Shown here in pieces: positions 1 through 64,000 of a DNA stretch of 64,000 bases. Each line of letters begins with the position of its first letter. Within the stretch, counting starts at the first letter, position 1. The translations under genes and the position numbers were made by a program. The notes below the pieces were generated by a model. That model did not search any database and was not told the DNA's origin. It saw only the letters and a list, made by a program, of their open reading frames with translations. This stretch comes from Escherichia phage warpig, in sequence record MN850637.1. One strand, written 5' to 3'.

Positions 1-147
1 CAAACCACACCAAACCGAGCCACACCCTACCAAACCCGACCAAACCCGACAGAGCATCACTTAAAAATCCTCTTAGAAGACTCTTAAGTGATGCTGGTGA
101 GTACCCGTTGGTTTATGCTGCTCAGTATACTCACCAAATTTTCTATG

Positions 148-336
148 TCAACAACTTTCTAATAAAGTTTTATGAAGATTTTGCTTAACGACCCGCCTCA
201 CATGCCTATGCTCTTTCTTAATAAAGAGTGGCCTCTTCTTGACAGAGCGCCTATTCTTGTAAGTGCTACTAGGGTACTTATCATGAACCGGACAACAGCT
301 ACCCGGATTGGTAAACTTGATAATCTCTCTTTTCAC
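148..336 (-). CDS. hypothetical protein (62 aa)
   Basis: ORF co-directional with ligase block; no recognisable motif. Confidence 0.3.
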   Translation of the reverse strand: MKREIIKFTNPGSCCPVHDKYPSSTYKNRRSVKKRPLFIKKEHRHVRRVVKQNLHKTLLESC

Positions 337-1436
337 TATTCATAATCCCTAATAACTAGCCCGACAGGGAACTGTAAAGAACCCTTACGGGTCATCTTCT
401 GGAACTGTACCGTTAAAGGCTTCCCGATAAACTCTTCAGGATGCTCAGCAAGATACTTCTTCTTCTCATGGGTAGTTTTCCATGAAACATCTACAAAGAC
501 ATTAGGAAGAGTCTCTACAACGAACTTGCCATGACCACGCTTATCGGTCTTTACACCAGTCACTTTAAACTCTTCAGTGTGCATCTTCTTGTGCTTAATC
601 AAGAAGTATGAACGGTGACAACACTCATAGAATGAGTCTTCAGAGATTGAACGGTACATTGCACCTTCAAACTTAGCTTCAACCCACTTATCATGAGCTT
701 CATCAAACTCTTCCCAAGAATTTACACGGATAGTCTGTACAGGAACAACTCTACAGGCATCCCCAAGCTCAACAATAGGTGAGTTATCAATAACTTCACG
801 ACGCTCAGGCCAAGATTTTGAATTGTCACAGATATCATACCAGTAGAATTTAAGAAGGTGACGGTCTGGATTGTCAGCATTCTTAATCATAGATACAATA
901 TCTTCTAAGTCCCAACCATGAGCATAAATCTCGCCATCAAAGTCTTCAACTTGCGGGTGTAATTTAAGCAGCAAAAGCAAATCTGGGATTAGTTCTGCTG
1001 GAACGTTGTAAACAGTATTCTCACGAGAATAAGCCGTGAAACTAACTGAATCAGCATCTCTTGAAATTCTGCAACGTACACCATCAAGTTTTGGTTGAGC
1101 ATCAGCAGGGAACTTCAGATACTTTGCATGACTAACCTTTGCAGCATCATGAGCAAGCTGTACACCTACTTTCTCAGTATTCTTTGCAGACTCTTTTGTG
1201 TAAGCGTAGCCTTTACGGTCAACTTGCTTTTTATACTTAGCAGCAACTTCAAAGAGAGCTTGCTGTTCAGCGTTACGCTCATTCTTTTTACCGATGTTTT
1301 TCGGTTCTGCTGTGTACTCTTCAAACATCATCTTGCCATTTTCTTTACCATAGGTTGTAATAACTTTGTCACCTACAGCAACGCATGACCAGACGTTGAA
1401 AGAGCCATCTTTATTTTGTTTGTATAGGATTGTCAT
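336..1436 (-). CDS. ATP-dependent DNA ligase
   Basis: KLDGVRC adenylation (KxDG) motif; about 366 aa; RBS GAGGAA before internal ATG at 1436 (ORF track extends to 1469). Confidence 0.8.
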   Translation of the reverse strand: MTILYKQNKDGSFNVWSCVAVGDKVITTYGKENGKMMFEEYTAEPKNIGKKNERNAEQQALFEVAAKYKKQVDRKGYAYTKESAKNTEKVGVQLAHDAAKVSHAKYLKFPADAQPKLDGVRCRISRDADSVSFTAYSRENTVYNVPAELIPDLLLLLKLHPQVEDFDGEIYAHGWDLEDIVSMIKNADNPDRHLLKFYWYDICDNSKSWPERREVIDNSPIVELGDACRVVPVQTIRVNSWEEFDEAHDKWVEAKFEGAMYRSISEDSFYECCHRSYFLIKHKKMHTEEFKVTGVKTDKRGHGKFVVETLPNVFVDVSWKTTHEKKKYLAEHPEEFIGKPLTVQFQKMTRKGSLQFPVGLVIRDYE

Positions 1437-1438
1437 TT

Positions 1439-1630
1439 TTATTCCTCTGAGTGATACCAAGTATTGCAAGCATTACATGCGTAAAGCTCTAAGTCATTTT
1501 TATCTGGTTTATGAAAACAGTTTGCTCCGCAGTGGCAACGAAATGGCTTTCCACCAACTGTCAGGACGAAGGGCTGAATCTTTCCATCAGGAGTCCGTAC
1601 AGCATTTTTATGCTTATCTTCTTTGTTCAT
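1439..1630 (-). CDS. small Cys-rich zinc-ribbon-like protein
   Basis: 63 aa with CHCGANC...CNAC cysteine pattern. Confidence 0.4.
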   Translation of the reverse strand: MNKEDKHKNAVRTPDGKIQPFVLTVGGKPFRCHCGANCFHKPDKNDLELYACNACNTWYHSEE

Positions 1631-1932
1631 TTCCTCTTGCCACCAATTTCTACGTCAATAACTTGAACATCACCAGCAACATCAAACTTATGAATGATGC
1701 TTTCCACAGTGTAAGTCCAACCATCAATGCGAACCAACTCACCTTCTCGTGGGACGATTGGGTTACGTTGAGCTACCGTTGTAGTAGAGTGAACAACATC
1801 ATAACAATAGATATAGTTTACTAGGACTTCCATCGTGAAACCCTCACTCAATAACCGTAGTGTGTGATTGACCATTTTTGCCATAGCTATAAGATGTTGT
1901 TGTTTGGGAGTTTGGACATCTGACAACAACAA
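1627..1932 (-). CDS. hypothetical protein
   Basis: 101-aa ORF in minus-strand block; partly overlaps next ORF, start uncertain. Confidence 0.35.
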   Translation of the reverse strand: MLLSDVQTPKQQHLIAMAKMVNHTLRLLSEGFTMEVLVNYIYCYDVVHSTTTVAQRNPIVPREGELVRIDGWTYTVESIIHKFDVAGDVQVIDVEIGGKRK

Positions 1933-2080
1933 TATCTCTGCTTATAGCATCACCATGTAACTTGTATACTCTGCAATCTTGCATCTCTGGTGGGAGGCTG
2001 TAAGAAGCATTTTTATCTTCATAAGAAGGGTTGCAGCCAGATAGAAAAATAACACCAAGCGCAATTACTGATTTCCACAT
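1844..2080 (-). CDS. putative lipoprotein
   Basis: N-terminal hydrophobic signal with lipobox-like FLSGC; RBS AGGGG before internal ATG. Confidence 0.45.
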   Translation of the reverse strand: MWKSVIALGVIFLSGCNPSYEDKNASYSLPPEMQDCRVYKLHGDAISRDIVVVRCPNSQTTTSYSYGKNGQSHTTVIE

Positions 2081-2267
2081 AATACACCCCTGTTTACTGT
2101 TCACGATGCTCTACTTCTCTGTATGTACGTCGATAATGAATGATAAGTGGTGCTAATTCATTGCTTTTAACATTTGAGCGTAACAGTTGCCAGTCAAAAC
2201 CTTTACCAACTCTTCCATATAAATTAAAAAACTTAACTTTGCGTTTCATTTTCGGTATCTCCAATAT

Positions 2268-2495
2268 TCAGAGGTTAATATTAATACGTTCGCCCTTAAG
2301 GACTCCAGTACGGTCCCTTGCAATCTTACCATCAACAATAAGGATATGCGCAGACCTTAAAGAGTCATTATTAAAACCTTTTACGAACTTACTAGGCATC
2401 ACTACAATAAGCATCTCCTGAATCAACTCTGGAGTATAGCAGTTATCATGAAGTTGTTGGATAACGTCTGCAAGTGTCATTTTTGATGTCTCCAA
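2268..2495 (-). CDS. hypothetical protein
   Basis: 75-aa ORF in minus-strand block. Confidence 0.35.
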   Translation of the reverse strand: METSKMTLADVIQQLHDNCYTPELIQEMLIVVMPSKFVKGFNNDSLRSAHILIVDGKIARDRTGVLKGERININL

Positions 2496-2686
2496 TACTC
2501 AATGTCAATAAGTTCTTGTGCAATGCTTTTCAGATTACCTTTCAAGAAAACCTTCTCAGAACCTGAAAGAGATGAATTGTCAATTAACCTGTTCATTCTC
2601 TCAAACAACTTCTGCTTACGGTTCTTGATAGTTTCCTTTGAAGCGCCTTTCATCATCGCTGCATGGGTTCTTCCACGATGGCTCAT
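2477..2686 (-). CDS. hypothetical protein
   Basis: 69-aa ORF in minus-strand block. Confidence 0.35.
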   Translation of the reverse strand: MSHRGRTHAAMMKGASKETIKNRKQKLFERMNRLIDNSSLSGSEKVFLKGNLKSIAQELIDIEYWRHQK

Positions 2687-2737
2687 AAGTCCTCCTATAC
2701 AAGATATTGTATAAGGTACTCTTCCCTGAGCACCTTG

Positions 2738-3289
2738 TCAACTTAGTTTTGCAAACTCTCCGTGGAGTTTAATAGCAGCTTCACAGTAAGCTTTATGGGC
2801 TTCTTCAGGGGTGTCAAACATACCAAGATGATAGTTTTTACCTTGTAAACGTATCATTGCTCGAAACCTTTTACTTATCTTCTGTACACCTTTTGGCAAC
2901 CCAGATGGGGACTCTCTTGACCGATTGCAAGAGTTTTGTGAAGCTGTACAAACCCTTAAATTCAAGTACCTATTGTCCCAACCGTCCCCATTCTTATGGT
3001 CAACCTGTAAGGTTTTATCAGGTAGATATCCATCCATATACAAGACAACTAAACGATTTGCTTGGTAACCCCTTCCATCAATCAGCAACTGAACTGACTT
3101 GTGTCCATCAGTATTTGTTCTGTAGTTTCCAGCCCTCTTACCTCCAAATCTAGAGTTAAAGTTTGCATTACCTTCTCTAAACTTCCAAGTAAAGACCCCT
3201 GTTTCGGGGTCGTAGTCCAATAGCTCCTTAAGACGAATTTCTGTAATCATTTCAACACCATCAATGTACCTCATACCAGCTCTTACCAA
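2738..3289 (-). CDS. HNH homing endonuclease with AP2-type DNA-binding domain
   Basis: VDHKNGDGWDNRYLNLRV HNH core plus C-terminal AP2-like segment; sits directly 3' of the intron-containing polymerase gene and overlaps its last codons. Confidence 0.7.
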   Translation of the reverse strand: MVRAGMRYIDGVEMITEIRLKELLDYDPETGVFTWKFREGNANFNSRFGGKRAGNYRTNTDGHKSVQLLIDGRGYQANRLVVLYMDGYLPDKTLQVDHKNGDGWDNRYLNLRVCTASQNSCNRSRESPSGLPKGVQKISKRFRAMIRLQGKNYHLGMFDTPEEAHKAYCEAAIKLHGEFAKLS

Positions 3290-3817
3290 CCTTACCTGTG
3301 CCAGTTACAAGCGTCTCACTCTTCAAACCTAAATTCTTAGATGCCTGACCATACATCCAGTCAGTTATGGCTTTAACTTCTTGAGTCATACTTTCTGGGC
3401 ATTCCCAACTGTTTTCATCGTGGTATGCCAGCAAAAGCCTAGCACCGATTGCTGGTTTTCGTCCATTTAATTTTGTCAATCCTTCTTCACATGCTCTTCT
3501 ACAAGCAAGGTTAATTGCCTCGTTCTGAATCTGGCTTTCCGAACCCATGAGCAAATAATTCAATAACTTATGTGGAGATTTACACCACAACCATGCACCT
3601 GCTACCTTTACAAAACCCCCTTTAGAGATTGCAGCAGTCTTACCAAACACCTCTTCAAGTGCCTTTTTAGTTGCTTTGTAGTCAGCTTCCAAGTCATCTA
3701 GCAGCTTCTTAATTTTAGGCAAACGAATAAAGTAAGTCTGTTTAGTCAGCGCACCTTCCTGAGTAGTTGCAGCCTTAATCGTCTTAGCAAACTTCTCATC
3801 ACCTGCACCGAACAATA
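3261..3817 (-). CDS. DNA polymerase (family A, T7-like), exon 2
   Basis: Begins inside motif B (LFGAGDEK) and contains SPHK and YHDE (motif C) regions that align with my recollection of T7 DNA polymerase C-terminus. Confidence 0.85.
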
Positions 3818-4128
3818 CATCTGGTCAATACACTCGCAAGGTGTACCAGTTCTCTTATGAACTTCTCCGCATTTCTACGGAGTGTCGGACTATATCACGT
3901 AGTAATAATACTACCGTTGCACTTGGGAATGGTCATTAGCTTACCACCCTACTCTACTCAGTTCATACATTAAGTATGCTTTTCGATAGTCTCTGAACGT
4001 TTCTCTGTTAGGAATCTCTATAGTTATGTTATTTGCTTTAGGAGTCCTAACAGAGACTTCGCTGCTGATTACCATATCTTTACAGACTTAGGCTTCCAGC
4101 AATTCACAACGTTTTACATGCGCCACTG
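3818..4128 (-). mobile_element. group I intron, ORF-less, inserted in polymerase motif B
   Basis: About 310-nt gap between pol exons; minus strand carries R-like GTTCAGAGACTA (3987-3998) and S-like GATATAGTCC (3887-3896) in the expected order; boundaries inferred from frame restoration (IYALLFGAG), within a few nt. Confidence 0.75.
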
Positions 4129-6271
4129 ACGCATAGATACCATTCTTAGCCTTCTTACGTCCTTTGCTAATCTCATGAAGAAGATTCTCATCCTGAGTAG
4201 CTCGACAAGTCAAGATGTCCTGCTCATCATTCAAGTTAAAGTAAATACTATTCAGTGTATGTGCATCAGTCCCTGAATAGACAACGTACAGGTCATTCTC
4301 AGAGTCATAGTGAAGGTACTTATCAATCTCTGGGTTGAGATACTCATCGAAGTGTTTGCAGTAATAGCGTCCATCTTCTTGACGAGTAAACTCAATCTCT
4401 TCTTTACCTTGCGTTACCGCTTTGGTGAACTCTTTATCACCCATAAAGTTACAAAGGAGAACTAGCTGGGCTGAGTTCATATCAACGGAGACTACGTTGG
4501 TTCCCTCTTCGCAAATCCACACCTCCCTCATAGGCGCTCCATAGACAGCAGCACCAGACGGTACGTTTACAATACCATATTGTGTCATACGTCCAGTTGA
4601 AGTGCCAAACACCATTGCACCAGCACTAAGGCGACCATCAGGACGAATCTGGTTCAACCAACCTTTTTCATCATCCTTTGAGTTCTCAATAGTTCTGCGT
4701 CGGTGCATCAAAGTATAGTACTTAGCAATCTTCTGTCCAAGCTCACCTTCAATCGTATCATAAGATGATTCAGTAAGTTTTGGTGAAGTACGGATTAAGC
4801 AAGGTTCAAGCAAATCTGTGTATTTCTTCACAGACCAGTTATGCTCGATGTACTGTACACCTTCATGTTCAACATAACTCAAACCACACCGCTCAACCAT
4901 TTCCTGCCACTTAGGATGCTTTGTAATCATCTTTTTATTGTCTTTGAAACGACAAACTTTGATAGGGCGACCATCTGAGTCTTTCTTGTAATTCCAGTCA
5001 TCTGGAATCCAACCAACTGATTTCAAGTAGTCTTTAACAACTGCTACCTGAGTCATACGAGAAACTTCAAACTCAATTGGTGTATATGGTGCATCAATCA
5101 AACCTGTGTAGCGACTTGACTCAAGTTCAAAGTGATTGACAACGTGACTGTTATAGTACTTCACAGTCTTGACTGTTTTTACTGGTTTCCAGTCTTTGCA
5201 TTTTTTGCCAATCTTTGCATTCAACTCGTTGCAGATTGCACGAGCATCCTTCATCGCTACAAAACCCTCTTTGTACTCTTCACCAGTTACAGAGTTGGTT
5301 GGTGTATAGCAATTCCTTTTTTCAATGTTAAAAATCTTTGTAGTTGGCTTACCAAATGGCTTGATTTCGTATGTCTGCATCTCACCGTTACGCACCTGTT
5401 GACGATACTTTGTCTTAGGATACTTGGTAATTCTCTTCAGTCCATCTGCATGACCAAATGTTTCAACATACTCATTCCAAGCTTTTGCAAACTCTTCTCC
5501 AGTGACTTTACCTTTGGTCTTAATAGTTGGAGGTAGATGTGGTTCAACCTCTGAAGCAAGCTCATTAGTCAACTTGTCAAGCTCCTTTACATGGAACTCC
5601 ATAAGCTCTTTATCAGCTTTCCAACCATTGATAGCTTGTTGACTCATCCAGAAAGATGTTTCTTTAGCTCGCATGTAAGTTTCATAAGTGTCTATACCAC
5701 ACTTCTTAAGCTTGAGATACTCGTTATCAAGTGCCCGTTTAGTTTTGGCATTAATACGGATATCTTCTACAACACGAGTGAAGATTTCTGCATTCCACAC
5801 ACCCCAATGTTCAATCTCTGGTTTACGGACACCAACACGAGCACCCCATGCAGCCAAACCATGAGCACCTTTATAGCCCTTTGGAGTTGGTCTATCCATC
5901 CACTGAACACGGGACTGGATAAGAGAATCCTGAAAGAAATTACTCCACGGTTTACACTTTGGATTATCAAAGTTCCATAAATCAGGTGCAATGTGATTAA
6001 AAACCCACCAGTCATAACCGAGACCGTTATGGATGCAAAGACGTTTTGCCTTTAACGCAAACTCAATACCTTCTCGTAAGCCACCCTTAATGTACTTAGT
6101 GTACTTGTGACCGAGGATAGGCTCATCTGTAAAGACCCATACAGGTGGCTCTTCATCGTCAGATTTATAGTCTGCAAAGGCCATTACGTGAACTTTAGTG
6201 AACTCAAGGAGTAAACCATCAGTTTCTGTATCACCAACCAAATGTAAGTTTTTAAAATCTACGTTTTCCAT
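4129..6271 (-). CDS. DNA polymerase (family A, T7-like), exon 1
   Basis: Exo I motif VGDTETDGL, T7-pol-like blocks (GLAAWG, YTPIEFEV, motif A VDMNSAQL), ends within motif B (RKKAKNGIYA); RBS GAGGGAG before ATG at 6271. Confidence 0.9.
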
Positions 6272-6528
6272 TTTTACTCCCTCTAAAATCATTAACCTCA
6301 TACATTACTGCAAAAAATTATAAAAAGCAAGTTGACAATGTACTTGACAAGGTGTTAATCTTTGCGAAGTGGGTTTTTACTTAAAAGGTTACTTAACAGT
6401 TTAACTATACAGATACTTTAAAACTCTTAAAAGATTATTTAATAGCTTTTAAAAAGCTTTAAAGTATAACGTATAGAATACGTTAAGATAAAAGATTAAA
6501 ACTTAATAGTTACTTAAAAGAGGCTTAC

Positions 6529-6951
6529 ATGCAGAAAATGTTTGTTCACCCAGACATAGCTGACTTTGTTAGAGCTTTGCAGAAGTTGGAAGAACTTGAC
6601 ATTGCTGCTCAGCGGGAATATGCTCACCATCACAGGAGAATGGTTGATATACAACATGAAATAGAGTTGTCTGAAAACTATGAAGATGACTTAAAATGCT
6701 CTGTATTTGAGCATATGAAAGATGTTGCTACAGCGAGACGTAAAGCTAAAGACACAGTTGCTTTACTAGATTCTCTTAAAAAGAGGTTGCAAAGTGGTAC
6801 AGACCTGTGTAATCTAGCGTCACTGATTAACGATGTTGAAACTTCTTGGGATAGGCACTATTATCCACGTTCTGAAAAGACACTTGACTTTTCTTCATCC
6901 GAAAACTTAAAATGTTCTAGAAAGAAACTTAACCAACTGAGAGAGAAATAA
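6529..6951 (+). CDS. hypothetical protein
   Basis: 140-aa ORF, first gene of plus-strand block. Confidence 0.45.
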   Translation: MQKMFVHPDIADFVRALQKLEELDIAAQREYAHHHRRMVDIQHEIELSENYEDDLKCSVFEHMKDVATARRKAKDTVALLDSLKKRLQSGTDLCNLASLINDVETSWDRHYYPRSEKTLDFSSSENLKCSRKKLNQLREK

Positions 6952-6952
6952 T

Positions 6953-7753
6953 ATGAATATCGATGTAGAAAAGATGCTTGAAGAAAAAGGTATTGACGAA
7001 GCATTTTTAATCAATGCCGTAGAAAGCATGGCTATGATTCTTCGTGGGAACAACTACACAGAACAGTTTATGCCTTCAAGCTATAACTTGCCTGAAGACA
7101 AGTCTGATAACGGTGCTTTTGCAGAACAGGTTAACATGATGTTGACAGACACTACACTTGCTTTAGCATCTATAGTCGTAGGTGTTGATGCTCTTGCAGA
7201 GTTCATTTTTAAGGAGATGCAGAAAAATGACTATATCTCCCTTAACTCTGAAGAAAAGGACTTATTACTGTTATTAGGTAATAATGAGTTAATTTCCATG
7301 ATAATTTCATCAACAAGTGCTGTTATGGCTGCTCTTGAGAAGCGAATGGAAGAGAAGCTTTCACGATATGAAAAACTTGATTGGGGGGTAGAAGAACTAA
7401 ACCCACGAATCCAAGAAATTATCCAGCAAACCAAAGATTCTTTGGAAGAAGCTGTTGAAAATGACTCTGTAGCTGATATAGAACCACTTCAGGTGAAAGT
7501 TGCACTGATGATTCCAGCTATCTCTACGATGATGAATATCGTTGCACTAATCCAACTTTCACAGATGATGGGTGTAAGTATTGAGTTCATTGAGGAGATG
7601 ACTGGTGGCGTTAGTATGCAAGCCATCAATGATGTTTTGGTGAACATTTGTGCTTCAATCATTGAAGAAAAACTACGCATTAACTTCGGTGATGATTTTG
7701 TGAAGCAAATCTCAGCTATGGCTGAAAAAGAGTCTGCTGAGCAACTGCACTAA
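6953..7753 (+). CDS. hypothetical acidic protein
   Basis: 266-aa ORF, tightly coupled to upstream ORF. Confidence 0.45.
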   Translation: MNIDVEKMLEEKGIDEAFLINAVESMAMILRGNNYTEQFMPSSYNLPEDKSDNGAFAEQVNMMLTDTTLALASIVVGVDALAEFIFKEMQKNDYISLNSEEKDLLLLLGNNELISMIISSTSAVMAALEKRMEEKLSRYEKLDWGVEELNPRIQEIIQQTKDSLEEAVENDSVADIEPLQVKVALMIPAISTMMNIVALIQLSQMMGVSIEFIEEMTGGVSMQAINDVLVNICASIIEEKLRINFGDDFVKQISAMAEKESAEQLH

Positions 7754-7770
7754 GTCTTTATAAATCTTAC

Positions 7771-7795
7771 AAGCCTCCTTAGTTGGGGGCTTTTT
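7771..7795 (+). terminator. rho-independent terminator
   Basis: AAGCCTCC-TTAGTT-GGGGGCTT hairpin followed by TTT. Confidence 0.5.
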
Positions 7796-7814
7796 AGTAA
7801 TTAAGGGAGATAAA

Positions 7815-8558
7815 ATGAGTAATATTATCGCATTTACTGGAAAGGCACGTTCTGGAAAAGACACCTCATGTTCTATTGTGAAGAACATCTTAGAGGATGA
7901 GTATGGCTACAATGTTGCTGTAATGGCCTTTGCAGACAACCTTAAACTATCTGCATCAAAGATATTTGACTTGACTTGGAATGACCTGTGCGGTGAAACT
8001 AAAGAGACTCCACAGGTTTTTGACTTATCATACTCTGAACTGATGTTTAAAGTTACGGAAGCTATGGAGTTCACCTTCAGAGATGAACGTTACCATATGG
8101 ACTTCAAGCTTATGTCAGAGTTAACCGGACGATTAATCATGGAGCTTAAGAAGGTTGCTAAACCGACTCTATTGACACGTCTGGGGTTTAGTAAAAAGTA
8201 TAAATTCTCATCAAGACAAATTCAACAGATTTGGGGTACTGAAGTTGTCCGTAAAGTAATGGGCGACAAGTTCTGGTCTAAAGACCTTGAAAAAAGAATG
8301 GTTAGATTCCATGAAATGTGCTCACTTAGAAACCAATATGGTTTTGTCTTAATCAGTGATTTAAGATTTGACTCTGAAGCTGAATGGCTGAGTAGATTTG
8401 CACACCAAACTATTGAAGTAAAAAGAGACAATGTGGACAAAGTTTCATCACATGTTTCAGAAAATGGGATTTCTACAAAATATGAGCGTGACATTATTCA
8501 TAATAATGGTACTCTTGCAGACCTTGAGAACAAGCTAAGAGCCATCATTAAAGTTTAA
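7815..8558 (+). CDS. deoxynucleoside monophosphate kinase
   Basis: N-terminal P-loop AFTGKARSGKDT closely resembles T4 gp1 dNMP kinase N-terminus as I recall it. Confidence 0.65.
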   Translation: MSNIIAFTGKARSGKDTSCSIVKNILEDEYGYNVAVMAFADNLKLSASKIFDLTWNDLCGETKETPQVFDLSYSELMFKVTEAMEFTFRDERYHMDFKLMSELTGRLIMELKKVAKPTLLTRLGFSKKYKFSSRQIQQIWGTEVVRKVMGDKFWSKDLEKRMVRFHEMCSLRNQYGFVLISDLRFDSEAEWLSRFAHQTIEVKRDNVDKVSSHVSENGISTKYERDIIHNNGTLADLENKLRAIIKV

Positions 8559-8566
8559 AAGAGAGA

Positions 8567-8767
8567 ATGAAGATGAGAGTAAAAGACAATTTTAAAGTTA
8601 TTGACCACCGTTTAGTGGAACTCTCATCTCTTTCCAATGAGGTAATGATTGAACGTCTTAAGAGAGTTGAATCACGAAGGAAAGAGATTGCAGATGAAAT
8701 TCATGAACTGGACAAGATTGAAAATGGATTGAAGGCAGAACTACAACGAAGAGGTGCTAATGTCTAA
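8567..8767 (+). CDS. hypothetical protein
   Basis: 66-aa coiled-coil-like ORF. Confidence 0.4.
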   Translation: MKMRVKDNFKVIDHRLVELSSLSNEVMIERLKRVESRRKEIADEIHELDKIENGLKAELQRRGANV

Positions 8768-10745
8768 AGGTCGTAAATTGAAAGAGGCTGGTCAGTTTGT
8801 TGGTCATTGCGCATGTCCACGTTGTGGTTCATCAGATGCTGGTTCAATCTATCATCATGACGATGATTCTTATTCAATGACTTGCTTTAGTTGTAACAAA
8901 GGTTTCCCAGAGTGGGATTTTGATAAAGGACAAATCGTGAGCACTTATTCTACTGGTTCAGACAATAAAAACCGTACTTTCCGTGGAATGGATTTAGACG
9001 ATGTAAAAGAAAACCTTGAAGCAATGGACTTAAAGGATAGGAAGATTCCTGCAAAAGTCCTTGAACGCTTAGGTATCAAGGTTGACATTGACAGTGACGG
9101 TGAAATTGATGCGCACTTCTATCCAACTTACAAACGTAATGAAGATGGTAAGCTAGAACATGTTGGCTACCGTGTTCGTCACCGTTACCCAGAAGACCAT
9201 CCAAAAGAGCACCTACGTGGTAAGCTAAAAGACTTTTCTGGTGGTGTTGGAGACATTAAAGGTGAACTAGCAATGTTCGGTTCATGGATTGCTCCAGAAG
9301 GTGGTAACCGTCTATTCATCTGGGAAGGTGAGATGGAATGTGCGACAGCAATCTATATGACTTCTCTTGCGATTAAGGACAAGTCTCGTCGTAAGAATTA
9401 CTGTCACGTATCTGTTCCATCAGGTGCAAACATTAAGTCTATCAAAGACAACTATCAGTACATCACATCATTTGATGAGATTTACTTGTGCTTTGATAAC
9501 GATGAAGCAGGTGCTAAAGCTACCAAAGAGGCTGCTGGTATCCTACCTATTGAGAAGGTTCGCTTATTCCAGTATCCAGAAGGCGTAAAAGACCTTAACG
9601 AGTGGTGGACAAAGTTCTATAAAGAGAAAGATACAGTTCTGGAAGGATTTAAGCAGCGTATCTACAATGCACCTCGTTACTGTCCTGCTGGTATCAAGAA
9701 CTTTGCAGATGGTTTTGAGGCAATGAAGAATCGTGGTCAGATTCCATTGATTCCTTTCCCAGAATCTTTCGGAGATTTGAACAGGCTGACTTATGGTGGT
9801 TATGGTCTAGGTGAGATTACAACTATTGCAGCACCATCTTCAGTAGGTAAGTCAGCTTACACTCGTGAGATGATTTACTCAGCTTGGAAAGAAACTGATT
9901 ATAATATCGGTGTAATTCCTGTAGAAGATACCTATGAAGAGTTGATGGAGATGCTCTGTGCAATCCACCTGAGCAAGCAGATTTCTGAGATTCCTTATGA
10001 TGAACGGGATTGGGATGAATTAAAAGGAGCACACGCAGAACTATCTAAAGGCCGTCGTATCCATATCGTTGACCATCAAGGGGCAATTGACCAAGATAAC
10101 CTGCTAGAGTTTGTTGACTATCTTGTTAACAGTTTAGACTGTAAGATTATCATTCTTGACCCTATCACGTTAGCCCTGTCACGTTCTGATACGGATGAAG
10201 AAGAAGTTTTGTCTGAGCTATTGCGTCGTTGCAAACGCTACCAGTATGCGCAGGTAAACGTATGTCACGTTCGTAAGAGTGCAGGTGGTCAGAAAGCTAA
10301 CTCTGAAGGTGGAGATATCTCTGAAGAGGATATCAAAGGTTCTGGTGCGTATTTTCAGATTTCTATGAATAACATTCTGTTAATGCGTAACAAGGTTGAC
10401 CCAGACCCAGTTAAGAAAAACTTGACAAAAATCAAGTTAACTAAGTGTCGTCGTCATGGTAAGTCAACAGGTATTGCTGGCCATACTTGGTATAATCCAG
10501 ATACAGGACGTCTTATTAAAGCTTCTGGATGTGGAGTTGACATTGATGGCGCAGCAGAAAATATTCGCCAACAGTTTGGTATTGGTGAAGCTGAAGACTA
10601 TTACGATGACTCTTTGCCACATTATGAGGATGAAGTGTTTGACCGTGAGACTGGTGAAGTCTATACTGAAGAACAGCGTCAAAGCTCAACGATTCCACCT
10701 GTATTAAGTGAGGATGCAGATGACTGCCCATTCGAAACTGAGTGA
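8760..10745 (+). CDS. DNA primase-helicase (T7 gp4-like)
   Basis: N-terminal Cys4 zinc ribbon (CPRCGSS...CFSCNKG), central TOPRIM-like region, C-terminal DnaB-type helicase with Walker A APSSVGKSAYT. Confidence 0.85.
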   Translation: MSKGRKLKEAGQFVGHCACPRCGSSDAGSIYHHDDDSYSMTCFSCNKGFPEWDFDKGQIVSTYSTGSDNKNRTFRGMDLDDVKENLEAMDLKDRKIPAKVLERLGIKVDIDSDGEIDAHFYPTYKRNEDGKLEHVGYRVRHRYPEDHPKEHLRGKLKDFSGGVGDIKGELAMFGSWIAPEGGNRLFIWEGEMECATAIYMTSLAIKDKSRRKNYCHVSVPSGANIKSIKDNYQYITSFDEIYLCFDNDEAGAKATKEAAGILPIEKVRLFQYPEGVKDLNEWWTKFYKEKDTVLEGFKQRIYNAPRYCPAGIKNFADGFEAMKNRGQIPLIPFPESFGDLNRLTYGGYGLGEITTIAAPSSVGKSAYTREMIYSAWKETDYNIGVIPVEDTYEELMEMLCAIHLSKQISEIPYDERDWDELKGAHAELSKGRRIHIVDHQGAIDQDNLLEFVDYLVNSLDCKIIILDPITLALSRSDTDEEEVLSELLRRCKRYQYAQVNVCHVRKSAGGQKANSEGGDISEEDIKGSGAYFQISMNNILLMRNKVDPDPVKKNLTKIKLTKCRRHGKSTGIAGHTWYNPDTGRLIKASGCGVDIDGAAENIRQQFGIGEAEDYYDDSLPHYEDEVFDRETGEVYTEEQRQSSTIPPVLSEDADDCPFETE

Positions 10746-11001
10746 TAGTTATAAAAGAGAGGGGCTCACACCCTTCTTTGAAGAAAAAAGTTTAAATAAA
10801 TTTCAGGAAGAGTGTTTGACAAAGATTGATAGGTTCTATAGAATGCTCTACATGAAATGTGATGGAGGTGTTGAGGTAGAAGAAAAGTTCCATCATAGTA
10901 TTATCACAGTCACTATTACTATACCTGAACATAATATTGGTTGGCTGTTTATAATGAAAGAAAATGTGTTTGGATATCAAGTATATCGGAGAATATCATG
11001 A
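10708..11001 (+). CDS. hypothetical protein
   Basis: ORF overlapping end of primase-helicase; start uncertain. Confidence 0.3.
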   Translation: MRMQMTAHSKLSDSYKREGLTPFFEEKSLNKFQEECLTKIDRFYRMLYMKCDGGVEVEEKFHHSIITVTITIPEHNIGWLFIMKENVFGYQVYRRIS

Positions 11002-11147
11002 AACACTCTAAAGCATTTGAAAAAGTTTTTGGGGATTCCTTAAAAGCCACTGCTGGAAAACCAGCAAAATACTATGAAGAGAAGCGTGTAAGAACTGGAA
11101 AAACTGCACGTAAAGCAGCTTCTAAAGATAAGCACAACTTCCAGTAA
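10998..11147 (+). CDS. small basic protein
   Basis: 49-aa Lys/Arg-rich ORF with RBS GGAGAAT before ATG. Confidence 0.35.
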   Translation: MKHSKAFEKVFGDSLKATAGKPAKYYEEKRVRTGKTARKAASKDKHNFQ

Positions 11148-11154
11148 TTAATGT

Positions 11155-11183
11155 TTGACAATAGAGTATCAACAAACTAGAAT
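11155..11183 (+). promoter_or_regulatory. sigma70-like promoter
   Basis: TTGACA - 17 bp - TAGAAT upstream of SSB-like gene. Confidence 0.5.
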
Positions 11184-11219
11184 TGGTACTCTTCATAAAT
11201 TGAGATAGAGGTTTAAATA

Positions 11220-12077
11220 ATGTCTAAAGTTGTTAAAATGAAAGCTCCGGTAGAGAAGTACAACGGTACTGAACGCCAAACTCTGCGTTACCTGCTGAAA
11301 GATGTCTGGTTTTATTACCTGAACACTTCACCACGTCCGGGAAAAGGTAAGTCTATTGATAAGAAATTCCCAGGCAAAGACTGTAACTACAGCGTATCAA
11401 TTCTGGCAGAAGACGGTAACAAACTGTTTAAAGAGTTTACTAAGTCTAAGAAGAACCCAGAAGGTTGGGATAAAGTTACTACTGAAGCAGTTGATGCAGA
11501 TGACTTCGAAGAGAAGTTTGGTTGTAAACCACCTTTTGAAGCAGACACTTACTACATCTTGAAAGTAAGTCGTGCAGCAGCTTATAAAGATGGTGCTGTA
11601 TGGACAGCTAAACAGTCATTCCCTGTTATGCTTATTGAAGAAGTAAATGGTAAGCGTGTAGCTGTTAAACAGCCGATGAAGAAAATCAAAGCTCAAGCAT
11701 CTGATAAACATGAAGATGACAAGAACTATGATGTAATTCATCCAGATATTGCAGTTGGTAACGGTTCTTTTGGTAGTGTGATTCTTTCTACTCACTTCTA
11801 CACTTTTGAGAACAATGTTCTGACAAAACCTATTCAGGAACAGTTTATCATTGATACTCTTGTACCTTACACTGGTGGTAACGGTGCTAACGGTGAACCT
11901 GAACTGGATGAAGACGAACTGGCTATGCTTGGTCTTGATGGTGTCGAAGATAACGGTGAAATCACTGAAGAAGATGCAACAGACCATAAATCTTCGAATG
12001 AGTCTGATGATGGTGATGATGAAGATTTGCCAGACCCAGATGACGAAGAAGATGAAGACTTCGATACAGAAGACTAA
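11220..12077 (+). CDS. single-stranded DNA-binding protein (T7 gp2.5-like)
   Basis: About 285 aa with strongly acidic C-terminal tail (DDEEDEDFDTED); position between helicase and exonuclease. Confidence 0.45.
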   Translation: MSKVVKMKAPVEKYNGTERQTLRYLLKDVWFYYLNTSPRPGKGKSIDKKFPGKDCNYSVSILAEDGNKLFKEFTKSKKNPEGWDKVTTEAVDADDFEEKFGCKPPFEADTYYILKVSRAAAYKDGAVWTAKQSFPVMLIEEVNGKRVAVKQPMKKIKAQASDKHEDDKNYDVIHPDIAVGNGSFGSVILSTHFYTFENNVLTKPIQEQFIIDTLVPYTGGNGANGEPELDEDELAMLGLDGVEDNGEITEEDATDHKSSNESDDGDDEDLPDPDDEEDEDFDTED

Positions 12078-12095
12078 TCTCTAAAAGTTACTTTA

Positions 12096-12123
12096 AAGCC
12101 CTGTACTTAGTATGGGGCTTTTT
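12096..12123 (+). terminator. rho-independent terminator
   Basis: AAGCCC-loop-GGGCTT hairpin followed by TTT. Confidence 0.45.
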
Positions 12124-12139
12124 CATATGGAGAGCCATA

Positions 12140-13180
12140 ATGGAGAAGTACACATTAACAAAGCTTCCCGATTCAGTTACACATGTTTTTATTGACTCTG
12201 ACAGTATTGCCTATAAAGGTGCTTGTGTAGTTGAGAAAGCAAAGTATAAATATGTCAATAAACTCACAGCAGAAGAGTCTGAGCCATTTGATAATGCGAA
12301 AGATGCTGCAAGATGGTTAGCAGACCAGAGAATCCTTGTGGAAGAGCTTGGCCTGACATTTAATGAGGATGAATGGGAAAGGCAGACTTGGAAAGAAGCT
12401 AAGAGTGAAAAAGAAGCTATCATGGCTACTCAACAGGTTCTTCAGGAATGGCTTAAGGTTGTTGGTAAAGAGAGAATTTGGGTAGGTTATCTAACAGAGA
12501 AAGGTGTGCATAAGCATAAAGACATTAAAGGTCTTGAGCACCAATATCAAGGTAACCGTAAAGATGCTGTCACACCAACACACTTAGTTGCTTGTCGTGA
12601 GTATCTTCTGTCAAGACCAGAGTTCAAACTAATTCTTGATGGATTTGAAGCCGATTCTATCGTTATTGCTAAAGCTGAAAAGATGGGTAAAAAGGCTGCC
12701 TTGATGAGTATTGATAAAGACCTTCGTCAAGCTGAAGGGACTTACTGCATTGATATGACCTATGAAAAGTCACCTTTGATTTTCATTGCTGACAACAACG
12801 TAGGTGAAATTTGGGATTGCCCAATAAAATCGACACCAAAAGCTAAGAAGACAGTTGGGGTAGGTTTTAAATTTCTTTGTTACCAAGCTGTGGCTGGTGA
12901 TAATGCTGATAATTATTTTGGTTTAAAGGGCGTTGGTAAGGCTACTGTAATGAAAGCACTTGAAGGTAAAACCACCTACAAAGAGTGTCTTGATGCAATT
13001 TATGAGCTTTATGCTAAGAAAGAGTCATACACTTATGTCTCGTGGGATGGTCAAACAATTACCAGAACACCTTTAGAGTTAATGCAGCAACACTTTTTCT
13101 TAGCTTATCAGGAAAGAAACAAGAAAGACGATTTCACTTTTAAGAAATATAATTGGGAGCCGTGTATGAATGAAGATTAA
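12140..13180 (+). CDS. 5'-3' exonuclease / flap endonuclease
   Basis: N-terminal acidic motif FIDSDSIAYKG and H3TH-like GDNADNYFGLKGVGKATVMKAL. Confidence 0.8.
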   Translation: MEKYTLTKLPDSVTHVFIDSDSIAYKGACVVEKAKYKYVNKLTAEESEPFDNAKDAARWLADQRILVEELGLTFNEDEWERQTWKEAKSEKEAIMATQQVLQEWLKVVGKERIWVGYLTEKGVHKHKDIKGLEHQYQGNRKDAVTPTHLVACREYLLSRPEFKLILDGFEADSIVIAKAEKMGKKAALMSIDKDLRQAEGTYCIDMTYEKSPLIFIADNNVGEIWDCPIKSTPKAKKTVGVGFKFLCYQAVAGDNADNYFGLKGVGKATVMKALEGKTTYKECLDAIYELYAKKESYTYVSWDGQTITRTPLELMQQHFFLAYQERNKKDDFTFKKYNWEPCMNED

Positions 13181-13667
13181 AGGATTTGGCAATTGCCCTA
13201 CCTATGGTCATTGGGTATCTTTATGTGGGGAAGTTGACCCCACTAAACATTTTGGTTTTGTCTATTTAGTGTACTGCAAAAAGACTGGACAGTATTATTT
13301 GGGTAAGAAACAGTTTAATAGCGTGACCAAAAGAAAAGTTGCTGGTAAGACTCGGAAGAAGATAGTCACTAAGGAAAGTGATTGGCTGACTTACGAGACT
13401 TCTTCTGAGTATATCAAAAAAGATATTGAGAGCTTTGGAAAAGAATCTTTTGACTTTTACATTATTCAGACCTACTACACAAAAGGTGGCCTAGTCTATG
13501 GTGAAGCAAACCTTCAACATAAATTTGATGTAATGACAAAAAGGATTGACTCGAAGCTCAGACTCTTCTACAATGCCAATATTGCAGCAATTAAGTTTAT
13601 TACTAAAGAAACTTATGAAGATGCTGAAAAAAGAATCCATAAGGTAATGAAAGCAAACTGTGCTTGA
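13170..13667 (+). CDS. hypothetical protein, possible GIY-YIG-like nuclease
   Basis: FVYLVYCKKTGQYYLGKK resembles GIY...YIG spacing; weak. Confidence 0.3.
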   Translation: MKIKGFGNCPTYGHWVSLCGEVDPTKHFGFVYLVYCKKTGQYYLGKKQFNSVTKRKVAGKTRKKIVTKESDWLTYETSSEYIKKDIESFGKESFDFYIIQTYYTKGGLVYGEANLQHKFDVMTKRIDSKLRLFYNANIAAIKFITKETYEDAEKRIHKVMKANCA

Positions 13668-13688
13668 TAACTATTGAGAGAGAATAAA

Positions 13689-13919
13689 ATGTTTAACAAA
13701 AGTAAAGCTGTGAGTCATGTAGCAAAGGTTGACAGCAAGATTGAAGAACTTGAGCGCATTCTTGCAAATGCCAGAGAGTCAATAATTAAAGAAGTTGAAG
13801 CTGTTGAATCTCAAATGCAACACCTAATGCTTAAACGTCAAGAGTTACGTGAGCATCTGGAATATATTGAAACACGAGAGCTAAAGGTTAACAGATTTTT
13901 AAGGAGTCCAAATGTTTAA
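13689..13919 (+). CDS. hypothetical coiled-coil protein
   Basis: 76-aa ORF. Confidence 0.4.
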   Translation: MFNKSKAVSHVAKVDSKIEELERILANARESIIKEVEAVESQMQHLMLKRQELREHLEYIETRELKVNRFLRSPNV

Positions 13920-14667
13920 CTCAAGAGAAGCAGTAAAAAACTGGAATCTTCGTTGTGGAAACACTCAAAAGCAACCTTACAGTGATGAGTATTGGGAATC
14001 TTTAAAATCCCAGTCTCTGTGTATGCTTGAAGAAGCAAAAGAGCTTGTAAAAGCAATTGAAGAGAAAGACCCCATTGAGACACTGGATGCTCAGGCAGAT
14101 TTGCAATATGTTCTTGATGGTCTGATTTATCTGTCACAACATGACCATAACGGTGCTATGAAAGCTGTTTGCCATAATAATGACCTGAAATACACAGATA
14201 ACTATGAAGAAGCTTTAAAACGTCTTGCAGATATTGAAAAGCGTACTGGTCAAGAGTGTATTATCAGAATGTCAGTAGTTGATGGTAAAGAGTGGTATGC
14301 AATTGTTCGTGCAGCAGATGGGAAGATTATGAAGCAATCAAATCTCCCTAAAGTACAGCTTGGTGAATACATTGTAGAACTTGAAAGCCAAGAACTTTTT
14401 GTGGTAGTATCTGAGACATGCGTTATCTGCAAAGGTATTGTATGTAGCTTAAAGGATTTGGGTGTAGATGGTTTTGTAGAAGTTAATCCAATTACCTCTA
14501 AAGCAGATAAAGATTTCTGTAAAGAGAATGGACTATGGATTGCAGATATTGTCTACTATGATGGTGAGCAGTTCCATGTAACCTCATACCCGAAACTGAA
14601 TTATGATGCTAATAACCTGAAGTGCTGGTTAAAAGGGGTTGGTTATAATGGATTCACAGAACATTAA
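13912..14667 (+). CDS. hypothetical protein
   Basis: 251-aa ORF. Confidence 0.45.
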   Translation: MFNSREAVKNWNLRCGNTQKQPYSDEYWESLKSQSLCMLEEAKELVKAIEEKDPIETLDAQADLQYVLDGLIYLSQHDHNGAMKAVCHNNDLKYTDNYEEALKRLADIEKRTGQECIIRMSVVDGKEWYAIVRAADGKIMKQSNLPKVQLGEYIVELESQELFVVVSETCVICKGIVCSLKDLGVDGFVEVNPITSKADKDFCKENGLWIADIVYYDGEQFHVTSYPKLNYDANNLKCWLKGVGYNGFTEH

Positions 14668-14971
14668 TAAAGAGGGTGTGGCTCAGAAGAGCCACTTCTC
14701 AAACTACAATATTTCTATGACGGTGTTTATGAATGACCCGTTACTAGAAAAATATGGTGAGACTCCAGATACACTTCTGGACAATGAACAAGTTTTAAAA
14801 GCAGTCCTGTACAAATATGGGATTGATATTGAGAAAGAGTATTCTTTTGAAATCTGCCAACACAGAAATACTTTTGGGAAAGTTGTAATGGCTCCACTCT
14901 TCATGGGTGTAGAAAGGACTGACTATGGTTGGTTATATCTAAAAAGAAACTTGGAGAAATACCGTGTCTAA
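14639..14971 (+). CDS. hypothetical protein
   Basis: 110-aa ORF. Confidence 0.4.
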   Translation: MVIMDSQNINKEGVAQKSHFSNYNISMTVFMNDPLLEKYGETPDTLLDNEQVLKAVLYKYGIDIEKEYSFEICQHRNTFGKVVMAPLFMGVERTDYGWLYLKRNLEKYRV

Positions 14972-15299
14972 AACAAAAAAGCTATCTTATGATGACATTA
15001 TCTCAGGTGCTAAGTTAGGTGTTGACAGTATCGGACAAGATATCAAGCACGGAGACACAGTCATGTACTGTGATGACCGAAGAGGAAGAAGTGCAATCTT
15101 GTTTGGAAGGATTGTTTGCAAGATGCGAGGTAATTACGTTGTTGCAGACATGGATGTGAACGTTACACAAAAACTTGAAACAATTATGGATGATAATACA
15201 TCATCATGGCTCCTGAATTGTATGCACACTTCTTCAGTCACAAAAGTAAGTGATAAGTTTTACGATATGTGGCAGAATGAGCAAATTTTCAAGATTTAA
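14964..15299 (+). CDS. hypothetical protein
   Basis: 111-aa ORF. Confidence 0.4.
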   Translation: MSKTKKLSYDDIISGAKLGVDSIGQDIKHGDTVMYCDDRRGRSAILFGRIVCKMRGNYVVADMDVNVTQKLETIMDDNTSSWLLNCMHTSSVTKVSDKFYDMWQNEQIFKI

Positions 15300-15305
15300 A
15301 CTAGG

Positions 15306-15327
15306 GAGCCTCTTCGGAGGCTCTTTT
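15306..15327 (+). terminator. rho-independent terminator
   Basis: GAGCCTC-TTCG-GAGGCTC hairpin followed by TTTT. Confidence 0.55.
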
Positions 15328-15345
15328 CATCTGTAGGATTCGAAA

Positions 15346-17580
15346 ATGATTAAGACAATTAAAAAATCAAATGGTACAGTAGTAAGCTTTGACCCAGAAA
15401 GACTGAATAAGTGGGCATCATGGGCAGATAAACGTGGAATTATCTGGTCAGAAGTCACTATGGAAGCTATGAAACGTGTCTATGAAGGTTGCACTACAAA
15501 AGAGATGCACCAAGCCATGATTGATGTTTGTGTTGATAAACAAACTCAAGAGTACTCAGATATGGCTGGACGACTGCTTTTGGGTATTATCTACAAAGAA
15601 GCCTTTGGAGGCTTTACTAAGGTTCCTACGCTGGTTACCTTCGTTAAAAATATGGAGAGAGCAGGACTTTGGGAGAAGATGGACTATTCTCAGGAAGAGC
15701 TTGAATACCTGCAAGGGTACATTGTGCACTCAAAAGATATCTCTTATGGTTATGCAGTCCTGAAACAGTTCAGAGACAAGTATGGTATCCGTGATATTAA
15801 AACGGGAAGACTTTTTGAGTCACCACAGTTTATGTTTATGGGTATGGCTATGAAAGCCTTTGAGAAGCAACCAAAGCACCGTAGACTGCAAGATGTTATC
15901 AAGCTGTACACTTACCTATCTGACCTGAAGATTAACGCTCCTACGCCTTATCTGAATGGTTTAAGAGCCACTAAATCAGGTTATGCGTCATGCTGTTTGA
16001 TTAAGGCAAATGATACTGCTGAATCACTTGGTATTGCTGCAAAGGTTGCTTATGATATGACTACAAAGCAAGCTGGTATTGGGATGCTGATGGAGACTCG
16101 CACTATTGGTGATGGTATCCGTCAAAACACGATTGAACACATGGGTAAGCTACCTTATTACAAGCTTGTACGTTCATCTGTAGAAGCAAACAAACAGAAG
16201 AGTCGTGGTGGTTCAGCTAATAACTTCTACACTGCTCTAGACCCGCAGATTGAAGATTTACTGCGTTTGAAGCACCCTACAACGGTTCCTTCGAAACGTA
16301 TTAATGAGATGGACTACTCATTTGGTACAAATGATTATTTCTGGCAGTGTGTTCAATATGATACAGACTGGTTGCTATTCTCTTACAAGGATGCGCCAAA
16401 ACTCTATGACATGTTTTACACAGCATCTGCTGATGAGTTTGCTATGGCAGTTGGTCATGCAGTGCATTCAGGTGTTAAGCACAGACGGGTGAAGGCTCGT
16501 GAAATTGCTAAACTATTTATCCAGCAGCGTTATGCAACAGGACGTGTGTATCCATTCTTCACTAACAATGCGAACACACATACACCATTTAAAGAACCAT
16601 TGAAGATGTCAAATCTTTGTATGGAAATTGTGTTGCCAGTGTATGGTTTTGAGAAAGAGACAGACCTTTACAGAGACGATGCTGTGAAAGAGGATGGTGA
16701 GGTGGCTCTTTGCTTCCTAGCTAGTTTGGTTGCAGGGAGAATTTCAGAAGATGAATACGCTGACGTTGCTTATTATGCTCTTGCAATGGTTGACTCCGTT
16801 ATTGACCTTATGGATTATCCGTATCCGTCGATGCGTAACCATGTTCAGAAGCGTCGTTCTGTTGGGATTGGCCTTACAAATGTGGCTCATTACCTTGCGA
16901 AGAACTACGTGAACTACTCTTCACGAGCAGGTAAAACGAAACTTCATGAACTGGCAGAGATGCACTCTTACTATCTGCATGAAGCCTCTCTGAGACTTGC
17001 TAAAGAGCGTGGCGTTCCAGAGTACATGAAGTTCACTAAGTATCCTGAAGGCTGGGTTCCTCCAAAGACAGCTAACAAGAAGATTGATGAAAAGCATGAT
17101 GCAAAACTACGATATGATTGGGATGACTTAGCACAACGTATCAAAGAAAATGGTGGAATCCGAAACTCTGTATTAGAAGCTTACATGCCTAATGAGAGTT
17201 CTTCACTGGCAACTAATACGACAAATGGCTTGTACCCAATTCGTGACTTTATTTTAACTAAAAAGTCTGCAACTGGTAACGTGCTGTTTATTGTTCCAGA
17301 TTATGAAGAGTTGAAGTATGTATATGAAATTGCTTGGGGTATTGACACCTTTGACCTGATTGATTGTTATGCAATTGTTCAAAAGTTCACTGGTCAAGCT
17401 ATCTCTTCAGATTTCTATGTTGACTACGCAAAAGCTAAGAAGGTATCATTGGCTCAAGCTTTGAAGTACATGATTTATGCCAACTCGGTAGGTATGAAAA
17501 CCATGTACTACCTTAACAGTCGCATTGGTGTAGGTAAATCTGCACTGCAAGATGCTTATTGCGAGGGTTGTGGTGTTTAG
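15346..17580 (+). CDS. nrdA: ribonucleotide reductase class I alpha subunit
   Basis: 744 aa; N-terminal ATP-cone-like region; active-site NLCMEI; C-terminal CEGCG cysteine pair. Confidence 0.9.
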   Translation: MIKTIKKSNGTVVSFDPERLNKWASWADKRGIIWSEVTMEAMKRVYEGCTTKEMHQAMIDVCVDKQTQEYSDMAGRLLLGIIYKEAFGGFTKVPTLVTFVKNMERAGLWEKMDYSQEELEYLQGYIVHSKDISYGYAVLKQFRDKYGIRDIKTGRLFESPQFMFMGMAMKAFEKQPKHRRLQDVIKLYTYLSDLKINAPTPYLNGLRATKSGYASCCLIKANDTAESLGIAAKVAYDMTTKQAGIGMLMETRTIGDGIRQNTIEHMGKLPYYKLVRSSVEANKQKSRGGSANNFYTALDPQIEDLLRLKHPTTVPSKRINEMDYSFGTNDYFWQCVQYDTDWLLFSYKDAPKLYDMFYTASADEFAMAVGHAVHSGVKHRRVKAREIAKLFIQQRYATGRVYPFFTNNANTHTPFKEPLKMSNLCMEIVLPVYGFEKETDLYRDDAVKEDGEVALCFLASLVAGRISEDEYADVAYYALAMVDSVIDLMDYPYPSMRNHVQKRRSVGIGLTNVAHYLAKNYVNYSSRAGKTKLHELAEMHSYYLHEASLRLAKERGVPEYMKFTKYPEGWVPPKTANKKIDEKHDAKLRYDWDDLAQRIKENGGIRNSVLEAYMPNESSSLATNTTNGLYPIRDFILTKKSATGNVLFIVPDYEELKYVYEIAWGIDTFDLIDCYAIVQKFTGQAISSDFYVDYAKAKKVSLAQALKYMIYANSVGMKTMYYLNSRIGVGKSALQDAYCEGCGV

Positions 17581-17635
17581 TTTTAATAACTATGAGGGTC
17601 GTAAAAGACCCTCTAAAAATAACTTTGGAGAGACC

Positions 17636-17893
17636 ATGAAAGATTTAATAGAAAAACATGAGCGACCAATATACTTGCTCTACAAACCCCGCAAAACATT
17701 GTACTATGTGAGCAGCACAGGTATCATGATAAAGCAGAATGATGACTTATGGGTCACTGGAGCCTCTTACATCTCTACAGCAGATGGTAAAATCTACGCA
17801 AGACCTTATGAGATGTTTAACAAAGAGAATTGGGAAGTTTTAGACAGAAAACAAGCCTTAGAAATGATAAAGAAAGGAGAAATCACGCTATGA
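17636..17893 (+). CDS. hypothetical protein
   Basis: 85-aa ORF between nrdA and nrdB. Confidence 0.4.
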   Translation: MKDLIEKHERPIYLLYKPRKTLYYVSSTGIMIKQNDDLWVTGASYISTADGKIYARPYEMFNKENWEVLDRKQALEMIKKGEITL

Positions 17894-18963
17894 TTAACCA
17901 GCACCCAATCTTTTTAGGTGGTGAGAGAAAAACTTTTGACTCACTCAATAAGCACTACCCAAAAATCTTTGAACTTTATAAACAACAAAAAGCACAAGAC
18001 TGGTCAGAAGATGAGTTCCCTTTTGAACAATCACGTCTTGATTTTGAGAGTGTCCCAGCATCAATGTCAGGTGTAATGCTTGAGATTCTTAAGTGGCAAT
18101 GGGAAGCAGACACTCAAGTTGCTAAGAGCTTGGCATTTGCCTTTGCACCTTTTATCTCTGATGACATTTATGCAACTGCAATTATGAAGCAGTCTGAGAT
18201 TGAAAACCTACATGCTCTTACTTACTCAGAGATTGTAAGACAATGTATTAAAAACCCTGAAACAATCTTAGATGAGATTAACCAGAATGTTGCTGTGCAA
18301 GACCGATTAAAAACTGTGAATCGTGTTCTTGAAGAATTACTGGATGAAGGTATAAACTATCGTCTGAGTTATGTGCGTGACTCACTTCTGGACAAAGACC
18401 CTTTACACTTCCATAAAGTGATTCTGAAAGGTCTATTTGCAGTGACTGCACTGGAAGGTATATCTTTTATGGCATCCTTTGCATGTACTTTTGCACTTGA
18501 TGCTCAAGATAAATTTCAGGGTATTGCTCAAGCTGTGCAGAAGATTATGCTTGATGAAATCCTTCACACTAAAATTGATATTGAAGTTTTAAAAGAAACT
18601 TTAAGAGATGATGAGTGGCAGAAAGCTTTTCAACAAATTCTTCCAGAGATTAAAGTAATCTTAGATGAAGTAGTTGAAAGTGAAGAGAAATGGTCGTATT
18701 ATATCTTCTCCGAAGGACGTGCTGTAGTTGGCTTAAATACAAAGCTTCTTCATGAGTGGGTTTACTATAATGCTGCCCCACTGTATGATATGTTTGGCAT
18801 TCCCAGAGATTTTGTAGCTCCTAAAGAACCACCTTTGAAGTACATGATTAAGAAGATGGAAATTGATAAAGAGCAGAATGCTAATCAGGAGCAACAGAAC
18901 GGTGCGTACCTGTTGAATACTGTTGTAGATGATTTGAATAGTGGATTTTTAGAGGTTCCTTAA
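17890..18963 (+). CDS. nrdB: ribonucleotide reductase class I beta subunit
   Basis: About 357 aa after internal start with RBS AAAGGAG; ferritin-like R2 segments (EGISFMASFACTFAL); immediately downstream of nrdA. Confidence 0.85.
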   Translation: MINQHPIFLGGERKTFDSLNKHYPKIFELYKQQKAQDWSEDEFPFEQSRLDFESVPASMSGVMLEILKWQWEADTQVAKSLAFAFAPFISDDIYATAIMKQSEIENLHALTYSEIVRQCIKNPETILDEINQNVAVQDRLKTVNRVLEELLDEGINYRLSYVRDSLLDKDPLHFHKVILKGLFAVTALEGISFMASFACTFALDAQDKFQGIAQAVQKIMLDEILHTKIDIEVLKETLRDDEWQKAFQQILPEIKVILDEVVESEEKWSYYIFSEGRAVVGLNTKLLHEWVYYNAAPLYDMFGIPRDFVAPKEPPLKYMIKKMEIDKEQNANQEQQNGAYLLNTVVDDLNSGFLEVP

Positions 18964-19205
18964 TGACTTATGTAATTTACTCCAAAACTGGATGCCCTCA
19001 GTGTGAGACTGCAAAGAATTTTGCAAAAGCTCGTGGTATTGACCATGTTGTGAGAATGTTAGGGCAGGACTATGAACTATCAGACCTGATGAATATTGCA
19101 CAGATGCCAGTGCGTCAGATGCCATTCATCATGAAAACTGATGGGCAAAACCTAAAGCCTGTTGGAACGCTACAGAATTTTATGGCAGAGGTGAATAATG
19201 CTTAA
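18963..19205 (+). CDS. glutaredoxin / NrdH-like redoxin
   Basis: 80 aa with CPQC active site near N-terminus; adjacent to nrdB. Confidence 0.7.
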   Translation: MTYVIYSKTGCPQCETAKNFAKARGIDHVVRMLGQDYELSDLMNIAQMPVRQMPFIMKTDGQNLKPVGTLQNFMAEVNNA

Positions 19206-19404
19206 ACGCCTTTGGGAAGGTTTGGTTGTTGATGCACCAGCTATTGTGATTGGTATGCTTATTGTTAACCTATTTACTGACTTTGAACAAAGTTCATTGT
19301 TTGGAGCTATGTTACTATGGGTTATCTTCGAAATATTAGAGATACAGTTAGGTATCACTGAAAAACTAAGAGAACTCTTTTCGAAGTTTTCTAAAAAGAT
19401 TTAA
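19198..19404 (+). CDS. small membrane protein
   Basis: 68 aa, two hydrophobic segments. Confidence 0.35.
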   Translation: MLKRLWEGLVVDAPAIVIGMLIVNLFTDFEQSSLFGAMLLWVIFEILEIQLGITEKLRELFSKFSKKI

Positions 19405-19410
19405 AATGAA

Positions 19411-19433
19411 AGGGTCTCTTCGGAGACCTTTTT
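19411..19433 (+). terminator. rho-independent terminator
   Basis: GGTCTC-TTCG-GAGACC hairpin followed by TTTTT. Confidence 0.55.
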
Positions 19434-19452
19434 AGCATGTAAAGGGGCAATA

Positions 19453-21597
19453 ATGAACAAAGTACAGATTATTAAAAAGAACGGCTCACTTGAAGAACCT
19501 GATATCAAAAAAGTTTTAGCAGCAGTCACAAAGTCAGCTAACAGAGTTGGTTATAAAGAGCTTCCACCAGATGTTACTCAAGCTCTTGAGTCAGCATTTA
19601 TGAGGATTCTGGTAAAGTCCACTAAGCAGAATAATTTGCTAATTTCTGTAAATGATATTCACAGTATTGTTGAGGGTGCTTTGGCAGAAGTCAATCACGA
19701 GATTTATGAGTCTTACTCAACATATAGAAATTACCGTAAAGAAGTTGCTCAAAATTGGGATGAGCTTTACCAGAAGACCAAAGATACACTCTTCTTAGGT
19801 GACCGAGAAAACGCTAATTTTGACAGCAGTTTAATTTCTACAAAAGGTTCAATTATTCGTGGTTATCTGACTAAAGAAATCTTTAAACAGTACCACTTAA
19901 CACCAGAGGAACTTGAAGCCATTGAAAAAGGGTTTATCTATATCCATGATTTAAGAGACCTAATTTTTGGTGGTATCAACTGTTGCCTGTTTGACATTGG
20001 TAAAGTCCTGAAAGGTGGCTTTGAAATGTCTGGCATTGAATACTGTGAACCGAAGTCTGTGCTGTCAGCCTTACAGGTTATTGGTGATGTAGTTCTTTCA
20101 GCAACTGCACAGCAATTTGGTGGCTTTACTTTAGCAGAGATTGATAAGGTACTTGTACCGTATGCTAAGAAGTCTTTAGTGTACCACTCAGAGAAAGCTG
20201 AAGAGTACGGAATCCCTAAAGAGCAACACTATAATTACGTAATGGAGCAATTGCAGAATGAGTTAACACAAGGTTTCCAATCTCTTGAAATGAAACTTAA
20301 CACTGTTCCTTGCAGTCGCGGTGATTTTGCATTTACTACTCTGACATTTGGTCTGTTGGAACCAGATATGCACAATGAAGATAACCGTCTTCAGTTTATG
20401 ATTGCCAATACAATCCTTAACGTAAGGATGAACGGGCAAGGAAAAAGCAAAAAACCTGTTGTGTTCCCTAAACTTGTGTATATCTATGAAGAAACGAGAC
20501 ATAAGCTTGATGTATGCCAAGCAAGGTTGTTTGAAAAAGCTATTGAGTGTTGCTCTAAAGCTATGTATCCAGATTTCTTAAGTGTAACTGGACATGGTGC
20601 TGTAGCAGAGGCTTTTGAGCGTTCTGGTAAGGTAATTTCACCGATGGGTTGCAGAGCCTTCTTATCTCCATATTTTAACGAGAATGGGGAAGAGTTCTAC
20701 GTTGGTCGTGCTAACATTGGTGCTGTATCTTTGAACTTACCAATGATTTACCAGTATTCTAAAGAGAATGGTTTAGATTTCTGGAAAGAGCTTGATAAGT
20801 ACCTAGAGATGATTCGCAGCTTCCACAAGAAACGCTACGAAATGATTGCTAATATGCCAGCAAGTTCTAACCCTCTTGCATTCACACAAGGTGGCCTGTA
20901 CAAAGGGAATAAGAAACCTACTGACAAGGTTGGCTGGGATATCGTGAAGTCCTTCACAGCTTCTTTTGGGGTTACTGCGCTTGATGAGTTATCTGTTCTT
21001 ACTGAGGGTAAACGACTTCATGAAGTTGGAAGCTCTAGTTTTGCATACGATGTTCTGGCATACATTAACATGAAAACTGAAGAGTTTAAGAATGAGGATG
21101 GCTTCTTATATGCAGTCTATGGCACTCCAGCAGAATCACTTTGTGGAACTCAGCTAAAACAGTTCAGAGATATGTTTGGCGTTATTAAAGGCGTTTCTGA
21201 CAAGGAATACTTTACAAACAGTTTCCATATGAATGTTGCAGCAGACATCTCACCATTTGAGAAGCAGGACTTAGAAGAGCCATTCTTCCATATCTGTAGA
21301 GGTGGTAGAATCCAGTATGTAAGGGTAGCTAACCCAGAAAACTTAACAGCACTTAAAAGTTGTATTACCAGAGGGATGTTGAAGGGTTTTTATCAGGGAC
21401 TTAACTTTGACTTAGCAATCTGTGAACATTGTGGTAACAGACCAAAGGCTGATGTTGAAGAATGTGAGGTTTGCCATTCACATGATATCTCTGTGATTAA
21501 CAGGGTGTGCGGGTACTTGTCATTCACAAAAATTAAAGGCCAGTCTCGAATGAATGACGCTAAGATGGCAGAAATTAAGGATAGGGTTTCTATGTAG
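19453..21597 (+). CDS. nrdD: anaerobic ribonucleotide reductase (class III)
   Basis: 714 aa; C-terminal zinc ribbon CEHCGN...CEVCHS and glycyl-radical motif RVCGYL. Confidence 0.9.
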   Translation: MNKVQIIKKNGSLEEPDIKKVLAAVTKSANRVGYKELPPDVTQALESAFMRILVKSTKQNNLLISVNDIHSIVEGALAEVNHEIYESYSTYRNYRKEVAQNWDELYQKTKDTLFLGDRENANFDSSLISTKGSIIRGYLTKEIFKQYHLTPEELEAIEKGFIYIHDLRDLIFGGINCCLFDIGKVLKGGFEMSGIEYCEPKSVLSALQVIGDVVLSATAQQFGGFTLAEIDKVLVPYAKKSLVYHSEKAEEYGIPKEQHYNYVMEQLQNELTQGFQSLEMKLNTVPCSRGDFAFTTLTFGLLEPDMHNEDNRLQFMIANTILNVRMNGQGKSKKPVVFPKLVYIYEETRHKLDVCQARLFEKAIECCSKAMYPDFLSVTGHGAVAEAFERSGKVISPMGCRAFLSPYFNENGEEFYVGRANIGAVSLNLPMIYQYSKENGLDFWKELDKYLEMIRSFHKKRYEMIANMPASSNPLAFTQGGLYKGNKKPTDKVGWDIVKSFTASFGVTALDELSVLTEGKRLHEVGSSSFAYDVLAYINMKTEEFKNEDGFLYAVYGTPAESLCGTQLKQFRDMFGVIKGVSDKEYFTNSFHMNVAADISPFEKQDLEEPFFHICRGGRIQYVRVANPENLTALKSCITRGMLKGFYQGLNFDLAICEHCGNRPKADVEECEVCHSHDISVINRVCGYLSFTKIKGQSRMNDAKMAEIKDRVSM

Positions 21598-21604
21598 CAT
21601 ACAA

Positions 21605-22111
21605 ATGAATTACGAACTAATATATAATGCAATTATTAAGAAGGCACATTCTGAAAGGGGCGTGCCTCTTACATACTACAAGTGTCAAGGTAAGGGTTAT
21701 GAAAGACACCATATCGTACCAGTATGTCTAGGTGGCGATAAAATTAGTGGAGATAATATTGCTTTACTTACACCTAGAGAGCATTATATAGCTCATAAAT
21801 TACTGGTTAAGATGTATCCAAACAATCATAAGTTATGGTTTGCATGGAACAGGTTAGCTCATGACGGTTTAGATAGGAAAATATCATCCAGAGACTATGA
21901 AAAGGTAAGGGCTTTAAACTCGAAAGCTTTATCTATTGTGAATAAAGGTAGGGTTTTCACTGAAGAACATCGAAGGCGATTAGGAGAATCCCAAATAGGC
22001 AATACAAAGTCAAAAGGTTGTAAAAGGTCTATAGAAACAAGGAAGAAGATGTCAGAAGCCAAAGAAAAAGAAAACTTGCCCTCATTGTGGCATGACTGGT
22101 GGTGCTGGTAA
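21605..22111 (+). CDS. HNH homing endonuclease with NUMOD-like repeats
   Basis: ERHHIVPVCLGGDKISGDNIALLTPREH HNH core; repeated EEHRRRLGESQ-type motifs; inserted between nrdD and nrdG. Confidence 0.65.
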   Translation: MNYELIYNAIIKKAHSERGVPLTYYKCQGKGYERHHIVPVCLGGDKISGDNIALLTPREHYIAHKLLVKMYPNNHKLWFAWNRLAHDGLDRKISSRDYEKVRALNSKALSIVNKGRVFTEEHRRRLGESQIGNTKSKGCKRSIETRKKMSEAKEKENLPSLWHDWWCW

Positions 22112-22171
22112 CATGACTCGATATCATTTTGACAATTGTAAGAAAAAATAACCTTATGTAAAACTTGACAA

Positions 22172-22207
22172 GGTGATGTAGGTCTTGATAGGCTTACATC
22201 ACCTTTT
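22172..22207 (+). terminator. rho-independent terminator
   Basis: GGTGATGTA-loop-TACATCACC hairpin followed by TTTTTATTT. Confidence 0.5.
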
Positions 22208-22223
22208 TATTTGGAGTTACATT

Positions 22224-22559
22224 ATGGACTTGTGGCTTTATGTAGCAGTTTGTGGGATTGTATGTCTGATAATCTTATTTATTCTTGGAATAATGCGATT
22301 TAGAGACATCATACAGTCAGATTTTTTGCCTGAGTTTGCCATGATAGTTGGAGTTATTATACTTTGTGTCTTGGCAGTGTTCTATTCGTACAAAACTGTG
22401 ATATGGATGGATGCAAACAATTGTGTAAAAACTCATCAACATCGTGAGGTTACTTATTTTGTAAGTGTACTTAGTGGGAACACCACTATACTTGTCCCAC
22501 AAACTTCTGTAGAGTATCTTTACACATGTGATAATGGTAAAACTATATGGTGGAATTAA
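22224..22559 (+). CDS. membrane protein
   Basis: 111 aa with two hydrophobic helices. Confidence 0.4.
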   Translation: MDLWLYVAVCGIVCLIILFILGIMRFRDIIQSDFLPEFAMIVGVIILCVLAVFYSYKTVIWMDANNCVKTHQHREVTYFVSVLSGNTTILVPQTSVEYLYTCDNGKTIWWN

Positions 22560-22561
22560 CA

Positions 22562-22762
22562 ATGACAACACTCTTGAAAGCATTGATATCCATACTACAT
22601 ATAGCAGTCTTCTTCTTTGGAGTTAGTGTTATGGTATGGGGTTTTTCAGACCCACAATGGAGTTTCTCATATCATGGTCAGATGGATTTATGGTCATGCT
22701 TCAAACCATTTTTAGGGTTAGTCATAGCATTCAGTGCATTACCAACTAAGGTGAAATTATGA
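22562..22762 (+). CDS. small membrane protein
   Basis: 66 aa, hydrophobic. Confidence 0.35.
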   Translation: MTTLLKALISILHIAVFFFGVSVMVWGFSDPQWSFSYHGQMDLWSCFKPFLGLVIAFSALPTKVKL

Positions 22763-23154
22763 TTAAGTTGAGCCAAAAACAGTTAGAGTGGATTAAAGAT
22801 TATGCCTCAGAGTGTGGCTCTTGTGAAAAGAATCACGTAAGATACTCAACATTCCACACGGTCTTCACATTGTATATCGGCGACAATGTTCTAAGTGATT
22901 CTGTAGAAGATGGTGTAGCATTGCCTAATGAATTGCTTGACAAATTAGCTGTAGTCACTGGAACTTGGTCTGAAGAAGATGGTCACGAACTATCTGATGA
23001 TGTTGTCTTCTACAGTCTTGAAAACATTATGAATCCAGAGTACATTATGCTAATGACTTGCGCACAAGATTGTGTACCATTACAAAACTTCATTAAAGAG
23101 CACTGTGAAGAATTTATTACTAAACAGGTTCCTTGTCAGGTGGTGTTTGAATGA
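22759..23154 (+). CDS. hypothetical protein
   Basis: 131-aa ORF. Confidence 0.4.
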   Translation: MIKLSQKQLEWIKDYASECGSCEKNHVRYSTFHTVFTLYIGDNVLSDSVEDGVALPNELLDKLAVVTGTWSEEDGHELSDDVVFYSLENIMNPEYIMLMTCAQDCVPLQNFIKEHCEEFITKQVPCQVVFE

Positions 23155-23450
23155 GTAAAACAATTCGAAGAAAAGGTTTAAAGAACGTTCATGGACTCTA
23201 TGAGTGGAGAAATGAGGTACGTAACAGAGAAAATGCTTCAGATGTCTACTTCCATTCTGATATGATGTCCAGAAAAGGTGGCTCTTACGACTTCACAAGC
23301 CAGCCTTGTAGAGAGATTAAGAAGGCCACTAAACGTCTTACAAGAACACAAATAAGGCAGCTTTCTAAGACATCCTTCTTAGATGAAGACTTTGACATTG
23401 ATAGCAAGTCTCCAAAGAAAGCTGCTCAGAACACTTATATGTATTGGTGA
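23151..23450 (+). CDS. hypothetical protein
   Basis: 99-aa ORF. Confidence 0.4.
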   Translation: MSKTIRRKGLKNVHGLYEWRNEVRNRENASDVYFHSDMMSRKGGSYDFTSQPCREIKKATKRLTRTQIRQLSKTSFLDEDFDIDSKSPKKAAQNTYMYW

Positions 23451-23459
23451 GGTAACTAG

Positions 23460-23945
23460 ATGAATTACATGGATATTCGACCATTTGATACAGCTAATGG
23501 TGAAGGGGTTCGTGTAAGCCTCTTCGTAGCTGGTTGTAAGCATCACTGCGAAGGCTGCTTTAACAGGGAGTCTTGGAAGTTTAATGCTGGTAAAGTGTTC
23601 ACTTATGCAAACCTATATGGAATCATCCAGTTAATGTGTGACGATGCTGTCAGTGGGTTGTCAATACTTGGTGGAGAACCTCTGGATGATAGAAATATTC
23701 AAGAGGTTACCAATATATGTAAACGTATTAAAACTGTTTACCCAGAGAAGTCTATCTGGCTCTGGACAGGTTTTCAGTTACACGAAAAAATTCACCTAGA
23801 TGTAATGAAATATGTTGACGTGGTGATTGATGGTAAGTATGATTCATCTAAACCAACAGTTAAACCGTATCGTGGTTCTGATAACCAAAACCTCTGGAGA
23901 AAAGAGTATGGGTGGCAAGGTGATTGTCAATGGCGAGCCGAGTAA
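23460..23945 (+). CDS. nrdG: anaerobic RNR activating enzyme (radical SAM)
   Basis: 161 aa; CKHHCEGC CxxxCxxC cluster near N-terminus. Confidence 0.8.
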   Translation: MNYMDIRPFDTANGEGVRVSLFVAGCKHHCEGCFNRESWKFNAGKVFTYANLYGIIQLMCDDAVSGLSILGGEPLDDRNIQEVTNICKRIKTVYPEKSIWLWTGFQLHEKIHLDVMKYVDVVIDGKYDSSKPTVKPYRGSDNQNLWRKEYGWQGDCQWRAE

Positions 23946-24070
23946 GTCTCGTCGTAAAGTAGGTTATCGGTAAAGGCCACTTTACAATGTTCTACAGAAC
24001 AAACTTAACCGTTTGGTGTCACTGAAGAAGAACTTAAAACCTTTTGTGAAAAGATTGAGAGAGACATGAA

Positions 24071-24328
24071 ATGGGACTCTGGAATAGTTTTAAATCAAAA
24101 GTAAAAGCAGCACTAGCTTCATTAGGTATGCTCACTGGTGTTGATGTGACTCATCTTATGCAGAACTTTAAGATGGATGAGAAGCTGGCTAATGAGATTA
24201 TGAAAAGTATCTATGTAGGCCGTGGCAAAGGTGGTAAGAAACAAGCCCACCGTCCGTCTGGTGCAGCAGCTATTAAACGAGCAGCTAAGAAAGCTCGTAA
24301 CCGTAAACGTAATAAGAAGGCTAAATAA
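24071..24328 (+). CDS. hypothetical protein with basic C-terminal tail
   Basis: 85 aa, Lys/Arg-rich C-terminus. Confidence 0.4.
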   Translation: MGLWNSFKSKVKAALASLGMLTGVDVTHLMQNFKMDEKLANEIMKSIYVGRGKGGKKQAHRPSGAAAIKRAAKKARNRKRNKKAK

Positions 24329-24330
24329 TC

Positions 24331-24651
24331 ATGAGCAAAGTTTATAACACTCGCAAATTACAGATTTTCGTACTGTGCCAGTTTATGGCTAAAGAGTATA
24401 ACTTCTACTATTGTGGTACAGGTTTTATTAGCGATGATGATGGCTCATACCTCCCATTCAAAGAAGCTGTGAAGCTCTTTAATGAAGAGAAAAGCTCTAA
24501 GAAAGATATTGAAAAGGTTAAGCTAACCTACAGCAAGAAAGATAAGAAGATTATCTGCCTAGATAACTTTGTAAAAGTTACTGGGGAAGCAAAAGAGTTT
24601 ATGGATGAGAGTGAGATTTCATTCACAAGCATCTTGAAAGTAGCTCAGTAA
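24331..24651 (+). CDS. hypothetical protein
   Basis: 106-aa ORF. Confidence 0.4.
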   Translation: MSKVYNTRKLQIFVLCQFMAKEYNFYYCGTGFISDDDGSYLPFKEAVKLFNEEKSSKKDIEKVKLTYSKKDKKIICLDNFVKVTGEAKEFMDESEISFTSILKVAQ

Positions 24652-24664
24652 ACAGATACTATAG

Positions 24665-24694
24665 GGGAACTGTAAAGGTTCCCTTTTTATTTTG
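24665..24694 (+). terminator. rho-independent terminator
   Basis: GGGGAAC-loop-GTTCCC hairpin followed by TTTTTATTTT. Confidence 0.55.
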
Positions 24695-24702
24695 GAGGTA
24701 AA

Positions 24703-25218
24703 ATGTATCTGTCAAACCTGAAACGTTCGGTTGCAATGTCAGTTCTAAGACTCAGCTTTGATGAGCGTCAAGAGTTTATAGACTCCCACAAATATGACCC
24801 TTCAAATTCTAATCACATGGTTCTTTGGAATCGTGACAACTTCCGTGAAAGAGCACTTGTCCGTTATTACCCACACTACACAATAGATAACCTGTATGAA
24901 TGGTGTGTTGTGAAGAACACCATTGCAACACTGAACAATCTTTGCAGGTATACAGGTAAGCAAACATTTACACTAGGCCACCACAAACCTGTTACAAAAG
25001 GTGGTGAACATCACTGTGCGAACTGGTTTATCCAAACTAAAGCTGATAACCAGAAGCAAGGAGATAGCCTCCTAAGTATCCCTAAGATGACCTATGAAGA
25101 GCAAGAGAAATATATCAAAAATAATATGCCAGATGTGCTTGACAACAACTATACAGATTTGGCAATATCTCTCCTGTTGAAGTTCGAGACAGTTTATAGG
25201 GCAACTTATAATGGCTAA
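24703..25218 (+). CDS. putative HNH endonuclease
   Basis: LGHHKPVTKGGEHHCANWFIQTKADNQKQG fits HNH HH...N...N pattern. Confidence 0.45.
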   Translation: MYLSNLKRSVAMSVLRLSFDERQEFIDSHKYDPSNSNHMVLWNRDNFRERALVRYYPHYTIDNLYEWCVVKNTIATLNNLCRYTGKQTFTLGHHKPVTKGGEHHCANWFIQTKADNQKQGDSLLSIPKMTYEEQEKYIKNNMPDVLDNNYTDLAISLLLKFETVYRATYNG

Positions 25219-25489
25219 AGAAAAGTGGGGGATTTTACCATTAGTCAGTGAAGGAGGTAATGGTTGTGAGATGTACATGATACGTGGTCATGTTCCAGAA
25301 CCAATTGCACTTGAGATGGTAAACAACTTTACAGATGGTTCTTACAAAGACTTAGGAGAGCCAACTATAAAGCAGCAATGGGTAAAGCCTGTCCCAGACA
25401 GCACAGGTAACTGTAGTGTACTTTACCACGTTGTAGACCCTGTAAAATGCAAATCTGCAATGGCAGTAACAAACGTAACTTTTGATTGA
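25211..25489 (+). CDS. hypothetical protein
   Basis: 92-aa ORF. Confidence 0.35.
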   Translation: MAKEKWGILPLVSEGGNGCEMYMIRGHVPEPIALEMVNNFTDGSYKDLGEPTIKQQWVKPVPDSTGNCSVLYHVVDPVKCKSAMAVTNVTFD

Positions 25490-25500
25490 GAGAGAAAACT

Positions 25501-26382
25501 ATGAAAACATCTATCCGTGTCACAATTCATTCACCGACTAAAGGAACTCATGAAGAAGAGTTTAACATCATCCAATTCCCTTCTGGTGAGATTGGTGGCC
25601 ACTTTTCACAAGAGCTTGTTGATTTTACTGCTTATGCAGCATCATCTATTAACAATGTGGTTATGATTGTAAAGGGTTATGACAAAGACACACTGTTTGC
25701 TGTGGCACTGGCTAAAGAAGCAATTGACGATTTAGTTCCTCATGATTATGCCCTGAAGACTGTCATTTTTTACTACTTGCCAAATGCACGATACGACCGT
25801 CACATGTTTAAAGGCGACGCAGCAGCTTTAAAGGTTTTTGCTAAACAGGTAAATGCAATGGGATTTGGTGCAGTCTGTGCAGTTGACCCTCACAGTTATG
25901 TACCAGATAACCTGTTTAACTGCTTCCAAAGTATTCCTCAAAAGGAGATTGCAGTCCACTATGCAAATGACCCTCTAATTGATTACTTAGTAGCCCCAGA
26001 TGCAGGTGCTTCTAAGAAGATTGCAGAGACTGCTAAAGAGGCGGATAAACCATATATCACAATGTCTAAGGTGCGAAATCTTAAGACTGGAGAAATCACT
26101 GGTATGCGAATCCTTGACGATGTTGATTTGACCGATAAAACCGTCATGATTCTTGATGATATCTGTGATGGTGGTCGAACCTTCGTAGAGGCAGCTAAAC
26201 ACCTACGTGAAGCAGGTGCAAAACGTGTTGAGCTTTATGTAACACATGGTATCTTCTCTAAAGGTGTTGAAAACCTTCTTGACAACGGTATCGACCATAT
26301 TTACACTACAAACTCTTTAGGCGAAGCTAAAGACCGTGGCTTAACACATTATGGTCAAGTTACTGTAGCAAACCTTGATTGA
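25501..26382 (+). CDS. ribose-phosphate pyrophosphokinase homologue (Prs-like; candidate NARP1 Adps)
   Basis: About 293 aa; PRPP-binding-type motif VMILDDICDGGRTF; adjacent to NAMPT homologue. Confidence 0.75.
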   Translation: MKTSIRVTIHSPTKGTHEEEFNIIQFPSGEIGGHFSQELVDFTAYAASSINNVVMIVKGYDKDTLFAVALAKEAIDDLVPHDYALKTVIFYYLPNARYDRHMFKGDAAALKVFAKQVNAMGFGAVCAVDPHSYVPDNLFNCFQSIPQKEIAVHYANDPLIDYLVAPDAGASKKIAETAKEADKPYITMSKVRNLKTGEITGMRILDDVDLTDKTVMILDDICDGGRTFVEAAKHLREAGAKRVELYVTHGIFSKGVENLLDNGIDHIYTTNSLGEAKDRGLTHYGQVTVANLD

Positions 26383-26391
26383 AACTTTATA

Positions 26392-26412
26392 GGGGCTTGA
26401 AAGCCCCATTTT
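26392..26412 (+). terminator. hairpin / possible terminator
   Basis: GGGGCT-TGAA-AGCCCC followed by ATTTTG. Confidence 0.4.
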
Positions 26413-26427
26413 GAGAGAGATTAAAAG

Positions 26428-28209
26428 ATGACTAAATCACTTTATGCAGTACCAGCAGGTTTAAACGCAGATGCTTACAAGTCTGGTCATGTTTACCAGT
26501 ATCCTAGTGCAACAGAGTACTTGATGTTCAACCTGACACCACGTAGTGACAAATGGTTTAACAGCCCCTTAGCAATTGATGGTGTAGTGGCTTTTGGTAT
26601 TCAACGTTTCGTTAAAGATTACTTGATAGACCACTGGAACGCCACTTTCTTTGAACGTGATAAAAAAGAAGCAATTGACGAAATCTTAGAAGTCATGAAT
26701 GGTGTTTTGGGTAAAGATGCTATCGGTCGAGAGCATTGGGAAGCACTTCACGACTTAGGCTATCTACCAGTTGAAGTATACGCTGTAGAAGAAGGTACAG
26801 TTGTTCCGATGCGTGTCCCAATGATTGTCTTTCAGAACACTGTTTCAGGTTTCCATTGGGTAGCAGGGTATCTGGAAGATGCTTTCTCTGCTGAGATTTG
26901 GAAGGCTTGTACCATTGCAACTATTGCATTGCACTACAAACGTATCTGTAAGAAGTGGGCTGACCTTACTTGTGACAATGACTTACATTTACCTTACCAG
27001 TGCCATGACTTTGCTATGCGTGGTATGTCAGGCTTTACTGATGACGCATTTAACGCTGTAGGCCACTTAACCAGCTTTAAAGGGACTGATAGCTTCCCTG
27101 CTGTATATACAGCTAAACGCATCTACGGACAGTCTTACCCAGTCTCTGATATTGGTGGTTCTGTACCAGCCACTGAACACTCTGTAATGTGTGCAAACAT
27201 TGCTTGGGAAGGTGGTAATGAATTGATTGAAGAGGAAAGACGCTTTAAAGGTGAATTACAAACCTTCCGTCGCTTCTTAACAGAAACTTACCCAACTGGT
27301 ATTGCAAGTATTGTTTCAGATACTTATAACTTCTGGAGAACTGTGTCAGAAATCTTACCAGCACTTCGTAAAGAGATTATGGAACGTGACGGTAAACTGG
27401 TAATTCGTCCTGACTCTGGAGACCCTGTACATATTGTCACAGGTTATAAAGCAATCCACTTAGAGTGTGCTAAAAAGGCTTATTACGAGCACCTAAGCAA
27501 GCTGGAAGCCAGTGACACAATGCTGAATGCTGTTCTGAACATGAAGCTTGAAAACATCAGCTATGGTATTGCTGGATGGCTACTGTCAGAAGGCTACGAA
27601 ATGGTTGTTGACCGAGAAGACTTTGAAGTTGCTGATACAGTGATGTTGAAAAATACTTATATGGTTGGCTCTGCAAACGTTGTAACACGTCCTGTAGCAG
27701 AGATTGATGGAGCTATTAAGACCCTGTACAACATCTTCGGAGGGACTATTAACTCTAAAGGGTTTAAGGTACTGGATGAGCACATCGGCCTTATCTATGG
27801 TGACTCTATCACACTGGAACGTGCAAACGAAATCCTGAAGCGTCTGTATGAAATGGGTTTTGCAAGCTCTAACGTAGTGTTTGGCGTAGGCTCTTACACT
27901 TACCAGTACATGACTCGTGACACCTTTGCATTTGCTGTTAAAGCAACTCTTGCAAGCATTGGTGGTAAAGAGATTATGCTTGCAAAAGACCCTAAAACAG
28001 ATAGTGGTGTTAAGAAGTCTGCTTTTGGTGGTGTAGCACCTATGTGGGATGGTGATAAGTTGAAAGCTGTAGATGGCTATGGATTCCAGAGCTTTGCAGA
28101 TGCACTTGAACATCCAGCTTGTGCTTTACGTTTAGTCTTTAGTGACTCTGAGCAGTACGGTTACACATCTCTTGGTGATATTCGAAATAATATTGACAAG
28201 CAGCTTTAA
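26428..28209 (+). CDS. nicotinamide phosphoribosyltransferase homologue (NAMPT-like; candidate NARP1 Namat)
   Basis: 593 aa; overall pattern consistent with NAPRTase/NAMPT-family enzyme; gene adjacency with Prs-like. Confidence 0.7.
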   Translation: MTKSLYAVPAGLNADAYKSGHVYQYPSATEYLMFNLTPRSDKWFNSPLAIDGVVAFGIQRFVKDYLIDHWNATFFERDKKEAIDEILEVMNGVLGKDAIGREHWEALHDLGYLPVEVYAVEEGTVVPMRVPMIVFQNTVSGFHWVAGYLEDAFSAEIWKACTIATIALHYKRICKKWADLTCDNDLHLPYQCHDFAMRGMSGFTDDAFNAVGHLTSFKGTDSFPAVYTAKRIYGQSYPVSDIGGSVPATEHSVMCANIAWEGGNELIEEERRFKGELQTFRRFLTETYPTGIASIVSDTYNFWRTVSEILPALRKEIMERDGKLVIRPDSGDPVHIVTGYKAIHLECAKKAYYEHLSKLEASDTMLNAVLNMKLENISYGIAGWLLSEGYEMVVDREDFEVADTVMLKNTYMVGSANVVTRPVAEIDGAIKTLYNIFGGTINSKGFKVLDEHIGLIYGDSITLERANEILKRLYEMGFASSNVVFGVGSYTYQYMTRDTFAFAVKATLASIGGKEIMLAKDPKTDSGVKKSAFGGVAPMWDGDKLKAVDGYGFQSFADALEHPACALRLVFSDSEQYGYTSLGDIRNNIDKQL

Positions 28210-28222
28210 AAGTATATGATAA

Positions 28223-28246
28223 GAGGCTCCTACGGGAGCCTTTTTA
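28223..28246 (+). terminator. rho-independent terminator
   Basis: GGCTCC-TACG-GGAGCC hairpin followed by TTTTT. Confidence 0.55.
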
Positions 28247-28262
28247 ATTTCTGGAGAAGACT

Positions 28263-28598
28263 ATGAAAATCAAAGAAATGAACATCAATATTGTCTTAGA
28301 AGAACGTTGGGAGAACATCAAGAAGCCTGAAGATGGTAAGAAGTTCCTTAACAAAATTTTAGTAGCAGCTAAAGAAGAACTGACTGGCAAGATTGCAGCA
28401 GCAATCACAATAAAAGTCTGTGTAAAAGGTCTTCCAGACAACCACCAATTTGCGCTTGACGAGTTTAAAGAAAGCTTCTACAATCCAAACAAACAGATGC
28501 TTGAAAGTAACTTTGCAGTATCTACAAGTATCGTCCATGACAGAAGCTTTATCCTTTACAAAAATATGAGAGGTGAGTCATGCAAGCATATTGGATAG
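28263..28598 (+). CDS. hypothetical protein
   Basis: 111-aa ORF. Confidence 0.4.
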   Translation: MKIKEMNINIVLEERWENIKKPEDGKKFLNKILVAAKEELTGKIAAAITIKVCVKGLPDNHQFALDEFKESFYNPNKQMLESNFAVSTSIVHDRSFILYKNMRGESCKHIG

Positions 28599-28756
28599 AA
28601 ATTTTACTGTCACTTGGTAGTGTAGCAGTTTTTGTTTACCTTCTTTGCAAGTACTATGCAGAGTACAAGAAGTGTGATTACTGCAACGGGGAAGGGTACA
28701 CAAGAGCAGGTTGTTGCCCTATTTGTGGTGGTTCTGGTAAAATGTTTAATAAGTAA
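28580..28756 (+). CDS. small membrane protein with DnaJ-type zinc finger
   Basis: 58-aa ORF not in track (below 60 aa): N-terminal TM helix then CDYCNGEGY...CPICGGSG repeats. Confidence 0.35.
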   Translation: MQAYWIEILLSLGSVAVFVYLLCKYYAEYKKCDYCNGEGYTRAGCCPICGGSGKMFNK

Positions 28757-28784
28757 TTTAACAGTAAACTAAGAGGAAAGTATT

Positions 28785-31151
28785 ATGCGCATGGTAAACG
28801 ACCACGCAGAAGTGATTAAGAGTTCAACTTCTTTGGAGACATCTCAAGCACAGATTACAATGACACCTGAAATGTTCAGCCTTTTGAGTTCAGGTGTATA
28901 CACATTCAAAGAAAGGGCAGTGATTCGTGAACTGTCATGTAACGCAGTAGATGCTCAAAAAGAAGCTGGAAAAGAGAACATCCCATTCCATGTGCATTTA
29001 CCTACTCGATTTGAGCCTTACTTTGAAGTCCGTGACTTTGGAACTGGTTTAACCCATGACAAAGTAATGAGTTTGTATCTGAACTATGGGGCTTCTACGA
29101 AGAATGACTCCAATGATTACATTGGTGCAATGGGTATCGGCTCAAAATCACCATTTGCAATTGCTCAGTCATTCACAGTATCTAGCTATGTTGATGGTGT
29201 TGTTAATAAGTACTCTGTTTACCTTGAGAATGGTATCCCTCAAGTAACTAAGCTTACTACCAACCCAACAAATGAACCCAATGGTTTAGCTGTACGTGTA
29301 GCAGTTGCTGACCATCGTATTTCAAAGTTCTTTGAAGAGGCTGGTCACGTATACTCATACTTTGCTGTAAAACCAGAAAGTAACATTGTATATGATGATG
29401 TATTAGCAGATATGAATGTCATTGCCCGTGAAGATGGTGTTTATGATGCTATGATTCATAAGCAAAGCTGGCGTTCTAGTGGTAACAGGACAGAGTTTAA
29501 TGTGGTGATGGGTAATATTGCCTATCCAGTGAACATGGAAGCATTACTTGGTGATGATTTCTTCAAAGTCTTGCCAGAGTTTTTCCGTAGGAGCGTAGAC
29601 CTTGTAAACATCTACATGCCTATTGGTTCAGTTGCTATAGCAGCTTCTCGTGAAGCCTTGCAGATGAATGATACGACAAAAAATGTTATCATTGAGGCAA
29701 CTAAAAAGATAACTGAAGCAATTACAAAGGATGTTATCAAGAAAGTTAATAGCCAACCTACACTCATGGATGCTGCACAGGCTTATGCTGAGTTACGTTT
29801 GAACTCACGAGAGATGTTTAATGCTGTGTGTCCAAAGCTAGAGTGGGGAGGCGTTAAGCTTGATTCTCTGGAAGAAGAATTACTAAACATTCGTCGTGGG
29901 ATTATCTACGCAGAAGACGGCTCAGTCATTTATGAACGTGACGGTAAAGGTAATATCAAGGTTGATAGGAACGGGAACAATATCCCTAAAGTGGATTATC
30001 TTTATAATCCAGTTGCTTATGTCAAGTTCAACTCTTTAGAGAGTAAGATTCGTGCAGCAGCACTTTCCTACACTCAAGAGGCAAGTATGTTCAATATCTT
30101 TGGTGCAATGCGTAAAAGCCAAATTGAACAGTTTTTGTTCGTGATTAATGACCGTCGTAATAAAAATGGCACTGAGAAGACTGTAGGCCGCAATCAGATT
30201 CTGCGTGGTGCATGTCGAGACTACGCTAGCGAGTCAAGCCTGTTCCACAGATACAATGGTATTGTGTTTGTATTCTCGACTGAAAAAGAGTTAGATGATT
30301 TAATCAATCTACACAAGCTTGATAAAAGTTTGTTAAAGATTGTGAAGATGTCTGATAAGGAACACCATTATCAGCGTAAAGAAGCTGTGAGGGGTGTTGT
30401 AAAACTCTGGAAAGCTGTTCCATCAGAAACTAAAGCTTCATACACAGAGGTGTCAGAAGACCTAGATACAATTGAAGAACCCCAGCTTTATATCAAGGCA
30501 GTAGGCGACACAGTTGATGGTGAATGTTTTTGCTCATCCCCAGAAGATGTAGCTAAAACAATTGCTAATGTTATAGGAAAAACAGTCTATGTTTTCCGAA
30601 AAGCAAATTGGAAAAAGATACCAGAAGACTGGATTGAAGTAGATGAGAAGCTATTGAATGACAGCTTAACTGATGTTCACTGGATTAATCATAACAGGTA
30701 TATGACACGTATCTATATGAATGGTGTCCTTGACCTTACAAGTAGTTGGATTATTGCCAGAAACTTTACGTTTAATAACAAGAAGATTTCTCGCGGGTAT
30801 TGCTATTCACGAGATACAAACAAAACCATCTTCTTAGAAGGTAATGAGAATGCTGTTGAGGCAATGTTTGGTAAGATTCAGTATGTGGCTGCACCGTTTG
30901 CATACACTTACACTATCAGTGTTCTTCAGGATTTGAAGTCATGCCTTGACAATGATACAAGACTGTACAAAAAGATTAAGAAAGCGGGTGACCGCATGGT
31001 TATCAAACTGACAAACTATCTTTCAAAAAGAAAACAAGAAAACTTCTTGCTTTCTCATTTAGATTGGAATAAAGTGTCACCCATCGAAGTGAGTAAGTTC
31101 TTAGGTTTTGATGTGAAGTGTGTTCCAGAAGGAACTACAATTTACGATTAA
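28785..31151 (+). CDS. rIIA: rIIA protein
   Basis: 788 aa; N-terminal region (FSLLSSGVYTFKERAVIRELSCNAVDAQ, GIGSKSPFAI) matches the T4 rIIA GHKL-ATPase-like N-terminus as I recall it. Confidence 0.85.
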   Translation: MRMVNDHAEVIKSSTSLETSQAQITMTPEMFSLLSSGVYTFKERAVIRELSCNAVDAQKEAGKENIPFHVHLPTRFEPYFEVRDFGTGLTHDKVMSLYLNYGASTKNDSNDYIGAMGIGSKSPFAIAQSFTVSSYVDGVVNKYSVYLENGIPQVTKLTTNPTNEPNGLAVRVAVADHRISKFFEEAGHVYSYFAVKPESNIVYDDVLADMNVIAREDGVYDAMIHKQSWRSSGNRTEFNVVMGNIAYPVNMEALLGDDFFKVLPEFFRRSVDLVNIYMPIGSVAIAASREALQMNDTTKNVIIEATKKITEAITKDVIKKVNSQPTLMDAAQAYAELRLNSREMFNAVCPKLEWGGVKLDSLEEELLNIRRGIIYAEDGSVIYERDGKGNIKVDRNGNNIPKVDYLYNPVAYVKFNSLESKIRAAALSYTQEASMFNIFGAMRKSQIEQFLFVINDRRNKNGTEKTVGRNQILRGACRDYASESSLFHRYNGIVFVFSTEKELDDLINLHKLDKSLLKIVKMSDKEHHYQRKEAVRGVVKLWKAVPSETKASYTEVSEDLDTIEEPQLYIKAVGDTVDGECFCSSPEDVAKTIANVIGKTVYVFRKANWKKIPEDWIEVDEKLLNDSLTDVHWINHNRYMTRIYMNGVLDLTSSWIIARNFTFNNKKISRGYCYSRDTNKTIFLEGNENAVEAMFGKIQYVAAPFAYTYTISVLQDLKSCLDNDTRLYKKIKKAGDRMVIKLTNYLSKRKQENFLLSHLDWNKVSPIEVSKFLGFDVKCVPEGTTIYD

Positions 31152-31156
31152 AGTGT

Positions 31157-31186
31157 TTGACAAGGGGCTTCGAAGCCCCTTAGAAT
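31157..31186 (+). promoter_or_regulatory. promoter with GC palindrome in spacer
   Basis: TTGACA - 18 bp spacer containing GGGGCTTCGAAGCCCC - TAGAAT, between rIIA and rIIB. Confidence 0.45.
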
Positions 31187-31230
31187 AGCCTTACAAAATG
31201 ATTTATTAACTAACAAGAGAGAGTAATAAG

Positions 31231-32340
31231 ATGACTACTAAAACTAAAGCACAGATTGACGCAGAAATTTACGAACTGGTTAAAGAAGGTAAGCTGACTA
31301 AAACAGCTATTGCACAGAAGTTCAATACTTCAACCCGTTCAGTTGGTCGTGCTGTAGAGCGTCATGAAGCAACCTTAAAAGGTAAGAAAAAGGTAGCTTC
31401 TAAACCAGCTACGAAGACTTTGAAGCAAGTTGCTAAATCAGTTAAAAAGAAAGCTGACAAACCAGTTGAAAAGGTTGTTAAAGAGCCTGTACAGAAAGCT
31501 CCGGTAAATAAACTGCATGAAGCTATGCAGAATGGCAACCAGATTGAGTACATGATTACTGGCGACTCTGTTATCATGACTTTCGGTGCAGATTCTGAAA
31601 TCGTTGAATCTACCCATCCGAACTACAAAGAAATCGTGATGGCTGTTGTATCCGGTGAGTATAAGAAAGCTTTCGAACTGATGAACATTCGTAAGTCTAT
31701 CGAAAACTTCACTCAGGGTACTATCACCATCAAAGGTGACAAGTTATTCTACGGTGCTGTTGAGATGCGTTCTACTCTGGTTGACCGTATTCTTCACATG
31801 ATGAAGACTGGAGATAAGGGTTTTGAACGCCTTGTGATGTTCTTCGAAAAACTGATGGAAAACCCATCTAAAGACTCTGTAGAACAACTTTGGGGATTCG
31901 TATCTCACCTTGATGTTGAAATTGATGAAGAAGGCTACATCATTGGTTGGAAGAAAGTCTCTACTCATGAAGGCAAGCTGGTTGACTCCCACACCTACAG
32001 AGTACCTAATGATTTGGGTAACATTGTAGAAATGCCACGTTGGATGGTTGATAATAACCGTAACGTGACTTGCTCTCAGGGTCTTCACGTTGGTGCTTGG
32101 GATTATGTTCGTTGCTTCTCAGGTGATACAATCCTGAAGGTTCGTGTCCATCCACGAGATGTTGTATCTGTTCCAACTGATTACAACGATATGAAGATGC
32201 GTTCGTCTCGTTATGAAGTTGCAGCAATCGTTGATAATCAACGTAAAGTGCTGAAAGAATGGGATGGCAAGACTGAAGCTTTGCATGTCATCGTTGGCAC
32301 TGCTGGTGAACTAATCTCCCAACGTAAACGTGAAATCTAA
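31231..32340 (+). CDS. rIIB: rIIB protein
   Basis: 369 aa immediately downstream of rIIA; blocks (LVDRIL, VHPRDVVSVPTDYNDMKMR) fit recalled T4 rIIB conservation. Confidence 0.75.
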   Translation: MTTKTKAQIDAEIYELVKEGKLTKTAIAQKFNTSTRSVGRAVERHEATLKGKKKVASKPATKTLKQVAKSVKKKADKPVEKVVKEPVQKAPVNKLHEAMQNGNQIEYMITGDSVIMTFGADSEIVESTHPNYKEIVMAVVSGEYKKAFELMNIRKSIENFTQGTITIKGDKLFYGAVEMRSTLVDRILHMMKTGDKGFERLVMFFEKLMENPSKDSVEQLWGFVSHLDVEIDEEGYIIGWKKVSTHEGKLVDSHTYRVPNDLGNIVEMPRWMVDNNRNVTCSQGLHVGAWDYVRCFSGDTILKVRVHPRDVVSVPTDYNDMKMRSSRYEVAAIVDNQRKVLKEWDGKTEALHVIVGTAGELISQRKREI

Positions 32341-32356
32341 TAAGTAATTTCTTAAA

Positions 32357-32380
32357 AGGCTGCTTCGGCGGCCTTTTTTA
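32357..32380 (+). terminator. rho-independent terminator
   Basis: GGCTGC-TTCG-GCGGCC hairpin followed by TTTTTT. Confidence 0.55.
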
Positions 32381-32440
32381 TTTGTATTTTGTGCAGAGTG
32401 CTGTATAATTGTTGTCACGATAAACTAAACAGGAGAACCA

Positions 32441-32989
32441 ATGAAGAAATTGATTCTAGGTTTGTGCTTAATGTTTACAGCACACTTATCTTATGCAGTT
32501 GACTGCCCAGAGCTATCAATTAGCCAAAAAGTAAACATGTTAAAAGCTTACCAGTATGGTGAGAATAACATGGGTAAAGGTTGGGGTATCACTCTAGCTG
32601 CTATAGCCTTACAAGAGTCAGAGTTAGGTCTGAAGGTAGAGAATAAAAAGACACATGATTATGGTATCTTCCAGAATCACTTGAAGACTGTTGTAAAGCG
32701 TAACAAAATTAGTCCTAATGTGGCTAAAAAGAAACTCTTAAAAGACTTTGACTATGCTGCGAAGGAAACTCACAAAGAGCTTGAGTTTTGGACAAAGGTG
32801 CATGGTCAGCCAAAGTCAAAGAAGACTTTACAAAAAGTTTTAGCATCATATAATGCTGGGTATTCGTACAAAATCCCTAAAGCTAAGAAATATTCTCAAG
32901 ATGTCTATAACAACATGAAAGTCATTGCTCAATGTGAATTTGCAATAAACATTTCTAAGGTAAACCATGAAAAAATTAAAAAAGTCTGA
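32441..32989 (+). CDS. secreted protein, possible lytic transglycosylase-like
   Basis: Signal peptide MKKLILGLCLMFTAHLSYA; AIALQESELG...YGIFQ loosely resembles SLT catalytic region. Confidence 0.4.
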   Translation: MKKLILGLCLMFTAHLSYAVDCPELSISQKVNMLKAYQYGENNMGKGWGITLAAIALQESELGLKVENKKTHDYGIFQNHLKTVVKRNKISPNVAKKKLLKDFDYAAKETHKELEFWTKVHGQPKSKKTLQKVLASYNAGYSYKIPKAKKYSQDVYNNMKVIAQCEFAINISKVNHEKIKKV

Positions 32990-33662
32990 TGAAGTACTGT
33001 GTCATGCTTACGACTTACATCCTCATGAGTTAGGTCTTGATTCCTGTGTATGGACTCCAGAACAGTGTAGGGATTTTGAAGACACTGCAAGAGAAGTTGT
33101 ATGTTCACTCGAAGAGTTCCACACATCAGAGCCAATTGTGAATGTTGTAGATAAAGAGACTGGACAAACTATAGGTGTAAGTCGTGATAGCTTAGTCATA
33201 GTCAATAAAGACCTTGTAGAAAAAGGTAACCTCATCTTAGCAGATATTGATGGTGTTCTTACAAATTTTAATCACGAAGATTGCTCAACGGAATTGACTG
33301 ATGGGTCATTCTCACAGTACACTAATCTTCTTGACTCTGTAAGAGCAAAACCAACGTATGTCTTTAGTATTATTGATGCAATTGCTAATCATGCTGCCGT
33401 TGGACTCTTGACAGCGAGAGGCGAATCTCAGAGAATACCTACTGAGATGTTTTTAAGGCATAACACAGAGCATGATTATATGCTTTTTATGCGTGGTTTT
33501 GGAACTAACTCTATAAGTGCAGAAAGTTTGAAAGTGAGAATGATTCAGTCTTGCATTCTGCCTTACTTTAATATAGTATGTTTTATAGAAGATACAGAGA
33601 AGAACGTGCAGAAGGTGAACAGAATCCTTCCACACATCAAAACCATGTTAGTTAAACATTGA
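32967..33662 (+). CDS. hypothetical protein
   Basis: 231-aa ORF. Confidence 0.4.
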   Translation: MKKLKKSDEVLCHAYDLHPHELGLDSCVWTPEQCRDFEDTAREVVCSLEEFHTSEPIVNVVDKETGQTIGVSRDSLVIVNKDLVEKGNLILADIDGVLTNFNHEDCSTELTDGSFSQYTNLLDSVRAKPTYVFSIIDAIANHAAVGLLTARGESQRIPTEMFLRHNTEHDYMLFMRGFGTNSISAESLKVRMIQSCILPYFNIVCFIEDTEKNVQKVNRILPHIKTMLVKH

Positions 33663-33672
33663 GAGAAAACTT

Positions 33673-34137
33673 ATGAACAATATCATTACGGTAGCACTGG
33701 ACGTTACGGCAAACAAATCTGAAGTAGTTCGTAACATTATCAAGAGCAACTTTGAGGGTAAAATCTTCCGTGCTGTCAATGTAAAAGCAGACGGCAACAT
33801 CCGAGAGTATCGTGCTCTTTTGAATGTTAAGAAACACGTCAAAGGTTCTGGTTCAACGACTGCACACAAAGAAAACCTGATGACTATCTATGATATGGGT
33901 ATGGCTTCAGAGTTAGGTGCTGAAGGTATCGTTAAAGAAGGTGCTCCGTATCGCTCTTTCAATCTGGAAACTGCTCTCATGCTTTCCTTTACAAGTGGTT
34001 CTAAAACAACTACTTATCTCTTTACTGATGCTGCAACGGTATCTGCTATCAAGGATAACGCTATCAAAGCTGGGGTAGCTGCTGCTGCAAAAGCTTCTTC
34101 GATGGCTGCAAATGTCCTTGCTAAAGTCCTCGGTTAA
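33673..34137 (+). CDS. hypothetical protein
   Basis: 154-aa ORF. Confidence 0.4.
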   Translation: MNNIITVALDVTANKSEVVRNIIKSNFEGKIFRAVNVKADGNIREYRALLNVKKHVKGSGSTTAHKENLMTIYDMGMASELGAEGIVKEGAPYRSFNLETALMLSFTSGSKTTTYLFTDAATVSAIKDNAIKAGVAAAAKASSMAANVLAKVLG

Positions 34138-34148
34138 GGTTAAGATAC

Positions 34149-34171
34149 AGGCTCCTTCGGGAGCCTTTTTC
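34149..34171 (+). terminator. rho-independent terminator
   Basis: GGCTCC-TTCG-GGAGCC hairpin followed by TTTTT. Confidence 0.55.
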
Positions 34172-34189
34172 ATTTCAGGAGATTGTTAA

Positions 34190-34537
34190 ATGACATTTAA
34201 AGAGTTCTGTCAAGCTACTTTTATAATTGTTTTCTTAGTTGGGGCAGGTGTCTGGGGAGGATACTCTTACAGAGACTATCAAGTTGCTGAAGCTGAGCTA
34301 AACAATGAGAAACTAATAAGTGTTGCTAAAGATGCTTATCAGGAAGGTTTAGCCACACTCAGCACCAATTACAAAAATGATTTGAAAGATGTGCTTGCTA
34401 AGAATAAGCATACAAAAGAGGTACTAACATATGAAAAAACTAAGCCAGAGTTTTATAATGTTTGTGTTACTGATAACTATGTCAGGGTGTTCAACGAACA
34501 AAGTGAACAGTACATTCAAAAACTCCCAAGTAAGTGA
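34190..34537 (+). CDS. putative i-spanin (inner-membrane spanin)
   Basis: N-terminal TM helix then coiled-coil-like periplasmic region; downstream lipoprotein ORF starts inside it in another frame. Confidence 0.4.
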   Translation: MTFKEFCQATFIIVFLVGAGVWGGYSYRDYQVAEAELNNEKLISVAKDAYQEGLATLSTNYKNDLKDVLAKNKHTKEVLTYEKTKPEFYNVCVTDNYVRVFNEQSEQYIQKLPSK

Positions 34538-34700
34538 GAGTGACAAGTACACTCAAGAGGAGTCAAGATTCACTGTCAAAGGCAATACCGGTAGTGATGT
34601 GGCAGCAGCCCTTGAGTTTTATCGTGATGGTTTTTACCAGTGCACAATCAAAGCTAATAACCTTATTGATATGATTTTATTAGGAAACAAACAGCAATGA
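34431..34700 (+). CDS. putative o-spanin (outer-membrane lipoprotein)
   Basis: Signal peptide with lipobox-like TMSGC; overlaps 3' end of preceding TM-protein gene out of frame. Confidence 0.4.
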   Translation: MKKLSQSFIMFVLLITMSGCSTNKVNSTFKNSQVSESDKYTQEESRFTVKGNTGSDVAAALEFYRDGFYQCTIKANNLIDMILLGNKQQ

Positions 34701-34966
34701 CAGAGAATGAAGATACTTTCTATGTAGAAGGGTACTTACTGCTACCACGACCAAAAGAAACTTATATGCGGGTTGATTTTTCACCAACCATTATGGATAA
34801 CGTGATGTGCCATATCTTTATGCAAGGTGTCACAGCACAACTTAAGCATGTTGGTAAAGAGTGCAAAATAAAGGTTGACACTCATCCAGAAATCAAAGAG
34901 AATCACTACACATGGTTCTTACCAGACTCTAAAGAAATCTTAGCAGTTCTTAAAACGAGGAAGTAA
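34697..34966 (+). CDS. hypothetical protein
   Basis: 89-aa ORF. Confidence 0.35.
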   Translation: MTENEDTFYVEGYLLLPRPKETYMRVDFSPTIMDNVMCHIFMQGVTAQLKHVGKECKIKVDTHPEIKENHYTWFLPDSKEILAVLKTRK

Positions 34967-34968
34967 CT

Positions 34969-35295
34969 ATGCAGATTAATGGAAGAGACTTTGTAGCCGT
35001 TTACTACGAGAAAGATAAAGAAGTTGGAGTAGCACAAGTATCTTATGGTAATGGTAAGTGGCTATATGGAACAATCGCAGTAGTCGGAACAAGAAGTGAT
35101 ACAAAAACTTTTAAAGATTGTGTTGACCTTCTTGAAGAATCCATCCACAATCATTGGTGTCTGATATGGATGACTGACAACGAAGTGATAGAACGCTTCA
35201 AAAAGATTGACATCAACATTGATAGCATTGAGCATGTTGATTTGTATGAGCTAACTGAGAAGGTAAACTATGAAAGTAATACTAGCCAGAGATAA
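34969..35295 (+). CDS. hypothetical protein
   Basis: 108-aa ORF. Confidence 0.35.
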   Translation: MQINGRDFVAVYYEKDKEVGVAQVSYGNGKWLYGTIAVVGTRSDTKTFKDCVDLLEESIHNHWCLIWMTDNEVIERFKKIDINIDSIEHVDLYELTEKVNYESNTSQR

Positions 35296-35497
35296 AAAGA
35301 CACGGAAACTTATCAGGTCAGCAGTGTTCATTGGACGAAATGAAGTCATACCATTTACAGCAAATGATGTGATAGCTTACCGGAAGAACTTAGTATTCGC
35401 TGACTGTTTACGTGGATTCATCTCTGAACCATTGGAAGACTTTAAAAGTCGTTGTGGTAAAGGCATCATCATTCAAGAGGCAATTATTCATGGCTGA
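35270..35497 (+). CDS. hypothetical protein
   Basis: 75-aa ORF. Confidence 0.3.
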   Translation: MKVILARDKKTRKLIRSAVFIGRNEVIPFTANDVIAYRKNLVFADCLRGFISEPLEDFKSRCGKGIIIQEAIIHG

Positions 35498-35690
35498 CTT
35501 CTGCAAAGATTGTGCTATCGAAATGTTCGGACGTGATACAGGTGACTTAAAAGGTCTTATCACTGAAGATGACTTTAAGGCTGGCTATGCAATGCCAGTA
35601 ATCTGTGAAGGTTGTGGATGTATCTGGGTAGACCACGAAGGACAGCGTGTAAAACCTTCAGAAGATAAAGAATCTTGGGAGAGATGCTAA
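35490..35690 (+). CDS. small Cys-rich protein
   Basis: 66 aa with CKDC...CEGCGC pattern; start at internal Met overlapping upstream stop. Confidence 0.3.
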   Translation: MADFCKDCAIEMFGRDTGDLKGLITEDDFKAGYAMPVICEGCGCIWVDHEGQRVKPSEDKESWERC

Positions 35691-36476
35691 ATGGGTATTG
35701 TAAAAATCATCAATGGGGATATCTTCTCCGCATTTGATAAAGGTAAGTTTGATATTATTGGTCACGGTTGCAACTGTATGAACTTAATGGGTGCAGGTAT
35801 CGCTGACAAGATTTCTAAACTTTACCCAAAAGCATATGAGACCGATACAGAAGTTTATTTGTATGCAGGTGGCATAGGCCACAAACCCTGTGAAAATTTA
35901 CTAGGTAATTTCTCTGTAGCACGTTTAAAACAAGGCCGTATAGCTAACCTTTACACTCAGCTTAAGACTGGTAAAGATGCCCGATACAGTGCTTTAGAGT
36001 CATCTTTGAAACAGCTTAACAGATACTGTGAAGTCAATCAGTTGAAGAAAGTCGGGTTACCTATGATTGGTGCAGGTATCGGTGGGCTAGACGCTCAAGC
36101 CGTCACAGTTATCATTAATCAGGTGATGAAGAGTGTAGATGTGTATCTGTATGTCTATGAAGGAGAGATGTACCACAAGTTACGCTCAGGTTGGAAGAAC
36201 TACTGTGAACCAGAATACTTTGCAGGTGTAGTAACGTTCACAGACAATACAGTTACCCTCTTCAGACGAAGAAAAGGTAAGATACATCAAAGTAACCCTC
36301 CGGTTGAAAAGATGTCTCTAAGTAACGCTCTAGTTACCCACCTGTCGAAGAGCAATCACAGGATTGCAGTAACATTTGGTAGTGATGCAGACACTTATAT
36401 CTATGCAAGAACTGATGAGGGTATCGAGACAGTTTTCTCTTCGCCAGAAGTTACCTTCTTAGACGCAAAGAACTAA
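35691..36476 (+). CDS. macro-domain protein (ADP-ribose binding/processing)
   Basis: IIGHGCNCMNLMGAGIADKI and GLPMIGAGIGGLD resemble macrodomain Gly-rich ADP-ribose-binding loops. Confidence 0.5.
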   Translation: MGIVKIINGDIFSAFDKGKFDIIGHGCNCMNLMGAGIADKISKLYPKAYETDTEVYLYAGGIGHKPCENLLGNFSVARLKQGRIANLYTQLKTGKDARYSALESSLKQLNRYCEVNQLKKVGLPMIGAGIGGLDAQAVTVIINQVMKSVDVYLYVYEGEMYHKLRSGWKNYCEPEYFAGVVTFTDNTVTLFRRRKGKIHQSNPPVEKMSLSNALVTHLSKSNHRIAVTFGSDADTYIYARTDEGIETVFSSPEVTFLDAKN

Positions 36477-36544
36477 GAAACTCTGTAGAGTATTCACAAT
36501 AAACTAAGCCTTTCTTATCTGGTAAATTTTTCAGGTAAGGAGGG

Positions 36545-36745
36545 CTTTTTCATTTCAGAATTGTGCAGGTATATTTCTATAGAGAAATCTGTAGAGGAAA
36601 TTTTGAACTCCAAAGAGAAAATTCATTTTCAAACTGTGCAGGTAATCTCCAAAGGGTTTTTTCATTTTCAAAACGTGCAGAGAAAAATCAGGTCGGGCAA
36701 GAAAAATCATTTTAGAATTGTGCAGGTAGGTGGGTGCAGGTGGGG
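36545..36745. repeat. four direct copies of TTTTCATTTTCARAAYTGTGCAGGT
   Basis: Copies near 36545, 36617, 36656, 36703; terminal GTGCAGGT doubled in the last copy. Confidence 0.7.
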
Positions 36746-36906
36746 ATGTCGCCATTTCTCACAAGGCTACCACATCTGGAAATAAAAGTCAACAGAAAAA
36801 TTTGTAGCGGATTGAAAAATAATTCTTGATTGTAGTTCTGTTTTGTGGTATTCGCGCGCACCCGTTTCATTACAATTTTTGCAAAAAAATATTTTTAAAA
36901 TTCCTA

Positions 36907-36935
36907 TTGACTCTTTGAGTATGGTTATCTAATAT
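36907..36935 (+). promoter_or_regulatory. sigma70-like promoter
   Basis: TTGACT - 17 bp - TAATAT upstream of first small-gene cassette. Confidence 0.55.
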
Positions 36936-36985
36936 TTGCATCAGACGGGCAAGCAAGCCCACTTCCTAAACTGGAGAATCTAAAA

Positions 36986-37192
36986 ATGCTTTACAGTCGT
37001 GAATTGATGGTTACAACTAACGTTAACACAAAGGTAAAACGTTTTTACATGCAAATTTGTGGCGTATGGTCTAGAATATCAGAAGCTGACTATTGCAACT
37101 ATGTAGAAACGGCTATAAACTCTAATTGCTACCTTACAAGAAATACAAGAAAGTACATAAGACAGACAGCAATTTACTACTACGATAAATAA
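36986..37192 (+). CDS. small early protein
   Basis: 68-aa ORF with conserved RBS AAACTGGAGAATCTAAAAATG. Confidence 0.5.
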   Translation: MLYSRELMVTTNVNTKVKRFYMQICGVWSRISEADYCNYVETAINSNCYLTRNTRKYIRQTAIYYYDK

Positions 37193-37279
37193 AGTACTTT
37201 ACAAGGGGCTTATAGTTCGATAGAGTAAGCCCCAGATAAAGAGCTTTGCTAACTAACCTTAAACTAGGAGAATCTGAAA
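37193..37279 (+). promoter_or_regulatory. leader cassette type A
   Basis: AAGTACTTTACAAGGGGCTTATAGTTCGATAGAGTAAGCCCC: -35-like TTTACA, 17 bp, -10-like TAGAGT inside GGGGCTTA/TAAGCCCC hairpin, then RBS AAACTAGGAGA. Confidence 0.6.
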
Positions 37280-37660
37280 ATGGCATATCGTGCACCTAAA
37301 TTCATCAACAAAGACAACTTTCGCAACGCACTGGAGAAGTCACTTGATGAAAAATTTAACGGTAAATTGATTATTGTTCACGCATTCAATTTTAAGTATG
37401 ATATTAATGGGAATAAAATCAACCATTACACGGCAACCATGATAGATGGTACACTTTCAAGTGAAAAAGCCGTACTGAATGCACTTGCTGGACGCGGTAA
37501 AAACCTGATAAAATGTGATAAGCGACGTTATCAGGGTGGCGCATATGGTTACGATGATGCTGTTTACCATCTTGAAAACATGGGCTATCAAGTAGAAAAA
37601 GCTGGAGTATCACAAATTATCGGGAGTGATGGTTATGTGACAATTTTCAAAATTAACTAA
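37280..37660 (+). CDS. small early protein
   Basis: 126-aa ORF after type A cassette. Confidence 0.5.
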   Translation: MAYRAPKFINKDNFRNALEKSLDEKFNGKLIIVHAFNFKYDINGNKINHYTATMIDGTLSSEKAVLNALAGRGKNLIKCDKRRYQGGAYGYDDAVYHLENMGYQVEKAGVSQIIGSDGYVTIFKIN

Positions 37661-37749
37661 TAAAGTACTTTACAAGGGGCTTATAGTTCGATAGAGTAAG
37701 CCCCAGATAAAGAGCTTTACCACTAAATCCTAAATTGGAGAACTTAAAA
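37661..37749 (+). promoter_or_regulatory. leader cassette type A
   Basis: Near-identical copy of the 37193 element. Confidence 0.6.
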
Positions 37750-38007
37750 ATGGCTATTATCAAAAACGTTGTAATTACTGCAAAGACTCGTGATGACGCT
37801 CGCGTTATGGCTAAAAAGTTATGCGGAAAAGTGGTTGACAACGGAAAACAAACTGCTGTAAGGTGGGGCGTGAAAGCTGATAAGCAACTAACCTTAAAAC
37901 ATAATTCAAACAACCTTTTTAAAGGTGTAAAATCACTCGGTAAAGTGAACGTTTTTACCAAAAAAGGCTATAAAATGCACTTATCACTAACTGGCAATTT
38001 AATCTGA
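37750..38007 (+). CDS. small early protein
   Basis: 85-aa ORF from ATG after RBS GGAGAACTTAAAA (track ORF starts upstream inside cassette). Confidence 0.5.
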   Translation: MAIIKNVVITAKTRDDARVMAKKLCGKVVDNGKQTAVRWGVKADKQLTLKHNSNNLFKGVKSLGKVNVFTKKGYKMHLSLTGNLI

Positions 38008-38102
38008 TAAAGTACTTTACAAGGGGCTTAAAAGTTGATATCTTAAGCCCCAGATAAAGAGCTTTACCACTAAATCAAGTCCTTAAACTAGGAGATTCAA
38101 AA
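38008..38102 (+). promoter_or_regulatory. leader cassette type A (variant hairpin)
   Basis: AAGTACTTTACAAGGGGCTTAAAAGTTGATATCTTAAGCCCC then RBS. Confidence 0.6.
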
Positions 38103-47328: not shown

Positions 47329-47672
47329 TACAGTTTCCTCATTAAATACTTTTTAAGTTGTGTGTTAGGTTTCTCAAAAACTTCTATAGAAGATATCTTG
47401 ACAGATTCACCACGCATACCAGTATGTTTGAATATGTAGTACTCTAGCATCCCTATGTACTTTGCTGGTAAGTCATGCTTGACATATACCGTCACAGAAT
47501 CTTCAAACTCAACAACCTTTGTACCATCTTTGTAGTTAAACTCTTTAGGATGGTTGTAGTTGTCTATATCGTACATTAAAAAGAGTCTTTTACGTTGTAA
47601 GTCAAGCTTATTTGTTAAAGACTCTTTAATATCTGAGAAGTTTTTGTACACTGTGACATGGAGCTTACTCAT
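47328..47672 (-). CDS. hypothetical protein
   Basis: 114-aa ORF, translationally coupled. Confidence 0.45.
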   Translation of the reverse strand: MSKLHVTVYKNFSDIKESLTNKLDLQRKRLFLMYDIDNYNHPKEFNYKDGTKVVEFEDSVTVYVKHDLPAKYIGMLEYYIFKHTGMRGESVKISSIEVFEKPNTQLKKYLMRKL

Positions 47673-47958
47673 CGTTAAACTCTCTGACGAAGAAATAGTT
47701 GACTTTGTTATTACCTACCATAAGGTCAAAGCAGGTATTTTCAAAAGGTTTGTTGTAGGCATCGTATGAAATATATGGGTCAGCTACTTGCTTAGTGCTT
47801 AACTTCTTACTTGATGGATTTAAGAGGCCACCATACAGCTTCTTGATAGCCTCTTCTACAACAGACCAGATGATTTCGTCAGTAATTTCTTCGTACAGGT
47901 CAAGTTCACGCTCTAGTGAGAAGTCACAAATAGGGAAAATAACCTGTACTTTACTCAT
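47665..47958 (-). CDS. hypothetical protein
   Basis: 97-aa ORF. Confidence 0.4.
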   Translation of the reverse strand: MSKVQVIFPICDFSLERELDLYEEITDEIIWSVVEEAIKKLYGGLLNPSSKKLSTKQVADPYISYDAYNKPFENTCFDLMVGNNKVNYFFVREFNDE

Positions 47959-48362
47959 TAACGAATCACCTGTGAGACTTGAATTGCTTCAGTTACTGAC
48001 AAGTCACCTACTTTCTCTTCTTTGATAAAAGTGAAGGTGAGTTCAACAGGTTCTTGCTCTTCTTGCTCTTCTTGCTCAACTGGAATACCGTTAAGCTCAT
48101 CAAAGATTGATTGAGTTGTCCAGTCTTCTCCACCATCTGGGTAGTGGATTGCGTAAAGAGGGAACTCTAAATTATACCAAGCAAAAACAGGACAACCATC
48201 TGCATCATCTCGACATCTGTGGAGATATGTGTTTGTACCTTCAAAATGCAAATGAAGATTACCATTCTTCTCAAAGAGAAGAGCATCTTTCAGGTCTAAT
48301 TCTTCATTTTCACTGTAACGACTGACATCAACTTTAACGTGGATATGACTGCTATTATTCAT
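47958..48362 (-). CDS. hypothetical protein
   Basis: 134-aa ORF. Confidence 0.45.
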   Translation of the reverse strand: MNNSSHIHVKVDVSRYSENEELDLKDALLFEKNGNLHLHFEGTNTYLHRCRDDADGCPVFAWYNLEFPLYAIHYPDGGEDWTTQSIFDELNGIPVEQEEQEEQEPVELTFTFIKEEKVGDLSVTEAIQVSQVIR

Positions 48363-48753
48363 AAAAACCTCTCTCTGCTTGTTCGATTTTTGCTCTTAAA
48401 GCTTCACAATGTTGTAAATGATAGTTAGCTTCTTGTTCATGTGTTGCTAACTGCCTTTCAAGAACAGTTTTATAATAACTTGCGAGTTGCTCTTTTGTCA
48501 ATGGGTGTTCTGAAATAATATCAAGTCCACTTTCACCAAGAGGGTTGAATTGTCCATGTTCGTTGACATTGTAAGTCTCAAACTTGAACAGACCATTGTT
48601 CACAGACTCAATAGGCGACAGCTCAACAAGCTCTACAGTAAACCGTGTATATACCTTGTCACCTCTTGAAACCACATTGTTTCCGACAATGCGTACAAGC
48701 GAGCCATTACGAGTGTACTTAAAAGTTCCAAAGTCACTAGCCCAAAGTTTCAT
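48355..48753 (-). CDS. hypothetical protein
   Basis: 132-aa ORF. Confidence 0.45.
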   Translation of the reverse strand: MKLWASDFGTFKYTRNGSLVRIVGNNVVSRGDKVYTRFTVELVELSPIESVNNGLFKFETYNVNEHGQFNPLGESGLDIISEHPLTKEQLASYYKTVLERQLATHEQEANYHLQHCEALRAKIEQAERGFYE

Positions 48754-48771
48754 AGTTTTCTCCTTAGAAAA

Positions 48772-48795
48772 TAAAAAAGGCTCCCGAAGGAGCCT
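48772..48795 (-). terminator. rho-independent terminator (minus strand)
   Basis: On minus strand GGCTCC-TTCG-GGAGCC followed by TTTTTT, just 3' of lysozyme gene. Confidence 0.55.
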
Positions 48796-48804
48796 ATGAA
48801 GATA

Positions 48805-49269
48805 TTACTTTGGGTATACACTGTCAAGATAAATGTCAGCTTCCATTCTACGTCTGTTTTTCAGTCCGTTTGAAGTGACCTTCTGACCTTTGACTGTAAC
48901 CTTGTTCCACCACTGCATAGCTTCTGCACAACCTACCTTATTACCAGCATTGTGTCGCTTGATAAATGTAGAATCCTGCATAGCTGTGATACCGATGTTG
49001 TATGTTTCACTTACAAGTGCATCGAACTCGTTCTGAGAAGTTGGAACCTTGATAGCTTTATTCACTGCTGCAACGAACTTCTCAACATCTGCAAGAAGAT
49101 ACCGTTCAGCTTGTTCAGCAGTAATTTTCATACCCATCTTAACAGGTTTTCCGTCAATACGGATTGTACCATACCCGATTGTTGGGATTCCGGCAGAGTC
49201 TTCGTAAGCCTCTAACTTCAGACCTTCAAAGAACTTAATAGCATCTAAACCTTTTCTTGAGAGTTGCAT
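48805..49269 (-). CDS. lysozyme (T4-type, GH24 endolysin-like)
   Basis: N-terminal FEGLKLEAYEDSAGIPTIGYG matches phage lysozyme catalytic Glu-Asp-Thr region. Confidence 0.8.
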   Translation of the reverse strand: MQLSRKGLDAIKFFEGLKLEAYEDSAGIPTIGYGTIRIDGKPVKMGMKITAEQAERYLLADVEKFVAAVNKAIKVPTSQNEFDALVSETYNIGITAMQDSTFIKRHNAGNKVGCAEAMQWWNKVTVKGQKVTSNGLKNRRRMEADIYLDSVYPK

Positions 49270-50153
49270 TATGCCTCCCCTGCTGGGTTAACTGTAACTG
49301 TTGCCGCATTAGATGTTACAGAGCCACCTGCGCCAGTCACTACACAGGTGTAGCTTCCTGCATCAGCAGCGGTTGCACCTTCTTTGGTGTAAGTTGCAGC
49401 AGTTGCGTCTGGGATGACTTCCTCACCTTTCTTCCACTGGTAACCCGTTGCACCCGTTGCAGTCACTTCCAAGCTGATGTTTCCACCCTCATTGATGGTC
49501 TGGCTAGAAGGTTGTTGTGTAATCACAGGTAGTGCGTTCACAGTCACTGTTGCTGCATCTGAGGTAACACTTGTTCCACCCTCTCCAGATACAACACAAG
49601 TGTATGAACCAGCGTCAGAAGGTGCTACTGACTGTTTTGTGTAAGTTGCAGAATTGGCACTAGGGATGTCCTCACCATCCTTTTTCCATTGATATCCAGT
49701 GACATTAGTTGCAATAACGCTTAGGGTAAGTGTACCCCCTTCATTTACTGTTTGATTGGTTGGTTGCTGAGTGATTGATGGTGGCTTGATAGCATCCTTC
49801 AACTTAGCATTCAACATTGAGAACGGTTTAACTCTTGCCAGCCATTCACAATAAATTGTATCAACATCTTTACCATTGATAATTGCATATTGTAAGTCCA
49901 TGAAGAAGTCAGAAGTTCTCATTTGAGCACCAATGTTGTAAAGCAACTCATCACTAAATGGAACTTTGTAGTCTGGTTTGTAGTCAAACTCCTCAACTTC
50001 TGCAATATCAGCTTCAGGCCAATACGAACTATAGGTAAGCGGTAAAATAGCCTCTTGATATGCTCTAAAATCATATCTCTTACCAGCTTTTACGTTTGCA
50101 ATGAAGCCCTTCACAAACTCTTTGAAGTCTGGGTAAGTCTTTGCTTTAATCAT
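49269..50153 (-). CDS. protein with two tandem Ig-like domains
   Basis: Two about 85-aa repeats (TGYQWKKDGE...SYTCVVSG...ATVTVN) typical of Ig I-set; N-terminal domain paralogous to next gene. Confidence 0.6.
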   Translation of the reverse strand: MIKAKTYPDFKEFVKGFIANVKAGKRYDFRAYQEAILPLTYSSYWPEADIAEVEEFDYKPDYKVPFSDELLYNIGAQMRTSDFFMDLQYAIINGKDVDTIYCEWLARVKPFSMLNAKLKDAIKPPSITQQPTNQTVNEGGTLTLSVIATNVTGYQWKKDGEDIPSANSATYTKQSVAPSDAGSYTCVVSGEGGTSVTSDAATVTVNALPVITQQPSSQTINEGGNISLEVTATGATGYQWKKGEEVIPDATAATYTKEGATAADAGSYTCVVTGAGGSVTSNAATVTVNPAGEA

Positions 50154-50521
50154 TTCTTTTTAGCCTCTAAATGTGCGTTTAGTCTAAAATAACCTTTGTG
50201 ATGTGGAGATACATCACCAACAACAATACCTTTAACCTTATAACCCTTACCAATTACATACTGGATATCCATAAGGAATCTTCCAAGACCAACAATATGG
50301 AACATTGGATATAGTAGATTCTCAGAATCTGGAATATTGATTTCAGGTTTGTAGGTGCGTTGTTCGCTTGTTGGTGTAATATCTTCTTCAGGCCATTTGC
50401 TGAGTCTCCATGTCAAAGGTGTTGGGATAACATCATTAAGGTTGTACCTTTCACCATTTTGCACGGAATTGATATAGGATTGTAGGAAGCAATAAAAGTC
50501 TTTTGCACTCTTAGCTTTCAT
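50150..50521 (-). CDS. hypothetical protein (paralogue of N-terminal domain of Ig-like protein)
   Basis: Shares WPEEDI...YKPE...LLY...FLMDIQYVIGKG blocks with 49269..50153. Confidence 0.5.
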   Translation of the reverse strand: MKAKSAKDFYCFLQSYINSVQNGERYNLNDVIPTPLTWRLSKWPEEDITPTSEQRTYKPEINIPDSENLLYPMFHIVGLGRFLMDIQYVIGKGYKVKGIVVGDVSPHHKGYFRLNAHLEAKKK

Positions 50522-50568
50522 TAAATATCCTTATAAATAGTTAAAGGGGCATCAGCCCCTATTCACAC

Positions 50569-51159
50569 TTAAGCTTTAGTCTTAAGTAGGTTCTTAAGTT
50601 TTTTAAGATTCATACTCTCATCAAACTTAAAACCAAATCCATTGACATAATCAATGAACTCGGATTTCTTACTAAGTGACAATGCGTAACTCATATCAAA
50701 GTTCTTACTTGTTTCTGCGTCTGGACTAGAGTTCACATCAAATGAAATTTCTGTAGGTTCTTGCTTACTTTTTCTCATATTATCAGTCAACAAACATGTA
50801 TAGTTTGCTGGATAGAAGTTTACACTACCATCAACGTAGCTGTGCTTATTATTATGGATAAGGTTGGAAAATACCTTAAGGAATGTTTCTGAGTCGTGGC
50901 AAACAAGTTTGAATTGGCTGGACTCTCCAAGCGCAACTAATGAGTATGGACTTTCACTATCAAAGTCATAGTTTGGATTCGATGCCGTCACTGTTACACG
51001 CATCAAGTTATTAGCAATAGTCTTCTGTTTAAAAGAATTTTGAACATAGTGAAGACCCCGCTCACACTGACTGACTAGCTCTTTAAGTAGGTCATTTGCA
51101 TATGGTGAGTTAATTGATACAGAGCCATCACTATTGTAATTAAAACTTACTGTTAACAT
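50569..51159 (-). CDS. hypothetical protein
   Basis: 196-aa ORF. Confidence 0.45.
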   Translation of the reverse strand: MLTVSFNYNSDGSVSINSPYANDLLKELVSQCERGLHYVQNSFKQKTIANNLMRVTVTASNPNYDFDSESPYSLVALGESSQFKLVCHDSETFLKVFSNLIHNNKHSYVDGSVNFYPANYTCLLTDNMRKSKQEPTEISFDVNSSPDAETSKNFDMSYALSLSKKSEFIDYVNGFGFKFDESMNLKKLKNLLKTKA

Positions 51160-51386
51160 TTTTCAGTTCTCCTGCGATTTATAATTTTGCTGCAATAGAG
51201 AAACGAAGTAAACTCACTGGAAGAAACCACTAAGTGTTGTTCACTAGATTGAGCCATTGCCCTGAAATACATTCCAGTCAAAGCATCATAGTGACTATTC
51301 TTTCCAATTGAGGTTATATAGCCATGACTCTTTGCAGTTTGATATAAGTCTATAATATCTGCGATTTCTAATTGGGAACTACACAT
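51153..51386 (-). CDS. hypothetical protein
   Basis: 77-aa ORF. Confidence 0.35.
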   Translation of the reverse strand: MCSSQLEIADIIDLYQTAKSHGYITSIGKNSHYDALTGMYFRAMAQSSEQHLVVSSSEFTSFLYCSKIINRRRTEKC

Positions 51387-51550
51387 AGATAATCCTCTTG
51401 TCTTCTGTAATTTTGAAAGAACAGGTACAGACCAATTTCAGAGGATGAATAGTAGATTAATTCTACCCTTTTTGATTCCTTACAGTGATTGGTATTCTTA
51501 CCTTTCTTCGGTTTATTTGATTTTCTCATTAAGTCTCCTTTGTAGAACAA
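51368..51550 (-). CDS. hypothetical basic protein
   Basis: 60-aa ORF. Confidence 0.3.
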   Translation of the reverse strand: MFYKGDLMRKSNKPKKGKNTNHCKESKRVELIYYSSSEIGLYLFFQNYRRQEDYLCVVPN

Positions 51551-51778
51551 GGCAGACCTACAGCTTTAAGTAAGATGGTACAGTAATCCATACAACAAGT
51601 CAAGAACTATTGCAAGTTAAAAAAGTTGTTGACAAAGTACTTGACAAGGTGTAGGCTTATAAATACTTAGAAGATAACTTAAAAGGTTCCTCTAAAAAGG
51701 CTATTTAAACAGATATCTTTCTGGATATCTATCTTTTATCTTAAAAGCCTTTTAAGAGGTCTTATAAGAGGCATACCA

Positions 51779-52150
51779 ATGAAAAACAGAACAAACAAAG
51801 GCCAGTTTAAAAAAGGCCAGTCTGGAAACCCATCTGGAAGACCAAAAGGCTCTCGTAACAAAAGTTCACTCGTAAAAGCTCAACTGACCATTGATAATTC
51901 TGCTGAGTTTGCTGCAAAGTTGTTTGAGGCGATTGTTACAAGGGATGCTGCTAAGCTTGCAGAGTTCGGTTTGACGACTGACGATGTAAACCTGAAGTCG
52001 ATGATGGAAGCTGGTAAAACTATCATGACCCACTCAGCAGGTGAGATGAAAGCGATTGCAGCAGACACTAAGAAAACCCCTGATAATGGTGGTCAAACCC
52101 AGACAGATAACAAACCAACGTTTTCTGCTGTAGCGACTCTCAAAAAATAA
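51779..52150 (+). CDS. hypothetical protein with GNPSGRPKG motif
   Basis: 123 aa; N-terminal KGQSGNPSGRPKGSRNK, a motif I associate with some phage small-terminase-like proteins; weak. Confidence 0.4.
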   Translation: MKNRTNKGQFKKGQSGNPSGRPKGSRNKSSLVKAQLTIDNSAEFAAKLFEAIVTRDAAKLAEFGLTTDDVNLKSMMEAGKTIMTHSAGEMKAIAADTKKTPDNGGQTQTDNKPTFSAVATLKK

Positions 52151-52231
52151 TTTTAAAAGGTGTTGACAGACTCTATAAAGTTGCTCTAAAGTCTGTCACA
52201 TCAAACAACAAATGAGAGAAGAGAGTAAAAT

Positions 52232-53647
52232 ATGAGCGAATTATTTAAACATGCGCACCTTCATGCAGGTCGAACTGAAAATGGTGCTGTAAACCATACT
52301 TCATCAATGTCTGCTCTAGTAAACTTTTACAAAGCTGCTGGTTCAAGCCGTAGCAACGTAGAAATCTTACCAGACCTGTTCTACAAAGCTTTGCGTGAGG
52401 ATGTTGATGTTGCAGTTCGTATTTTGCTTCATATGCGAGATGTACGAGAAGGTATGGGTGAGCGTAAAGCCTTCAGAACTGTTTTGCTTCAAGCAATTGA
52501 AGACAAAGTTTTAGAGTCTACGCAGGTTCTTCGCATTATGGATAAGATTGCAGAACTTGGTCGTTTTGATGACTTCAAAATCTTCGTAGGTACTCGTTTC
52601 GAGACAGATGCCTTCAAACATTTAGAAGCAGCATTACTAGACCCTGCAACAGCAGGTTTGGCGGCTAAGTGGTTACCACGAGTCAAACCACGTCATAAGC
52701 AGTTTGTAAAACGTTTCTGCAAGTTTGCCAACTTGAGTGAGAAAGAGTACCGCACACTGTTGTCTGCACTATCTGATACAGTTGAGCAAAAAATCTCTGC
52801 TAATGAGTTTGGTAAGATTGACTACAGTAAGATTCCTTCACTTGCTGCTGCACGTTACCAAAAACTGTTTAACCGTAAAGATGGAGAGCGTTACAAAGCT
52901 TACATCGAGTCCTTATCAAAAGGTGAGACTAAGATTAACGCTGGTGCTGTTTACCCATACGATGTGATTAAATCTGTCAAGTATGGTAATGCAGATGTTG
53001 CTAATGAGCAGTGGAAAGCACTACCAAACTGGATGGCAGAAGGTGAAAACATCTTGTGTATGTCTGATGTATCAAGTTCAATGTCTTGGGTGAATTTTGG
53101 CTCCATTACTGCTCTGGATATTGGTGTATCACTTGCCTTGTATGTAGCAGAACGCAATACAGGTTGCTTTAAGAATGAGTTAATGGTTTATTCAACAAAC
53201 CCTCACTTCATCGAACTGAGTGGTGATTTACGAAACCGTCATCGTCAGGTGATGCGACACGTTGAATATGGCTCAACTAACTTACAAGCAGCTTTTGACC
53301 GCATTCTTGAAACAGGTAAAAGAAACAACTTGACTCAGAAAGATATGCCAAGTAAGCTTATCATCTTCTCCGATATGGAGTTCAATCAGGTTGATGGAGC
53401 TAACGGTCGTACAAACTTTGAAGCAATTCAGAGTAAGTACAAAAAAGCTGGATATGAGATGCCACAACTGGTATTCTGGTACTTAGCAAACCGTAATGGT
53501 ACTTGCGAAGTATCTGTTAAGGATAACGGTGTAGCAATGGTATCAGGGTTCTCTCCAGCCACTTTAAAAGCTCTGCTTGGTGGTGAGAAGTTTGACCCAA
53601 TCAGTGTAATGCTCAAAGCAGTAATGATTGACCGTTATATCTGGTAA
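52232..53647 (+). CDS. vWA-domain protein (possible TROVE/Ro60-like or DUF-type)
   Basis: 471 aa; MIDAS-like DVSSSMS and downstream vWA-like segment; N-terminal helical domain unassigned. Confidence 0.45.
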   Translation: MSELFKHAHLHAGRTENGAVNHTSSMSALVNFYKAAGSSRSNVEILPDLFYKALREDVDVAVRILLHMRDVREGMGERKAFRTVLLQAIEDKVLESTQVLRIMDKIAELGRFDDFKIFVGTRFETDAFKHLEAALLDPATAGLAAKWLPRVKPRHKQFVKRFCKFANLSEKEYRTLLSALSDTVEQKISANEFGKIDYSKIPSLAAARYQKLFNRKDGERYKAYIESLSKGETKINAGAVYPYDVIKSVKYGNADVANEQWKALPNWMAEGENILCMSDVSSSMSWVNFGSITALDIGVSLALYVAERNTGCFKNELMVYSTNPHFIELSGDLRNRHRQVMRHVEYGSTNLQAAFDRILETGKRNNLTQKDMPSKLIIFSDMEFNQVDGANGRTNFEAIQSKYKKAGYEMPQLVFWYLANRNGTCEVSVKDNGVAMVSGFSPATLKALLGGEKFDPISVMLKAVMIDRYIW

Positions 53648-53665
53648 AAAGTTTTAAAAAGGGTA

Positions 53666-53694
53666 TTGACAATGTGTTTAATACCCTTTAATAT
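53666..53694 (+). promoter_or_regulatory. sigma70-like promoter with overlapping palindrome
   Basis: TTGACA - 17 bp - TAATAT; inverted repeat GGGTATT...AATACCC spans the -35/spacer. Confidence 0.55.
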
Positions 53695-53756
53695 GTTCTA
53701 CATAGAAGCGAAATGAGAGCTTTTCTAAGATACTGAAAAATATTTTAAAAAAGTTC

Positions 53757-53786
53757 TTGACAACCACTAAAAAATAATGTTAAAGT
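53757..53786 (+). promoter_or_regulatory. sigma70-like promoter with overlapping palindrome
   Basis: TTGACA - 17/18 bp - TAAAGT; inverted repeat AACCACT...AGTGGTT in spacer; upstream of first tRNA. Confidence 0.45.
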
Positions 53787-53812
53787 GGTTACATAGAGTT
53801 TGAAAAGTTTAT

Positions 53813-53889
53813 CTCTGTTTAGCTCAGCTTGGTAGAGCGTTCCGTTTGGGGCGGTAAGGCCGGAGGTTCAAGTCCTCCAACAGAGACCA
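53813..53889 (+). tRNA. tRNA-Pro (anticodon TGG)
   Basis: Hand-folded: acceptor CTCTGTT/AACAGAG, D-arm GCTC...GAGC, loop TTTGGGG, T-arm GGAGG-TTCAAGT-CCTCC, CCA encoded. Confidence 0.7.
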
Positions 53890-53896
53890 AATTAAT

Positions 53897-53974
53897 GTTC
53901 CAGTAGACAAAATGGTAAAGTCACCACTCTTTCAAAGTGGATATTTGAGGGTTCAAATCCCTTCTGGAACGCCA
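53897..53974 (+). tRNA. tRNA-Glu (anticodon TTC)
   Basis: Acceptor GTTCCAG/CTGGAAC, anticodon stem CCACT/AGTGG, loop CTTTCAA, T-loop TTCAAAT, CCA encoded. Confidence 0.7.
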
Positions 53975-54064
53975 GTTTTGACAGAAGACCAATTACAGCA
54001 AACTTAATCTACTCATCTGACACGAAATCGGACAAAGAAGATATTTGGTCTGGTCATTAAGAAT

Positions 54065-54141
54065 TGCGGGTATAGAGAAAGGGCGTCTCACATGTCTCAT
54101 TAGCATGGTATCGGCAGGTTCGACTCCTGCACCCGCCTCCA
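54065..54141 (+). tRNA. tRNA-Met or Ile2 (anticodon CAT)
   Basis: T-arm GCAGG-TTCGACT-CCTGC, acceptor 3' ACCCGCC, anticodon loop CTCATTA; position 37 is T (atypical). Confidence 0.55.
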
Positions 54142-54182
54142 AATTTACAGAAGACCGTTTACAGCAAAACTTAAACAATCTA

Positions 54183-54255
54183 TTTCTCGGTAAAGAAAAG
54201 GCGAAGGTTCGATTCCTTCACTCGGCAGATGTCGAGTTGGTGTAATGGTAGCACT
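54183..54255 (+). ncRNA. tRNA-like locus with permuted half order (3' half then 5' half)
   Basis: Hairpin (54183-54198) + T-arm GAAGG-TTCGATT-CCTTC + acceptor 3' ACTCGGC-A, 3 nt (GAT), then acceptor 5' GTCGAGT + D-arm GTGT-AATGGTA-GCAC; anticodon arm unresolved. Confidence 0.35.
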
Positions 54256-54426
54256 TAAGATGGTAAACAACGGTCTGGTAATTATCTTTGTAGATAAGTT
54301 ATTAAGCTTACCTGTGAGTATGCGACCACAAAGGGTGAAGGGTAAATTCTAGATTTAAACCCAAAAAGGCACATCGCTACAGACCTTAAGCAAGTCTGGG
54401 TAGCTTATCTACAAAGATAATTTAAT

Positions 54427-54502
54427 GGAAGTGTAGCAGAATGGTGATGCGGCAGACTTTTAATCTGACAGGCGATGGGTTCGAATCCCTCCACTTCTAC
54501 CA
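54427..54502 (+). tRNA. tRNA-Lys (anticodon TTT)
   Basis: Acceptor GGAAGTG/CACTTCT, loop CTTTTAA, T-loop TTCGAAT, CCA encoded. Confidence 0.7.
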
Positions 54503-54506
54503 AAAT

Positions 54507-54583
54507 GGTTCAGTCGCAGATAAGGTAATGCAAGGGTCTCATAAGCCCTATGAATGTGGGTTCGATTCCCATCTGAACCTCCA
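54507..54583 (+). tRNA. tRNA-Met or Ile2 (anticodon CAT)
   Basis: Acceptor GGTTCAG/CTGAACC, anticodon stem AGGGT/GCCCT, loop CTCATAA, T-arm GTGGG-TTCGATT-CCCAT. Confidence 0.7.
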
Positions 54584-54585
54584 AT

Positions 54586-54660
54586 TGTGGGTTAGCATAA
54601 ATGGTAATGCAAACGGCTGATAACCGTTAGAAGAGGGTTCGATACCCTCACCTACAACCA
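54586..54660 (+). tRNA. tRNA-Ile (anticodon GAT)
   Basis: Acceptor TGTGGGT/ACCTACA, D-arm GCAT...ATGC, anticodon stem AACGG/CCGTT, loop CTGATAA, T-arm GAGGG-TTCGATA-CCCTC. Confidence 0.8.
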
Positions 54661-54675
54661 ATTTCAATAAAGTTG

Positions 54676-54704
54676 TTGACATTGAGATGTGACCACTTTA
54701 TAGT
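54676..54704 (+). promoter_or_regulatory. sigma70-like promoter inside tRNA cluster
   Basis: TTGACA - 17 bp - TATAGT. Confidence 0.55.
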
Positions 54705-54908
54705 AACCTTAGTTTTCGTTGCGTAGCGTCTATTTTGCAAATTTAAAATAAATGCAAACGACAATGTTTTTCTGGCAGTAGCTTGATAGGCTAAACACCA
54801 GTGAGGTCTTCCAATCCCTCATCAAAGAATTTGGCGTACTCGCCCACGGTATGATTAATAAGGTGGGCATCTTTAAGGGCTTTCTAAGAGAGTCTTTAAA
54901 GATAATTA

Positions 54909-54990
54909 CGGGGCGTATCTCATCTGTCTTCTAAACAGACGTTAACCGAGTAAGTGGAGTATGCGGGTTCGAGTCCTGCCGCCTCGACCA
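54909..54990 (+). tRNA. atypical tRNA-like gene (anticodon loop TCTAAAC, long extra arm, minimal D region)
   Basis: Acceptor CGGGGCG/CGCCTCG with A73-CCA, T-arm GCGGG-TTCGAGT-CCTGC, hairpin TGTCT-TCTAAAC-AGACG; only about 7 nt where a D-arm should be. Confidence 0.4.
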
Positions 54991-55004
54991 ATTTTGGAGA
55001 AATC

Positions 55005-55352
55005 ATGAAAACTTGTATTAGGTGCAAACTTAGCAAGGATGAAAATGATTTCTACATGAAAGATGGTAGGAGAACTCATTCATACTGTAAAAAGTGTGTT
55101 AATGAGCAAACCATAGAAAGACAAAGAGCACTTAAACTCTCAGCTATTGAGTACAAAGGTGGGGTTTGTCATGATTGTGGTAAGAAATATCATCCAGCAG
55201 TGTATGACTTCCATCATTTGAATCCTTCAGATAAAGATTTTAACATTGGTCATAGGAAAAGCCTTAAGTTCTCTCAAGAACTAAAAGATGAACTTGACAA
55301 ATGTGTTTTGCTATGTTCAAATTGCCATAGGGTAAGACATGCAAAGTATTAG
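55005..55352 (+). CDS. HNH endonuclease
   Basis: 116 aa from ATG with RBS GGAGAAATC; CxxC...YDFHHLNPSDKDFNIG...LLCSNCHR HNH motif; embedded in tRNA cluster. Confidence 0.7.
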   Translation: MKTCIRCKLSKDENDFYMKDGRRTHSYCKKCVNEQTIERQRALKLSAIEYKGGVCHDCGKKYHPAVYDFHHLNPSDKDFNIGHRKSLKFSQELKDELDKCVLLCSNCHRVRHAKY

Positions 55353-55489
55353 TTAGCAGATTACTTAGACGACCTAAGCGGGTCTTCCTGTAGGGAGGTG
55401 GTCTGTATCTCATGTTTTCCAGAACATGTAAATAATCTGAGAAGGGGCTTTACAGTGTTGAGATAATACGGTAAGCTTCGAATTATAGT

Positions 55490-55572
55490 GTGGGACGATG
55501 TTAAGACTCTAAGGCATGAGCAACGGCTTCCAACACCGTTTCAAAGGGGTTCAACTCCTCCGTCCCATGCCA
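55490..55572 (+). tRNA. tRNA, possibly Trp (anticodon CCA), atypical D region
   Basis: T-arm AGGGG-TTCAACT-CCTCC, acceptor GTGGGAC/GTCCCAT, G73-CCA; anticodon stem AACGG/CCGTT with TTCCAAC loop; about 6 extra nt in D region. Confidence 0.4.
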
Positions 55573-55585
55573 AAGTCTTATTAGG

Positions 55586-55673
55586 GGTAGGTAGCGGCTA
55601 ATGGTAGCCAAACAGTCTTGAAAACTGTTGCCACTGTAGAGATACGGTGAGGGTTCGACTCCTTTACTTACCG
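55586..55673 (+). tRNA. tRNA-Ser (anticodon TGA), type II
   Basis: Acceptor GGTAGGT/ACTTACC, anticodon stem ACAGT/ACTGT, loop CTTGAAA, long variable arm, T-loop TTCGACT. Confidence 0.7.
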
Positions 55674-55829
55674 CCTAATAAGATTTAAAGCCAAGCTTCA
55701 TTCGGATGTCGCTTTGGTATCCCTCGTGTATTGTCGTACACACTGATAAAACACCTAGTAGGTGTCACGGAGAAGAGATAATATCAAGCTCTCCAAAGGT
55801 TCTAGTCACCGGATTAAACAAGACTATGC

Positions 55830-55851
55830 AAAGACCTTTTTAGGTCTTTTT
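55830..55851 (+). terminator. rho-independent terminator
   Basis: AAAGACC-TTTTTA-GGTCTTT followed by TT. Confidence 0.5.
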
Positions 55852-55930
55852 AGAGGGCTTCTAAGGTTATTACAGCTTGTTGTGGAACCTTGTTGCTTAG
55901 GTTCTTAGAAGTTCTCTAAAAAGATTTAAT

Positions 55931-56008
55931 GGGAGATTGACGGTAATTGGTAAACCTACCATCCTTAGAAGTTGGTGTTTGAGGGTTCGAATCCCTTGTC
56001 TCCTACCA
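55931..56008 (+). tRNA. tRNA with Leu anticodon TAG, short variable arm
   Basis: Acceptor GGGAGAT/GTCTCCT, A73-CCA, D-loop AATTGGTAAA (Leu-like), loop CTTAGAA, 5-nt variable loop, T-loop TTCGAAT. Confidence 0.5.
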
Positions 56009-56015
56009 AATTAAT

Positions 56016-56091
56016 GCAGGTGTAGCAAAATGGTTATGCGGCTGACTCTTAATCAGTAAGACGATGGGTTCAATTCCCTCCACCTGTACCA
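56016..56091 (+). tRNA. tRNA-Lys (anticodon CTT)
   Basis: Acceptor GCAGGTG/CACCTGT, anticodon stem GCTGA/TCAGT, loop CTCTTAA, T-loop TTCAATT. Confidence 0.7.
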
Positions 56092-56097
56092 GACATT

Positions 56098-56173
56098 GGG
56101 GTCATAGTTTATATGGTTAAAATTCGAGTTTTGCAAACTTGGGAACTGAGTTCAATTCTCAGTGACTCCACCA
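56098..56173 (+). tRNA. tRNA-Ala (anticodon TGC)
   Basis: Acceptor GGGGTCA/TGACTCC with G3-T70 wobble (Ala identity pair), loop TTTGCAA, T-arm CTGAG-TTCAATT-CTCAG. Confidence 0.75.
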
Positions 56174-56179
56174 ATTAGT

Positions 56180-56254
56180 GCATCCATAGTTTAAACGGGA
56201 AAATTACAGTCTTCCAAACTGAGGTTGAGGGTTCGATTCCCTCTGGATGCTCCA
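56180..56254 (+). tRNA. tRNA-Gly (anticodon TCC)
   Basis: Acceptor GCATCCA/TGGATGC, loop CTTCCAA, T-loop TTCGATT. Confidence 0.75.
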
Positions 56255-56261
56255 AATTAAT

Positions 56262-56337
56262 GCTCCTATCGTATAATAGGCTATTACGGTTGCCTTGTAA
56301 GCAACTTATCAGGGTTCGAATCCTTGTGGGAGCACCA
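56262..56337 (+). tRNA. tRNA-Thr (anticodon TGT)
   Basis: Acceptor GCTCCTA/TGGGAGC, anticodon stem GTTGC/GCAAC, loop CTTGTAA, T-loop TTCGAAT. Confidence 0.8.
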
Positions 56338-56443
56338 ATTCAGAGGTCAAGTGAAAGACCGCTGGTGTCAACTGAAGACCGTAACAAATTCCACGGAGTT
56401 GAGTTAGCGGCACAACTTCAGACCTCTTTCACACTCGCTTAGT

Positions 56444-56518
56444 TTATATGGTAAAACACCACCCTTACAAGATGAAGAAAAAGGTTCAAGTCCTTTAGTG
56501 AGTACCATGTTCCAGTAT
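56444..56518 (+). tRNA. tRNA, possibly Val (anticodon TAC), weak anticodon stem
   Basis: Acceptor ACTCGCT/AGTGAGT, D-arm GTTT...AAAC, T-arm AAAGG-TTCAAGT-CCTTT, CCA; anticodon arm has two mismatches. Confidence 0.4.
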
Positions 56519-56519
56519 C

Positions 56520-56597
56520 CCAATTGGCAGAGGATGCAAGCTCAAACCTTGTATTAGTGACGGTTCGAATCCGTCTTGGAACACCAATTTTAAGAGG
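56520..56597 (+). tRNA. tRNA with Leu anticodon CAA, short variable arm
   Basis: Acceptor GTTCCAG/TTGGAAC, A73-CCA, D-arm TCC-CAATTGGCAGA-GGA (Leu-like D-loop), anticodon stem GCAAG/CTTGT, loop CTCAAAC, 6-nt variable loop. Confidence 0.5.
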
Positions 56598-56605
56598 CTA
56601 TTTAG

Positions 56606-57163
56606 ATGAGATATTTGAAGTATGCTTCATGGATTTTCCTAGCTTTACTAGAGCCATTTGCAGCAACCCTAGCAGTCATCTTAGCACCTTTCGTAGTTCC
56701 ATTCTACAGTGAGAAGAAAGGACACCTACCTTTTGGATTCAGATGGATGGAGACCTATGACAACCCAATTGATGGTGATGAAGGTCACGTTAAAAGATGG
56801 GCTAAGATTAGAAAGATTGGTAAGCTGGGTGTCTACATGCAGAGAGTTGGATGGCTCTGGAGAAACAAAGCTTATAACTTCTCTTACCATGTATTAGGAA
56901 GAGATGTAAAAGATGTTACTAAGTGGAAAGGCAATATCAACGTAAGTTCTGACCCTGAAGATAATCAGACTGGTTATCTCCTAATGTGGAATAGCAATGC
57001 TTGGGGATTATTCGCTTTTATCCCATCAATTAAAGTCTTTGGTAAACAGTTTTACTGGAGAATTTATATTGGATGGAAACTAAAAAGCGTTGTCCCAGAA
57101 GAAAGAGCATTCTCAAGGGAAAGAGTTATGTTGGCATTCTTTATTCATCCACTGAGAAAGTAA
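56606..57163 (+). CDS. membrane protein inside tRNA cluster
   Basis: 185-aa ORF with N-terminal hydrophobic helices. Confidence 0.45.
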   Translation: MRYLKYASWIFLALLEPFAATLAVILAPFVVPFYSEKKGHLPFGFRWMETYDNPIDGDEGHVKRWAKIRKIGKLGVYMQRVGWLWRNKAYNFSYHVLGRDVKDVTKWKGNINVSSDPEDNQTGYLLMWNSNAWGLFAFIPSIKVFGKQFYWRIYIGWKLKSVVPEERAFSRERVMLAFFIHPLRK

Positions 57164-57171
57164 AGATTTAA

Positions 57172-57247
57172 AGGGGATTAGTTTACAAGGTTAAAACCTC
57201 GGTCTTTGAAATCGAAGAAGTTGGTTCAATTCCAACATCCCCCGCCA
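57172..57247 (+). tRNA. tRNA-Gln (anticodon TTG)
   Basis: D-arm GTTT...AAAC, anticodon stem TCGGT/ATCGA, loop CTTTGAA, T-arm GTTGG-TTCAATT-CCAAC, G73-CCA. Confidence 0.7.
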
Positions 57248-57249
57248 AT

Positions 57250-57328
57250 GCTCCATTACTCCAATTGGCAGAGAGGCCAGACTTAAAATCTGTGTTATGT
57301 ATCGGTTCGAATCCGATATGGAGTACCA
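57250..57328 (+). tRNA. tRNA with Leu anticodon TAA, short variable arm
   Basis: Acceptor GCTCCAT/ATGGAGT, A73-CCA, D-arm CTC-CAATTGGCA-GAG (same as 56520 tRNA), loop CTTAAAA, 7-nt variable loop, T-arm ATCGG-TTCGAAT-CCGAT. Confidence 0.5.
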
Positions 57329-57333
57329 AATTT

Positions 57334-57409
57334 AGCGGTATAGCATAACTGGCAATGCAACAGTCTCTGAAACTGTCCTATTAAGGTTCAAATCCTTATG
57401 CCGCTGCCA
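57334..57409 (+). tRNA. tRNA-Gln (anticodon CTG)
   Basis: Acceptor AGCGGTA/TGCCGCT, D-arm GCAT...ATGC, anticodon stem ACAGT/ACTGT, loop CTCTGAA, G73-CCA. Confidence 0.75.
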
Positions 57410-57440
57410 CTTCTAAGGGTTCTTACGAGAGTCCTTAAAT

Positions 57441-57516
57441 GTGGCCTTATCATAAATGGTAATGACCCATGCTGTGAACATGGTCTATACGGGTTCAAAT
57501 CCCGTAGGTCACCCCA
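57441..57516 (+). tRNA. tRNA-His (anticodon GTG)
   Basis: Acceptor GTGGCCT/AGGTCAC, anticodon stem CCATG/CATGG, loop CTGTGAA, T-arm ACGGG-TTCAAAT-CCCGT. Confidence 0.75.
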
Positions 57517-57521
57517 ATTTA

Positions 57522-57597
57522 TAGTCCAAGTAGCTTATATGGTGAAGCGCGTGTCTGAAAAACATGAGAAGAGGGTTCAAATCCCACTGGACTACCA
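57522..57597 (+). tRNA. tRNA-Phe (anticodon GAA)
   Basis: Acceptor TAGTCCA/TGGACTA, anticodon stem CGTGT/ACATG, loop CTGAAAA, T-loop TTCAAAT; 3' end register ambiguous. Confidence 0.6.
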
Positions 57598-57613
57598 ATT
57601 TCAAAGGTGCTTA

Positions 57614-58348
57614 ATGAAAGAGATGACAGAACAAGGTAAGGAGATTTTTAATCTCTTAAAAACCGGTAAAGGGTTTTCTAACCCACTTATTACTGGTGCA
57701 GCAGTTCTCGGTGGAACCGTAGCTGCCTCTACATCACTTGTAAGCTCTATTAGCTCTGTAACAGACCCTACAATGAAGGAGAAGCTTGTTGCTGCTGGAC
57801 TTACAACAGTCCTTCTAAACAGCTTTACAACAAGCCTGACAAGCACTACAGCAACCACTAAGACCCTAACAGACTATGGTCAAAAGTCTATTGATGAGTT
57901 TTCATCACGTATGCAGGTAGCAAAGGGATATTCCAATGTTATGGGTGCAGCAGGAGAACAAGTTGGTTGTACACCATTCAGTGGTATTATGGGTGTTGCT
58001 ACAGAGTATGGTCAAAAAGCTATTGACATGATTAACAGCACACTAGACAGTGTTAACGGTGTGTTAAGTGACTTACAAGACGCTATTGATAAGGGTCTTG
58101 ATACTGTTTCTGATTTAGCTAATCAGGCTGTTAGTAAGATTAATGAAGGTATCTCAAAGATTACAGCTTATGCAGATGAAGTTGTGCAGATGATTGAAGA
58201 AGAAGCTGCCCTTATTGCAGAGTACCTTAAAACGAATATCAATGGGTTCTTAGCAGGTATCTTACCAGACTGGTTTGATGATGCTTGTAAAACTGGTGTA
58301 ATCGACACTATTGCAACACCAGAAATGAAGAGCGCATTACAGAAATAA
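57614..58348 (+). CDS. hypothetical Ser/Thr-rich protein inside tRNA cluster
   Basis: 244 aa from internal ATG (track ORF at 57398 reads through three tRNAs). Confidence 0.45.
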   Translation: MKEMTEQGKEIFNLLKTGKGFSNPLITGAAVLGGTVAASTSLVSSISSVTDPTMKEKLVAAGLTTVLLNSFTTSLTSTTATTKTLTDYGQKSIDEFSSRMQVAKGYSNVMGAAGEQVGCTPFSGIMGVATEYGQKAIDMINSTLDSVNGVLSDLQDAIDKGLDTVSDLANQAVSKINEGISKITAYADEVVQMIEEEAALIAEYLKTNINGFLAGILPDWFDDACKTGVIDTIATPEMKSALQK

Positions 58349-58349
58349 T

Positions 58350-58442
58350 GGAAGATTAACCCTAAAAGGTAAGGGAGCAGTTTGCTAAACTGCCAGTAGC
58401 TGAGAAATCGGTGTACCAGTTCAAGTCTGGTATCTTCCTCCA
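58350..58442 (+). tRNA. tRNA-Ser (anticodon GCT), type II
   Basis: Acceptor GGAAGAT/ATCTTCC, anticodon stem GCAGT/ACTGC, loop TTGCTAA, long variable arm, T-arm ACCAG-TTCAAGT-CTGGT, CCA. Confidence 0.75.
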
Positions 58443-58446
58443 ATTT

Positions 58447-58522
58447 GAATCCGTGACAGAAATGGCTATGTGCCTGTCTGCAAAACAGGTTTATAAGGGT
58501 TCAAGTCCCTTCGGATTCTCCA
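58447..58522 (+). tRNA. tRNA-Cys (anticodon GCA)
   Basis: Acceptor GAATCCG/CGGATTC, anticodon stem CCTGT/ACAGG, loop CTGCAAA, T-arm AAGGG-TTCAAGT-CCCTT, CCA. Confidence 0.75.
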
Positions 58523-58558
58523 AGTTATTTTACTCTCTCTCAATTAAAATAATAATAA

Positions 58559-58619
58559 TGCCCTGCTATAAGTATTCTTCCTTTCGCTACCGAAGAGTAT
58601 TTTTAGACAGGGCTTTTTT
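58559..58619 (+). terminator. compound rho-independent terminator
   Basis: Outer stem GCCCTG...CAGGGC enclosing inner hairpin, followed by TTTTTT; ends tRNA operon. Confidence 0.5.
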
Positions 58620-58684
58620 ACAGAGTTATACTTTATAGGAAGACTTATACAGTATGTCTCTGACGTACATTGTGGTTTCTCCTT

Positions 58685-58708
58685 GACGGTCTCTGTGCCG
58701 TCTTTTTT
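58685..58708 (+). terminator. rho-independent terminator
   Basis: GACGG-loop-CCGTC followed by TTTTTT. Confidence 0.55.
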
Positions 58709-58744
58709 AAGGAGAAACATGGTTAATTATTTGGAGAAAACATA

Positions 58745-58945
58745 ATGAGTGAGACCGTTTATAAAGAACTTTATGAAGCTAATAAAAAGCTAGAATTTAT
58801 GCAGAACACTATCATGGCAATTGCAGATAGATTATCTGTAGCAACAGGTATTGATATTAAAGAAGCATCTATAGATGCACTTCTTGATGCTGTTGATGCA
58901 AAGTTCGAAGTTAAGAAAGAAGAGACTGCTACAGACTCTGAATAA
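58745..58945 (+). CDS. hypothetical protein
   Basis: 66-aa ORF with RBS GGAGAAAAC, directly upstream of large terminase. Confidence 0.45.
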   Translation: MSETVYKELYEANKKLEFMQNTIMAIADRLSVATGIDIKEASIDALLDAVDAKFEVKKEETATDSE

Positions 58946-58966
58946 TTCTATTTGCGGAGGTGCTTA

Positions 58967-60568
58967 ATGGACTTAAATGCTGTTAAGCAGAAGCGAGTGG
59001 AAGATGTTAGGAAAGTCCTAGCTGGAGAGTTGGGGCTTTCTGATGAAGTAAAAGAAATTATCAAATCATTCGGTAAAGACCCCTCTAAATTCCTTCCAAC
59101 TCAAATTCTGACTTTATTAAGATACACACCAGACCAAGTTCGCCTTATCTTTAAATTGATGACTGATAAGAACTATGTAGCCCCTCAGCCGGGTTCTCAA
59201 GAGGTCTTTTTAAACACTAATGCTGACTTAGTTCTCTATGGTGGTGCTGCTGGTGCTGGTAAGACTGCTGCATTGTTAATGGACTCTTTAAGATTTATTG
59301 AAGACCCTAACTACAATGCTGTATATTTCCGTCGAAATACAACACAGTTACAAGGTGGTTTATGGCCTGCTGCAAAGAAACTATTTGGTAAGTTTGGTGG
59401 GATTCCTCACGAGCAGAAAATGACTATTACATTCCCTTCTGGGGCGACTATCAAGTTTACCTATCTAGAACTTGAAAAGCACGCTGAAGGTCATCAGGGT
59501 ATTGAATACTCAGCTATTTACTTTGACGAAGGTACACACTTCTCTGCTTCACAGATTTCATACCTACAAACACGTCTTCGTTCTGGTGCTGAAGGTGATT
59601 CATACATGAAGATTTCCATGAACCCAGACAGAGACCACTTTATTTATGATTGGGTAGAACCATTCTTAGATGAAGAAGGTTATCCAGACCCTGAAAAGTG
59701 TGGTCGTATTCGTTGGTATGTAATGAATGATGGTGTGATGGTTTCTGATTGGGAGAGAGACAAGATTCTTGAAATGTTCCCTCTGGAGATTCCTCAAACA
59801 TACACCTTCATCTCTGGTACGATTGATGATAACCCAATTCTTGACTTCTTAGAACCTAAGTACCGTGGTAAGTTGGAAAACAACACCCCTGTAAACGTTG
59901 CAAGACTTCGTTTCGGTAACTGGAAGGCTCGTGCAGAAGGTTCAAACTATTGGCAAAGGCAATGGTGTGAAATTGTTGATTCACTCCCAGAGGATGTATT
60001 TGATGTTAGAGCATGGGACTTAGCAGCAACTTTACCATCTGAGGTTAACCCTAATCCAGACTGGACAGCGGGTGTTAAGATGGGTAAATCTAAAAAAGAC
60101 GGTTGCTATTATATCATTGATGTAGTAAGATTTAGAGATAGACCCTCTGGAGTCGAAACACAAATTAATTTGACTGCTGAAAGTGACGGTAAGCGAACTG
60201 GTATTTTTATCCCTCAAGACCCAGGCGCTGCTGGTAAATCCTACGCAACATCCCTCATCAGGAAACTTGCCGAGAAAGGCTATCGTGCAAGAGCTAAACC
60301 AACAAATAAAGATAAAGTTACCCGATTTGCGGGGTTTTCTGCTGCTTCTGAAGCTGGACTTGTAAAAGTTTTGAGAGGTAGTTGGAACGAAGCTTATTTC
60401 CAAGAGCTTGAAGGCTTTTGTGGTGATGGCAAAACTAAAGATGACCAAGTGGATGCTACCAGTGATGCTTTCAACAGTCTTAACGAAGTTAAATTATTCA
60501 AGCCACCATCAATGGGTGCTCACACAGACTTAGTGAGAGGAAACCCATATGAGGGGCTTAGACGTTGA
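58967..60568 (+). CDS. terminase large subunit
   Basis: Walker A LYGGAAGAGKTAAL, Walker B-like AIYFDEGTH, C-terminal nuclease-like region; about 533 aa. Confidence 0.8.
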   Translation: MDLNAVKQKRVEDVRKVLAGELGLSDEVKEIIKSFGKDPSKFLPTQILTLLRYTPDQVRLIFKLMTDKNYVAPQPGSQEVFLNTNADLVLYGGAAGAGKTAALLMDSLRFIEDPNYNAVYFRRNTTQLQGGLWPAAKKLFGKFGGIPHEQKMTITFPSGATIKFTYLELEKHAEGHQGIEYSAIYFDEGTHFSASQISYLQTRLRSGAEGDSYMKISMNPDRDHFIYDWVEPFLDEEGYPDPEKCGRIRWYVMNDGVMVSDWERDKILEMFPLEIPQTYTFISGTIDDNPILDFLEPKYRGKLENNTPVNVARLRFGNWKARAEGSNYWQRQWCEIVDSLPEDVFDVRAWDLAATLPSEVNPNPDWTAGVKMGKSKKDGCYYIIDVVRFRDRPSGVETQINLTAESDGKRTGIFIPQDPGAAGKSYATSLIRKLAEKGYRARAKPTNKDKVTRFAGFSAASEAGLVKVLRGSWNEAYFQELEGFCGDGKTKDDQVDATSDAFNSLNEVKLFKPPSMGAHTDLVRGNPYEGLRR

Positions 60569-60584
60569 TAGCTAGGTGAGAAGA

Positions 60585-62051
60585 ATGGCAGATATTACAG
60601 AAACACAAGAAAGCTTACCACCATTTAGAATGGGTGAAGTAGGTTCTTTGGGTCTGAAGGTTAAGAATGGAAGAATCTATGAAGAACCTCGTCAGGCACT
60701 AAGGTTCCCTGAAAGTATTAAAACTTTCCAATTAATGATGCGTGACCCTGCTGTAGCAGCATCTGTAAATATTATTAAGATGTTTGTCAGAAAAGTCAAC
60801 TGGAGATTCGTACCTCCAAAGGGAAAAGAGCAAGACCCTAAAATGCTTGAAAGAGCAGACTTCTTTAATTCTTTAATGGATGACATGGAGCATGATTGGG
60901 CAGATTTTATTAACTCTGTAATGTCATTCTGCACTTATGGGTTCTGTGTTAACGAGAAAGTTTATAAGAAGCGTCAGGGTAAAAAAGGAAAGTACCAGTC
61001 AAAATTTGATGATGGTCTAATTGGATGGGCTAAATTACCAATCAGAAACCAATCAACACTTGATAAGTGGTATTTTGACGAAGATTTTAGAAAAGTTACT
61101 GGTGTTAGACAGAATCTGAGAAATGTTTCACATATTGCTGGAGCAATTAATCTTGGAGAAAGACCACTAACAAGAAAACTTCCACGAGCTAAATTCATGC
61201 TGTTTAAGTATGATGATGAATATGGAAACCCAGAAGGTCGTTCACCATTACTTAATGCCTATGTACCGTGGAAGTATAAAGTCCAGATTGAAGAGTATGA
61301 AGCTGTTGGTGTTTCAAGAGACTTGGTAGGTATGCCAAAAATTGGTTTACCACCAGATTATCTGGATGAAAATGCAGAACCTGAAAAGAAAGCTTTCGTA
61401 CAATACTGCAAAACTGTTGTTAACGATATGATTGCTAATGACAGAGCAGGTTTAATCTGGCCTAGATATATCGACCCAGATACTAAAGAGGATATTTTTG
61501 AGTTCTCATTAGTTTCTAGACAGGGTGCTAAAGCATACGATACGGGTTCTATTATTGACAGATATTCCAAGCAGATTATGATGGCATTTATGTCAGATGT
61601 TCTTGCTATGGGTCAGTCAAAATATGGTTCATTCTCTCTTGCAGATTCTAAGACAAGCTTATTAGCAATGTCAGTAGATATCCTGCTGAAGCAAATTAAG
61701 AACGTAATTAACCGTGATTTAGTTGCACAGACTTATGCTCTTAATATGTGGGATGATGAAGAACATGTGCAAATCACATATGATGATATCGAAACTCCAG
61801 ACCTTGAAGCAATTGGTTCTTATATTCAGAAAACTGTTGCAGTAGGTGCTTTGGAAGTTGACAAAGAGCTATCTAACAAGCTTAGAGAGCATATTGGTCT
61901 TCCTCCTGCTGATGAGTCTCAACCAGTATCTGAAAAGCTTTCTCCAAATAGCCAAAGCCGTTCAGGAGATGGTTATAAGACCGCTGGAGAAGGTACTGCA
62001 AAGACACCTTCAGCAAAAGACCCAAGCACAGCAAATAAGGCAAATAAATAA
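60585..62051 (+). CDS. putative portal protein
   Basis: About 488 aa immediately after large terminase and before prohead protease; call by position and size. Confidence 0.5.
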   Translation: MADITETQESLPPFRMGEVGSLGLKVKNGRIYEEPRQALRFPESIKTFQLMMRDPAVAASVNIIKMFVRKVNWRFVPPKGKEQDPKMLERADFFNSLMDDMEHDWADFINSVMSFCTYGFCVNEKVYKKRQGKKGKYQSKFDDGLIGWAKLPIRNQSTLDKWYFDEDFRKVTGVRQNLRNVSHIAGAINLGERPLTRKLPRAKFMLFKYDDEYGNPEGRSPLLNAYVPWKYKVQIEEYEAVGVSRDLVGMPKIGLPPDYLDENAEPEKKAFVQYCKTVVNDMIANDRAGLIWPRYIDPDTKEDIFEFSLVSRQGAKAYDTGSIIDRYSKQIMMAFMSDVLAMGQSKYGSFSLADSKTSLLAMSVDILLKQIKNVINRDLVAQTYALNMWDDEEHVQITYDDIETPDLEAIGSYIQKTVAVGALEVDKELSNKLREHIGLPPADESQPVSEKLSPNSQSRSGDGYKTAGEGTAKTPSAKDPSTANKANK

Positions 62052-62551
62052 TGGCTGAAGTTATCTCTATTTCAAATGCTACACGGGTGCATTCGTATAG
62101 AGGTGTTCTTATCATTACTGACAAGTTATCTGTAGAGGCTGGCTCAAGGGTCAGCCTTTCAGGTTATGTAAGCGATGGTGGAGCCTCTGACGTTTTCACT
62201 ATTTGCAGGTTACTTGATGCTCCAATGAGTGGAAAACCGTTTATTTCAGGAAATTGTAGTGAAATTGTTAAAATTCCATTTGACAGTTCATGCCTTTTGG
62301 GTGTAAAGTTATATAACTGCGAGAATAAACGTATCAATGTTAATAGCATTGAAGCCGCTTTCATTACCCTTGACACTGCATTTCAATCTCCAATGACAGT
62401 TAATAAAGAAACAAACAGACTTGAATACATTTTTTCACAAAATGATTACAAAGTACTTGTCAAAGGCAAAGTATATGATATGATTGTAAATGTGGTAGAT
62501 GAATCTGGTAACCATTCAACAGTCCTTAAACAAAAAGTAAGGTTTAATTAA
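62051..62551 (+). CDS. hypothetical protein (head module)
   Basis: 166-aa ORF between portal and protease. Confidence 0.4.
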   Translation: MAEVISISNATRVHSYRGVLIITDKLSVEAGSRVSLSGYVSDGGASDVFTICRLLDAPMSGKPFISGNCSEIVKIPFDSSCLLGVKLYNCENKRINVNSIEAAFITLDTAFQSPMTVNKETNRLEYIFSQNDYKVLVKGKVYDMIVNVVDESGNHSTVLKQKVRFN

Positions 62552-62883
62552 TGGGAACATTAACTATTGATGGTAAGAATAAAATCCTCGCCACGCTAAC
62601 CCCAACGACTATTATTTTACACAATGTAGACCCAACGGCAGACCCTACAGCAAATAAGGTTACTCAGCCAGTGGCTATTTATTTTTCTGAACCGGATAAT
62701 GGCTTAATTGCCTCAGAAGACACAGTTAATATTACTGTTCCAGCTTCTGCAACGGTCTCACACTATAGCTTGTGGGATGCTAACGATAAATGCGTGGCAA
62801 CTGGTGCTCTTAGCAAACCTCAATTCTTTGCTGAAGAAGGTATCTATGTTATCTCTTCAGTCTCTGTAGATTTAAACAAATAG
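62551..62883 (+). CDS. hypothetical protein (head module)
   Basis: 110-aa ORF. Confidence 0.4.
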   Translation: MGTLTIDGKNKILATLTPTTIILHNVDPTADPTANKVTQPVAIYFSEPDNGLIASEDTVNITVPASATVSHYSLWDANDKCVATGALSKPQFFAEEGIYVISSVSVDLNK

Positions 62884-62894
62884 GGTGAGTAAAA

Positions 62895-64000: not shown

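Follow-up and report, generated by a model that had tools for sequence, protein, structure and literature searches.

A 311-nt group I intron without an endonuclease gene within the DNA polymerase gene of Escherichia phage warpig, beside a free-standing HNH-AP2 endonuclease gene

Group IA2 introns have been described within DNA polymerase genes from several phages, including the T7-like phages PhiI and W31 (I-TslI) and the phages SPO1, SP82, Bastille and Pf-WMP3 (I-HmuI, I-HmuII, I-BasI and I-PfoP3I) (PMC3428280). The subgroup is defined by two extra helices, P7.1 and P7.2, which follow P7 and precede P3's 3' strand, and a G-U-A linker between these two helices was added to the definition (PMC3428280). 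In the genus Felixounavirus, Endonuclease VII-motif proteins of ORF-containing introns were listed as 'intron-encoded', and comparable introns were mentioned in the Yersinia phages Berlin and YpP-G (PMC6083498). Introns without a functional endonuclease of their own can depend on a neighbour. For instance, the free-standing endonuclease gene mobE of phage T4 drives the nrdB intron, whose I-TevIII is defunct, by trans homing (PMC2790892), and the psbA intron of cyanophage S-PM2 together with F-CphI represents collaborative homing (PMC6083498, PMC3984707). An 'endonuclease turnover' hypothesis has been raised for the origin of loci resembling the latter (PMC10448857).

The DNA analysed here, called the window, is the whole stretch of 64,000 nucleotides from Escherichia phage warpig (MN850637.1), a Felixounavirus (Felix O1-like) with 99.1% identity to Escherichia phage garuso. 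Its minus strand carries a gene that, from its reading frames and domain matches, is a family A DNA polymerase gene interrupted in the codons of the O-helix (motif B), and it is followed by an endonuclease gene. The features of the locus are the following:

4129..6271, minus strand: DNA polymerase exon 1 (ORF and Pfam DNA_pol_A match; 3' limit from intron-less alleles)
3818..4128, minus strand: 311-nt group I intron, IA2-like, without endonuclease ORF (Rfam RF00028 and intron-less relatives)
3261..3817, minus strand: DNA polymerase exon 2, (L)LFGAGDEK..., with the remaining motif B and motif C; stop TGA at 3263-3261
2738..3250, minus strand: free-standing HNH-AP2 homing endonuclease gene, 170 aa, '523-nt' allele (Pfam HNH_3 and AP2)
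3194..3211, minus strand: hairpin GACCCCGAAACAGGGGUC followed by UUUACUUGG, in the 5' part of the endonuclease gene (terminator-like match)

Exon 1 starts at 6271 (MENVDF) with GAGGGAG seven nt upstream, the same start being annotated in phages JK55, Si3 and Mushroom. The exonuclease domain and motif A are encoded here, as is motif B up to its midpoint, and the exon ends with ...RKKAKNGIYA and the first base of a Leu codon. As noted in the preliminary description, the exon 1 frame enters the intron and terminates at TAA 4090-4088, and the polymerase frame resumes at about 3817 with LFGAGDEK, that is, at the beginning of exon 2, which databases carry as a separate 'putative DNA polymerase' CDS with a TTG start. 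Both exons match Pfam DNA_pol_A weakly. When 4129 is joined to 3817 in silico, an open frame of 899 aa is obtained (...AKNGIYA/LLFGAGDEK) that aligns without gaps to the T7 polymerase (...AKTFIYGFLYGAGDEK), in agreement with the proposal that the joint gives IYALLFGAG, of the same length as the T7 motif. Motif B (R..K...Y...Y/F G) runs unbroken over the junction, with GRKKAKNGIYALLFGAGDEK facing T7 TRDNAKTFIYGFLYGAGDEK and no gaps. In the alignment to intron-less polymerases of relatives that had been proposed as a check, the exon flanks abut with a gap of exactly 0 in JK55, Ro111lw, Felix O1 and wV8, against 311 nt in the window, and 17 IMG/VR contigs likewise have a gap of 0 at the insertion site. 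Since the intron-less relatives are short by exactly 311 nt, the intron extends from 4128 to 3818.

The interruption is a group I intron by covariance-model match as well as by fold. The proposed search with Rfam RF00028 gave a match at 4140..3865 on the minus strand with 63.3 bits (gathering cut-off 50 bits) and E = 1.1e-13, spanning model positions 1-253 of 253. The R-like GTTCAGAGACTA at 3987-3998 and the S-like GATATAGTCC at 3887-3896 were found on the minus strand where they had been reported. The helix model, on the minus strand, comprises:

4135-4129/4123-4117: P1 (manual model)
4111-4105/3921-3915: P3 (manual model)
4101-4096/4068-4063: P4 (manual model)
4092-4084/4079-4072: P5/P5a, GUAA loop (manual model)
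4062-4061/3998-3997: P6 (manual model)
4056-4045/4013-4002: P6a (manual model)
4016..4044: P6a loop with endonuclease-gene scar, junction near 4038/4039 (alignments of three intron forms)
3991-3987/3892-3888: P7, the R/S pairing (manual model)
3978-3964: P7.1 (manual model and free-energy fold)
3949-3925: P7.2 (manual model and free-energy fold)
3914-3899: P8 (manual model)
3882-3865: P9, GAAA loop (manual model)
3862-3849: P9.1 (manual model)
3848-3822: P9.2 (manual model)

Every core helix (P3-P4-P5-P6-P7-P8) was thus placed, P2 being absent from the model, and an unaided free-energy fold of the intron recovered P3 to P9.1, with P3, P4, P5, P6, P8 and P9 among the helices found (z = -4.3), so that the fold of 3818-4128 suggested as a check came out in favour of the intron. 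All 90 pairs are standard in each of the eight intron variants; compensatory changes from U-A to C-G occur in P6a and P8 (two pairs), and four one-sided changes preserve pairing, the support from covariation being modest given how little the eight variants differ. At the splice sites, a U4129.G4123 pair lies within a 7-bp P1 and G3818 is the final intron base, both the U.G pair and the terminal G being invariant in 8/8 variants, and a 5-bp P10 (CAGUG/UAUUG) is possible. Given that viable phages carry it in an essential polymerase gene, the intron would be self-splicing, with the exons ligated into one mRNA. The statement that it has no ORF needs qualification: no endonuclease ORF is present, but a non-conserved ORF of 44 aa lies within it (3941..4075) and is annotated as 'hypothetical protein' in garuso. 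This ORF was judged spurious, being broken in both other intron forms.

The window's intron shares with those described in PMC3428280 a family A host gene, an IA2-like layout with P7.1 and P7.2, the lack of P2 and the location in P6a of the endonuclease ORF, if any. GUA directly precedes P7.2, but the linker between P7.1 and P7.2 is 14 nt long, and the subgroup, read from the helix layout, is putative. On the contrary, the insertion site differs: it corresponds to the point between G527 and F528 in T7, or about 763/764 in E. coli, whereas the sites in PMC3428280 are 674, 676 and 881. Moreover, the endonuclease encoded by the Felixounavirus sister forms is of the Endonuclease VII family. In the T7-like Yersinia phage AKS2022HT54F_phi, a motif-B intron carries an Endonuclease_7 ORF that shares 51% identity with the intron ORF of Felixounavirus, and it has the same 14-nt P9.1 hairpin GTTCATAAGAGAAC as the window; the remaining ribozyme sequence is not alignable by eye. 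The insertion is a different one, placed 11 nt upstream between the codons for F524 and I525 of T7. Weak DNA matches in Staphylococcus phage 6ec and Erwinia phage MIF8 were set aside as separate introns located in different genes, with nothing but the P3-P5 core in common. Further weak DNA matches occur in crAss-like and Bacillus phages.

Three intron forms occupy one and the same site within Felixounavirus: 311 nt (about 10 records), about 801 nt (about 41) and 268 nt (about 53), so that about 104 of 259 public genome records (about 40%) carry the intron. The form of about 801 nt holds in its P6a loop a gene for a 160-aa Endonuclease VII-family homing endonuclease (Pfam Endonuclease_7, 70.8 bits). 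ORF-containing introns of this kind, found in JH2, EC6, FSL SP-010, Si3 and BPS15Q2, have the same flanks as the window's (TATGCGT/TATTG, the slash marking the insertion point) and a core 96-100% identical to it. At the gathering threshold RF00028 gave no match in Si3 (801-nt form), because the ORF insertion breaks the match; with the core so similar, this does not argue that the intron is missing there. Relative to these introns the window's copy lacks 491 nt between the imperfect direct repeats GACTCCTAAA and GACTACCTAA, a segment that comprises the ribosome-binding site and the 160-aa ORF except for its last three codons. In the P6a loop, AGCAAATAA and CATAACTATAGAG match the end of the Endonuclease VII-family ORF (Ser-Lys-stop) and its 3' flank in BPS15Q2 and VpaE1, and once the ORF segment is excised the introns of these two phages are identical to the window's over P6a. 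The VpaE1 ORF itself has a 22-nt frameshifting deletion. A tblastn search with the Endonuclease VII-family ORF found no match anywhere in the window.

These alignments indicate that the window's intron is most likely a deletion derivative of the ORF-containing form. Loss is preferred to gain by parsimony, since the retained Ser-Lys-stop is typical of the protein family's C-terminus; it is possible, nevertheless, that the ORF invaded an intron whose pre-existing sequence then served as the ORF end. In the same way, the 268-nt form could be ancestral instead of a further deletion. Phages with no more than 73-90% identity in the flanking exons share 96-100% identity in the intron, which appears to have spread horizontally. 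The insertion site reads GCGT/TATTG in intron-containing and GCAC/TGCTG in intron-less phages. In IMG/VR, a scan for an intron-less allele with intron-type flanks GCGTTATTG, as expected of a naive recipient or a precise loss, gave 0 matches, against 17 for the usual GCNCTGYTR. Pattern scans of IMG/VR for the intron forms gave 1 match and then 0, that is, almost nothing beyond GenBank isolates.

The endonuclease gene is an insertion in the interval that separates the polymerase stop codon from the following gene, where relatives with an empty site have a 10-nt spacer. The preliminary description had placed it at 2738..3289, overlapping the polymerase gene. The HNH_3 gene is indeed directly downstream, but the overlap arises only from the TTG at 3289 that opens the longest ORF; the start common to the alleles is ATG 3250 (MITEIRLKELL), 10 nt past the polymerase stop codon. 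The product scores 46.1 bits with HNH_3 (cut-off 24.8) and 26.6 bits with AP2, under the cut-off of 33.3, three sister alleles reaching 38-48 bits, and its HNH core VDHKNGD...N aligns to I-HmuI (PDB 1U3E, E = 0.0014). The site is polymorphic, being either empty (99 of about 259 records, among the matches listed) or occupied by one of four HNH_3 and AP2 alleles, and no paralogue was found elsewhere in the window. The gene appears to be a selfish element in its own right, for which this is the insertion site. No promoter-like match lies directly upstream of it. The stem of the hairpin in its 5' part shows no nucleotide difference, even at synonymous sites, between three alleles that have diverged elsewhere, and the hairpin may be a regulatory or terminator-like element. 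These two features recall T4 mobE, as does the position of a free-standing HNH gene beside a gene with an intron that no longer has an endonuclease of its own. On the other hand, the window's endonuclease gene is downstream of the host gene, and its product has an AP2 DNA-binding domain.

Taken together, the reading we consider probable is that the 311-nt intron is a deletion derivative unable to move by itself and that the HNH-AP2 gene downstream is a separate element. The RNA would have to be spliced, from ...IYA to LLFGAG..., for a single 899-aa polymerase to be made. The ancestor would be a mobile intron, still present at the same site in sister phages with an Endonuclease VII-family gene in P6a, and in the window's lineage a deletion between the direct repeats would have taken out the ORF together with its ribosome-binding site, the result being an intron that is no longer mobile on its own. 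The HNH-AP2 enzyme would most likely cut near its own site, at the polymerase stop codon, in phages lacking the gene, and could carry the intron, 557 nt upstream, solely through co-conversion.

The preliminary description had instead suggested that the neighbouring endonuclease helps the intron to move. In its strict form this means collaborative homing, in which the HNH-AP2 enzyme recognises the intron-less site and the intron, by splitting that site, protects its own genome. The layout is that of S-PM2, an intron lacking an endonuclease and a free-standing endonuclease gene adjoining the same host gene, and the four synonymous differences between intron-containing and intron-less phages fall right at the site. 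The association of endonuclease-less introns with occupied sites, described below, also speaks for it. These differences are nevertheless explained by the P1 pairing and by the U needed before the splice site. Moreover, the '523-nt' allele, with one amino-acid difference, occurs in JK55 and at least 13 other records that have no intron, and their insertion site equals that of empty-site phages over about 100 bp (-37 to +63); the 512 allele likewise coexists with an unaltered intron-less site. An enzyme cutting at the intron insertion site is unlikely, because in JK55-type phages, which carry that site intact, it would cut its own genome. Cutting there, given the short tracts of co-conversion seen at the intron, should also often transfer the intron alone, and none of the 49 genomes checked is of this kind. 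Collaborative homing is therefore very improbable here, and its defining feature in S-PM2 is probably absent, since the window-type free enzyme coexists with unaltered intron-less sites; the enzyme of the F-CphI type (Endonuclease VII) sits instead inside the intron, in sister phages. It is still less conceivable that nothing is spliced and that the polymerase works as two associating polypeptides of 737 aa and 184 aa, as the two polymerase CDS of GenBank records would have it: the break lies inside the O-helix, exon 2 would need its TTG start with no Shine-Dalgarno-like sequence apparent upstream, relatives have a single continuous gene, and the frame is interrupted by a group I ribozyme that is full-length, scores above threshold and has the splice-site features required.

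A weaker role for the neighbour deserves more weight, although we hold it to be distinctly less probable than the reading preferred above, with which it overlaps and which it does not exclude. By trans homing, the HNH-AP2 enzyme would act on phages lacking the enzyme's gene and nick or cut the polymerase gene in its 3' part; repair on the donor genome would copy the endonuclease gene and sometimes also the intron 557 nt further on, so that the neighbour would be the only remaining drive of an endonuclease-less intron. The distributions fit: among the matches listed, all 49 endonuclease-less introns checked lie beside an occupied endonuclease site, with at least four different neighbour alleles, while ORF-containing introns are divided between about 14 occupied and about 19 empty sites. 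These counts come from four listings of about 259 genomes, with duplicate RefSeq and GenBank records included. A naive Fisher test gives p of about 1e-10 to 1e-13 on records that are not independent, and p of about 0.06 when each of the six different pairings of intron form with allele is counted once. The endonuclease-linked divergence reaches into the polymerase gene, the last 250 nt or so of exon 2 being 71-80% identical to empty-site phages and the first 300 nt 86-97%, and both T4 mobE and the turnover idea offer precedents (PMC2790892, PMC10448857). On the contrary, the visible breakpoints (window against EC106 and against empty-site phages) lie near exon-2 position 300, so that the divergent tract ends about 300 nt short of the intron. 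Besides, occupied sites should persist in crosses, so that linkage alone could yield the pattern, and the sole decayed intronic ORF seen (VpaE1) is in an empty-site genome. The 49/49 pattern thus fits co-conversion hitch-hiking, as with T4 mobE and I-TevIII, and also simple linkage. Mobility by way of the neighbour, as originally put forward, is not supported, given that the introns of sister phages encode their own endonuclease, that the same HNH-AP2 allele sits in genomes whose intron-less site is identical to that of phages lacking the gene and that the divergence stops before the intron; its weaker version is kept on account of the 49 occupied sites. Full independence of the endonuclease would, taken alone, leave the absence of empty sites beside these 49 introns unexplained.

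The case is an ordinary yet instructive one that will not surprise specialists of mobile introns. The motif-B (O-helix) insertion point adds to the polymerase intron sites of the surveyed literature. Records that bear the intron annotate two polymerase genes, a 44-aa 'hypothetical protein' within the intron or 'endonuclease VII', and in one comparative paper the last of these was reportedly taken for a repair enzyme. The genome paper on Felix O1 is said to report no introns, which is true for Felix O1 itself and not for the genus. At this locus the genus holds phages without an intron, with an intact-gene intron, with a frameshifted-gene intron and with two kinds of gene-deleted intron, the adjoining site being empty or occupied by four alleles. 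Tentatively, it may hold every stage of 'endonuclease turnover', with gene-less introns surviving only beside HNH-AP2 genes and driven by co-conversion. If this were true, the locus would offer a natural and genetically tractable coliphage test of how collaborative-homing-like loci arise. The genus includes phages of E. coli K-12 that between them show the main pairings of an intron form with a state of the endonuclease site and that could be crossed for autonomous homing, trans homing and decay.

The family A DNA polymerase gene of the window is split in motif B by a real group I intron, and every coordinate that the preliminary description had given for this intron was borne out. The exon 1 frame stops at TAA 4090-4088, 13 intron-encoded codons into the intron, and the R-like GTTCAGAGACTA (3987-3998) and S-like GATATAGTCC (3887-3896) elements were located as claimed. 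The Rfam group I intron model matched 4140..3865(-) over its full length (63.3 bits, E = 1.1e-13; gathering score 50 bits), with no other intron match across the 64 kb. The boundaries follow from intron-less relatives (Shigella phage JK55, Ro111lw, Felix O1, wV8), which have nothing between the exon flanks in place of the window's 311 nt; the intron is therefore 4128..3818.

Relevant genes around the intron (minus strand)
4129..6271, minus strand: polymerase exon 1
3261..3817, minus strand: polymerase exon 2
2738..3250, minus strand: free-standing HNH-AP2 endonuclease gene

Joining 4129 to 3817 gives an open frame of 899 aa, and an ungapped alignment matches the junction GRKKAKNGIYA/LLFGAGDEK with T7 polymerase TRDNAKTFIYGFLYGAGDEK. 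The intron is inserted at the position corresponding to T7 G527/F528 (~763/764 by E. coli Pol I numbering). Phage polymerase introns have been described at sites 674, 676 and 881 (PMC3428280), so that the Felixounavirus site is a different one. As the phages are viable and the polymerase gene is essential, splicing can be inferred. The element is of an ordinary kind, and is un-annotated or mis-annotated in public records.

Helices of the intron, positioned by hand
P1: 7 bp, with U4129 paired with G4123
P3, P4, P5/P5a (GUAA loop) and P6: after P1
P6a: perfect, 12 bp
P7: formed by R/S pairing
P7.1 and P7.2: between P7 and the 3' strand of P3
P8, P9 (GAAA loop), P9.1 and P9.2: 3' end of the fold
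Terminal G: 3818

P2 is absent from this hand-placed model, a P10 of 5 bp is possible, and the layout is IA2-like, as in other phage polymerase introns (PMC3428280). The folding check proposed earlier agreed with it, an unconstrained free-energy fold giving P3 to P9.1 (-87.6 kcal/mol, z = -4.3). In each of eight variants from relatives all 90 of the 90 pairs are standard; compensatory replacements of U-A by C-G occur in P6a and P8, and four substitutions on one side of a helix preserve the pair. Because variation is low, this comparison is one of consistency with the fold rather than of strong covariation.

Felixounavirus comprises Felix O1-like myoviruses, phages of E. coli, Salmonella, Shigella and Citrobacter. 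Nearly all of the 259 phage records matching the 4-kb region around the intron belong to it, Escherichia phage garuso with 99.1% identity. In the window, 21 tRNA hits are clustered at 53813-58519 (plus strand), as expected in a Felix O1-like genome. When searched with the 311 nt, the intron was found in ~104 Felixounavirus records, at one site and in three size classes.

Size classes of the intron
311 nt, the window's form: ~10 records, without endonuclease ORF
~801 nt, ORF-containing form: ~41 records, 160-aa ORF in the P6a loop
268 nt, short form: ~53 records, without ORF and without P6a extension

The ORF of the 801-nt form matches Pfam Endonuclease_7 (70.8 bits), and among solved structures Hpy99I and T4 endonuclease VII are closest to it. 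Proteins of JH2, EC6 and FSL SP-010 have been listed as 'intron-encoded' members of the F-CphI-like family (PMC6083498), and the ORF-containing form had therefore already been noted in passing. The literature search found no paper that describes this intron, the forms lacking the endonuclease, or how the intron relates to the gene next to it. According to the Felix O1 genome paper there are no introns (PMC3185647), which is correct for Felix O1, itself intron-less. A 44-aa ORF in the window's intron (3941-4075, minus strand) is annotated as 'hypothetical protein' in garuso and EC106; since it is broken in both other intron forms, it is almost certainly spurious.

An imperfect direct repeat brackets the endonuclease ORF in BPS15Q2 and VpaE1: one copy, GACTCCTAAA, precedes the ribosome-binding site, and the other, GACTACCTAA, encodes Asp-Tyr-Leu near the ORF end. 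Removal of the 491 nt between the two copies leaves a P6a region identical to that of the window, whose intron also keeps AGC AAA TAA, the Ser-Lys-stop of the ORF. As a '...YL..' C-terminus is typical of the ORF family (e.g. the Yersinia phage homologue and Hpy99I), this stretch is more likely an ORF leftover than original intron sequence. Judged from these alignments, the window's intron most likely arose from the ORF-containing form by deletion. The ORF of Escherichia phage VpaE1 (locus L029, 2609-3069), in which the free-standing endonuclease site is empty, carries a 22-nt frameshifting deletion resulting in two annotated ORFs and is a decaying intermediate. The 268-nt form may have arisen by additional deletion, or may instead be ancestral.

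The ribozyme of the window is 96-100% identical to that of phages such as SPT-1, BPS15Q2 and L27, but the 100 nt on each side of the intron only 73-85%. The junction reads TATGCGT/TATTG in every intron-containing allele and GCNC/TGYTR in intron-less ones (TATGCAC/TGCTG in JK55 and Ro111lw), synonymous differences that provide the U before the splice site and P1 pairing. Such sequence comparisons indicate that the intron spread recently among polymerase alleles that had diverged, and that the conversion tracts were short, which is exactly the pattern expected from endonuclease cleavage at the insertion site.

An un-annotated group I intron also splits polymerase motif B in the T7-like Yersinia phage AKS2022HT54F_phi (locus L005, 3344-4000). 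It is inserted 11 nt upstream of the Felixounavirus position, its ORF, of the Endonuclease VII family, shares 51% identity with the Felixounavirus intron ORF, and a 14-nt P9.1 hairpin is identical; the two are probably related introns at different sites. Weak matches in Erwinia phage MIF8 and Staphylococcus phage 6ec were rejected as the same intron, as they lie in other genes. These short P3-P5 core matches, next to an N4-like RNA polymerase gene in MIF8 (L031, ~2966-3247) and in a split endolysin gene in 6ec (L032, 3001-3530), point to further un-annotated group I introns.

The HNH-AP2 gene described at 2738..3289 does lie downstream of the polymerase, but it does not begin at TTG 3289, the conserved start being ATG 3250. 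It has a polymorphic site to itself, after the polymerase stop codon and before the next gene; this site is a 10-nt spacer in 99 records and otherwise holds one of four alleles (inserts of 485, 512, 523 and 537 nt), all four with HNH_3 and AP2 domains. A fifth state, an insert of ~220 nt without endonuclease, is annotated as an extra hypothetical protein in UAB_Phi87, PK6, EcoM2, P54, JH2 and pEP20. The window has the 523 allele, and the HNH core of this allele can be aligned to I-HmuI, the nickase of the SPO1 polymerase intron. The 512, 523 and 537 alleles have the last ~60 nt in common (...TPEEAHKAYCEAAIKLHGEFAKLS stop; window 2738-2800; loci L003, L006, L007) and are diverged in the remainder, which suggests cassette-like exchange. 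In the 5' part of the gene, a hairpin GACCCCGAAACAGGGGTC with a U-rich tail (window 3194-3211, minus strand) is the same to the nucleotide, even at synonymous sites, in three alleles that have otherwise diverged, the loop alone varying; it is reminiscent of the T4 mobE internal terminator.

The preliminary description had proposed that this neighbouring endonuclease helps the intron to move. In its strict form, collaborative homing, the enzyme would cut the intron-less allele at the intron insertion site, and a genome without the intron could then carry such an enzyme only with an altered site. However, JK55 and at least 13 other records have the same allele (one amino-acid difference) and no intron, and their insertion site is identical from -37 to +63 to that of empty-site phages such as Ro111lw; locus L017, with the 512 allele, is likewise intron-less with an unchanged site. 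A free-standing homing endonuclease that targets a sequence near its own insertion point usually leaves a footprint of divergence there. Against empty-site phages, identity in exon 2 of the window is 86-97% for the first 300 nt but only 71-80% for the last 257 nt; this footprint ends ~300 nt short of the intron. On both counts, strict collaborative homing is very improbable.

Among the matches listed, endonuclease-less introns have an occupied neighbouring site without exception (311-nt form, 8 of 8; 268-nt form, 41 of 41), while the ORF-containing form has ~14 occupied versus ~19 empty sites and intron-less genomes are about even. Naive Fisher tests give p ~1e-10 to 1e-13 on records that are related, and p ~0.06 when each of the six pairings of intron form with allele is counted once. 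The association is what hitch-hiking predicts, in which an intron unable to home alone spreads only when carried with the neighbouring gene. T4 mobE and the I-TevIII intron are a demonstrated case of this (PMC2790892). The association also fits the 'turnover' idea (PMC10448857). Nevertheless, the breakpoints that can be seen separate the intron from the endonuclease gene, an argument against regular co-transfer of the two. Simple linkage fits the association as well, since each deletion may go back to a single event in a genome whose site was occupied, and crosses tend to retain an occupied site. Thus, of the proposed endonuclease-aided mobility, the strict mechanism is not supported, and the weaker hitch-hiking version, with 49 of 49 sites occupied among the matches listed, may apply.

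Follow-up and report, generated by a model that had tools for sequence, protein, structure and literature searches.

The adjacent adps and namat genes of Escherichia phage warpig very probably form a NARP1 NAD+ reconstitution operon in a Felix O1-like coliphage. This assignment is based on the presence and arrangement of the two genes, on orthology, on catalytic and specificity residues, on the fold of Namat and on purifying selection. For the warpig alleles, enzymatic function and counter-defence activity are inferred from orthology.

The gene pair and its assignment to NARP1

The DNA examined was a 64,000-nt window of the warpig record MN850637.1, and all coordinates given here are relative to this window, which is that of a Felixounavirus (Felix O1-like coliphage). 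When positions 25000-29000 were used as a query, 211 phage records covered at least 80% of the region, with nucleotide identities of up to 96%, and nearly all of them belonged to Felixounavirus or to related phages of Escherichia, Salmonella and Shigella. The pair consists of:

25501..26382, + strand: adps, Prs-like, ADP-ribose pyrophosphate synthetase by orthology, 293 aa
26428..28209, + strand: namat, Nampt-like, nicotinamide ADP-ribose transferase by orthology, ATG start, 593 aa

The initial annotation had described a Prs-like gene directly followed by a NAMPT-like gene, and this arrangement was confirmed, with both genes on the same strand and a spacer of 45 nt. The longest adps reading frame (25486..26382, +) opens with a TTG and would encode 298 aa, and an inner ATG at 25501 yields the 293-aa protein. 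The inner ATG is the likely start, because GAGAGAGA, a purine-rich element found likewise ahead of the namat ATG, stands before it, and because the 882-nt annotation of the orthologue in phage Bas63 matches it. Both genes are under purifying selection, with a dN/dS relative to Bas63 that is 0.04 in Namat and 0.05-0.17 in Adps, and are genuine genes rather than chance reading frames.

By orthology to the published system, a host NADase effector, for which SIR2-HerA, DSR1/2, Thoeris ThsA, SEFIR and Kongming are candidates, would split NAD+ into ADP-ribose and nicotinamide. Adps, using ATP, would then pyrophosphorylate the terminal ribose of ADP-ribose at its 1'' position, releasing AMP and forming ADPR-PP, and Namat would replace this pyrophosphate with nicotinamide, giving NAD+ directly. 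Regeneration would thus bypass NMN and would need neither NadR nor PncC of the host.

The discovery of NARP1 came from a deletion of genes 79-80 in Bas63, a Felixounavirus (Osterman et al., bioRxiv 10.1101/2024.02.11.579819). The Δ79-80 phage was ~20-fold more sensitive to SIR2-HerA, ADPR-PP was seen only with wild-type phage in combination with the defence system, and the rescue did not depend on host pncC and nadR (10.1101/2024.02.11.579819). Warpig Namat is 98% identical to Bas63 gp80 (583/593, ungapped) and warpig Adps is 78% identical to gp79 (229/293, ungapped) and 100% identical to a protein of phage Alf5. The supplement of the discovery paper includes phages Alf5, wV8 and KhF1 (10.1101/2024.02.11.579819); Alf5, with its identical Adps, and wV8 and KhF1, with near-identical Namat, are entered there as Adps or 'Adps-associated'. 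The warpig NARP1 genes are already catalogued, and the published picture of NARP1 is unchanged by them. The enzyme activities of NARP1 have been demonstrated with proteins of SpβL1, ICP1, DyoEdafos and P. foliorum, and the system has been shown in vivo for Bas63, whose Adps purified poorly (10.1101/2024.02.11.579819). The biochemically studied SpβL1 and ICP1 proteins are remote from those of warpig, with 28-34% identity for Adps and 46% for the SpβL1 Namat.

The Bas63 results bear directly on a reading in which the pair has the same two activities but serves mainly general NAD+ homeostasis, recycling ADP-ribose from any source, and not counter-defence. The operon does lie in a nucleotide-metabolism region, with nrdAB, nrdDG and rIIAB nearby; homologous pairs are also found on bacterial chromosomes, beside the NAD regulator NrtR, and bacterial NARP1 is active. 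Nevertheless, the restriction of ADPR-PP in Bas63 to cells with an active NADase defence, the phenotype of the Bas63 deletion on a defence-carrying host and the almost exclusive confinement of the Adps clade to phages all argue for counter-defence, and we regard a mainly homeostatic role as very unlikely.

The main alternative raised by the initial annotation was conventional salvage, in which a true Prs would make PRPP, a NadV/Nampt enzyme would convert it to NMN, and host NadR or PncC would complete the synthesis of NAD+. Public records name the pair 'ribose-phosphate pyrophosphokinase' and 'nicotinamide/nicotinate phosphoribosyltransferase', implying just this pathway, and profile libraries agree, GenBank and NCBIfam among the sources that annotate the genes so. 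For Adps, Pfam returned Pribosyltran (7.8e-11) and Pribosyl_synth (1.6e-9) and PHROGs returned phrog_619 'ribose-phosphate pyrophosphokinase' (5.8e-97); for Namat, the matches were NAPRTase (1.2e-34), NAMPT_N (2.4e-5) and phrog_448 'nicotinamide phosphoribosyl transferase' (1e-202). Namat also scores above the equivalog threshold of NCBIfam PRK09198 (469 against 405). In addition, SpβL1 Namat produces NMN from PRPP in vitro, so that some conventional salvage may take place. On the other hand, the Bas63 orthologues function in a ΔpncC ΔnadR host, the product of SpβL1 Adps in a control with ribose-5-phosphate and ATP was not measurable, and Namat offered both substrates gave only NAD+. Three further observations, namely an adenine clamp in warpig Namat that canonical Nampt does not possess, the failure of Adps against the Prs equivalog models and the outcome of a search for a phage NMNAT, also count against salvage and are presented below. 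Together they leave conventional salvage a highly improbable account of the pair, and the preference for NARP1 over a Prs/NadV pair is upheld by the Bas63 orthology and by the published signatures.

For this search, the window ORFs that reach 110 aa or more (20 + 33) and the small ORFs beside the pair were scanned with Pfam, and the resulting family lists were complete. No match to NMN adenylyltransferase (CTP_transf_like), Nudix, NadR or PnuC was found among the scanned ORFs of the window, and the earlier statement that the window holds no NMN adenylyltransferase therefore stands within this scope. No Nmnat is annotated in the remainder of the Bas63 genome, in which the portion beyond the coverage of the window comprises the structural module and thyA/frd. 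Two other NAD+ restoration systems were considered and rejected. NARP2 (Nampt plus Nmnat) was set aside on the basis of no CTP_transf_like or Nudix match in window ORFs of at least 110 aa. NARP3, which combines a PnuC-type transporter with a NadR-type bifunctional enzyme (PMC13464706), was dismissed with neither Pfam family present in the same set of ORFs.

The main value of these results lies in the correct annotation of adps-namat. The operon also predicts that warpig would resist the NAD+-depleting defences SIR2-HerA, DSR1/2, Thoeris, SEFIR and Kongming, and this predicted resistance bears on host-range prediction and on the choice of therapeutic phages.

Specificity signatures of Namat and Adps

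Warpig Namat is 46-49% identical to the SpβL1 and FADO Namat proteins, and the residues of its catalytic core (D15, Y17, F195, R198, D221, H251, R327 and D329), which include the catalytic His and the counterpart of R306 in SpβL1, an Arg, do not vary across 57 homologues. The AF2 model of Namat has a pLDDT of 93.9. In the structural comparison with NadV enzymes that had been proposed with the initial annotation, Foldseek placed the SpβL1 Namat crystal structures 9W5W/9W5X first (TM 0.95), above HdNadV and mammalian NAMPT, and these two entries are also the best PDB sequence match. Three features of the protein are pertinent:

26548..26574, + strand: selectivity-clamp loop (SCL), aa ~41-49, DKWFNSPLA, identical to Bas63 in alignments
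27889..27921, + strand: selectivity-clamp helix (SCH), G488-S-Y-T-Y-Q-Y-M-T-R-D498, by the motif definition of PMC12774641
27445..27708, + strand: inserted α/β mini-domain, aa ~340-427, from the gap relative to SpβL1/FADO and the domain limits of the model

According to the published rule, adenine stacking by the SCL falls either to an Arg in position 3 or to whichever residue follows a Lys or Tyr, and Bas63 Namat is the cited example of the Lys-plus-next-residue case (PMC12774641). In warpig, K42-W43 of the SCL (S40-D-K42-W43) is the predicted adenine-stacking pair. In the SCH, the aromatic residues Y490 and Y494 occupy adenine-stacking positions, and Φ3 holds a Met instead of the more usual Asn or Val. 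The SCH aromatics are missing from two canonical enzymes, HdNadV and Xcc Nampt, in which the corresponding segments are GAQTYQRNTRD and GGALLQKVDRD, respectively.

The initial annotation had correctly remarked that the NAMPT homologue is long. The mini-domain, which measures 77 aa by the SpβL1/FADO gap and 88 aa by the domain limits of the model, accounts for most of the additional residues, and a 15-aa insert near aa 258-275 for the remainder. The mini-domain follows the RPDSGDP strand, precedes the helix ahead of the GDS loop and is modelled with high confidence; no structural relatives of it were detectable. Because the inserted domain is shared with Bas63 Namat, the extra length is not a departure from NARP1. 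The domain has so far been uncommented and may be a small addition to the NARP1 picture.

In Adps, the evidence for specificity comes from profile comparison and from mapped residues. In the comparison with canonical Prs, also proposed earlier, against the NCBIfam Prs equivalog models, warpig Adps scored 42-103 bits where the cut-offs are 296-536, failing all of them threefold or more, and it barely passed the broad TIGR01251 subfamily model (119 against 113). Its BLASTP score is 97 bits with SpβL1 Adps and 59 with E. coli Prs. Mapping onto the Adps proteins of ICP1 and SpβL1 showed F26, R97, H131, D167, K190, D219, D220, D223 and F228 to be conserved. Seven of these (F26, R97, H131, D167, D219, D220 and D223) are equivalents of the ADPR-contacting residues of ICP1 Adps, and K190, the catalytic Lys of the β-hairpin, corresponds to SpβL1 K162 and ICP1 K185. 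With this Lys replaced by Ala, SpβL1 Adps (K162) could no longer efficiently support the synthesis of NAD+, and formation of ADPR-PP by ICP1 Adps (K185) was no longer detectable (PMC13586617, used for residue mapping). Most of the conserved residues are also kept in true Prs, and therefore residue conservation alone is no proof of ADPR specificity. The donor ('PP') loop, D219-D-I-C-D-G224 (in full DDICDGGRTF), differs from the Prs motif DDMIDTGGT; F228 is the counterpart of ICP1 F221, at a position where E. coli Prs has Leu. The C-terminus is ~22 residues shorter than that of E. coli Prs in the alignment, and the α11-α12 filament/regulatory module of PRPS may be missing.

A sliding comparison with Bas63 revealed one patch of divergence at the locus:

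25480..26040, + strand: mosaic patch over the N-terminal half of adps, 66-82% nucleotide identity to Bas63

Most 100-nt windows in the flanks of this patch are 92-98% identical to Bas63. At the protein level, identity is 67% over aa 1-180 of Adps and 96% over aa 181-293. The patch represents another allele of the N-terminal domain of Adps; 154 phage records match the warpig class at 90% or more and 94 fall at 60-80%, so that warpig carries the commoner allele. It is a possible small addition to the NARP1 picture that the two N-terminal alleles are exchanged by recombination. Such a divergent half, in a region with 95-97% identity elsewhere, raises the question of whether the warpig Adps has been inactivated or altered in its substrate, in which case the pair would no longer be NARP1. 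However, dN/dS over the divergent half is 0.165 and the mapped substrate-binding and catalytic residues are kept, including the N-terminal F26, R97, H131 and D167; decay of the allele was rejected on these two results. With the frequency of this allele class among phages also against it, loss or change of Adps function is extremely improbable.

The putative transcription unit and an unlinked Macro-domain gene

The two NARP1 genes appear to belong to a larger unit with the following elements:

24663..24685, + strand: terminator-like hairpin and T-run, from a consensus scan and reading of the sequence
24703..25218, + strand: 171-aa ORF, phrog_3500, weak HNH-like match, orthologue of bas63_0077
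25211..25489, + strand: 92-aa ORF, phrog_4726, orthologue of bas63_0078
26392..26407, + strand: GC-rich stem-loop in the adps-namat spacer, GGGGCU-UGAA-AGCCCC and then AUUUUG, identical in Bas63
28221..28244, + strand: terminator-like hairpin with a 10-bp stem and T-run, 12 nt past the namat stop

The unit probably ends at the downstream hairpin. The upstream hairpin is only suggestive as its other boundary, because the scan gave two terminator-like sites where 3.7 were expected from shuffles. Between the putative terminators, upstream of adps, the 171-aa ORF is overlapped by 8 nt by the 92-aa ORF, which ends 11 nt 5' of the adps start. The four small ORFs that flank adps-namat carry no Macro/Adpp or RyR/RyDEP domains. 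Promoter-like sites in 23400-29000 numbered 18, compared with 12.4 ± 4.0 in shuffles, a difference that is not significant, and no promoter is therefore claimed. The stem-loop between the genes is contained in a 57-nt stretch (26376-26432) with a predicted fold of -12.9 kcal/mol (z = -3.46) and might act in RNA stabilisation or attenuation.

A gene for an Adpp-like protein was found elsewhere in the window:

35691..36476, 7.5 kb downstream of the NARP1 pair: Adpp-like Macro-domain protein gene, PHROG 335 'phosphatase'

This is the only Macro-domain gene in the window, and it lies outside the adps-namat operon. Its product aligns across the whole Adpp domain with the Adpp of Vibrio phage Gary (27% identity, E 8e-14), is 24-36% identical to ten NARP1-linked Adpp proteins and shares 10/10 invariant residues with them. 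It also has a C-terminal extension of ~100 aa, and the near-invariant Trp of the GGDW motif is missing. We considered whether Felixounavirus might possess an extended NARP1, in which this unlinked gene would act as an accessory (a split NARP1-AP) and the Namat insert would be a functional add-on. The Macro protein would convert ADPR-1''-phosphate, formed by RES-type NAD+ phosphorylases (aRES), to ADP-ribose for use by Adps. The insert, which lies beside the active-site strands, might serve in substrate gating, in interaction with Adps or in evasion of a host inhibitor, as opposed to being a neutral loop expansion. Homologues of the Macro protein are also found in phages that do not carry NARP1, T4 for example; in the Seunavirus EspYZU14 the homologue is not beside the NARP1 genes and provides no tie by synteny. 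The supplement of the aRES paper lists no mutated residues of Adpp. As a whole, an extended system of this kind is a tentative and rather doubtful proposal. If it were true, the unlinked Macro gene might broaden the range of defences countered, and a split NARP1-AP would be missed by operon-based surveys.

Comparison with known systems

The closest relative is the NARP1 of Bas63 (JohannRWettstein; MZ501086, bas63_0079-0080), which belongs to the same genus. As in warpig, its genes measure 882 nt (adps) and 1782 nt (namat), the spacer between them is 45 nt and contains an identical hairpin, and the locus is situated between nrdG plus small ORFs and rIIA. The Namat insert, SCL and SCH are common to both, and the C-terminal domain of Adps is 96% identical. 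The two differ in that Bas63 carries the other Adps N-terminal allele (67% identity in protein, 66-82% in nucleotides) and an extra 345-nt gene, bas63_0081, directly after namat, which is absent in warpig.

SPbetaL1, a Bacillus phage (Namat 9W5W/9W5X, PMC12774641), shares with warpig the two-gene order, the catalytic residues and the catalytic Lys of Adps, and its SCH (GSFTYQYNTRD) is of the same motif type as that of warpig (GSYTYQYMTRD). Its Namat, however, is 491 aa long and has neither the 77-88 aa insertion nor the 15-aa insertion near aa 258-275; its SCL has Arg40 where warpig has K42-W43, and the PP loop of its Adps reads DDLSSFGGT instead of DDICDGGRT.

The Adps of Vibrio phage ICP1, for which crystal and cryo-EM structures are available (PMC13586617), is 32% identical to that of warpig. 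Both have the DDICDG loop core and a short C-terminus, and the equivalents of ICP1 F18, R87, H121, D161, K185, D212, D213, D216 and F221 are kept in warpig. In contrast, ICP1 F92 and F223, the latter part of the adenine lid, are replaced by Met and Glu, and the second half of the loop is GAAS in ICP1 and GGRT in warpig.

In NARP1-AP of Vibrio phage Gary (Adps-Adpp-Namat; bioRxiv 10.64898/2026.01.28.702374), Adpp is in or next to the operon, whereas the warpig Macro gene is unlinked; Felix-type phages are absent from the NARP1-AP table (10.64898/2026.01.28.702374). NARP2 (e.g. Vibrio phage KVP40), NARP3 (Bas30) and HdNadV (9KE8) restore NAD+ as NARP1 does, with the Nampt fold for the second enzyme. 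NARP2 and NARP3 differ from the warpig system in having an Nmnat, NadR or PnuC gene, none of which was found in the warpig window, and HdNadV and Xcc Nampt differ from warpig Namat in having no adenine clamp.

The gene pair and its counterpart in Bas63

Both genes lie on the plus strand, and the ORF listing gives them as follows.

25501..26382, plus strand, adps, the Prs-like gene, 293 aa from an ATG (25486..26382 if read from a TTG)
26428..28209, plus strand, namat, the NAMPT-like gene, 593 aa

A purine-rich element, GAGAGAGA, is present 5' of both ATGs. The ATG start of adps agrees with the 882-nt annotation of its orthologue in phage Bas63, so that the coordinates of the initial annotation are right. 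Adps matches the Pfam families Pribosyltran and Pribosyl_synth and falls in phrog_619 (5.8e-97), and Namat matches NAPRTase and NAMPT_N and falls in phrog_448 (1e-202). It had also been noted that no NMN adenylyltransferase was seen in the window. This was borne out by a Pfam scan of another 53 ORFs (≥110 aa) and of the small flanking ORFs, in which CTP_transf_like (NMN adenylyltransferase), NadR, Nudix and PnuC were all absent; both Pfam family lists have fewer than 25 entries and are therefore complete. The earlier description of the pair was confirmed in every respect.

A megablast search with 25000..29000 returned 259 phage records, 211 of them with at least 80% query coverage and with identities up to 96%. 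Almost all are Felixounavirus-type myoviruses of Escherichia, Salmonella, Shigella or Citrobacter. When the gene content of the window was read against the annotation of Bas63 (JohannRWettstein, MZ501086, a Felixounavirus), other genes of the group were found, namely nrdAB, nrdDG, DNA polymerase, ligase, primase/helicase, rIIA, rIIB, terminase and portal, together with the following array.

53813..58522, 21 tRNA genes with small ORFs between them, as in Bas63

The tRNA just 5' of tRNA-Cys is annotated as tRNA-Arg (AGA) in Bas63 and is called tRNA-Ser (GCT) by ARAGORN in the window.

Bas63 is the phage in which the NAD+ reconstitution pathway NARP1 was found, through deletion of genes 79-80 (bioRxiv 10.1101/2024.02.11.579819). 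In this pathway Adps converts ADP-ribose to ADP-ribose pyrophosphate (ADPR-PP), which Namat joins to nicotinamide to yield NAD+. Wild-type Bas63 overcomes SIR2-HerA; the deletion mutant plates about 20-fold worse and is accompanied by a larger drop in NAD+, and host pncC and nadR are dispensable for the effect. ADPR-PP (m/z 720.010) was detected as a new metabolite only when wild-type Bas63 met the defence system (10.1101/2024.02.11.579819). Bas63 genes 79 and 80 measure 882 and 1782 nt and are separated by 45 nt, exactly as in the window, and the neighbourhood is shared too, with nrdG and small ORFs on the upstream side and rIIA on the downstream side. Adps is identical to gp79 at 229/293 positions (78%) and Namat to gp80 at 583/593 (98%), both without gaps. 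Closer still, Adps is 100% identical to a protein of phage vB_EcoM_Alf5, and Namat is 99.2% identical to one of phage wV8. The genes of Alf5, wV8 and KhF1 appear as Adps or “Adps-associated” Namat in the supplementary tables of the discovery paper (10.1101/2024.02.11.579819), and the window pair is therefore already catalogued, besides being homologous. Bas63 differs in possessing an additional 345-nt hypothetical gene, bas63_0081 (18408..18752 of the Bas63 stretch compared), directly 3' of namat, which is missing from the window at ~28245..28262. This gene is also found in some other Felixounaviruses, and an indel of ~350 nt recurs in several megablast matches.

Specificity signatures of Adps and Namat

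A conventional Prs/NadV salvage route that proceeds through PRPP and NMN is an unlikely alternative for the pair. Raw identity puts Adps only slightly nearer to the Adps proteins of SpβL1 and FADO (27-29% across the full alignment, 31-34% within the BLASTP-aligned segment) than to E. coli Prs (24-25% and 29%, respectively). Its score is 97 bits against SpβL1 Adps and 59 bits against E. coli Prs. The initial annotation had proposed profile-HMM and structural comparisons, and in the former Adps fails every NCBIfam Prs equivalog, falling below each cut-off by a factor of at least 3. The structures of ICP1 Adps (September 2026) place ADP-ribose in the groove that in PRPS takes ADP and ribose-5-phosphate, with the donor ATP gripped by a remodelled PP loop and by a β-hairpin on which the essential Lys185 sits; the C-terminal α11-α12 module is missing from the family (PMC13586617). 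In the alignment, the C-terminus of the window protein is about 22 residues shorter than that of E. coli Prs. The PP-loop core is DDICDG in both ICP1 and the window, whereas E. coli Prs has DDMIDTGGT. Residues mapped in ICP1 are kept as F26, R97, H131, D167, K190, D219, D220, D223 and F228, although most mapped residues are conserved in true Prs as well, and at two ICP1 contacts the window differs, with Met in place of F92 and Glu in place of F223. K190 is the equivalent of SpβL1 K162, substitution of which leaves an Adps-Namat mixture that no longer makes NAD+ efficiently (10.1101/2024.02.11.579819). Taken together, the bit scores, the failed Prs equivalogs and a PP loop matching that of a characterised Adps place the Prs-like protein with Adps.

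Namat passes the NadV-type equivalog PRK09198 of NCBIfam, and for this reason public records name it a phosphoribosyltransferase; NCBIfam cannot draw the distinction between Namat and Nampt. According to the structural study of SpβL1 Namat (2026), the two share a catalytic core, and specificity for ADPR-PP is conferred by a two-part “selectivity clamp” for adenine, one part of which is a variable loop that gives one more stacking residue (PMC12774641). The core residues D15, Y17, F195, R198, D221, H251, R327 and D329 are invariant in 57 homologues. The clamp motif of the window protein is G488-S-Y-T-Y-Q-Y-M-T-R-D498, unlike the sequences at this place in canonical Haemophilus ducreyi NadV (GAQTYQRNTRD) and Xanthomonas Nampt (GGALLQKVDRD), and its loop S40-D-K-W43 is the same as that of Bas63 Namat, which is treated in the SpβL1 paper (PMC12774641). 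A Namat-type motif was present in all of the best 120 database homologues, including 496-aa proteins on enterobacterial chromosomes. In the structural comparison, an AlphaFold2 model of Namat (pLDDT 93.9, pTM 0.91) was closest to the crystal structures of SpβL1 Namat (TM 0.95), followed by HdNadV and mammalian NAMPT, and a PDB sequence search gave the same ranking.

The reading of the pair as NARP1, put forward in the initial annotation, is thus upheld by orthology to Bas63 and by the published specificity signatures. We consider it very probable that the pair is a NARP1 operon, with a mechanism predicted from these signatures and from strong orthology to an operon that has been dissected by experiment.

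Operon surroundings and other NAD+-related genes

The following features surround the pair or may concern NAD+ metabolism.

24663..24685, terminator-like hairpin on the 5' side of the unit
24703..25489, two overlapping small ORFs, one of 171 aa (phrog_3500, weakly HNH-like) and one of 92 aa (phrog_4726)
26392..26407, GC-rich stem-loop in the 45-nt adps-namat spacer, GGGGCU-UGAA-AGCCCC then AUUUUG, identical in Bas63
28221..28244, terminator-like hairpin 12 nt 3' of the namat stop codon
35691..36476, plus strand, Macro-domain protein of 261 aa (PF01661, 1.5e-7; phrog_335 “phosphatase”), orthologue of bas63_0095

Four genes lie between the two terminator-like hairpins: the 171-aa and 92-aa ORFs, whose Bas63 orthologues are bas63_0077 and bas63_0078, and then adps and namat. 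The small ORFs may be co-transcribed with NARP1, and position is their sole tie to the pathway. The 57-nt stretch 26376-26432, which includes the stem-loop, folds with -12.9 kcal/mol (z = -3.46 against shuffles), and the stem-loop could act in processing, stability or attenuation. Promoter-like matches were not enriched over shuffles.

NARP2 requires Nmnat and NARP3 requires PnuC-like and NadR-like proteins; all of these are absent from the Pfam scan of window ORFs, and both pathways were rejected. Some NARP1 operons include Adpp, a Macro-domain ADPR-1''-phosphate phosphatase, forming NARP1-AP, which counters RES-type NAD+ phosphorolysis, and some include RyDEP, a RyR-domain glycosidase. The scan of flanking ORFs revealed neither in or beside the window operon. 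The Macro-domain gene is unlinked, 7.5 kb downstream. The first ~156 residues of its product match the characterised Adpp of Vibrio phage Gary over the full length (27% identity, E 8e-14), and a C-terminal extension of ~100 aa follows. Compared with ten NARP1-linked Adpp proteins, this Macro region is 24-36% identical and possesses all ten invariant positions (H25, N28, G36, A38, P46, G72, Q90, P124, G127 and G132), but it lacks their near-invariant Trp. Among solved structures it is closest to TARG1/OARD1, with a weaker match to Poa1p. T4 and other phages that lack NARP1 also encode homologues, and the published NARP1-AP table contains no Felix-type phages; a functional link to NARP1 is therefore only a hypothesis.

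The plus-strand ORF 7815..8558 agrees in length with the “putative deoxynucleotide monophosphate kinase” of Bas63 (744 nt), and one ORF in the same Pfam batch matched DNMK (PF21448, 2.3e-21). Kongming, an NAD+-depleting defence that NARP1 counters, is reportedly triggered by phage dNMP kinases (PMC12774641), so that this phage may carry both trigger and remedy.

Variation among phages and bacterial relatives

Sliding nucleotide identity against Bas63 delimits one further feature.

~25480..26040, mosaic patch covering the N-terminal half of adps

Here identity is 66-82%, against 92-98% in most flanking 100-nt windows; at the protein level, residues 1-180 are 67% identical to gp79 and residues 181-293 are 96% identical. 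Among Felixounaviruses there are two adps allele classes, represented in phage records by 154 at ≥90% identity to the window protein and 94 at 60-80%. The divergent half is under purifying selection (dN/dS 0.165, with dS near saturation), and it retains all mapped functional residues; decay is ruled out by these two observations. For the same reasons the N-terminal half represents, on sequence grounds, a second allele that is functional and has been moved by recombination.

The unusual length of the NAMPT homologue (593 aa), remarked on earlier, is explained by two insertions relative to the Namat proteins of SpβL1 and FADO (491 and 498 aa). The first, 77 aa after the RPDSGDP strand, falls in a folded domain of 88 aa (~aa 340-427); the second, 15 aa, is near aa 258-275. 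Length at the first site ranges from 11 to 94 aa among homologues, and the long form, in which a core around GYE(M/L)(V/I)VD is conserved, is common to Felixounaviruses and related enterobacterial phages. The domain is probably on the active-site face, since it is located where the barrel strands carrying R327/D329 and the G458-D-S loop have their C-terminal ends. PMC12774641 presents Bas63 Namat in an alignment and in an AF3 model without using the word “insertion”, and the domain is thus a minor feature that has drawn no comment in a protein already known.

A comparable arrangement occurs in Klebsiella michiganensis (DAHJTQ010000013, 3211..6491), in which a chromosomal 289-aa Prs-like gene (39% identical to the window Adps, loop DDLCDAGGTF) is followed by a 496-aa Namat-like gene (GSFTYQYNTRD). 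Next to the pair, in divergent orientation, is an NrtR-type regulator (Nudix + WHD_NrtR), and the arrangement has the appearance of a NARP1-like pair encoded by the host beside a gene for NAD regulation. Bacterial NARP1 homologues have already been published (PMC12774641), and this pair fits among them. The points that remain are minor, namely the inserted Namat domain, the two N-terminal alleles of Adps and the unlinked Adpp-like Macro-domain gene. The operon itself is a known feature, already listed for essentially identical phages.

Follow-up and report, generated by a model that had tools for sequence, protein, structure and literature searches.

A conserved array of four direct repeats bordering the early-gene block of Felix O1-like phages: a putative protein-docking site with a possible origin-type role

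The replication origin of phage lambda involves four iterons that bind the O protein, and the iterons of the plasmids P1, F, R6K and pSC101 follow a similar format. The direct repeats of T4 oriE constitute a precedent in a lytic myovirus. In phage T7 the primary origin is located at the class I/II boundary and comprises the promoters phi1.1A/B together with an A/T-rich region; replisomes of this type can start from transcripts and do so without iterons. Untranslated repeats have also been described for DNA entry. In phage T5 the segment transferred in the first step amounts to 7.9% of the genome, and its boundary is marked by an untranslated repeat region, which is conserved and carries DnaA boxes. 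Here, we describe a repeat array of Felix O1-like phages and compare it with these systems.

The window we analyzed is a stretch of 64,000 nucleotides of Escherichia phage warpig (MN850637.1), a member of the genus Felixounavirus. It carries the array in a 510-bp gap, which extends from the terminator of a macro-domain gene to the first sigma-70 early promoter. The macro-domain gene (plus strand, 35691-36476; Pfam Macro, E=1.5e-7) is annotated as phosphatase or macro domain in relatives and is the last gene of a long rightward transcription unit. A terminator scan placed its intrinsic terminator at 36506-36552 of the plus strand, where a 17-pair hairpin (36506-36547) is followed by a T-run, and the same hairpin is present in Felix O1. 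The early promoter at the other end of the gap (plus strand, 36907-36935; TTGACT-17-TAATAT) is sigma-70-like and has homologues in phiEa104, Mordin and Felix O1. The first early-cassette gene (plus strand, 36986-37192) encodes a protein of 68 aa that matches PHROG 5293 (E=1e-36). No homologue of this gene was found in the early block of the Erwinia phages and thus, the array is not tied to it.

An earlier note on this DNA had reported four direct repeats between the macro-domain gene and the early promoter at 36907, and both reading of the sequence and a repeat finder (families D1/D2) confirmed them. The four copies are located on the plus strand and follow the pattern TCATTT-N7-GTGCA(GGT), with cores starting at 36550, 36623, 36662 and 36707. 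Copy 1 (36546-36570, TTTTTCATTTCAGAATTGTGCAGGT) can be read as TTTTT-CATTT, CAGAATT, GTGCA and GGT, with its TCATTT box at 36550-36555 and its GTGCA box at 36563-36567; its 5' part is at the same time the T-run of the terminator. The corresponding boxes are found at 36623-36628 and 36636-36640 in copy 2 (36618-36643, AAAATTCATTTTCAAACTGTGCAGGT), at 36662-36667 and 36675-36679 in copy 3 (36657-36682, TTTTTTCATTTTCAAAACGTGCAGAG) and at 36707-36712 and 36720-36724 in copy 4 (36702-36727, AAAAATCATTTTAGAATTGTGCAGGT). GGT follows the second box in copies 2 and 4, and GAG takes its place in copy 3. Compared with copies 1 and 4, the consensus given in the earlier note has a surplus T, and a literal search with it retrieved a single copy. 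When written as TCATTT-N7-GTGCA, all four copies align free of gaps and indels. From centre to centre the two boxes are about 12.5 bp apart, and the seven nucleotides between them are variable and A/T-rich.

Successive copies start 73, 39 and 45 bp apart. The long spacer between copies 1 and 2 (plus strand, 36571-36617) contains a degenerate repeat-like stretch with the motif CTGTAGAG (36585-36596), followed by the linker ACTCCAAAGAG; here the repeat finder reported a D1 copy at 36567-36594 (64%) as well as families D4/D6, and the spacer is partly conserved in the alignment. The doubling of the terminal sequence described for the last copy corresponds to an extra half-site, GTGCAGGT, at 36734-36741 beyond copy 4. 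This half-site is part of a variable segment (plus strand, 36728-36782), which is present in the window as 'variant B' according to the alignment and is replaced by a C-rich tract in Felix O1, Mordin, SUSP2 and phiEa104. The idea that the variable segment is an inverted C-rich tract found no support when the two were compared.

The bipartite pattern matched four times in the 64-kb window, always on the plus strand and always within the array. For comparison, 200 runs of a first-order Markov simulation gave a mean of 0.105 matches per 64 kb and never more than 2, and 0.045 matches were expected analytically. Similarly, TGTGCAGGT occurs three times in the window, exclusively in the array, as compared with 0.34 expected occurrences. 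In the complete Bas63 genome (87.1 kb) the motif is also confined to the array locus (64.1-64.4 kb), and this restriction to a single locus argues against a promoter or operator class. A class of sigma-70 promoters was discarded for this reason and because the hexamers are inconsistent between the copies: in the promoter scan copy 1 alone gave a match, a weak one (TTTTCA-17-TATATT), and in phiEa104 minus-strand matches were obtained for just two of its copies.

When compared by eye with consensus sequences, none of the sites for IHF, CRP, LexA, sigma-54 and sigma-E, nor Chi, P1 parS or the marbox fitted all copies. The marbox (GCAC-N7-CAAA), which is recognized by the monomeric two-HTH activators MarA, SoxS and Rob, resembles the reverse complement of the array motif (TGCAC-N7-AAATGA) in that both are asymmetric and carry GCAC and A-rich boxes about one turn apart. 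However, when judged by eye only about 11 of the 17 specified positions match, and the register of the second box differs. DnaA boxes fit the version of the Erwinia phages and do not fit the copies of the window. The Kolesnikvirus copies end in TGTGCATAG or CGTGCATAA and agree with the DnaA-box complement TGTGNAWAA at 8 of 9 positions, with one mismatch, and the window copies (TGTGCAGGT or CGTGCAGAG) do so at 5-6 of 9.

All four genera of the subfamily, Felixounavirus, Suspvirus, Mooglevirus and Kolesnikvirus, carry the array at an equivalent position, the last of these comprising Erwinia phages. Absence of the repeats from otherwise syntenic genomes would have spoken against the earlier note, and we found them in every syntenic relative examined across these four genera. 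In blastn searches 289 phage records matched the gap, and for the Erwinia phages the match was restricted to the repeat part (36622-36724 of the window; a reciprocal search was also run). Felix O1, Mordin and phiEa104 carry four copies as well, and at 30 loci the copies follow the macro stop codon at fixed distances of 72, 145, 184 and 229 bp. In the Erwinia phages the spacing is 37/37/39 bp. In each genus, copy 1 comes after the terminator. Of the window copies, copy 4 together with the linker on its left, GGTCGGGCAAGAAAAATCATTTT, is closest to copy 3 of Kolesnikvirus. Correspondingly, Felix copy 4 and its linker resemble copy 3 of phiEa104 and, judged from such sequence resemblance, single copies are orthologous between genera. 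The 3' flank is lineage-specific, with GGT in coliphages and in phages of Salmonella, Citrobacter and Shigella and TAG or TAA in Erwinia phages. A natural three-copy variant, L082/L194, is missing copy 2.

Conservation is concentrated in the boxes. Among 27 sequences from three genera, 40 of the 44 core columns are invariant, as compared with 7 of 28 N7 columns and 55 of 110 remaining ones. Among 20 felixounaviruses the core is polymorphic at 3 of 44 sites, and this is less than at third codon positions of the macro gene (121/261, p=1e-7) and in N7 (9/28, p=0.008). In the same phages 5 of 42 terminator sites and 35 of 48 sites of the variable segment behind the array are polymorphic. Within its 5-kb neighbourhood the array is the most constrained non-coding sequence. 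Besides Ounavirinae, a search for two-copy patterns retrieved only unrelated sequences, namely coding repeats of other viruses and repeats of non-enteric bacteria, and two-copy motif arrays were not found in enterobacterial chromosomes. A loose single-copy scan of viral contigs yielded mostly chance matches. Our literature search retrieved no transcriptome, origin mapping or account of the array repeat for these phages.

In several genera both strands of the array are covered by open reading frames, for which many records list hypothetical proteins. It could therefore be argued that the gap harbours a small protein gene (plus-strand ORF 36561-36785 or minus-strand ORF 36555-36755) and that the repeats reflect a repetitive peptide. 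The minus-strand ORF has a weak PHROG match (E=3e-5), and Felix O1 ORF14 (8042-8254), the counterpart of the plus-strand ORF, was reported as RT-PCR positive with a maximum at 25 min. We consider this reading hardly credible. The numbers of polymorphic sites at codon positions 1/2/3 are 23/17/24 for the plus-strand ORF and 20/14/20 for the minus-strand ORF, but 33/16/121 for the macro gene, so that neither strand has the excess at third positions that coding would leave. Moreover, the copy spacing of 41 bp in Mooglevirus and 37 bp in Kolesnikvirus breaks the frame, as seen in Mordin and phiEa104. Start codon and ribosome-binding site of the ORF are not kept in relatives, and in variant-A genomes the first ATG is located within copy 4 and lacks a Shine-Dalgarno sequence. 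Spacer blocks of the ORF are swapped non-conservatively (DFS vs ERG), the invariant bases form contiguous boxes of 5-6 nt rather than a 3-periodic pattern, and RefSeq Felix O1 has dropped the overlapping ORFs. The plus-strand ORF matched no Pfam or PHROG family and no conserved protein corresponding to it was found in relatives. These data bear out the suspicion of the earlier note that ORF 36561-36785 is an artefact.

The RT-PCR product of ORF14 indicates that the array region is represented in Felix O1 RNA at some level, although the assay was not strand-specific. This raises the alternative of an RNA-level motif, in which four unstructured sites would act as a sponge for an RNA-binding protein or as processing sites, either on macro mRNA that is extended at its 3' end by read-through or on a leftward non-coding RNA. 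A possible source of the latter is found in a second conserved non-coding block at 36783-36835 (AAAAGTCAACAGAAAAATTTGTAGCGGATTGAAAAATAATTCTTGA), which according to the alignment is shared by Felixounavirus, Suspvirus and Mooglevirus. On the minus strand it offers an A/T-rich stretch, TTGACT as -35 element (36792-36787), a 17-nt spacer and TGgTAGCCT as -10 element (36769-36764), and these elements may form a putative leftward promoter reading into the array. TTGAC(T/C) is conserved on this strand about 60 bp to the right of the array, and the homologous spot of phiEa104 carries TTGACC-18-TATACT with a good sigma-70 score (10/12). In addition, the terminator hairpin could also end leftward transcripts. 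However, the -10 element is poor in Felixounavirus and Mooglevirus, and the promoter stayed below the scan threshold in the window, Felix O1 and Mordin. The timing of the Felix O1 product is that of the upstream genes and fits simple read-through. The RNA itself gave little indication of a structured element: Rfam returned no match above noise, RNAalifold produced weak consensus folds (-13.0 kcal/mol for the plus strand and -3.5 kcal/mol for the minus strand, with covariation terms of +0.07 and -0.9 kcal/mol), and the folding energies were ordinary (z=+0.70 and -0.81). A known or structured RNA or ssDNA element was therefore rejected, and we regard an RNA-level role in general as improbable.

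With coding and RNA readings set back, the array is probably a cis-acting element that operates at the level of DNA as a putative protein-binding array. It would act as duplex DNA in which four asymmetric, two-box sites of the same orientation are arranged in an iteron-like manner. Given the distance of about 12.5 bp between their centres, the two boxes would occupy consecutive major grooves and face roughly the same side of the helix. Such a geometry would suit a single protein that recognizes its sequence with two separate parts, or an oligomer arranged head to tail. From this arrangement we infer that four bound copies might build up a nucleoprotein complex over about 180 bp, placed right behind the terminator of a long unit for replication and nucleotide metabolism and some 180 bp upstream of the first early promoter.

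A published PhageTerm result for MH571750 gave a direct terminal repeat of 613 bp, and the exact 613-bp repeat at both ends of this record maps to 43362-43976 of the window. The Bal31-sensitive SpeI fragments of UAB_Phi87 (4322 + 2819 bp) agree with the SpeI sites flanking this interval, with deviations of no more than about 100 bp per fragment and 35 bp for the sum of both. The array is therefore neither a terminus nor a packaging site. Contig ends in IMG/VR that fall within the gap could be traced to adapter read-through, a chimera and breaks at poly-C tracts, and were discarded as assembly artefacts. For Kolesnikvirus the ends were not confirmed from the Fifi318 record, which is said to be PhageTerm-oriented and opens upstream of the terminase gene. 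From the array it is 7.2-7.4 kb, or about 8% of the genome, to the mapped right end and 6.6 kb to the terminal repeat, with the early-gene block in between; this location at about 7.2 kb from the end is relevant to both injection and origin ideas.

If the right end entered first, entry might pause at the four sites once the early block of about 7 kb is inside the cell, held by a host- or phage-borne protein that recognizes TCATTT-N7-GTGCA; this would amount to a T5-like first-step transfer in a contractile-tailed subfamily. The whole early-cassette block is indeed located between array and right end, the Erwinia phages have the same layout, and the position at about 8% of the genome compares well with the 7.9% of T5. 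Like Repeat Region 3, the injection stop signal of T5, the array is untranslated, repeat-bearing, conserved within its group and located at the inner boundary of a terminal segment of about 8% that carries the earliest genes. The copies of Kolesnikvirus, being one mismatch away from the DnaA-box complement, would also be in line with this model. However, Repeat Region 3 spans about 1.2 kb with nested repeats, both direct and inverted, and palindromes, as opposed to four simple direct repeats here, and it is located inside a 10-kb terminal repeat, whereas the array lies outside its 613-bp counterpart. The window copies do not constitute a cluster of DnaA boxes (TT(A/T)TNCACA), since those with TGTGCAGGT agree at only 6 of 9 positions. 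T5 is a siphovirus, whereas the window phage is a myovirus with the contractile tail of the Ounavirinae; two-step transfer in this subfamily was not reported in the literature searched, and the T5 mechanism is itself hypothetical. Considering both sides, an entry checkpoint appears very unlikely.

The array separates a strong terminator from the promoter that follows, and every copy is co-oriented with transcription. All lineages have copy 1 fused with the T-run of the terminator, including the one whose hairpin sequence was exchanged and shows compensating changes; in L082/L194 a different 5' arm still pairs with the altered 3' arm and TTTTTCATTTT is again next to it. A protein on the four sites might thus reinforce or time the termination of the upstream unit and insulate the early-cassette block and its strong promoters, or the bound array might act as a roadblock and keep putative leftward transcription out of the macro gene. 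Most relatives carry a C-rich, G-poor tract 3' of the array, which would be a good Rho-loading (rut) site on plus-strand read-through RNA, and the Felix O1 RT-PCR product implies some read-through or local transcription. An insulator would also be expected to be non-essential in laboratory hosts, as PhageMaP describes for this span. However, ten or more other early-cassette promoters do not carry the motif, so it is not a general early-gene operator, and the sites are 180-360 bp away from the promoter. The window's own lineage has another segment in place of the C-rich tract, and four deeply conserved asymmetric sites seem excessive for a simple back-up terminator. A transcription boundary is a somewhat doubtful explanation of the array.

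An origin-type role ranks first in our reading, ahead of the transcription boundary, the DNA-entry signal and the RNA-level motif, but it is tentative: the array may possibly be an iteron-type site of replication initiation, perhaps a redundant one. Such origins are characterized by at least three direct repeats of about 17-25 bp that share one locus and one orientation, and the array has this format. It shares with iteron origins four direct asymmetric repeats of about 20-25 bp at one intergenic locus, with A/T-rich DNA and a promoter nearby, and likewise the constraint rests on the repeats and not on the spacers. The putative complex would be located beside A/T-rich DNA and a strong promoter, where the terminal early-gene block has its inner edge. 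The A/T-rich blocks at 36783-36835 and 36865-36910 contain 40-bp windows of up to 85% A+T, and in the stability profile the A/T-rich stretch preceding the early promoter is the least stable DNA of the gap. With the T7 origin the array has in common a map position just inside the early block, short terminal repeats, strong promoters and A/T-rich DNA, and the replisome is of the same type (fused primase-helicase and family-A polymerase). However, the T7 origin has no iterons and acts via transcription by a phage RNA polymerase, which Felix O1-like phages do not encode, and the repeats of the array are located upstream of the promoter and not downstream.

Several findings weigh against an origin. 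The array has no sequence similarity to known iterons, its spacing is irregular, and a GC-rich or variable segment of 50-60 bp separates it from the nearest A/T-rich blocks, which are adjacent in classical iteron origins. The genes for polymerase and primase-helicase are located about 30 kb away, and no cognate initiator gene lies adjacent to the array. In Pfam and PHROG scans of 33 distinct proteins, most of which are ORFans, no initiator-like family was detected. These proteins comprised all predicted products of the early block, those of two genes on the upstream side of the array and, from the replication module, ten hypothetical proteins; three artefact ORFs were scanned in addition. The sole DNA-binding candidate from these scans was bas63_0035, an HTH protein of the Cro/C1 type, for which palindromes are the usual targets. 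The GC-skew profile is featureless at the array, and transcription direction dominates the skew in this genome. PhageMaP described Bas63 from about 46 to 66 kb as uniformly non-essential. This span includes the pseudo-genes g96/g97 overlying the array, which makes a sole essential origin unlikely, and the lack of copy 2 in L082/L194 also speaks against an origin, as does the ability of T7-type replisomes to start from transcripts. The present evidence puts each of the roles proposed in the earlier note, which were regulator array, origin iterons and injection signal, on firmer ground, and it does not choose among them.

For the annotation of these genomes the consequence is immediate, since the hypothetical proteins called over the gap (Felix O1 ORF14, bas63_0096/0097, Mordin_126 and Fifi318 gp93) are artefacts and can be corrected. 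Typing and biocontrol are classic applications of Felix O1 and related phages, and Bas63 is on its way to becoming a model for genetics. The four 25-bp sites can be mutated, used as bait for the binding protein or employed in origin or insulator tests. In this way, the array may provide an experimental handle on the replication origin, on the temporal control of transcription and on DNA entry of Felix O1-like phages.

Upstream of the early gene cassettes, reading of the sequence (window 36200-37200) together with a repeat finder gave four direct repeats on the + strand, at 36546-36570 (copy 1, TTTTTCATTTCAGAATTGTGCAGGT), 36618-36643 (copy 2), 36657-36682 (copy 3) and 36702-36727 (copy 4); an extra GTGCAGGT follows at 36734-36741. 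An earlier note was right about the coordinates, about the "doubled" end and about the uneven spacing, which is 73, 39 and 45 bp. An ungapped alignment shows an asymmetric two-box site, TCATTT and GTGCA, separated by seven variable A/T-rich bases (N7) and usually followed by GGT; the box centres lie about 12.5 bp from each other. All four matches to TCATTT-N7-GTGCA in the 64-kb window are on one strand, and none is outside the array; chance expectation per window is about 0.1 (mean of a first-order Markov simulation) or 0.045 (base composition). TGTGCAGGT was likewise found at the array only, and the complete genome of phage JohannRWettstein (Bas63) has no TCATTT-N7-GTGCA elsewhere.

The window belongs to a Felixounavirus (Felix O1-like myophage, subfamily Ounavirinae) and shares 97% identity across this stretch with phages nataliec and Bas63. 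The array sits within a 510-bp gap without genes. On its 5' side lie the macro-domain gene (35691-36476, Pfam Macro) and an intrinsic terminator of 17 pairs (36506-36547); copy 1 begins with the T-run of this terminator. On the 3' side of the array come, in turn, a segment that varies, another conserved non-coding block (AAAAGTCAACAGAAAAATTTGTAGCGGATTGAAAAATAATTCTTGA, 36783-36835), a sigma-70-type promoter (TTGACT-17-TAATAT, 36907-36935) preceded by the most A/T-rich DNA of the gap, and, at 36986-37192, the first of the small early genes. Barry, Bas63, Mordin, phiEa104, Felix O1 and Fifi318 have the same succession of macro gene, terminator, repeats, promoter and small genes, as annotated or readable. 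The conserved block, which the window shares with Suspvirus and Mooglevirus, resembles on the - strand a TTGACT -35 box with A/T-rich sequence upstream of it, and a leftward promoter with a conserved TTGAC(T/C) is possible to the right of the array. Its phiEa104 counterpart is a good - strand sigma-70 promoter (TTGACC-18-TATACT, score 10/12); in Felix O1, Mordin and the window, the -10 element is poor. The gap also contains three copies of another short motif, AAWYTGTAGMG, one ahead of the terminator (36479-36490), one between copies 1 and 2 (36585-36596) and one in the conserved block (36798-36812). In most relatives (Felix O1, Mordin, SUSP2, phiEa104), copy 4 is immediately followed by a tract that is strongly C-rich and G-poor on the + strand (1745-1795 in locus L005, 1705-1745 in L003 and 2150-2175 in L004, which is phiEa104; the corresponding window positions are 36728-36782). 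In the window, Bas63 and Barry it is replaced by an unrelated segment of equal length, G-rich at its start (GGTGGGTGCAGGTGGGG), which is not an inversion of the tract. Several metagenome contigs end within the C-rich tract, one of them running into a Nextera adapter and another being a chimera with E. coli-like DNA.

With the gap alone as query, sensitive blastn retrieved 289 phage records. The Erwinia phages (Kolesnikvirus) aligned to it only at window 36622-36724, that is, at the repeats, and the Erwinia array as reciprocal query gave the same picture. Across a 5-kb neighbourhood, nucleotide similarity between the window and phiEa104 was detectable in only nine short segments, of which the repeats are one. 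In phiEa104, four good copies (TTTTTCATTTTCAATTTGTGCATAG and variants) are spaced 37/37/39, and an additional, degenerate one lies at the terminator; there are four copies in Mordin and four in Felix O1. The earlier note had proposed motif conservation in related genomes as a check, and it held: the array is kept in 30 loci of three genera at fixed offsets from the macro stop codon (72/145/184/229 or 70/145/186/231).

The alignment places the constraint on the two boxes and not on the spacers. Among 27 sequences of three genera, 40 of 44 box columns were invariant, compared with 7/28 for N7 and 55/110 for other array columns. In 20 felixounaviruses, polymorphic sites numbered 3/44 in the boxes, 9/28 in N7, 21/110 in the rest of the array, 5/42 in the terminator hairpin and 35/48 in the post-array segment; third codon positions of the adjacent gene were polymorphic at 121 of 261 sites (boxes versus these, p=1e-7). 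A natural three-copy variant (loci L082, 4340-4560, and L194, 7960-8170) lacks copy 2 and keeps copies 3 and 4. Here, other sequence takes the place of the segment upstream of copy 3. The 5' arm of the terminator hairpin also differs but still pairs with the altered 3' arm, and the hairpin is again followed at once by TTTTTCATTTTCAATT(C/T)GTGCAGG. A two-copy pattern scan of viral contigs found the array in Ounavirinae only, the remaining matches being coding repeats, and no such array was found in enterobacterial genomes.

Open frames overlie the array on both strands (36561..36785, +; 36555..36755, -) and are annotated in many records (ORF31-34 in the original Felix O1 entry, ORF14 at 8042-8254 in the 2010 paper, bas63_0096/97, Mordin_126). 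They arise because the motif happens to be stop-free in five of six frames. Polymorphism by codon position was 23/17/24 for the + frame and 20/14/20 for the - frame, as against 33/16/121 for the macro gene; the 41-bp (Mooglevirus) and 37-bp (Kolesnikvirus) spacings shift the frame between successive copies, start codons vary among relatives, and the + frame matched no Pfam or PHROG family. The suspicion that 36561..36785 is an artefact was thus borne out, and a small protein gene is extremely unlikely. RNA from the region does exist: ORF14 of Felix O1 was RT-PCR positive with a peak at 25 min, as for the upstream genes, in an assay that was not strand-specific, which fits read-through. We found no description of the array in the literature searched; in the Felix O1 genome paper the stretch appears as ORF14, and the repeats of 24 bp or more that are listed there are different ones. 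That the motif acts at the RNA level appears improbable: Rfam gave nothing above noise, RNAalifold (13 diverse sequences, 264 columns) yielded -13.0 kcal/mol with a covariation term of +0.07 for the + strand and -3.5 kcal/mol for the - strand, and single-sequence folds were no better than shuffled ones (z=+0.70 for ssDNA, z=-0.81 for RNA including the terminator).

Uniqueness, deep conservation, fixed orientation, constrained boxes with free spacers and the lack of a coding or RNA-fold signal together form the signature of a binding array, and these sequence features suggest that the repeats probably bind a sequence-specific DNA-binding protein. One protein reading two successive major grooves would suit the distance between the box centres. 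The 3' flank depends on the lineage (GGT vs TAG/TAA) and the boxes are fixed, which a co-evolving phage protein would explain more easily than an invariant host factor. A transcription boundary or roadblock would account for copy 1 being fused to the terminator and for the C-rich, rut-like tract 3' of the array in most relatives, but we consider it rather unlikely.

The genomes of Felix O1-like phages end in short direct terminal repeats. Those of Felix O1 were inferred, that of UAB_Phi87 (608 bp) was determined by Bal31 and run-off sequencing, and that of Ro111lw (613 bp) by PhageTerm. In the Ro111lw record, the first and last 613 bp are identical; this repeat maps to window 43362-43976, inside a 1.7-kb gene-free stretch (42900-44600) flanked by convergent transcription units. 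The Bal31-sensitive SpeI fragments of UAB_Phi87 (4322 and 2819 bp) match the flanking SpeI sites within about 100 bp each and 35 bp summed. A location of the array at the terminus is thereby ruled out: it lies 7.2-7.4 kb (about 8%) inward from the right end, and the entire block of small promoter-gene-terminator cassettes lies between. The Erwinia phages show the same layout (array, about 6.7-7 kb of small genes, gene-free gap).

The terminal region and the cassettes showed further features. Up to about 44460, the stretch 42900-44600 is dense in YTGTTAR motifs, often at intervals of 10-11 bp (as in CTTGTTAGCAACTTGTTAGCACCTTGTTAAATCTCTGTTAAG, 43423-43470), a candidate binding array for terminase or another protein; we know of no small terminase in these phages. 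Repeated CTTWAAAG motifs around the terminal repeat recur at 6300-6530, a divergent, very A/T-rich region with tandem TTGACA boxes between the DNA polymerase gene and the rightward replication-gene unit; this region coincides with the cumulative GC-skew minimum of the window. The cassette junctions (37186-37290, 37650-37750, 38003-38108, 38613-38713), each a terminator hairpin GGGGCTTA...TAAGCCCC between CTTTACA flanks and then the ribosome-binding region, recur within the genome. They correspond to the 57-bp repeats of the Felix O1 paper and belong to the few places where the nucleotide sequence is similar to that of Erwinia phages. The Fifi318 record (PQ051114.1, L228/L229), which according to its announcement starts at a PhageTerm-derived bp 1, opens just past the tRNA cluster, upstream of the terminase operon, and not in the gene-free gap 75766-77174 that is the counterpart of the Felixounavirus terminal-repeat region. 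Felix O1-type intergenic regions in GU169904.1 (Staphylococcus phage SA1, 128687-129190) and MG065664.1 (Campylobacter phage A132, 69894-70398), in the 86-95% identity range, are probably contamination or mis-assembly of these entries.

The copies of the Erwinia phages (L004, 1999-2140; L157, L177) all end in TGTGCATAG or CGTGCATAA, which differ from TGTGNAWAA, the complement of the DnaA box, at a single position; those of coliphages and Salmonella phages (TGTGCAGGT) are not so close to it. A T5-like DNA-entry checkpoint would draw on these near-DnaA boxes and on the map position. We consider such a function very unlikely; the terminal repeat does not include the array, and the window copies are not DnaA boxes.

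For the probable protein-binding array, the role we favour, although only tentatively, is that of an iteron-type, probably redundant replication-initiation site. Several points count against it: profile scans of neighbouring and replication-module proteins found no initiator protein, the array is distant from the replication genes, a GC-rich segment separates it from A/T-rich DNA, and PhageMaP reported Bas63 46-66 kb as uniformly non-essential. The role is suggested by the format (a single locus with four direct repeats, each about 22 bp long, and with A/T-rich DNA and a strong promoter nearby), by the position and by precedent. The array borders the terminal early block on its inner side, a map position that parallels the primary origin of T7, which has the same replisome type, and oriE of T4 is a dispensable iteron-like origin in a lytic myovirus. 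Judged from its sequence, the array would be best filed with the cis-acting direct-repeat binding arrays.

What the first reader, a model, noticed from the sequence alone, without database searches (positions are those of the whole stretch)
52232..53647. vWA-domain protein next to the tRNA cluster, with atypical tRNA-like RNAs nearby
The 471-aa protein has a MIDAS-like DxSxS motif (DVSSSMS) in a C-terminal vWA-like domain and an unassigned helical N-terminal domain; this architecture is shared by Ro60/TROVE RNA-binding proteins, which bind tRNA-like Y RNAs. It lies immediately upstream of a tRNA array that contains several non-canonical tRNA-like elements (54183-54255; 54909-54990, which follows its own promoter at 54676 and a roughly 200-nt leader). 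A protein-RNA module is a hypothesis only.
Basis: inference. Interest (0 to 1): 0.45.

Follow-up and report, generated by a model that had tools for sequence, protein, structure and literature searches.

The report
Phage Ro60-like protein with Y-like RNAs
A Felix O1-type phage encodes a ring-shaped Ro60-like RNA-binding protein next to two small RNAs, one of them a tRNA mimic, that look like its partner "Y RNAs"; the same protein-RNA pairing recurs in very different phages and does not seem to have been described for this protein family.

Summary

The element at 54183-54255 is not a decayed tRNA. It is the tRNA-like core (T arm, loop-closed 7-bp acceptor, D arm) of a ~125-nt RNA (54152-54277). 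That RNA is closed by a 7-8 bp stem followed by a conserved CAGCAA motif, which is the topology of bacterial YrlA Y RNAs. A short form without the tRNA domain lies at 53986-54052.

Two covariance models find these RNAs, always on the gene strand:
- in 45 of 75 distant DUF2828 loci (~40% protein identity), at a median of 109 nt from the gene;
- in mycobacteriophage LeBron and Listeria phage LP-083-2;
- essentially nowhere in 773 kb of control viral DNA.

The second element (54909-54990) is unrelated: a conserved tRNA-like RNA without a D arm. Its "leader" is a tmRNA-like tag-coding RNA (ANDNVFLAVA) with no recognisable tRNA-like domain. Protein-RNA binding and function remain inferred.

The parts
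52163..52192 (+). Promoter-like site upstream of the Ro60-like gene (TTGACA, 18 nt, TAAAGT)
   Evidence: Consensus scan, 10 of 12 matches. A consensus match only.
52232..53647 (+). Gene for the 471-aa Ro60-like protein (Pfam DUF2828 + DUF7788; PHROG 850 'RNA-binding protein')
   Evidence: ORF. Pfam and PHROG hits. AlphaFold2 model with pLDDT 89.2 and pTM 0.89. Full-length structural matches to Ro60.
52232..53026 (+). N-terminal all-helical domain (residues ~1-265), predicted HEAT-repeat, TROVE-like part of the ring
53039..53644 (+). C-terminal vWA domain (residues ~270-471) with a complete MIDAS site; the DVSSSMS motif is at nt 53066-53086
   Evidence: DUF7788 at residues 274-455. vWA_Ro60 and VWA_2 hits in homologues. 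D279, S281, S283, T349 and D381 invariant. Alternating beta-alpha pattern in the model.
53666..53786 (+). Two promoter-like sites (53666-53694 and 53757-53786) in front of the tRNA/Y-like RNA array
   Evidence: Consensus scan, 10 of 12 matches each. Inferred to drive the polycistronic tRNA precursor in which the Y-like RNAs are embedded.
53986..54052 (+). Short Y-like RNA: stem AGACCAA (53986-53992) pairing with UUGGUCU (54045-54051), then G; CAGCAA motif at 53996-54001; no tRNA domain. It lies between tRNA-Glu and tRNA-Met.
   Evidence: Model R2 hit at 53983-54056, 32.7 bits, E 1.2e-4, the only R2 hit in the 64-kb window. Same architecture as 50 hits in 40 distant loci.
54152..54277 (+). Long Y-like RNA with YrlA-type topology: closing stem 54152-54159 pairing with 54269-54276; CAGCAA at 54162-54167; T arm 54203-54219; loop-closed acceptor 54220-54237; D arm 54240-54254
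   Evidence: Descriptor hit. Model R1 hit, 48.8 bits, E 7e-9. The single-sequence fold recovers the permuted cloverleaf. Conserved in heid and Felix O1. Covariation in 12 distant homologues.
54676..54704 (+). Strong promoter-like site (11 of 12) for the tmRNA-like RNA.
54711..54905 (+). tmRNA-like mRNA-like domain without a tRNA-like domain: resume context AUAAAU|GCA, tag ORF 54754-54783 (ANDNVFLAVA), stop 54784-54786, post-stop hairpin, conserved UGAUUAAUAA region. Not part of the Ro60-like module.
   Evidence: Sub-threshold Rfam tmRNA and tmRNA_permuted hits. Homologues in unrelated phages, prophages and plasmids. Tag frame kept through synonymous changes. The hairpin covaries.
54909..54990 (+). 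Atypical tRNA-like RNA: 7-bp acceptor with G3:U70, A73 and CCA; no D arm; invariant anticodon loop CUUCUAA (UCU); 22-nt variable region; T arm. Not Y-like.
   Evidence: Rfam tRNA 33.4 bits. Not called by ARAGORN. Conserved with compensatory changes in phages 121Q, Roth49 and ECGD1.

Best explanation
The 471-aa protein is a divergent, phage-type member of the Ro60 fold: a HEAT-repeat ring closed by a vWA/MIDAS domain. The two small RNAs embedded in the adjacent tRNA operon (53986-54052 and 54152-54277) are its Y-RNA-like partners.

Proposed mechanism. The RNAs are transcribed with the tRNAs from the promoters at 53666 and 53757 and released by tRNA-processing nucleases. The protein recognises the 7-bp closing stem together with the CAGCAA loop motif, which always starts 10 nt after the stem begins. 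This would be analogous to Ro60 or Rsr binding the conserved stem and GNCGAA/CGAA motif of Y RNAs. The remainder of the RNA serves as an effector module, either an A/U-rich loop or, in the long form, an L-shaped tRNA mimic with a loop-closed acceptor. That module would gate the ring or tether it to a host enzyme that handles tRNA or structured RNA, as Y RNA tethers Rsr to PNPase. The phage would thereby gain control over the turnover or surveillance of structured RNA or tRNA during infection.

Shown here: the predicted fold, the RNA family with its covariation, and its tight, strand-specific linkage to the gene across distant phages. Inferred: direct binding, processing, and the downstream partner and function.
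For: Fold:
- AlphaFold2 model with pLDDT 89.2 and pTM 0.89.
- The Foldseek top 11 PDB hits are all Ro60, aligned over the full length, TM up to 0.67.
- The MIDAS residues are invariant, and 11 of 46 homologues hit Pfam vWA_Ro60.
- Full-length homologues (31-34% identity) in cluster-L-type mycobacteriophages are already annotated 'Ro-like RNA binding protein'.

RNA:
- A scan for T arm, closed acceptor and D arm found stand-alone + strand elements, not overlapping ARAGORN tRNAs, in 11 distant DUF2828 loci.
- These elements unexpectedly share a closing stem of unrelated sequence and the motif UU[AC]C[AC]GCAA.
- In 12 long forms, 97.6% of cells are paired and 20 of 24 pairs show double changes, against about 40% paired in slid controls.
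- In 34 short forms the 7-bp stem shows covariation 0.83 against 0.20 in shuffles, and the motif sits at a fixed distance from the stem.
- R1 gave 85 hits and R2 gave 58 hits, all on the gene strand.
- Of the R2 hits, 50 with E<=0.01 lie in 40 of 75 distant loci, 16 of which were not seed loci. The median distance to the gene is 109 nt and none lies inside the gene. Counting long forms, 45 of 75 loci carry the RNA.
- The negative control (773 kb of unrelated viral loci) gave 2 hits, both in Felix-like fragments.
- The same arrangement occurs in mycobacteriophage LeBron (short-long-short in the intergenic region after gp53) and in Listeria phage LP-083-2 (two short forms just upstream of the gene).
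- Rfam YrlA hits the long forms below its gathering score: 39.8 bits in LeBron and 28.7/25.2 bits in L076.

Published precedent:
- YrlA has the order 5' motif, V, T, closed acceptor stem, D (PMC4201824).
- Thermus phage phiLo Ro60 binds two neighbouring Y-like RNAs carrying a CGAA motif in a loop flanked by a 5'-3' stem, and forms a complex with host PNPase (PMC12135203).
Against: - No sequence method connects the N-terminal domain to TROVE, so common descent rests on a predicted structure.
- The conserved RNA motif is CAGCAA, not GNCGAA(N)G. In the window the long form gets no Rfam YrlA hit even at E<=10.
- 30 of 75 distant loci show no hit with my models.
- Helices 2-4 of the long-form alignment were selected by my own descriptor, and the seeds were trimmed of variable linkers, so part of the pairing is there by construction.
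- Several loci are near-duplicates, so the number of independent observations is lower than the locus counts.
- No expression, processing or binding data were found for any DUF2828 phage.
- Felix O1 has no annotated RNA ligase or RtcB within record positions 30000-79999, the part examined, so a role in RNA repair is not supported for this phage.
Confidence: 0.7

Rival explanations
1. The stem-plus-CAGCAA elements are cis-acting signals rather than trans-acting Y-like RNAs. They could be processing sites for the polycistronic tRNA/mRNA precursor, or operator sites through which the protein or a host factor regulates translation or stability of the DUF2828 mRNA.
For: The elements sit within tens of nucleotides of the gene, on the same strand, either upstream or downstream. 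In Vibrio phage phi-pp2 a weak short form overlaps the ribosome-binding site and the start codon. In the window they lie between tRNAs inside one operon.
Against: They occur in tandem arrays of up to 7 per locus, and some lie kilobases from the gene (L076 8484-8607, L062, L010). The long forms carry a complete tRNA elbow with conserved U8, A14 and GG, which a processing site would not need. The closest analogues in topology are bona fide Y RNAs. Autoregulation and a trans-acting role are not mutually exclusive.
Confidence: 0.15
2. The protein is a vWA/MIDAS protein that works on protein ligands, for example as a partner of an AAA+ ATPase or an adhesion or assembly factor. On this view its proximity to structured RNAs is incidental.
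Against: Only Ro60 proteins align over the whole length, N-terminal ring included. Ro60 itself has a MIDAS site of unknown role (PMC12135203). The RNA family follows the gene across Proteobacteria, Firmicutes and Actinobacteria phages and is absent from control DNA. No AAA+ partner is annotated next to the gene.
Confidence: 0.05
3. The 'non-canonical tRNA-like elements' are leftovers of tRNA-gene decay and rearrangement in a fluid tRNA cluster. The cluster is riddled with HNH endonucleases and deletions, and on this view the elements have no function of their own.
For: The cluster is clearly fluid. The window has lost the tRNA-Asn/Tyr/Asp block by deletion between direct repeats. HNH genes interrupt the array. 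Felix O1 carries annotated tRNA pseudogenes. A further degenerate tRNA-like sequence sits at about 55483-55573.
Against: The 54152-54277 element is conserved in Felixounaviruses. Counterparts with compensatory changes in all four helices exist in phages whose Ro60-like proteins are only about 40% identical. The 54909-54990 element also covaries in three unrelated phage groups. Pseudogenes would not keep their pairing.
Confidence: 0.05

Closest known systems
Ro60 / Rsr (TROVE family) with bacterial Y RNAs YrlA and YrlB (Chen et al. 2014, PMC4201824; Rfam RF02553)
   Same: The protein has the same ring of helical repeats plus a C-terminal vWA domain with MIDAS. One or more small RNAs are encoded next to the gene on the same strand. 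Each RNA has its 5' and 3' ends paired in a stem next to a short conserved motif. One RNA class carries a tRNA mimic in the order T arm, loop-closed acceptor, D arm (as in YrlA), and another class lacks it (as in YrlB). The 7-bp acceptor would make RNase P cleavage possible, as in M. smegmatis YrlA.
   Different: No TROVE sequence signature is detectable; the family is Pfam DUF2828 + DUF7788. The motif is C[AC]GCAA in the loop just 3' of the stem, not GNCGAA(N)G. Scores against the YrlA model are 25-40 bits, below the gathering score of 69, and there is no hit at all for the window copy. The family is overwhelmingly phage-borne. In Felix O1-type phages the gene is not in an rtcBA operon, although a Listeria phage homologue lies 1.3 kb from an RtcB-like ligase.
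Thermus phage phiLo Ro60 with Yrl1 and Yrl2 (PMC12135203; PDB 9l5y)
   Different: The phiLo protein is a recognisable TROVE protein, and its RNAs carry CGAA. As described, the phiLo RNAs have no tRNA-like domain. Binding has been shown for phiLo and not for this family.
'Ro-like RNA binding protein' of cluster-L-type mycobacteriophages (LeBron gp53, Lolly9, Zakai and others)
   Same: These are true homologues: 31-34% identity over the full length, E 1e-57 to 1e-75. LeBron has short, long and short Y-like RNAs in the 360-nt intergenic region after the gene.
   Different: This is only an annotation label. I found no publication describing the RNAs or testing the protein.
tmRNA (standard, permuted and TLD-only forms), for the 54711-54905 RNA
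   Same: It shares the resume context AUAAAU|GCAAACGA, identical to that of phage permuted tmRNAs. It has a 10-codon tag of the form AN[DE]xxx[LF]LAVA ending in hydrophobic Ala/Val, a post-stop hairpin and a pseudoknot-like region.
   Different: There is no tRNA-like domain formed by the ends of the RNA. Neither ARAGORN nor Rfam calls it (16 and 30 bits against a gathering score of 47). It is the converse of the TLD-only tmRNA of mycobacteriophage DS6A (PMC4131195).

Membership tests
Ro60 / TROVE protein family | Closed ring of alpha-helical (HEAT-like) repeats joined to a C-terminal vWA domain | tested here: met
Ro60 / TROVE protein family | MIDAS motif (DxSxS...T...D) in the vWA domain | tested here: met
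   D279, S281, S283, T349 and D381 are invariant in 46 homologues.
Ro60 / TROVE protein family | Sequence match to the Pfam TROVE domain or to solved Ro60 sequences | tested here: not met
   No TROVE hit for the query or for any of 46 homologues at E<=10. phmmer and a profile search against PDB sequences find no Ro60. Only the vWA_Ro60 model hits weakly, in 11 of 46 homologues.
Ro60 / TROVE protein family | Binds Y RNA on the outer surface and single-stranded RNA ends in the central cavity | not testable with these tools
   Needs RIP, EMSA or a structure. The invariant Arg, Lys and Trp residues in the N-terminal domain are compatible with RNA binding but prove nothing.
Ro60 / TROVE protein family | Y-RNA gene(s) encoded next to the protein gene | tested here: met
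   Met in a variant form. Stem + CAGCAA RNAs occur on the gene strand in 45 of 75 distant loci, at a median of 109 nt from the gene, and also in LeBron and LP-083-2. Control DNA gave 2 hits in 773 kb.
YrlA Y RNA (Rfam RF02553) | tRNA-like module in the order T arm, loop-closed acceptor stem, D arm, with the 5' and 3' ends paired | tested here: met
   Window 54152-54277. 12 distant homologues are 97.6% paired, and 20 of 24 pairs show double changes. U8, A14 and GG are conserved.
YrlA Y RNA (Rfam RF02553) | 5' GNCGAA(N)G motif | tested here: not met
   The motif is UU[AC]C[AC]GCAA, starting at a fixed 10 nt from the start of the stem.
YrlA Y RNA (Rfam RF02553) | Reaches the Rfam gathering score (69 bits) | tested here: not met
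   No hit for the window element at E<=10. 28.7 and 25.2 bits in L076. 39.8 bits in LeBron.
YrlA Y RNA (Rfam RF02553) | Modified by tRNA enzymes (TruB, DusA) and, where the acceptor has 7 bp, cleaved by RNase P with CCA addition | not testable with these tools
   The acceptor has 7 bp in 12 of 14 long forms, and some loops encode NCCA (L061b, L076a, L076c). This is suggestive only.
Canonical tRNA (for 54909-54990) | Cloverleaf with a D arm, called by tRNA finders | tested here: not met
   ARAGORN does not call it. The Rfam alignment deletes the D arm (4 nt in place of 15) and inserts about 20 nt in the variable region. The consensus fold has no D arm. It does pass the Rfam tRNA gathering score (33.4 against 29).
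tmRNA (for 54711-54905) | Tag reading frame with a GCA resume codon and a hydrophobic Ala-rich C-terminus | tested here: met
   The tag is ANDNVFLAVA*. Family members carry ANEEMYLAVA, ANDEQFLAVA, ANDDLMLMAA and similar tags, with synonymous changes in that frame.
tmRNA (for 54711-54905) | tRNA-like domain (acceptor with G3:U70, T arm, CCA) formed with the ends of the same RNA or with a paired second piece | tested here: not met
   There is no conserved T loop within 400 nt on either side in 25 family members. ARAGORN calls none of them, although it does call the permuted tmRNAs found by the same 14-mer. Rfam scores of 16 and 30 bits fall below the gathering score of 47.

The most novel reading that the evidence does not exclude
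DUF2828 proteins and their 'CAGCAA' stem RNAs form a second, phage-centred branch of the Ro60-Y RNA world that has not been recognised. The family has about 5,700 clusters at 50% identity and is present in Felix O1-, KVP40-, A511-, Campylobacter CP30A- and LeBron-type phages. On this reading the tRNA-mimic domain does something specific to tRNA biology during infection. It might be a decoy or sensor for host tRNA-cleaving defences, or a scaffold that recruits host PNPase, RNase P or CCA-adding enzyme to damaged tRNAs. The same locus also carries an orphan tmRNA-like tag RNA with no tRNA-like domain. If that RNA works with a separate alanine-identity tRNA-like piece, it would be a new tmRNA architecture, and the region would amount to a phage toolkit for translation rescue.
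Probability: 0.2. Interest if true: 0.8.

Novelty: new variant of a known kind. Interest (0 to 1): 0.62.

Why it matters
Ro60-Y RNA particles are conserved from bacteria to humans and are a major human autoantigen, yet their functions are known in only a few systems. This result gives a large 'domain of unknown function' family (about 5,700 clusters at 50% identity, 709 phage isolates) a concrete, testable identity. It defines the likely RNA ligand down to a 7-bp stem and a six-base motif. It also places the system in genetically tractable model phages (Felix O1 on Salmonella and E. coli, KVP40-like, A511-like and LeBron-type phages). That makes the question of what a Ro60 RNP does for a virus directly approachable. 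It also supplies two covariance models for annotating an RNA family that Rfam 15 does not capture. DUF2828 is also found in plants, so the assignment may reach beyond phages.

Tried and rejected
- Sequence-level links to TROVE. Pfam on the query and on 46 homologues, phmmer, and a profile search against PDB sequences all found nothing. Only structure comparison worked.
- Rfam on the window. No Y RNA family hits either element. The only YrlA hit (54537-54639, 14.5 bits) is the known artefact produced by two adjacent tRNAs.
- Tandem-tRNA artefact. I checked whether the T arm, acceptor and D arm hits were the junctions of two adjacent tRNAs. ARAGORN calls no tRNA over any of them.
- MAFFT on the raw long forms misaligned the acceptor hairpin. 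I therefore built the models from seeds with the variable linkers trimmed, which is a caveat.
- My relaxed Python descriptors were too noisy to count with (about 10 and about 58 hits in shuffles). I replaced them with covariance models and a negative control.
- Host ssrA as the origin of 54745-54869. Rejected, because the segment matches only 339 of 5,426 E. coli genomes, in prophages and plasmids.
- tRNA-Ile as the acceptor piece of a permuted tmRNA (Rfam tmRNA_permuted, 30 bits). Rejected, because tRNA-Ile is the best-scoring true tRNA in the array, and homologues start transcription only 40-60 nt before the tag.
- A-plus-B as one functional tmRNA. Doubtful. Many Felixounaviruses keep A without B. 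B occurs alone in other phages. G3:U70 is lost in ECGD1.
- RNA-repair genes in Felix O1. None is annotated within record positions 30000-79999, the part examined.
- The supplement of Chen et al. 2014, which lists phage YrlA RNAs, was not available.
Full report
**Context.** The window is a Felix O1-type myovirus (Felixounavirus). The segment 51700-55400 is 98.5% identical to Escherichia phage heid and 95% identical to Salmonella phage Felix O1, and 305 phage records match it. In those records the gene in question is annotated variously as 'RNA-binding protein', 'vWFA protein', 'DUF2828 family protein' or 'hypothetical protein'.

- The ORF 52232-53647 (+) encodes 471 aa.
- Pfam gives DUF2828 for the N-terminal part and DUF7788 for residues 274-455. 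PHROG 850 'RNA-binding protein' matches end to end, E 1e-183.
- DVSSSMS is residues 279-285. D279, S281, S283, T349 and D381 are invariant in 46 homologues down to 40% identity, so the MIDAS site is complete.
- The tRNA array of 21 genes, all on the + strand, begins 166 nt downstream of the stop codon.
- Promoter-like sites lie at 52163, 53666, 53757 and 54676. The last is the best, with 11 of 12 matches.

**The protein has the Ro60 fold.** Sequence methods do not see TROVE. An AlphaFold2 model built on a 46-sequence alignment is confident, with pLDDT 89.2 and pTM 0.89. It shows about 17 helices followed by an alpha/beta domain.
- Foldseek against the PDB returns Ro60 structures as all of the top 11 hits, each aligned over more than 500 columns: Thermus phage phiLo Ro60, Xenopus Ro60 (TM 0.67) and Deinococcus Rsr. 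Matches confined to the vWA domain follow with E-values about four orders of magnitude worse.
- The Pfam vWA_Ro60 model hits 11 of 46 homologues weakly.
- tblastn shows the family in 709 phage records: Felixounaviruses, KVP40-like Vibrio phages, Aeromonas, Campylobacter, Listeria, Staphylococcus, Enterococcus and Bacillus phages, and mycobacteriophages. The mycobacteriophage homologues, 31-34% identical over the full length, are already labelled 'Ro-like RNA binding protein'.
- An exhaustive HMMER search finds 5,745 clusters at 50% identity with E<=1e-3.

**The element at 54183-54255.** An alignment with heid and Felix O1 shows two things. The window has lost the tRNA-Asn/Tyr/Asp block by deletion between direct repeats, and the flagged element is conserved. 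Read directly, the element is a circularly permuted tRNA:
- T arm GAAGG-UUCGAUU-CCUUC (54203-54219);
- 3' acceptor strand ACUCGGC, loop AGAU, 5' acceptor strand GUCGAGU (54220-54237);
- UG, then D arm GUGU-AAUGGUA-GCAC (54240-54254).

The whole is enclosed by AGACCGUU (54152-54159) pairing with AACGGUCU (54269-54276). The single-sequence fold reproduces this permuted cloverleaf. It is the topology published for YrlA, the tRNA-like Y RNA bound by bacterial Ro60: 5' motif, V, T, closed acceptor stem, D (PMC4201824).

**Comparative test.** I fetched 80 viral loci encoding relatives of the protein; 75 of them are only about 40% identical.
- A strict descriptor (T arm, perfectly paired closed acceptor, D arm) found + strand hits in 11 distant loci. 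None overlaps an ARAGORN tRNA, and several lie within 20-130 nt of the gene.
- All hits turned out to share two features the descriptor had not asked for. One is a 7-9 bp closing stem whose sequence differs in every phage. The other is a motif UU[AC]C[AC]GCAA immediately after its 5' strand.
- On 12 such long forms, trimmed of variable linkers so that MAFFT aligned them without error, the four helices are 97.6% paired. Twenty of 24 pairs show changes on both sides, and the covariation score is 1.08 against 0.27 in shuffles. Slid controls are about 40% paired.
- Caveat: helices 2-4 were selected by the descriptor. The closing stem and the motif were not.
- U8, A14 and the D-loop GG are conserved, as expected for an L-shaped tRNA elbow.

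**A short form.** A covariance model of the long form (R1) gave 85 hits with E<=1 over 741 kb searched on both strands, all on the gene strand. Many of these were elements of 50-70 nt lacking the tRNA domain. Their layout is:
- [A/U]G[G/A]-NNNN stem;
- motif C[AC]GCAA starting exactly 10 nt after the stem begins;
- an A/U-rich linker that often contains (A/U)CUA(C/U);
- an A-rich run, then the 3' strand ending YC[U/A] followed by G.

Thirty-four of these align without gaps, and the 7-bp stem covaries: 91% paired, score 0.83 against 0.20. The second model (R2) performed as follows.
- It gave 58 hits with E<=0.1, again all on the gene strand.
- Among the 75 distant loci, 50 hits with E<=0.01 fall in 40 loci, 16 of which contributed no seed.
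- The median distance to the gene is 109 nt, 39 of the 50 lie within 300 nt, and none lies inside the gene.
- Counting long forms, 45 of 75 loci carry the RNA.
- Copies are often tandem: three in L075, seven in L076.
- Only 25 of 75 loci have any tRNA within 4 kb, so the RNA follows the gene and not the tRNA array.
- In 773 kb of unrelated viral contigs R2 found two hits, both in Felix-like fragments.
- In the 64-kb window its only hit is 53983-54056, the short form between tRNA-Glu and tRNA-Met. heid and Felix O1 have further copies.

**Named phages.**
- Mycobacteriophage LeBron: the 360-nt gap after gp53 holds a short form (4425-4486), a long form (4521-4609; R1 39.2 bits; Rfam YrlA 39.8 bits, below the gathering score of 69) and another short form (4627-4680).
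- Listeria phage LP-083-2: two short forms lie in the 395-nt gap just upstream of the gene. An RtcB-like ligase lies 1.3 kb downstream and a ROOL RNA 1 kb upstream. In Salmonella, rsr and yrlBA lie in the rtcBA operon (established knowledge).
- Vibrio phage phi-pp2: a weak short form overlaps the ribosome-binding site and start codon.
- Rfam YrlA also hits two long forms in L076 at 28.7 and 25.2 bits.

**Literature.** Phage Ro60 homologues with neighbouring Y-like RNAs are known in some mycobacteriophages, in CcrColossus, in Bacillus phage G, and, with binding and structural data, in Thermus phage phiLo. The phiLo RNAs have a 5'-3' stem flanking a loop with a CGAA motif, and the RNP engages host PNPase (PMC4201824, PMC12135203). 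I found nothing on DUF2828, on Felix O1-type phages in this respect, or on a CAGCAA-type RNA.

**Interpretation.** The simplest reading is a Ro60-like RNP. The protein would bind the stem plus the CAGCAA loop, and the rest of the RNA (A/U-rich loop or tRNA mimic) would serve as the effector module. The function is inferred by analogy only: control of structured-RNA or tRNA turnover, possibly through host PNPase or tRNA enzymes.
- Felix O1 has no annotated RNA-repair genes within record positions 30000-79999, the part examined.
- Some long forms encode NCCA right after the 3' acceptor strand (L061b, L076a, L076c), and most have a 7-bp acceptor. They may therefore be opened by RNase P and end in CCA, as M. 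smegmatis YrlA does.

**The second element is something else.** 54909-54990 is a tRNA-like RNA with a 7-bp acceptor (G3:U70, A73, CCA), no D arm, an invariant CUUCUAA anticodon loop (UCU), a 22-nt variable region and a T arm.
- It scores 33.4 bits with Rfam tRNA, but ARAGORN ignores it.
- It is conserved at 85-88% in the jumbo phage 121Q, the T5-like Roth49 and the phi92-like ECGD1, with compensatory changes in the acceptor and anticodon stems.
- G3:U70 is not kept in ECGD1.

Its 200-nt 'leader' (54711-54905, behind the 54676 promoter) is a separate module.
- It carries AUAAAU|GCA AAC GAC AAU GUU UUU CUG GCA GUA GCU UGA, which reads ANDNVFLAVA*, a tmRNA-type tag. Rfam tmRNA hits are sub-threshold.
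- The module matches Klebsiella siphoviruses, Vi01-like phages, Erwinia phages, and prophages or plasmids in 339 of 5,426 E. coli genomes, so it is not ssrA.
- A scan of viral contigs for the 14-mer resume context recovered many permuted tmRNAs that ARAGORN calls. It also recovered an enterobacterial family that ARAGORN does not call, with tags ANEEMYLAVA, ANDEQFLAVA, ANDDLMLMAA and ANDDVVLMAA.
- In that family the changes are synonymous in the tag frame, the post-stop hairpin covaries and a UGAUUAAUAA region is conserved. No T loop or tRNA-like domain is conserved within 400 nt on either side.
- Known phage tmRNAs are standard, permuted or TLD-only (PMC4131195, PMC11915505). An MLD-only form appears to be undescribed, and how its tag could be used is unexplained.

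**Verdict.** The Ro60/Y-RNA interpretation is supported for the protein and for the 54183-54255 element, and not for 54909-54990. The system is a new variant of a known kind: a divergent Ro60-fold family with its own class of Y-like RNAs, widespread in phages. Binding and function remain to be shown.

Noticed in passing
window 54711-54905 (promoter 54676-54704; tag ORF 54754-54786): A tmRNA-like mRNA-like domain with the tag ANDNVFLAVA* but no recognisable tRNA-like domain. Homologues carrying ANEEMYLAVA, ANDEQFLAVA, ANDDLMLMAA and similar tags occur in unrelated enterobacterial phages, in lambdoid prophages (between Q and the lysis genes) and on plasmids. The tag frame is conserved through synonymous changes and the post-stop hairpin covaries. 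ARAGORN and Rfam do not call any of them. In the prophages the module is flanked by 12-bp stems GGUAAGAGCAUU/AGUGCUCUUUCC that enclose variable, sometimes tRNA-like, domains. How the tag could be used is unexplained.
   Followed up: partly
window 54909-54990: A tRNA-like RNA with no D arm, a UCU anticodon loop, a 22-nt variable region and a G3:U70/A73/CCA acceptor end. It is conserved with covariation in phages 121Q (annotated tRNA-Leu), Roth49 (tRNA-OTHER) and ECGD1 (unannotated). Its function is unknown.
   Followed up: partly
window 54278-54428: A highly structured unit closed by a ~24-bp stem (AAUUAUCUUUGUAGAUAAG... pairing with ...CUUAUCUACAAAGAUAAUU) around a multibranched interior. MFE is -48.3 kcal/mol and the z-score is -6.15. 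It is conserved in heid and Felix O1, has no Rfam match and is not hit by my models.
   Followed up: partly
window ~54141-54150, compared with L002 6440-7000 and L001 6440-7070: The window lacks the tRNA-Asn/tRNA-Tyr/tRNA-Asp block, and one or two further short Y-like units, that heid and Felix O1 carry here. The deletion lies between direct repeats CAAAUUUACAGAAGACCGU, which are the 5' parts of Y-like units. The repeated Y-like stems may therefore drive rearrangement of the tRNA cluster. The window also has no tRNA-Arg.
   Followed up: partly
window ~55483-55573: Another tRNA-like sequence: acceptor GUGGGAC/GUCCCAU, G, CCA, and a T loop GGUUCAACUCC at 55548. It has a 9-nt anticodon loop and is called by neither ARAGORN nor Rfam.
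   Followed up: no
window 54954-55352: The HNH endonuclease ORF is listed (and annotated in heid) from GTG 54954, which would overlap the tRNA-like RNA. ATG 55005, preceded by GGAG at 54996-54999, is the more likely start. The Felix O1 annotation (393 nt) agrees.
   Followed up: partly
L212 (Listeria phage LP-083-2) 1429-1980 and 5815-7026: A ROOL RNA (87 bits, just under the gathering score of 99) and an RtcB-like ligase lie within 1-1.5 kb of the Ro60-like gene and its two short Y-like RNAs. This clusters large structured RNAs, tRNAs, an RNA-repair enzyme and the Ro60-like RNP in one place.
   Followed up: no
L030 257-707; also L096, L100, L102, L111, L128, L131, L138, L144: Permuted (two-piece) tmRNA genes are common in IMG/VR viral contigs and share the resume context AUAAAUGCAAACGA. 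One lies 3.3 kb upstream of a DUF2828 gene (L030).
   Followed up: partly
L061 5563-5619, L076 5843-5902 and 8527-8582: In some long Y-like RNAs the loop closing the acceptor stem encodes a discriminator base plus CCA (G-CCA, A-CCA, C-CCA). This hints that these RNAs are cut open into two-piece molecules with a tRNA-like 3' CCA end.
   Followed up: no
L211 (Vibrio phage phi-pp2) 2962-3011: A weak short-form Y-like element overlaps the ribosome-binding site and the ATG of the Ro60-like gene itself. This would fit autoregulation of translation by the protein.
   Followed up: no
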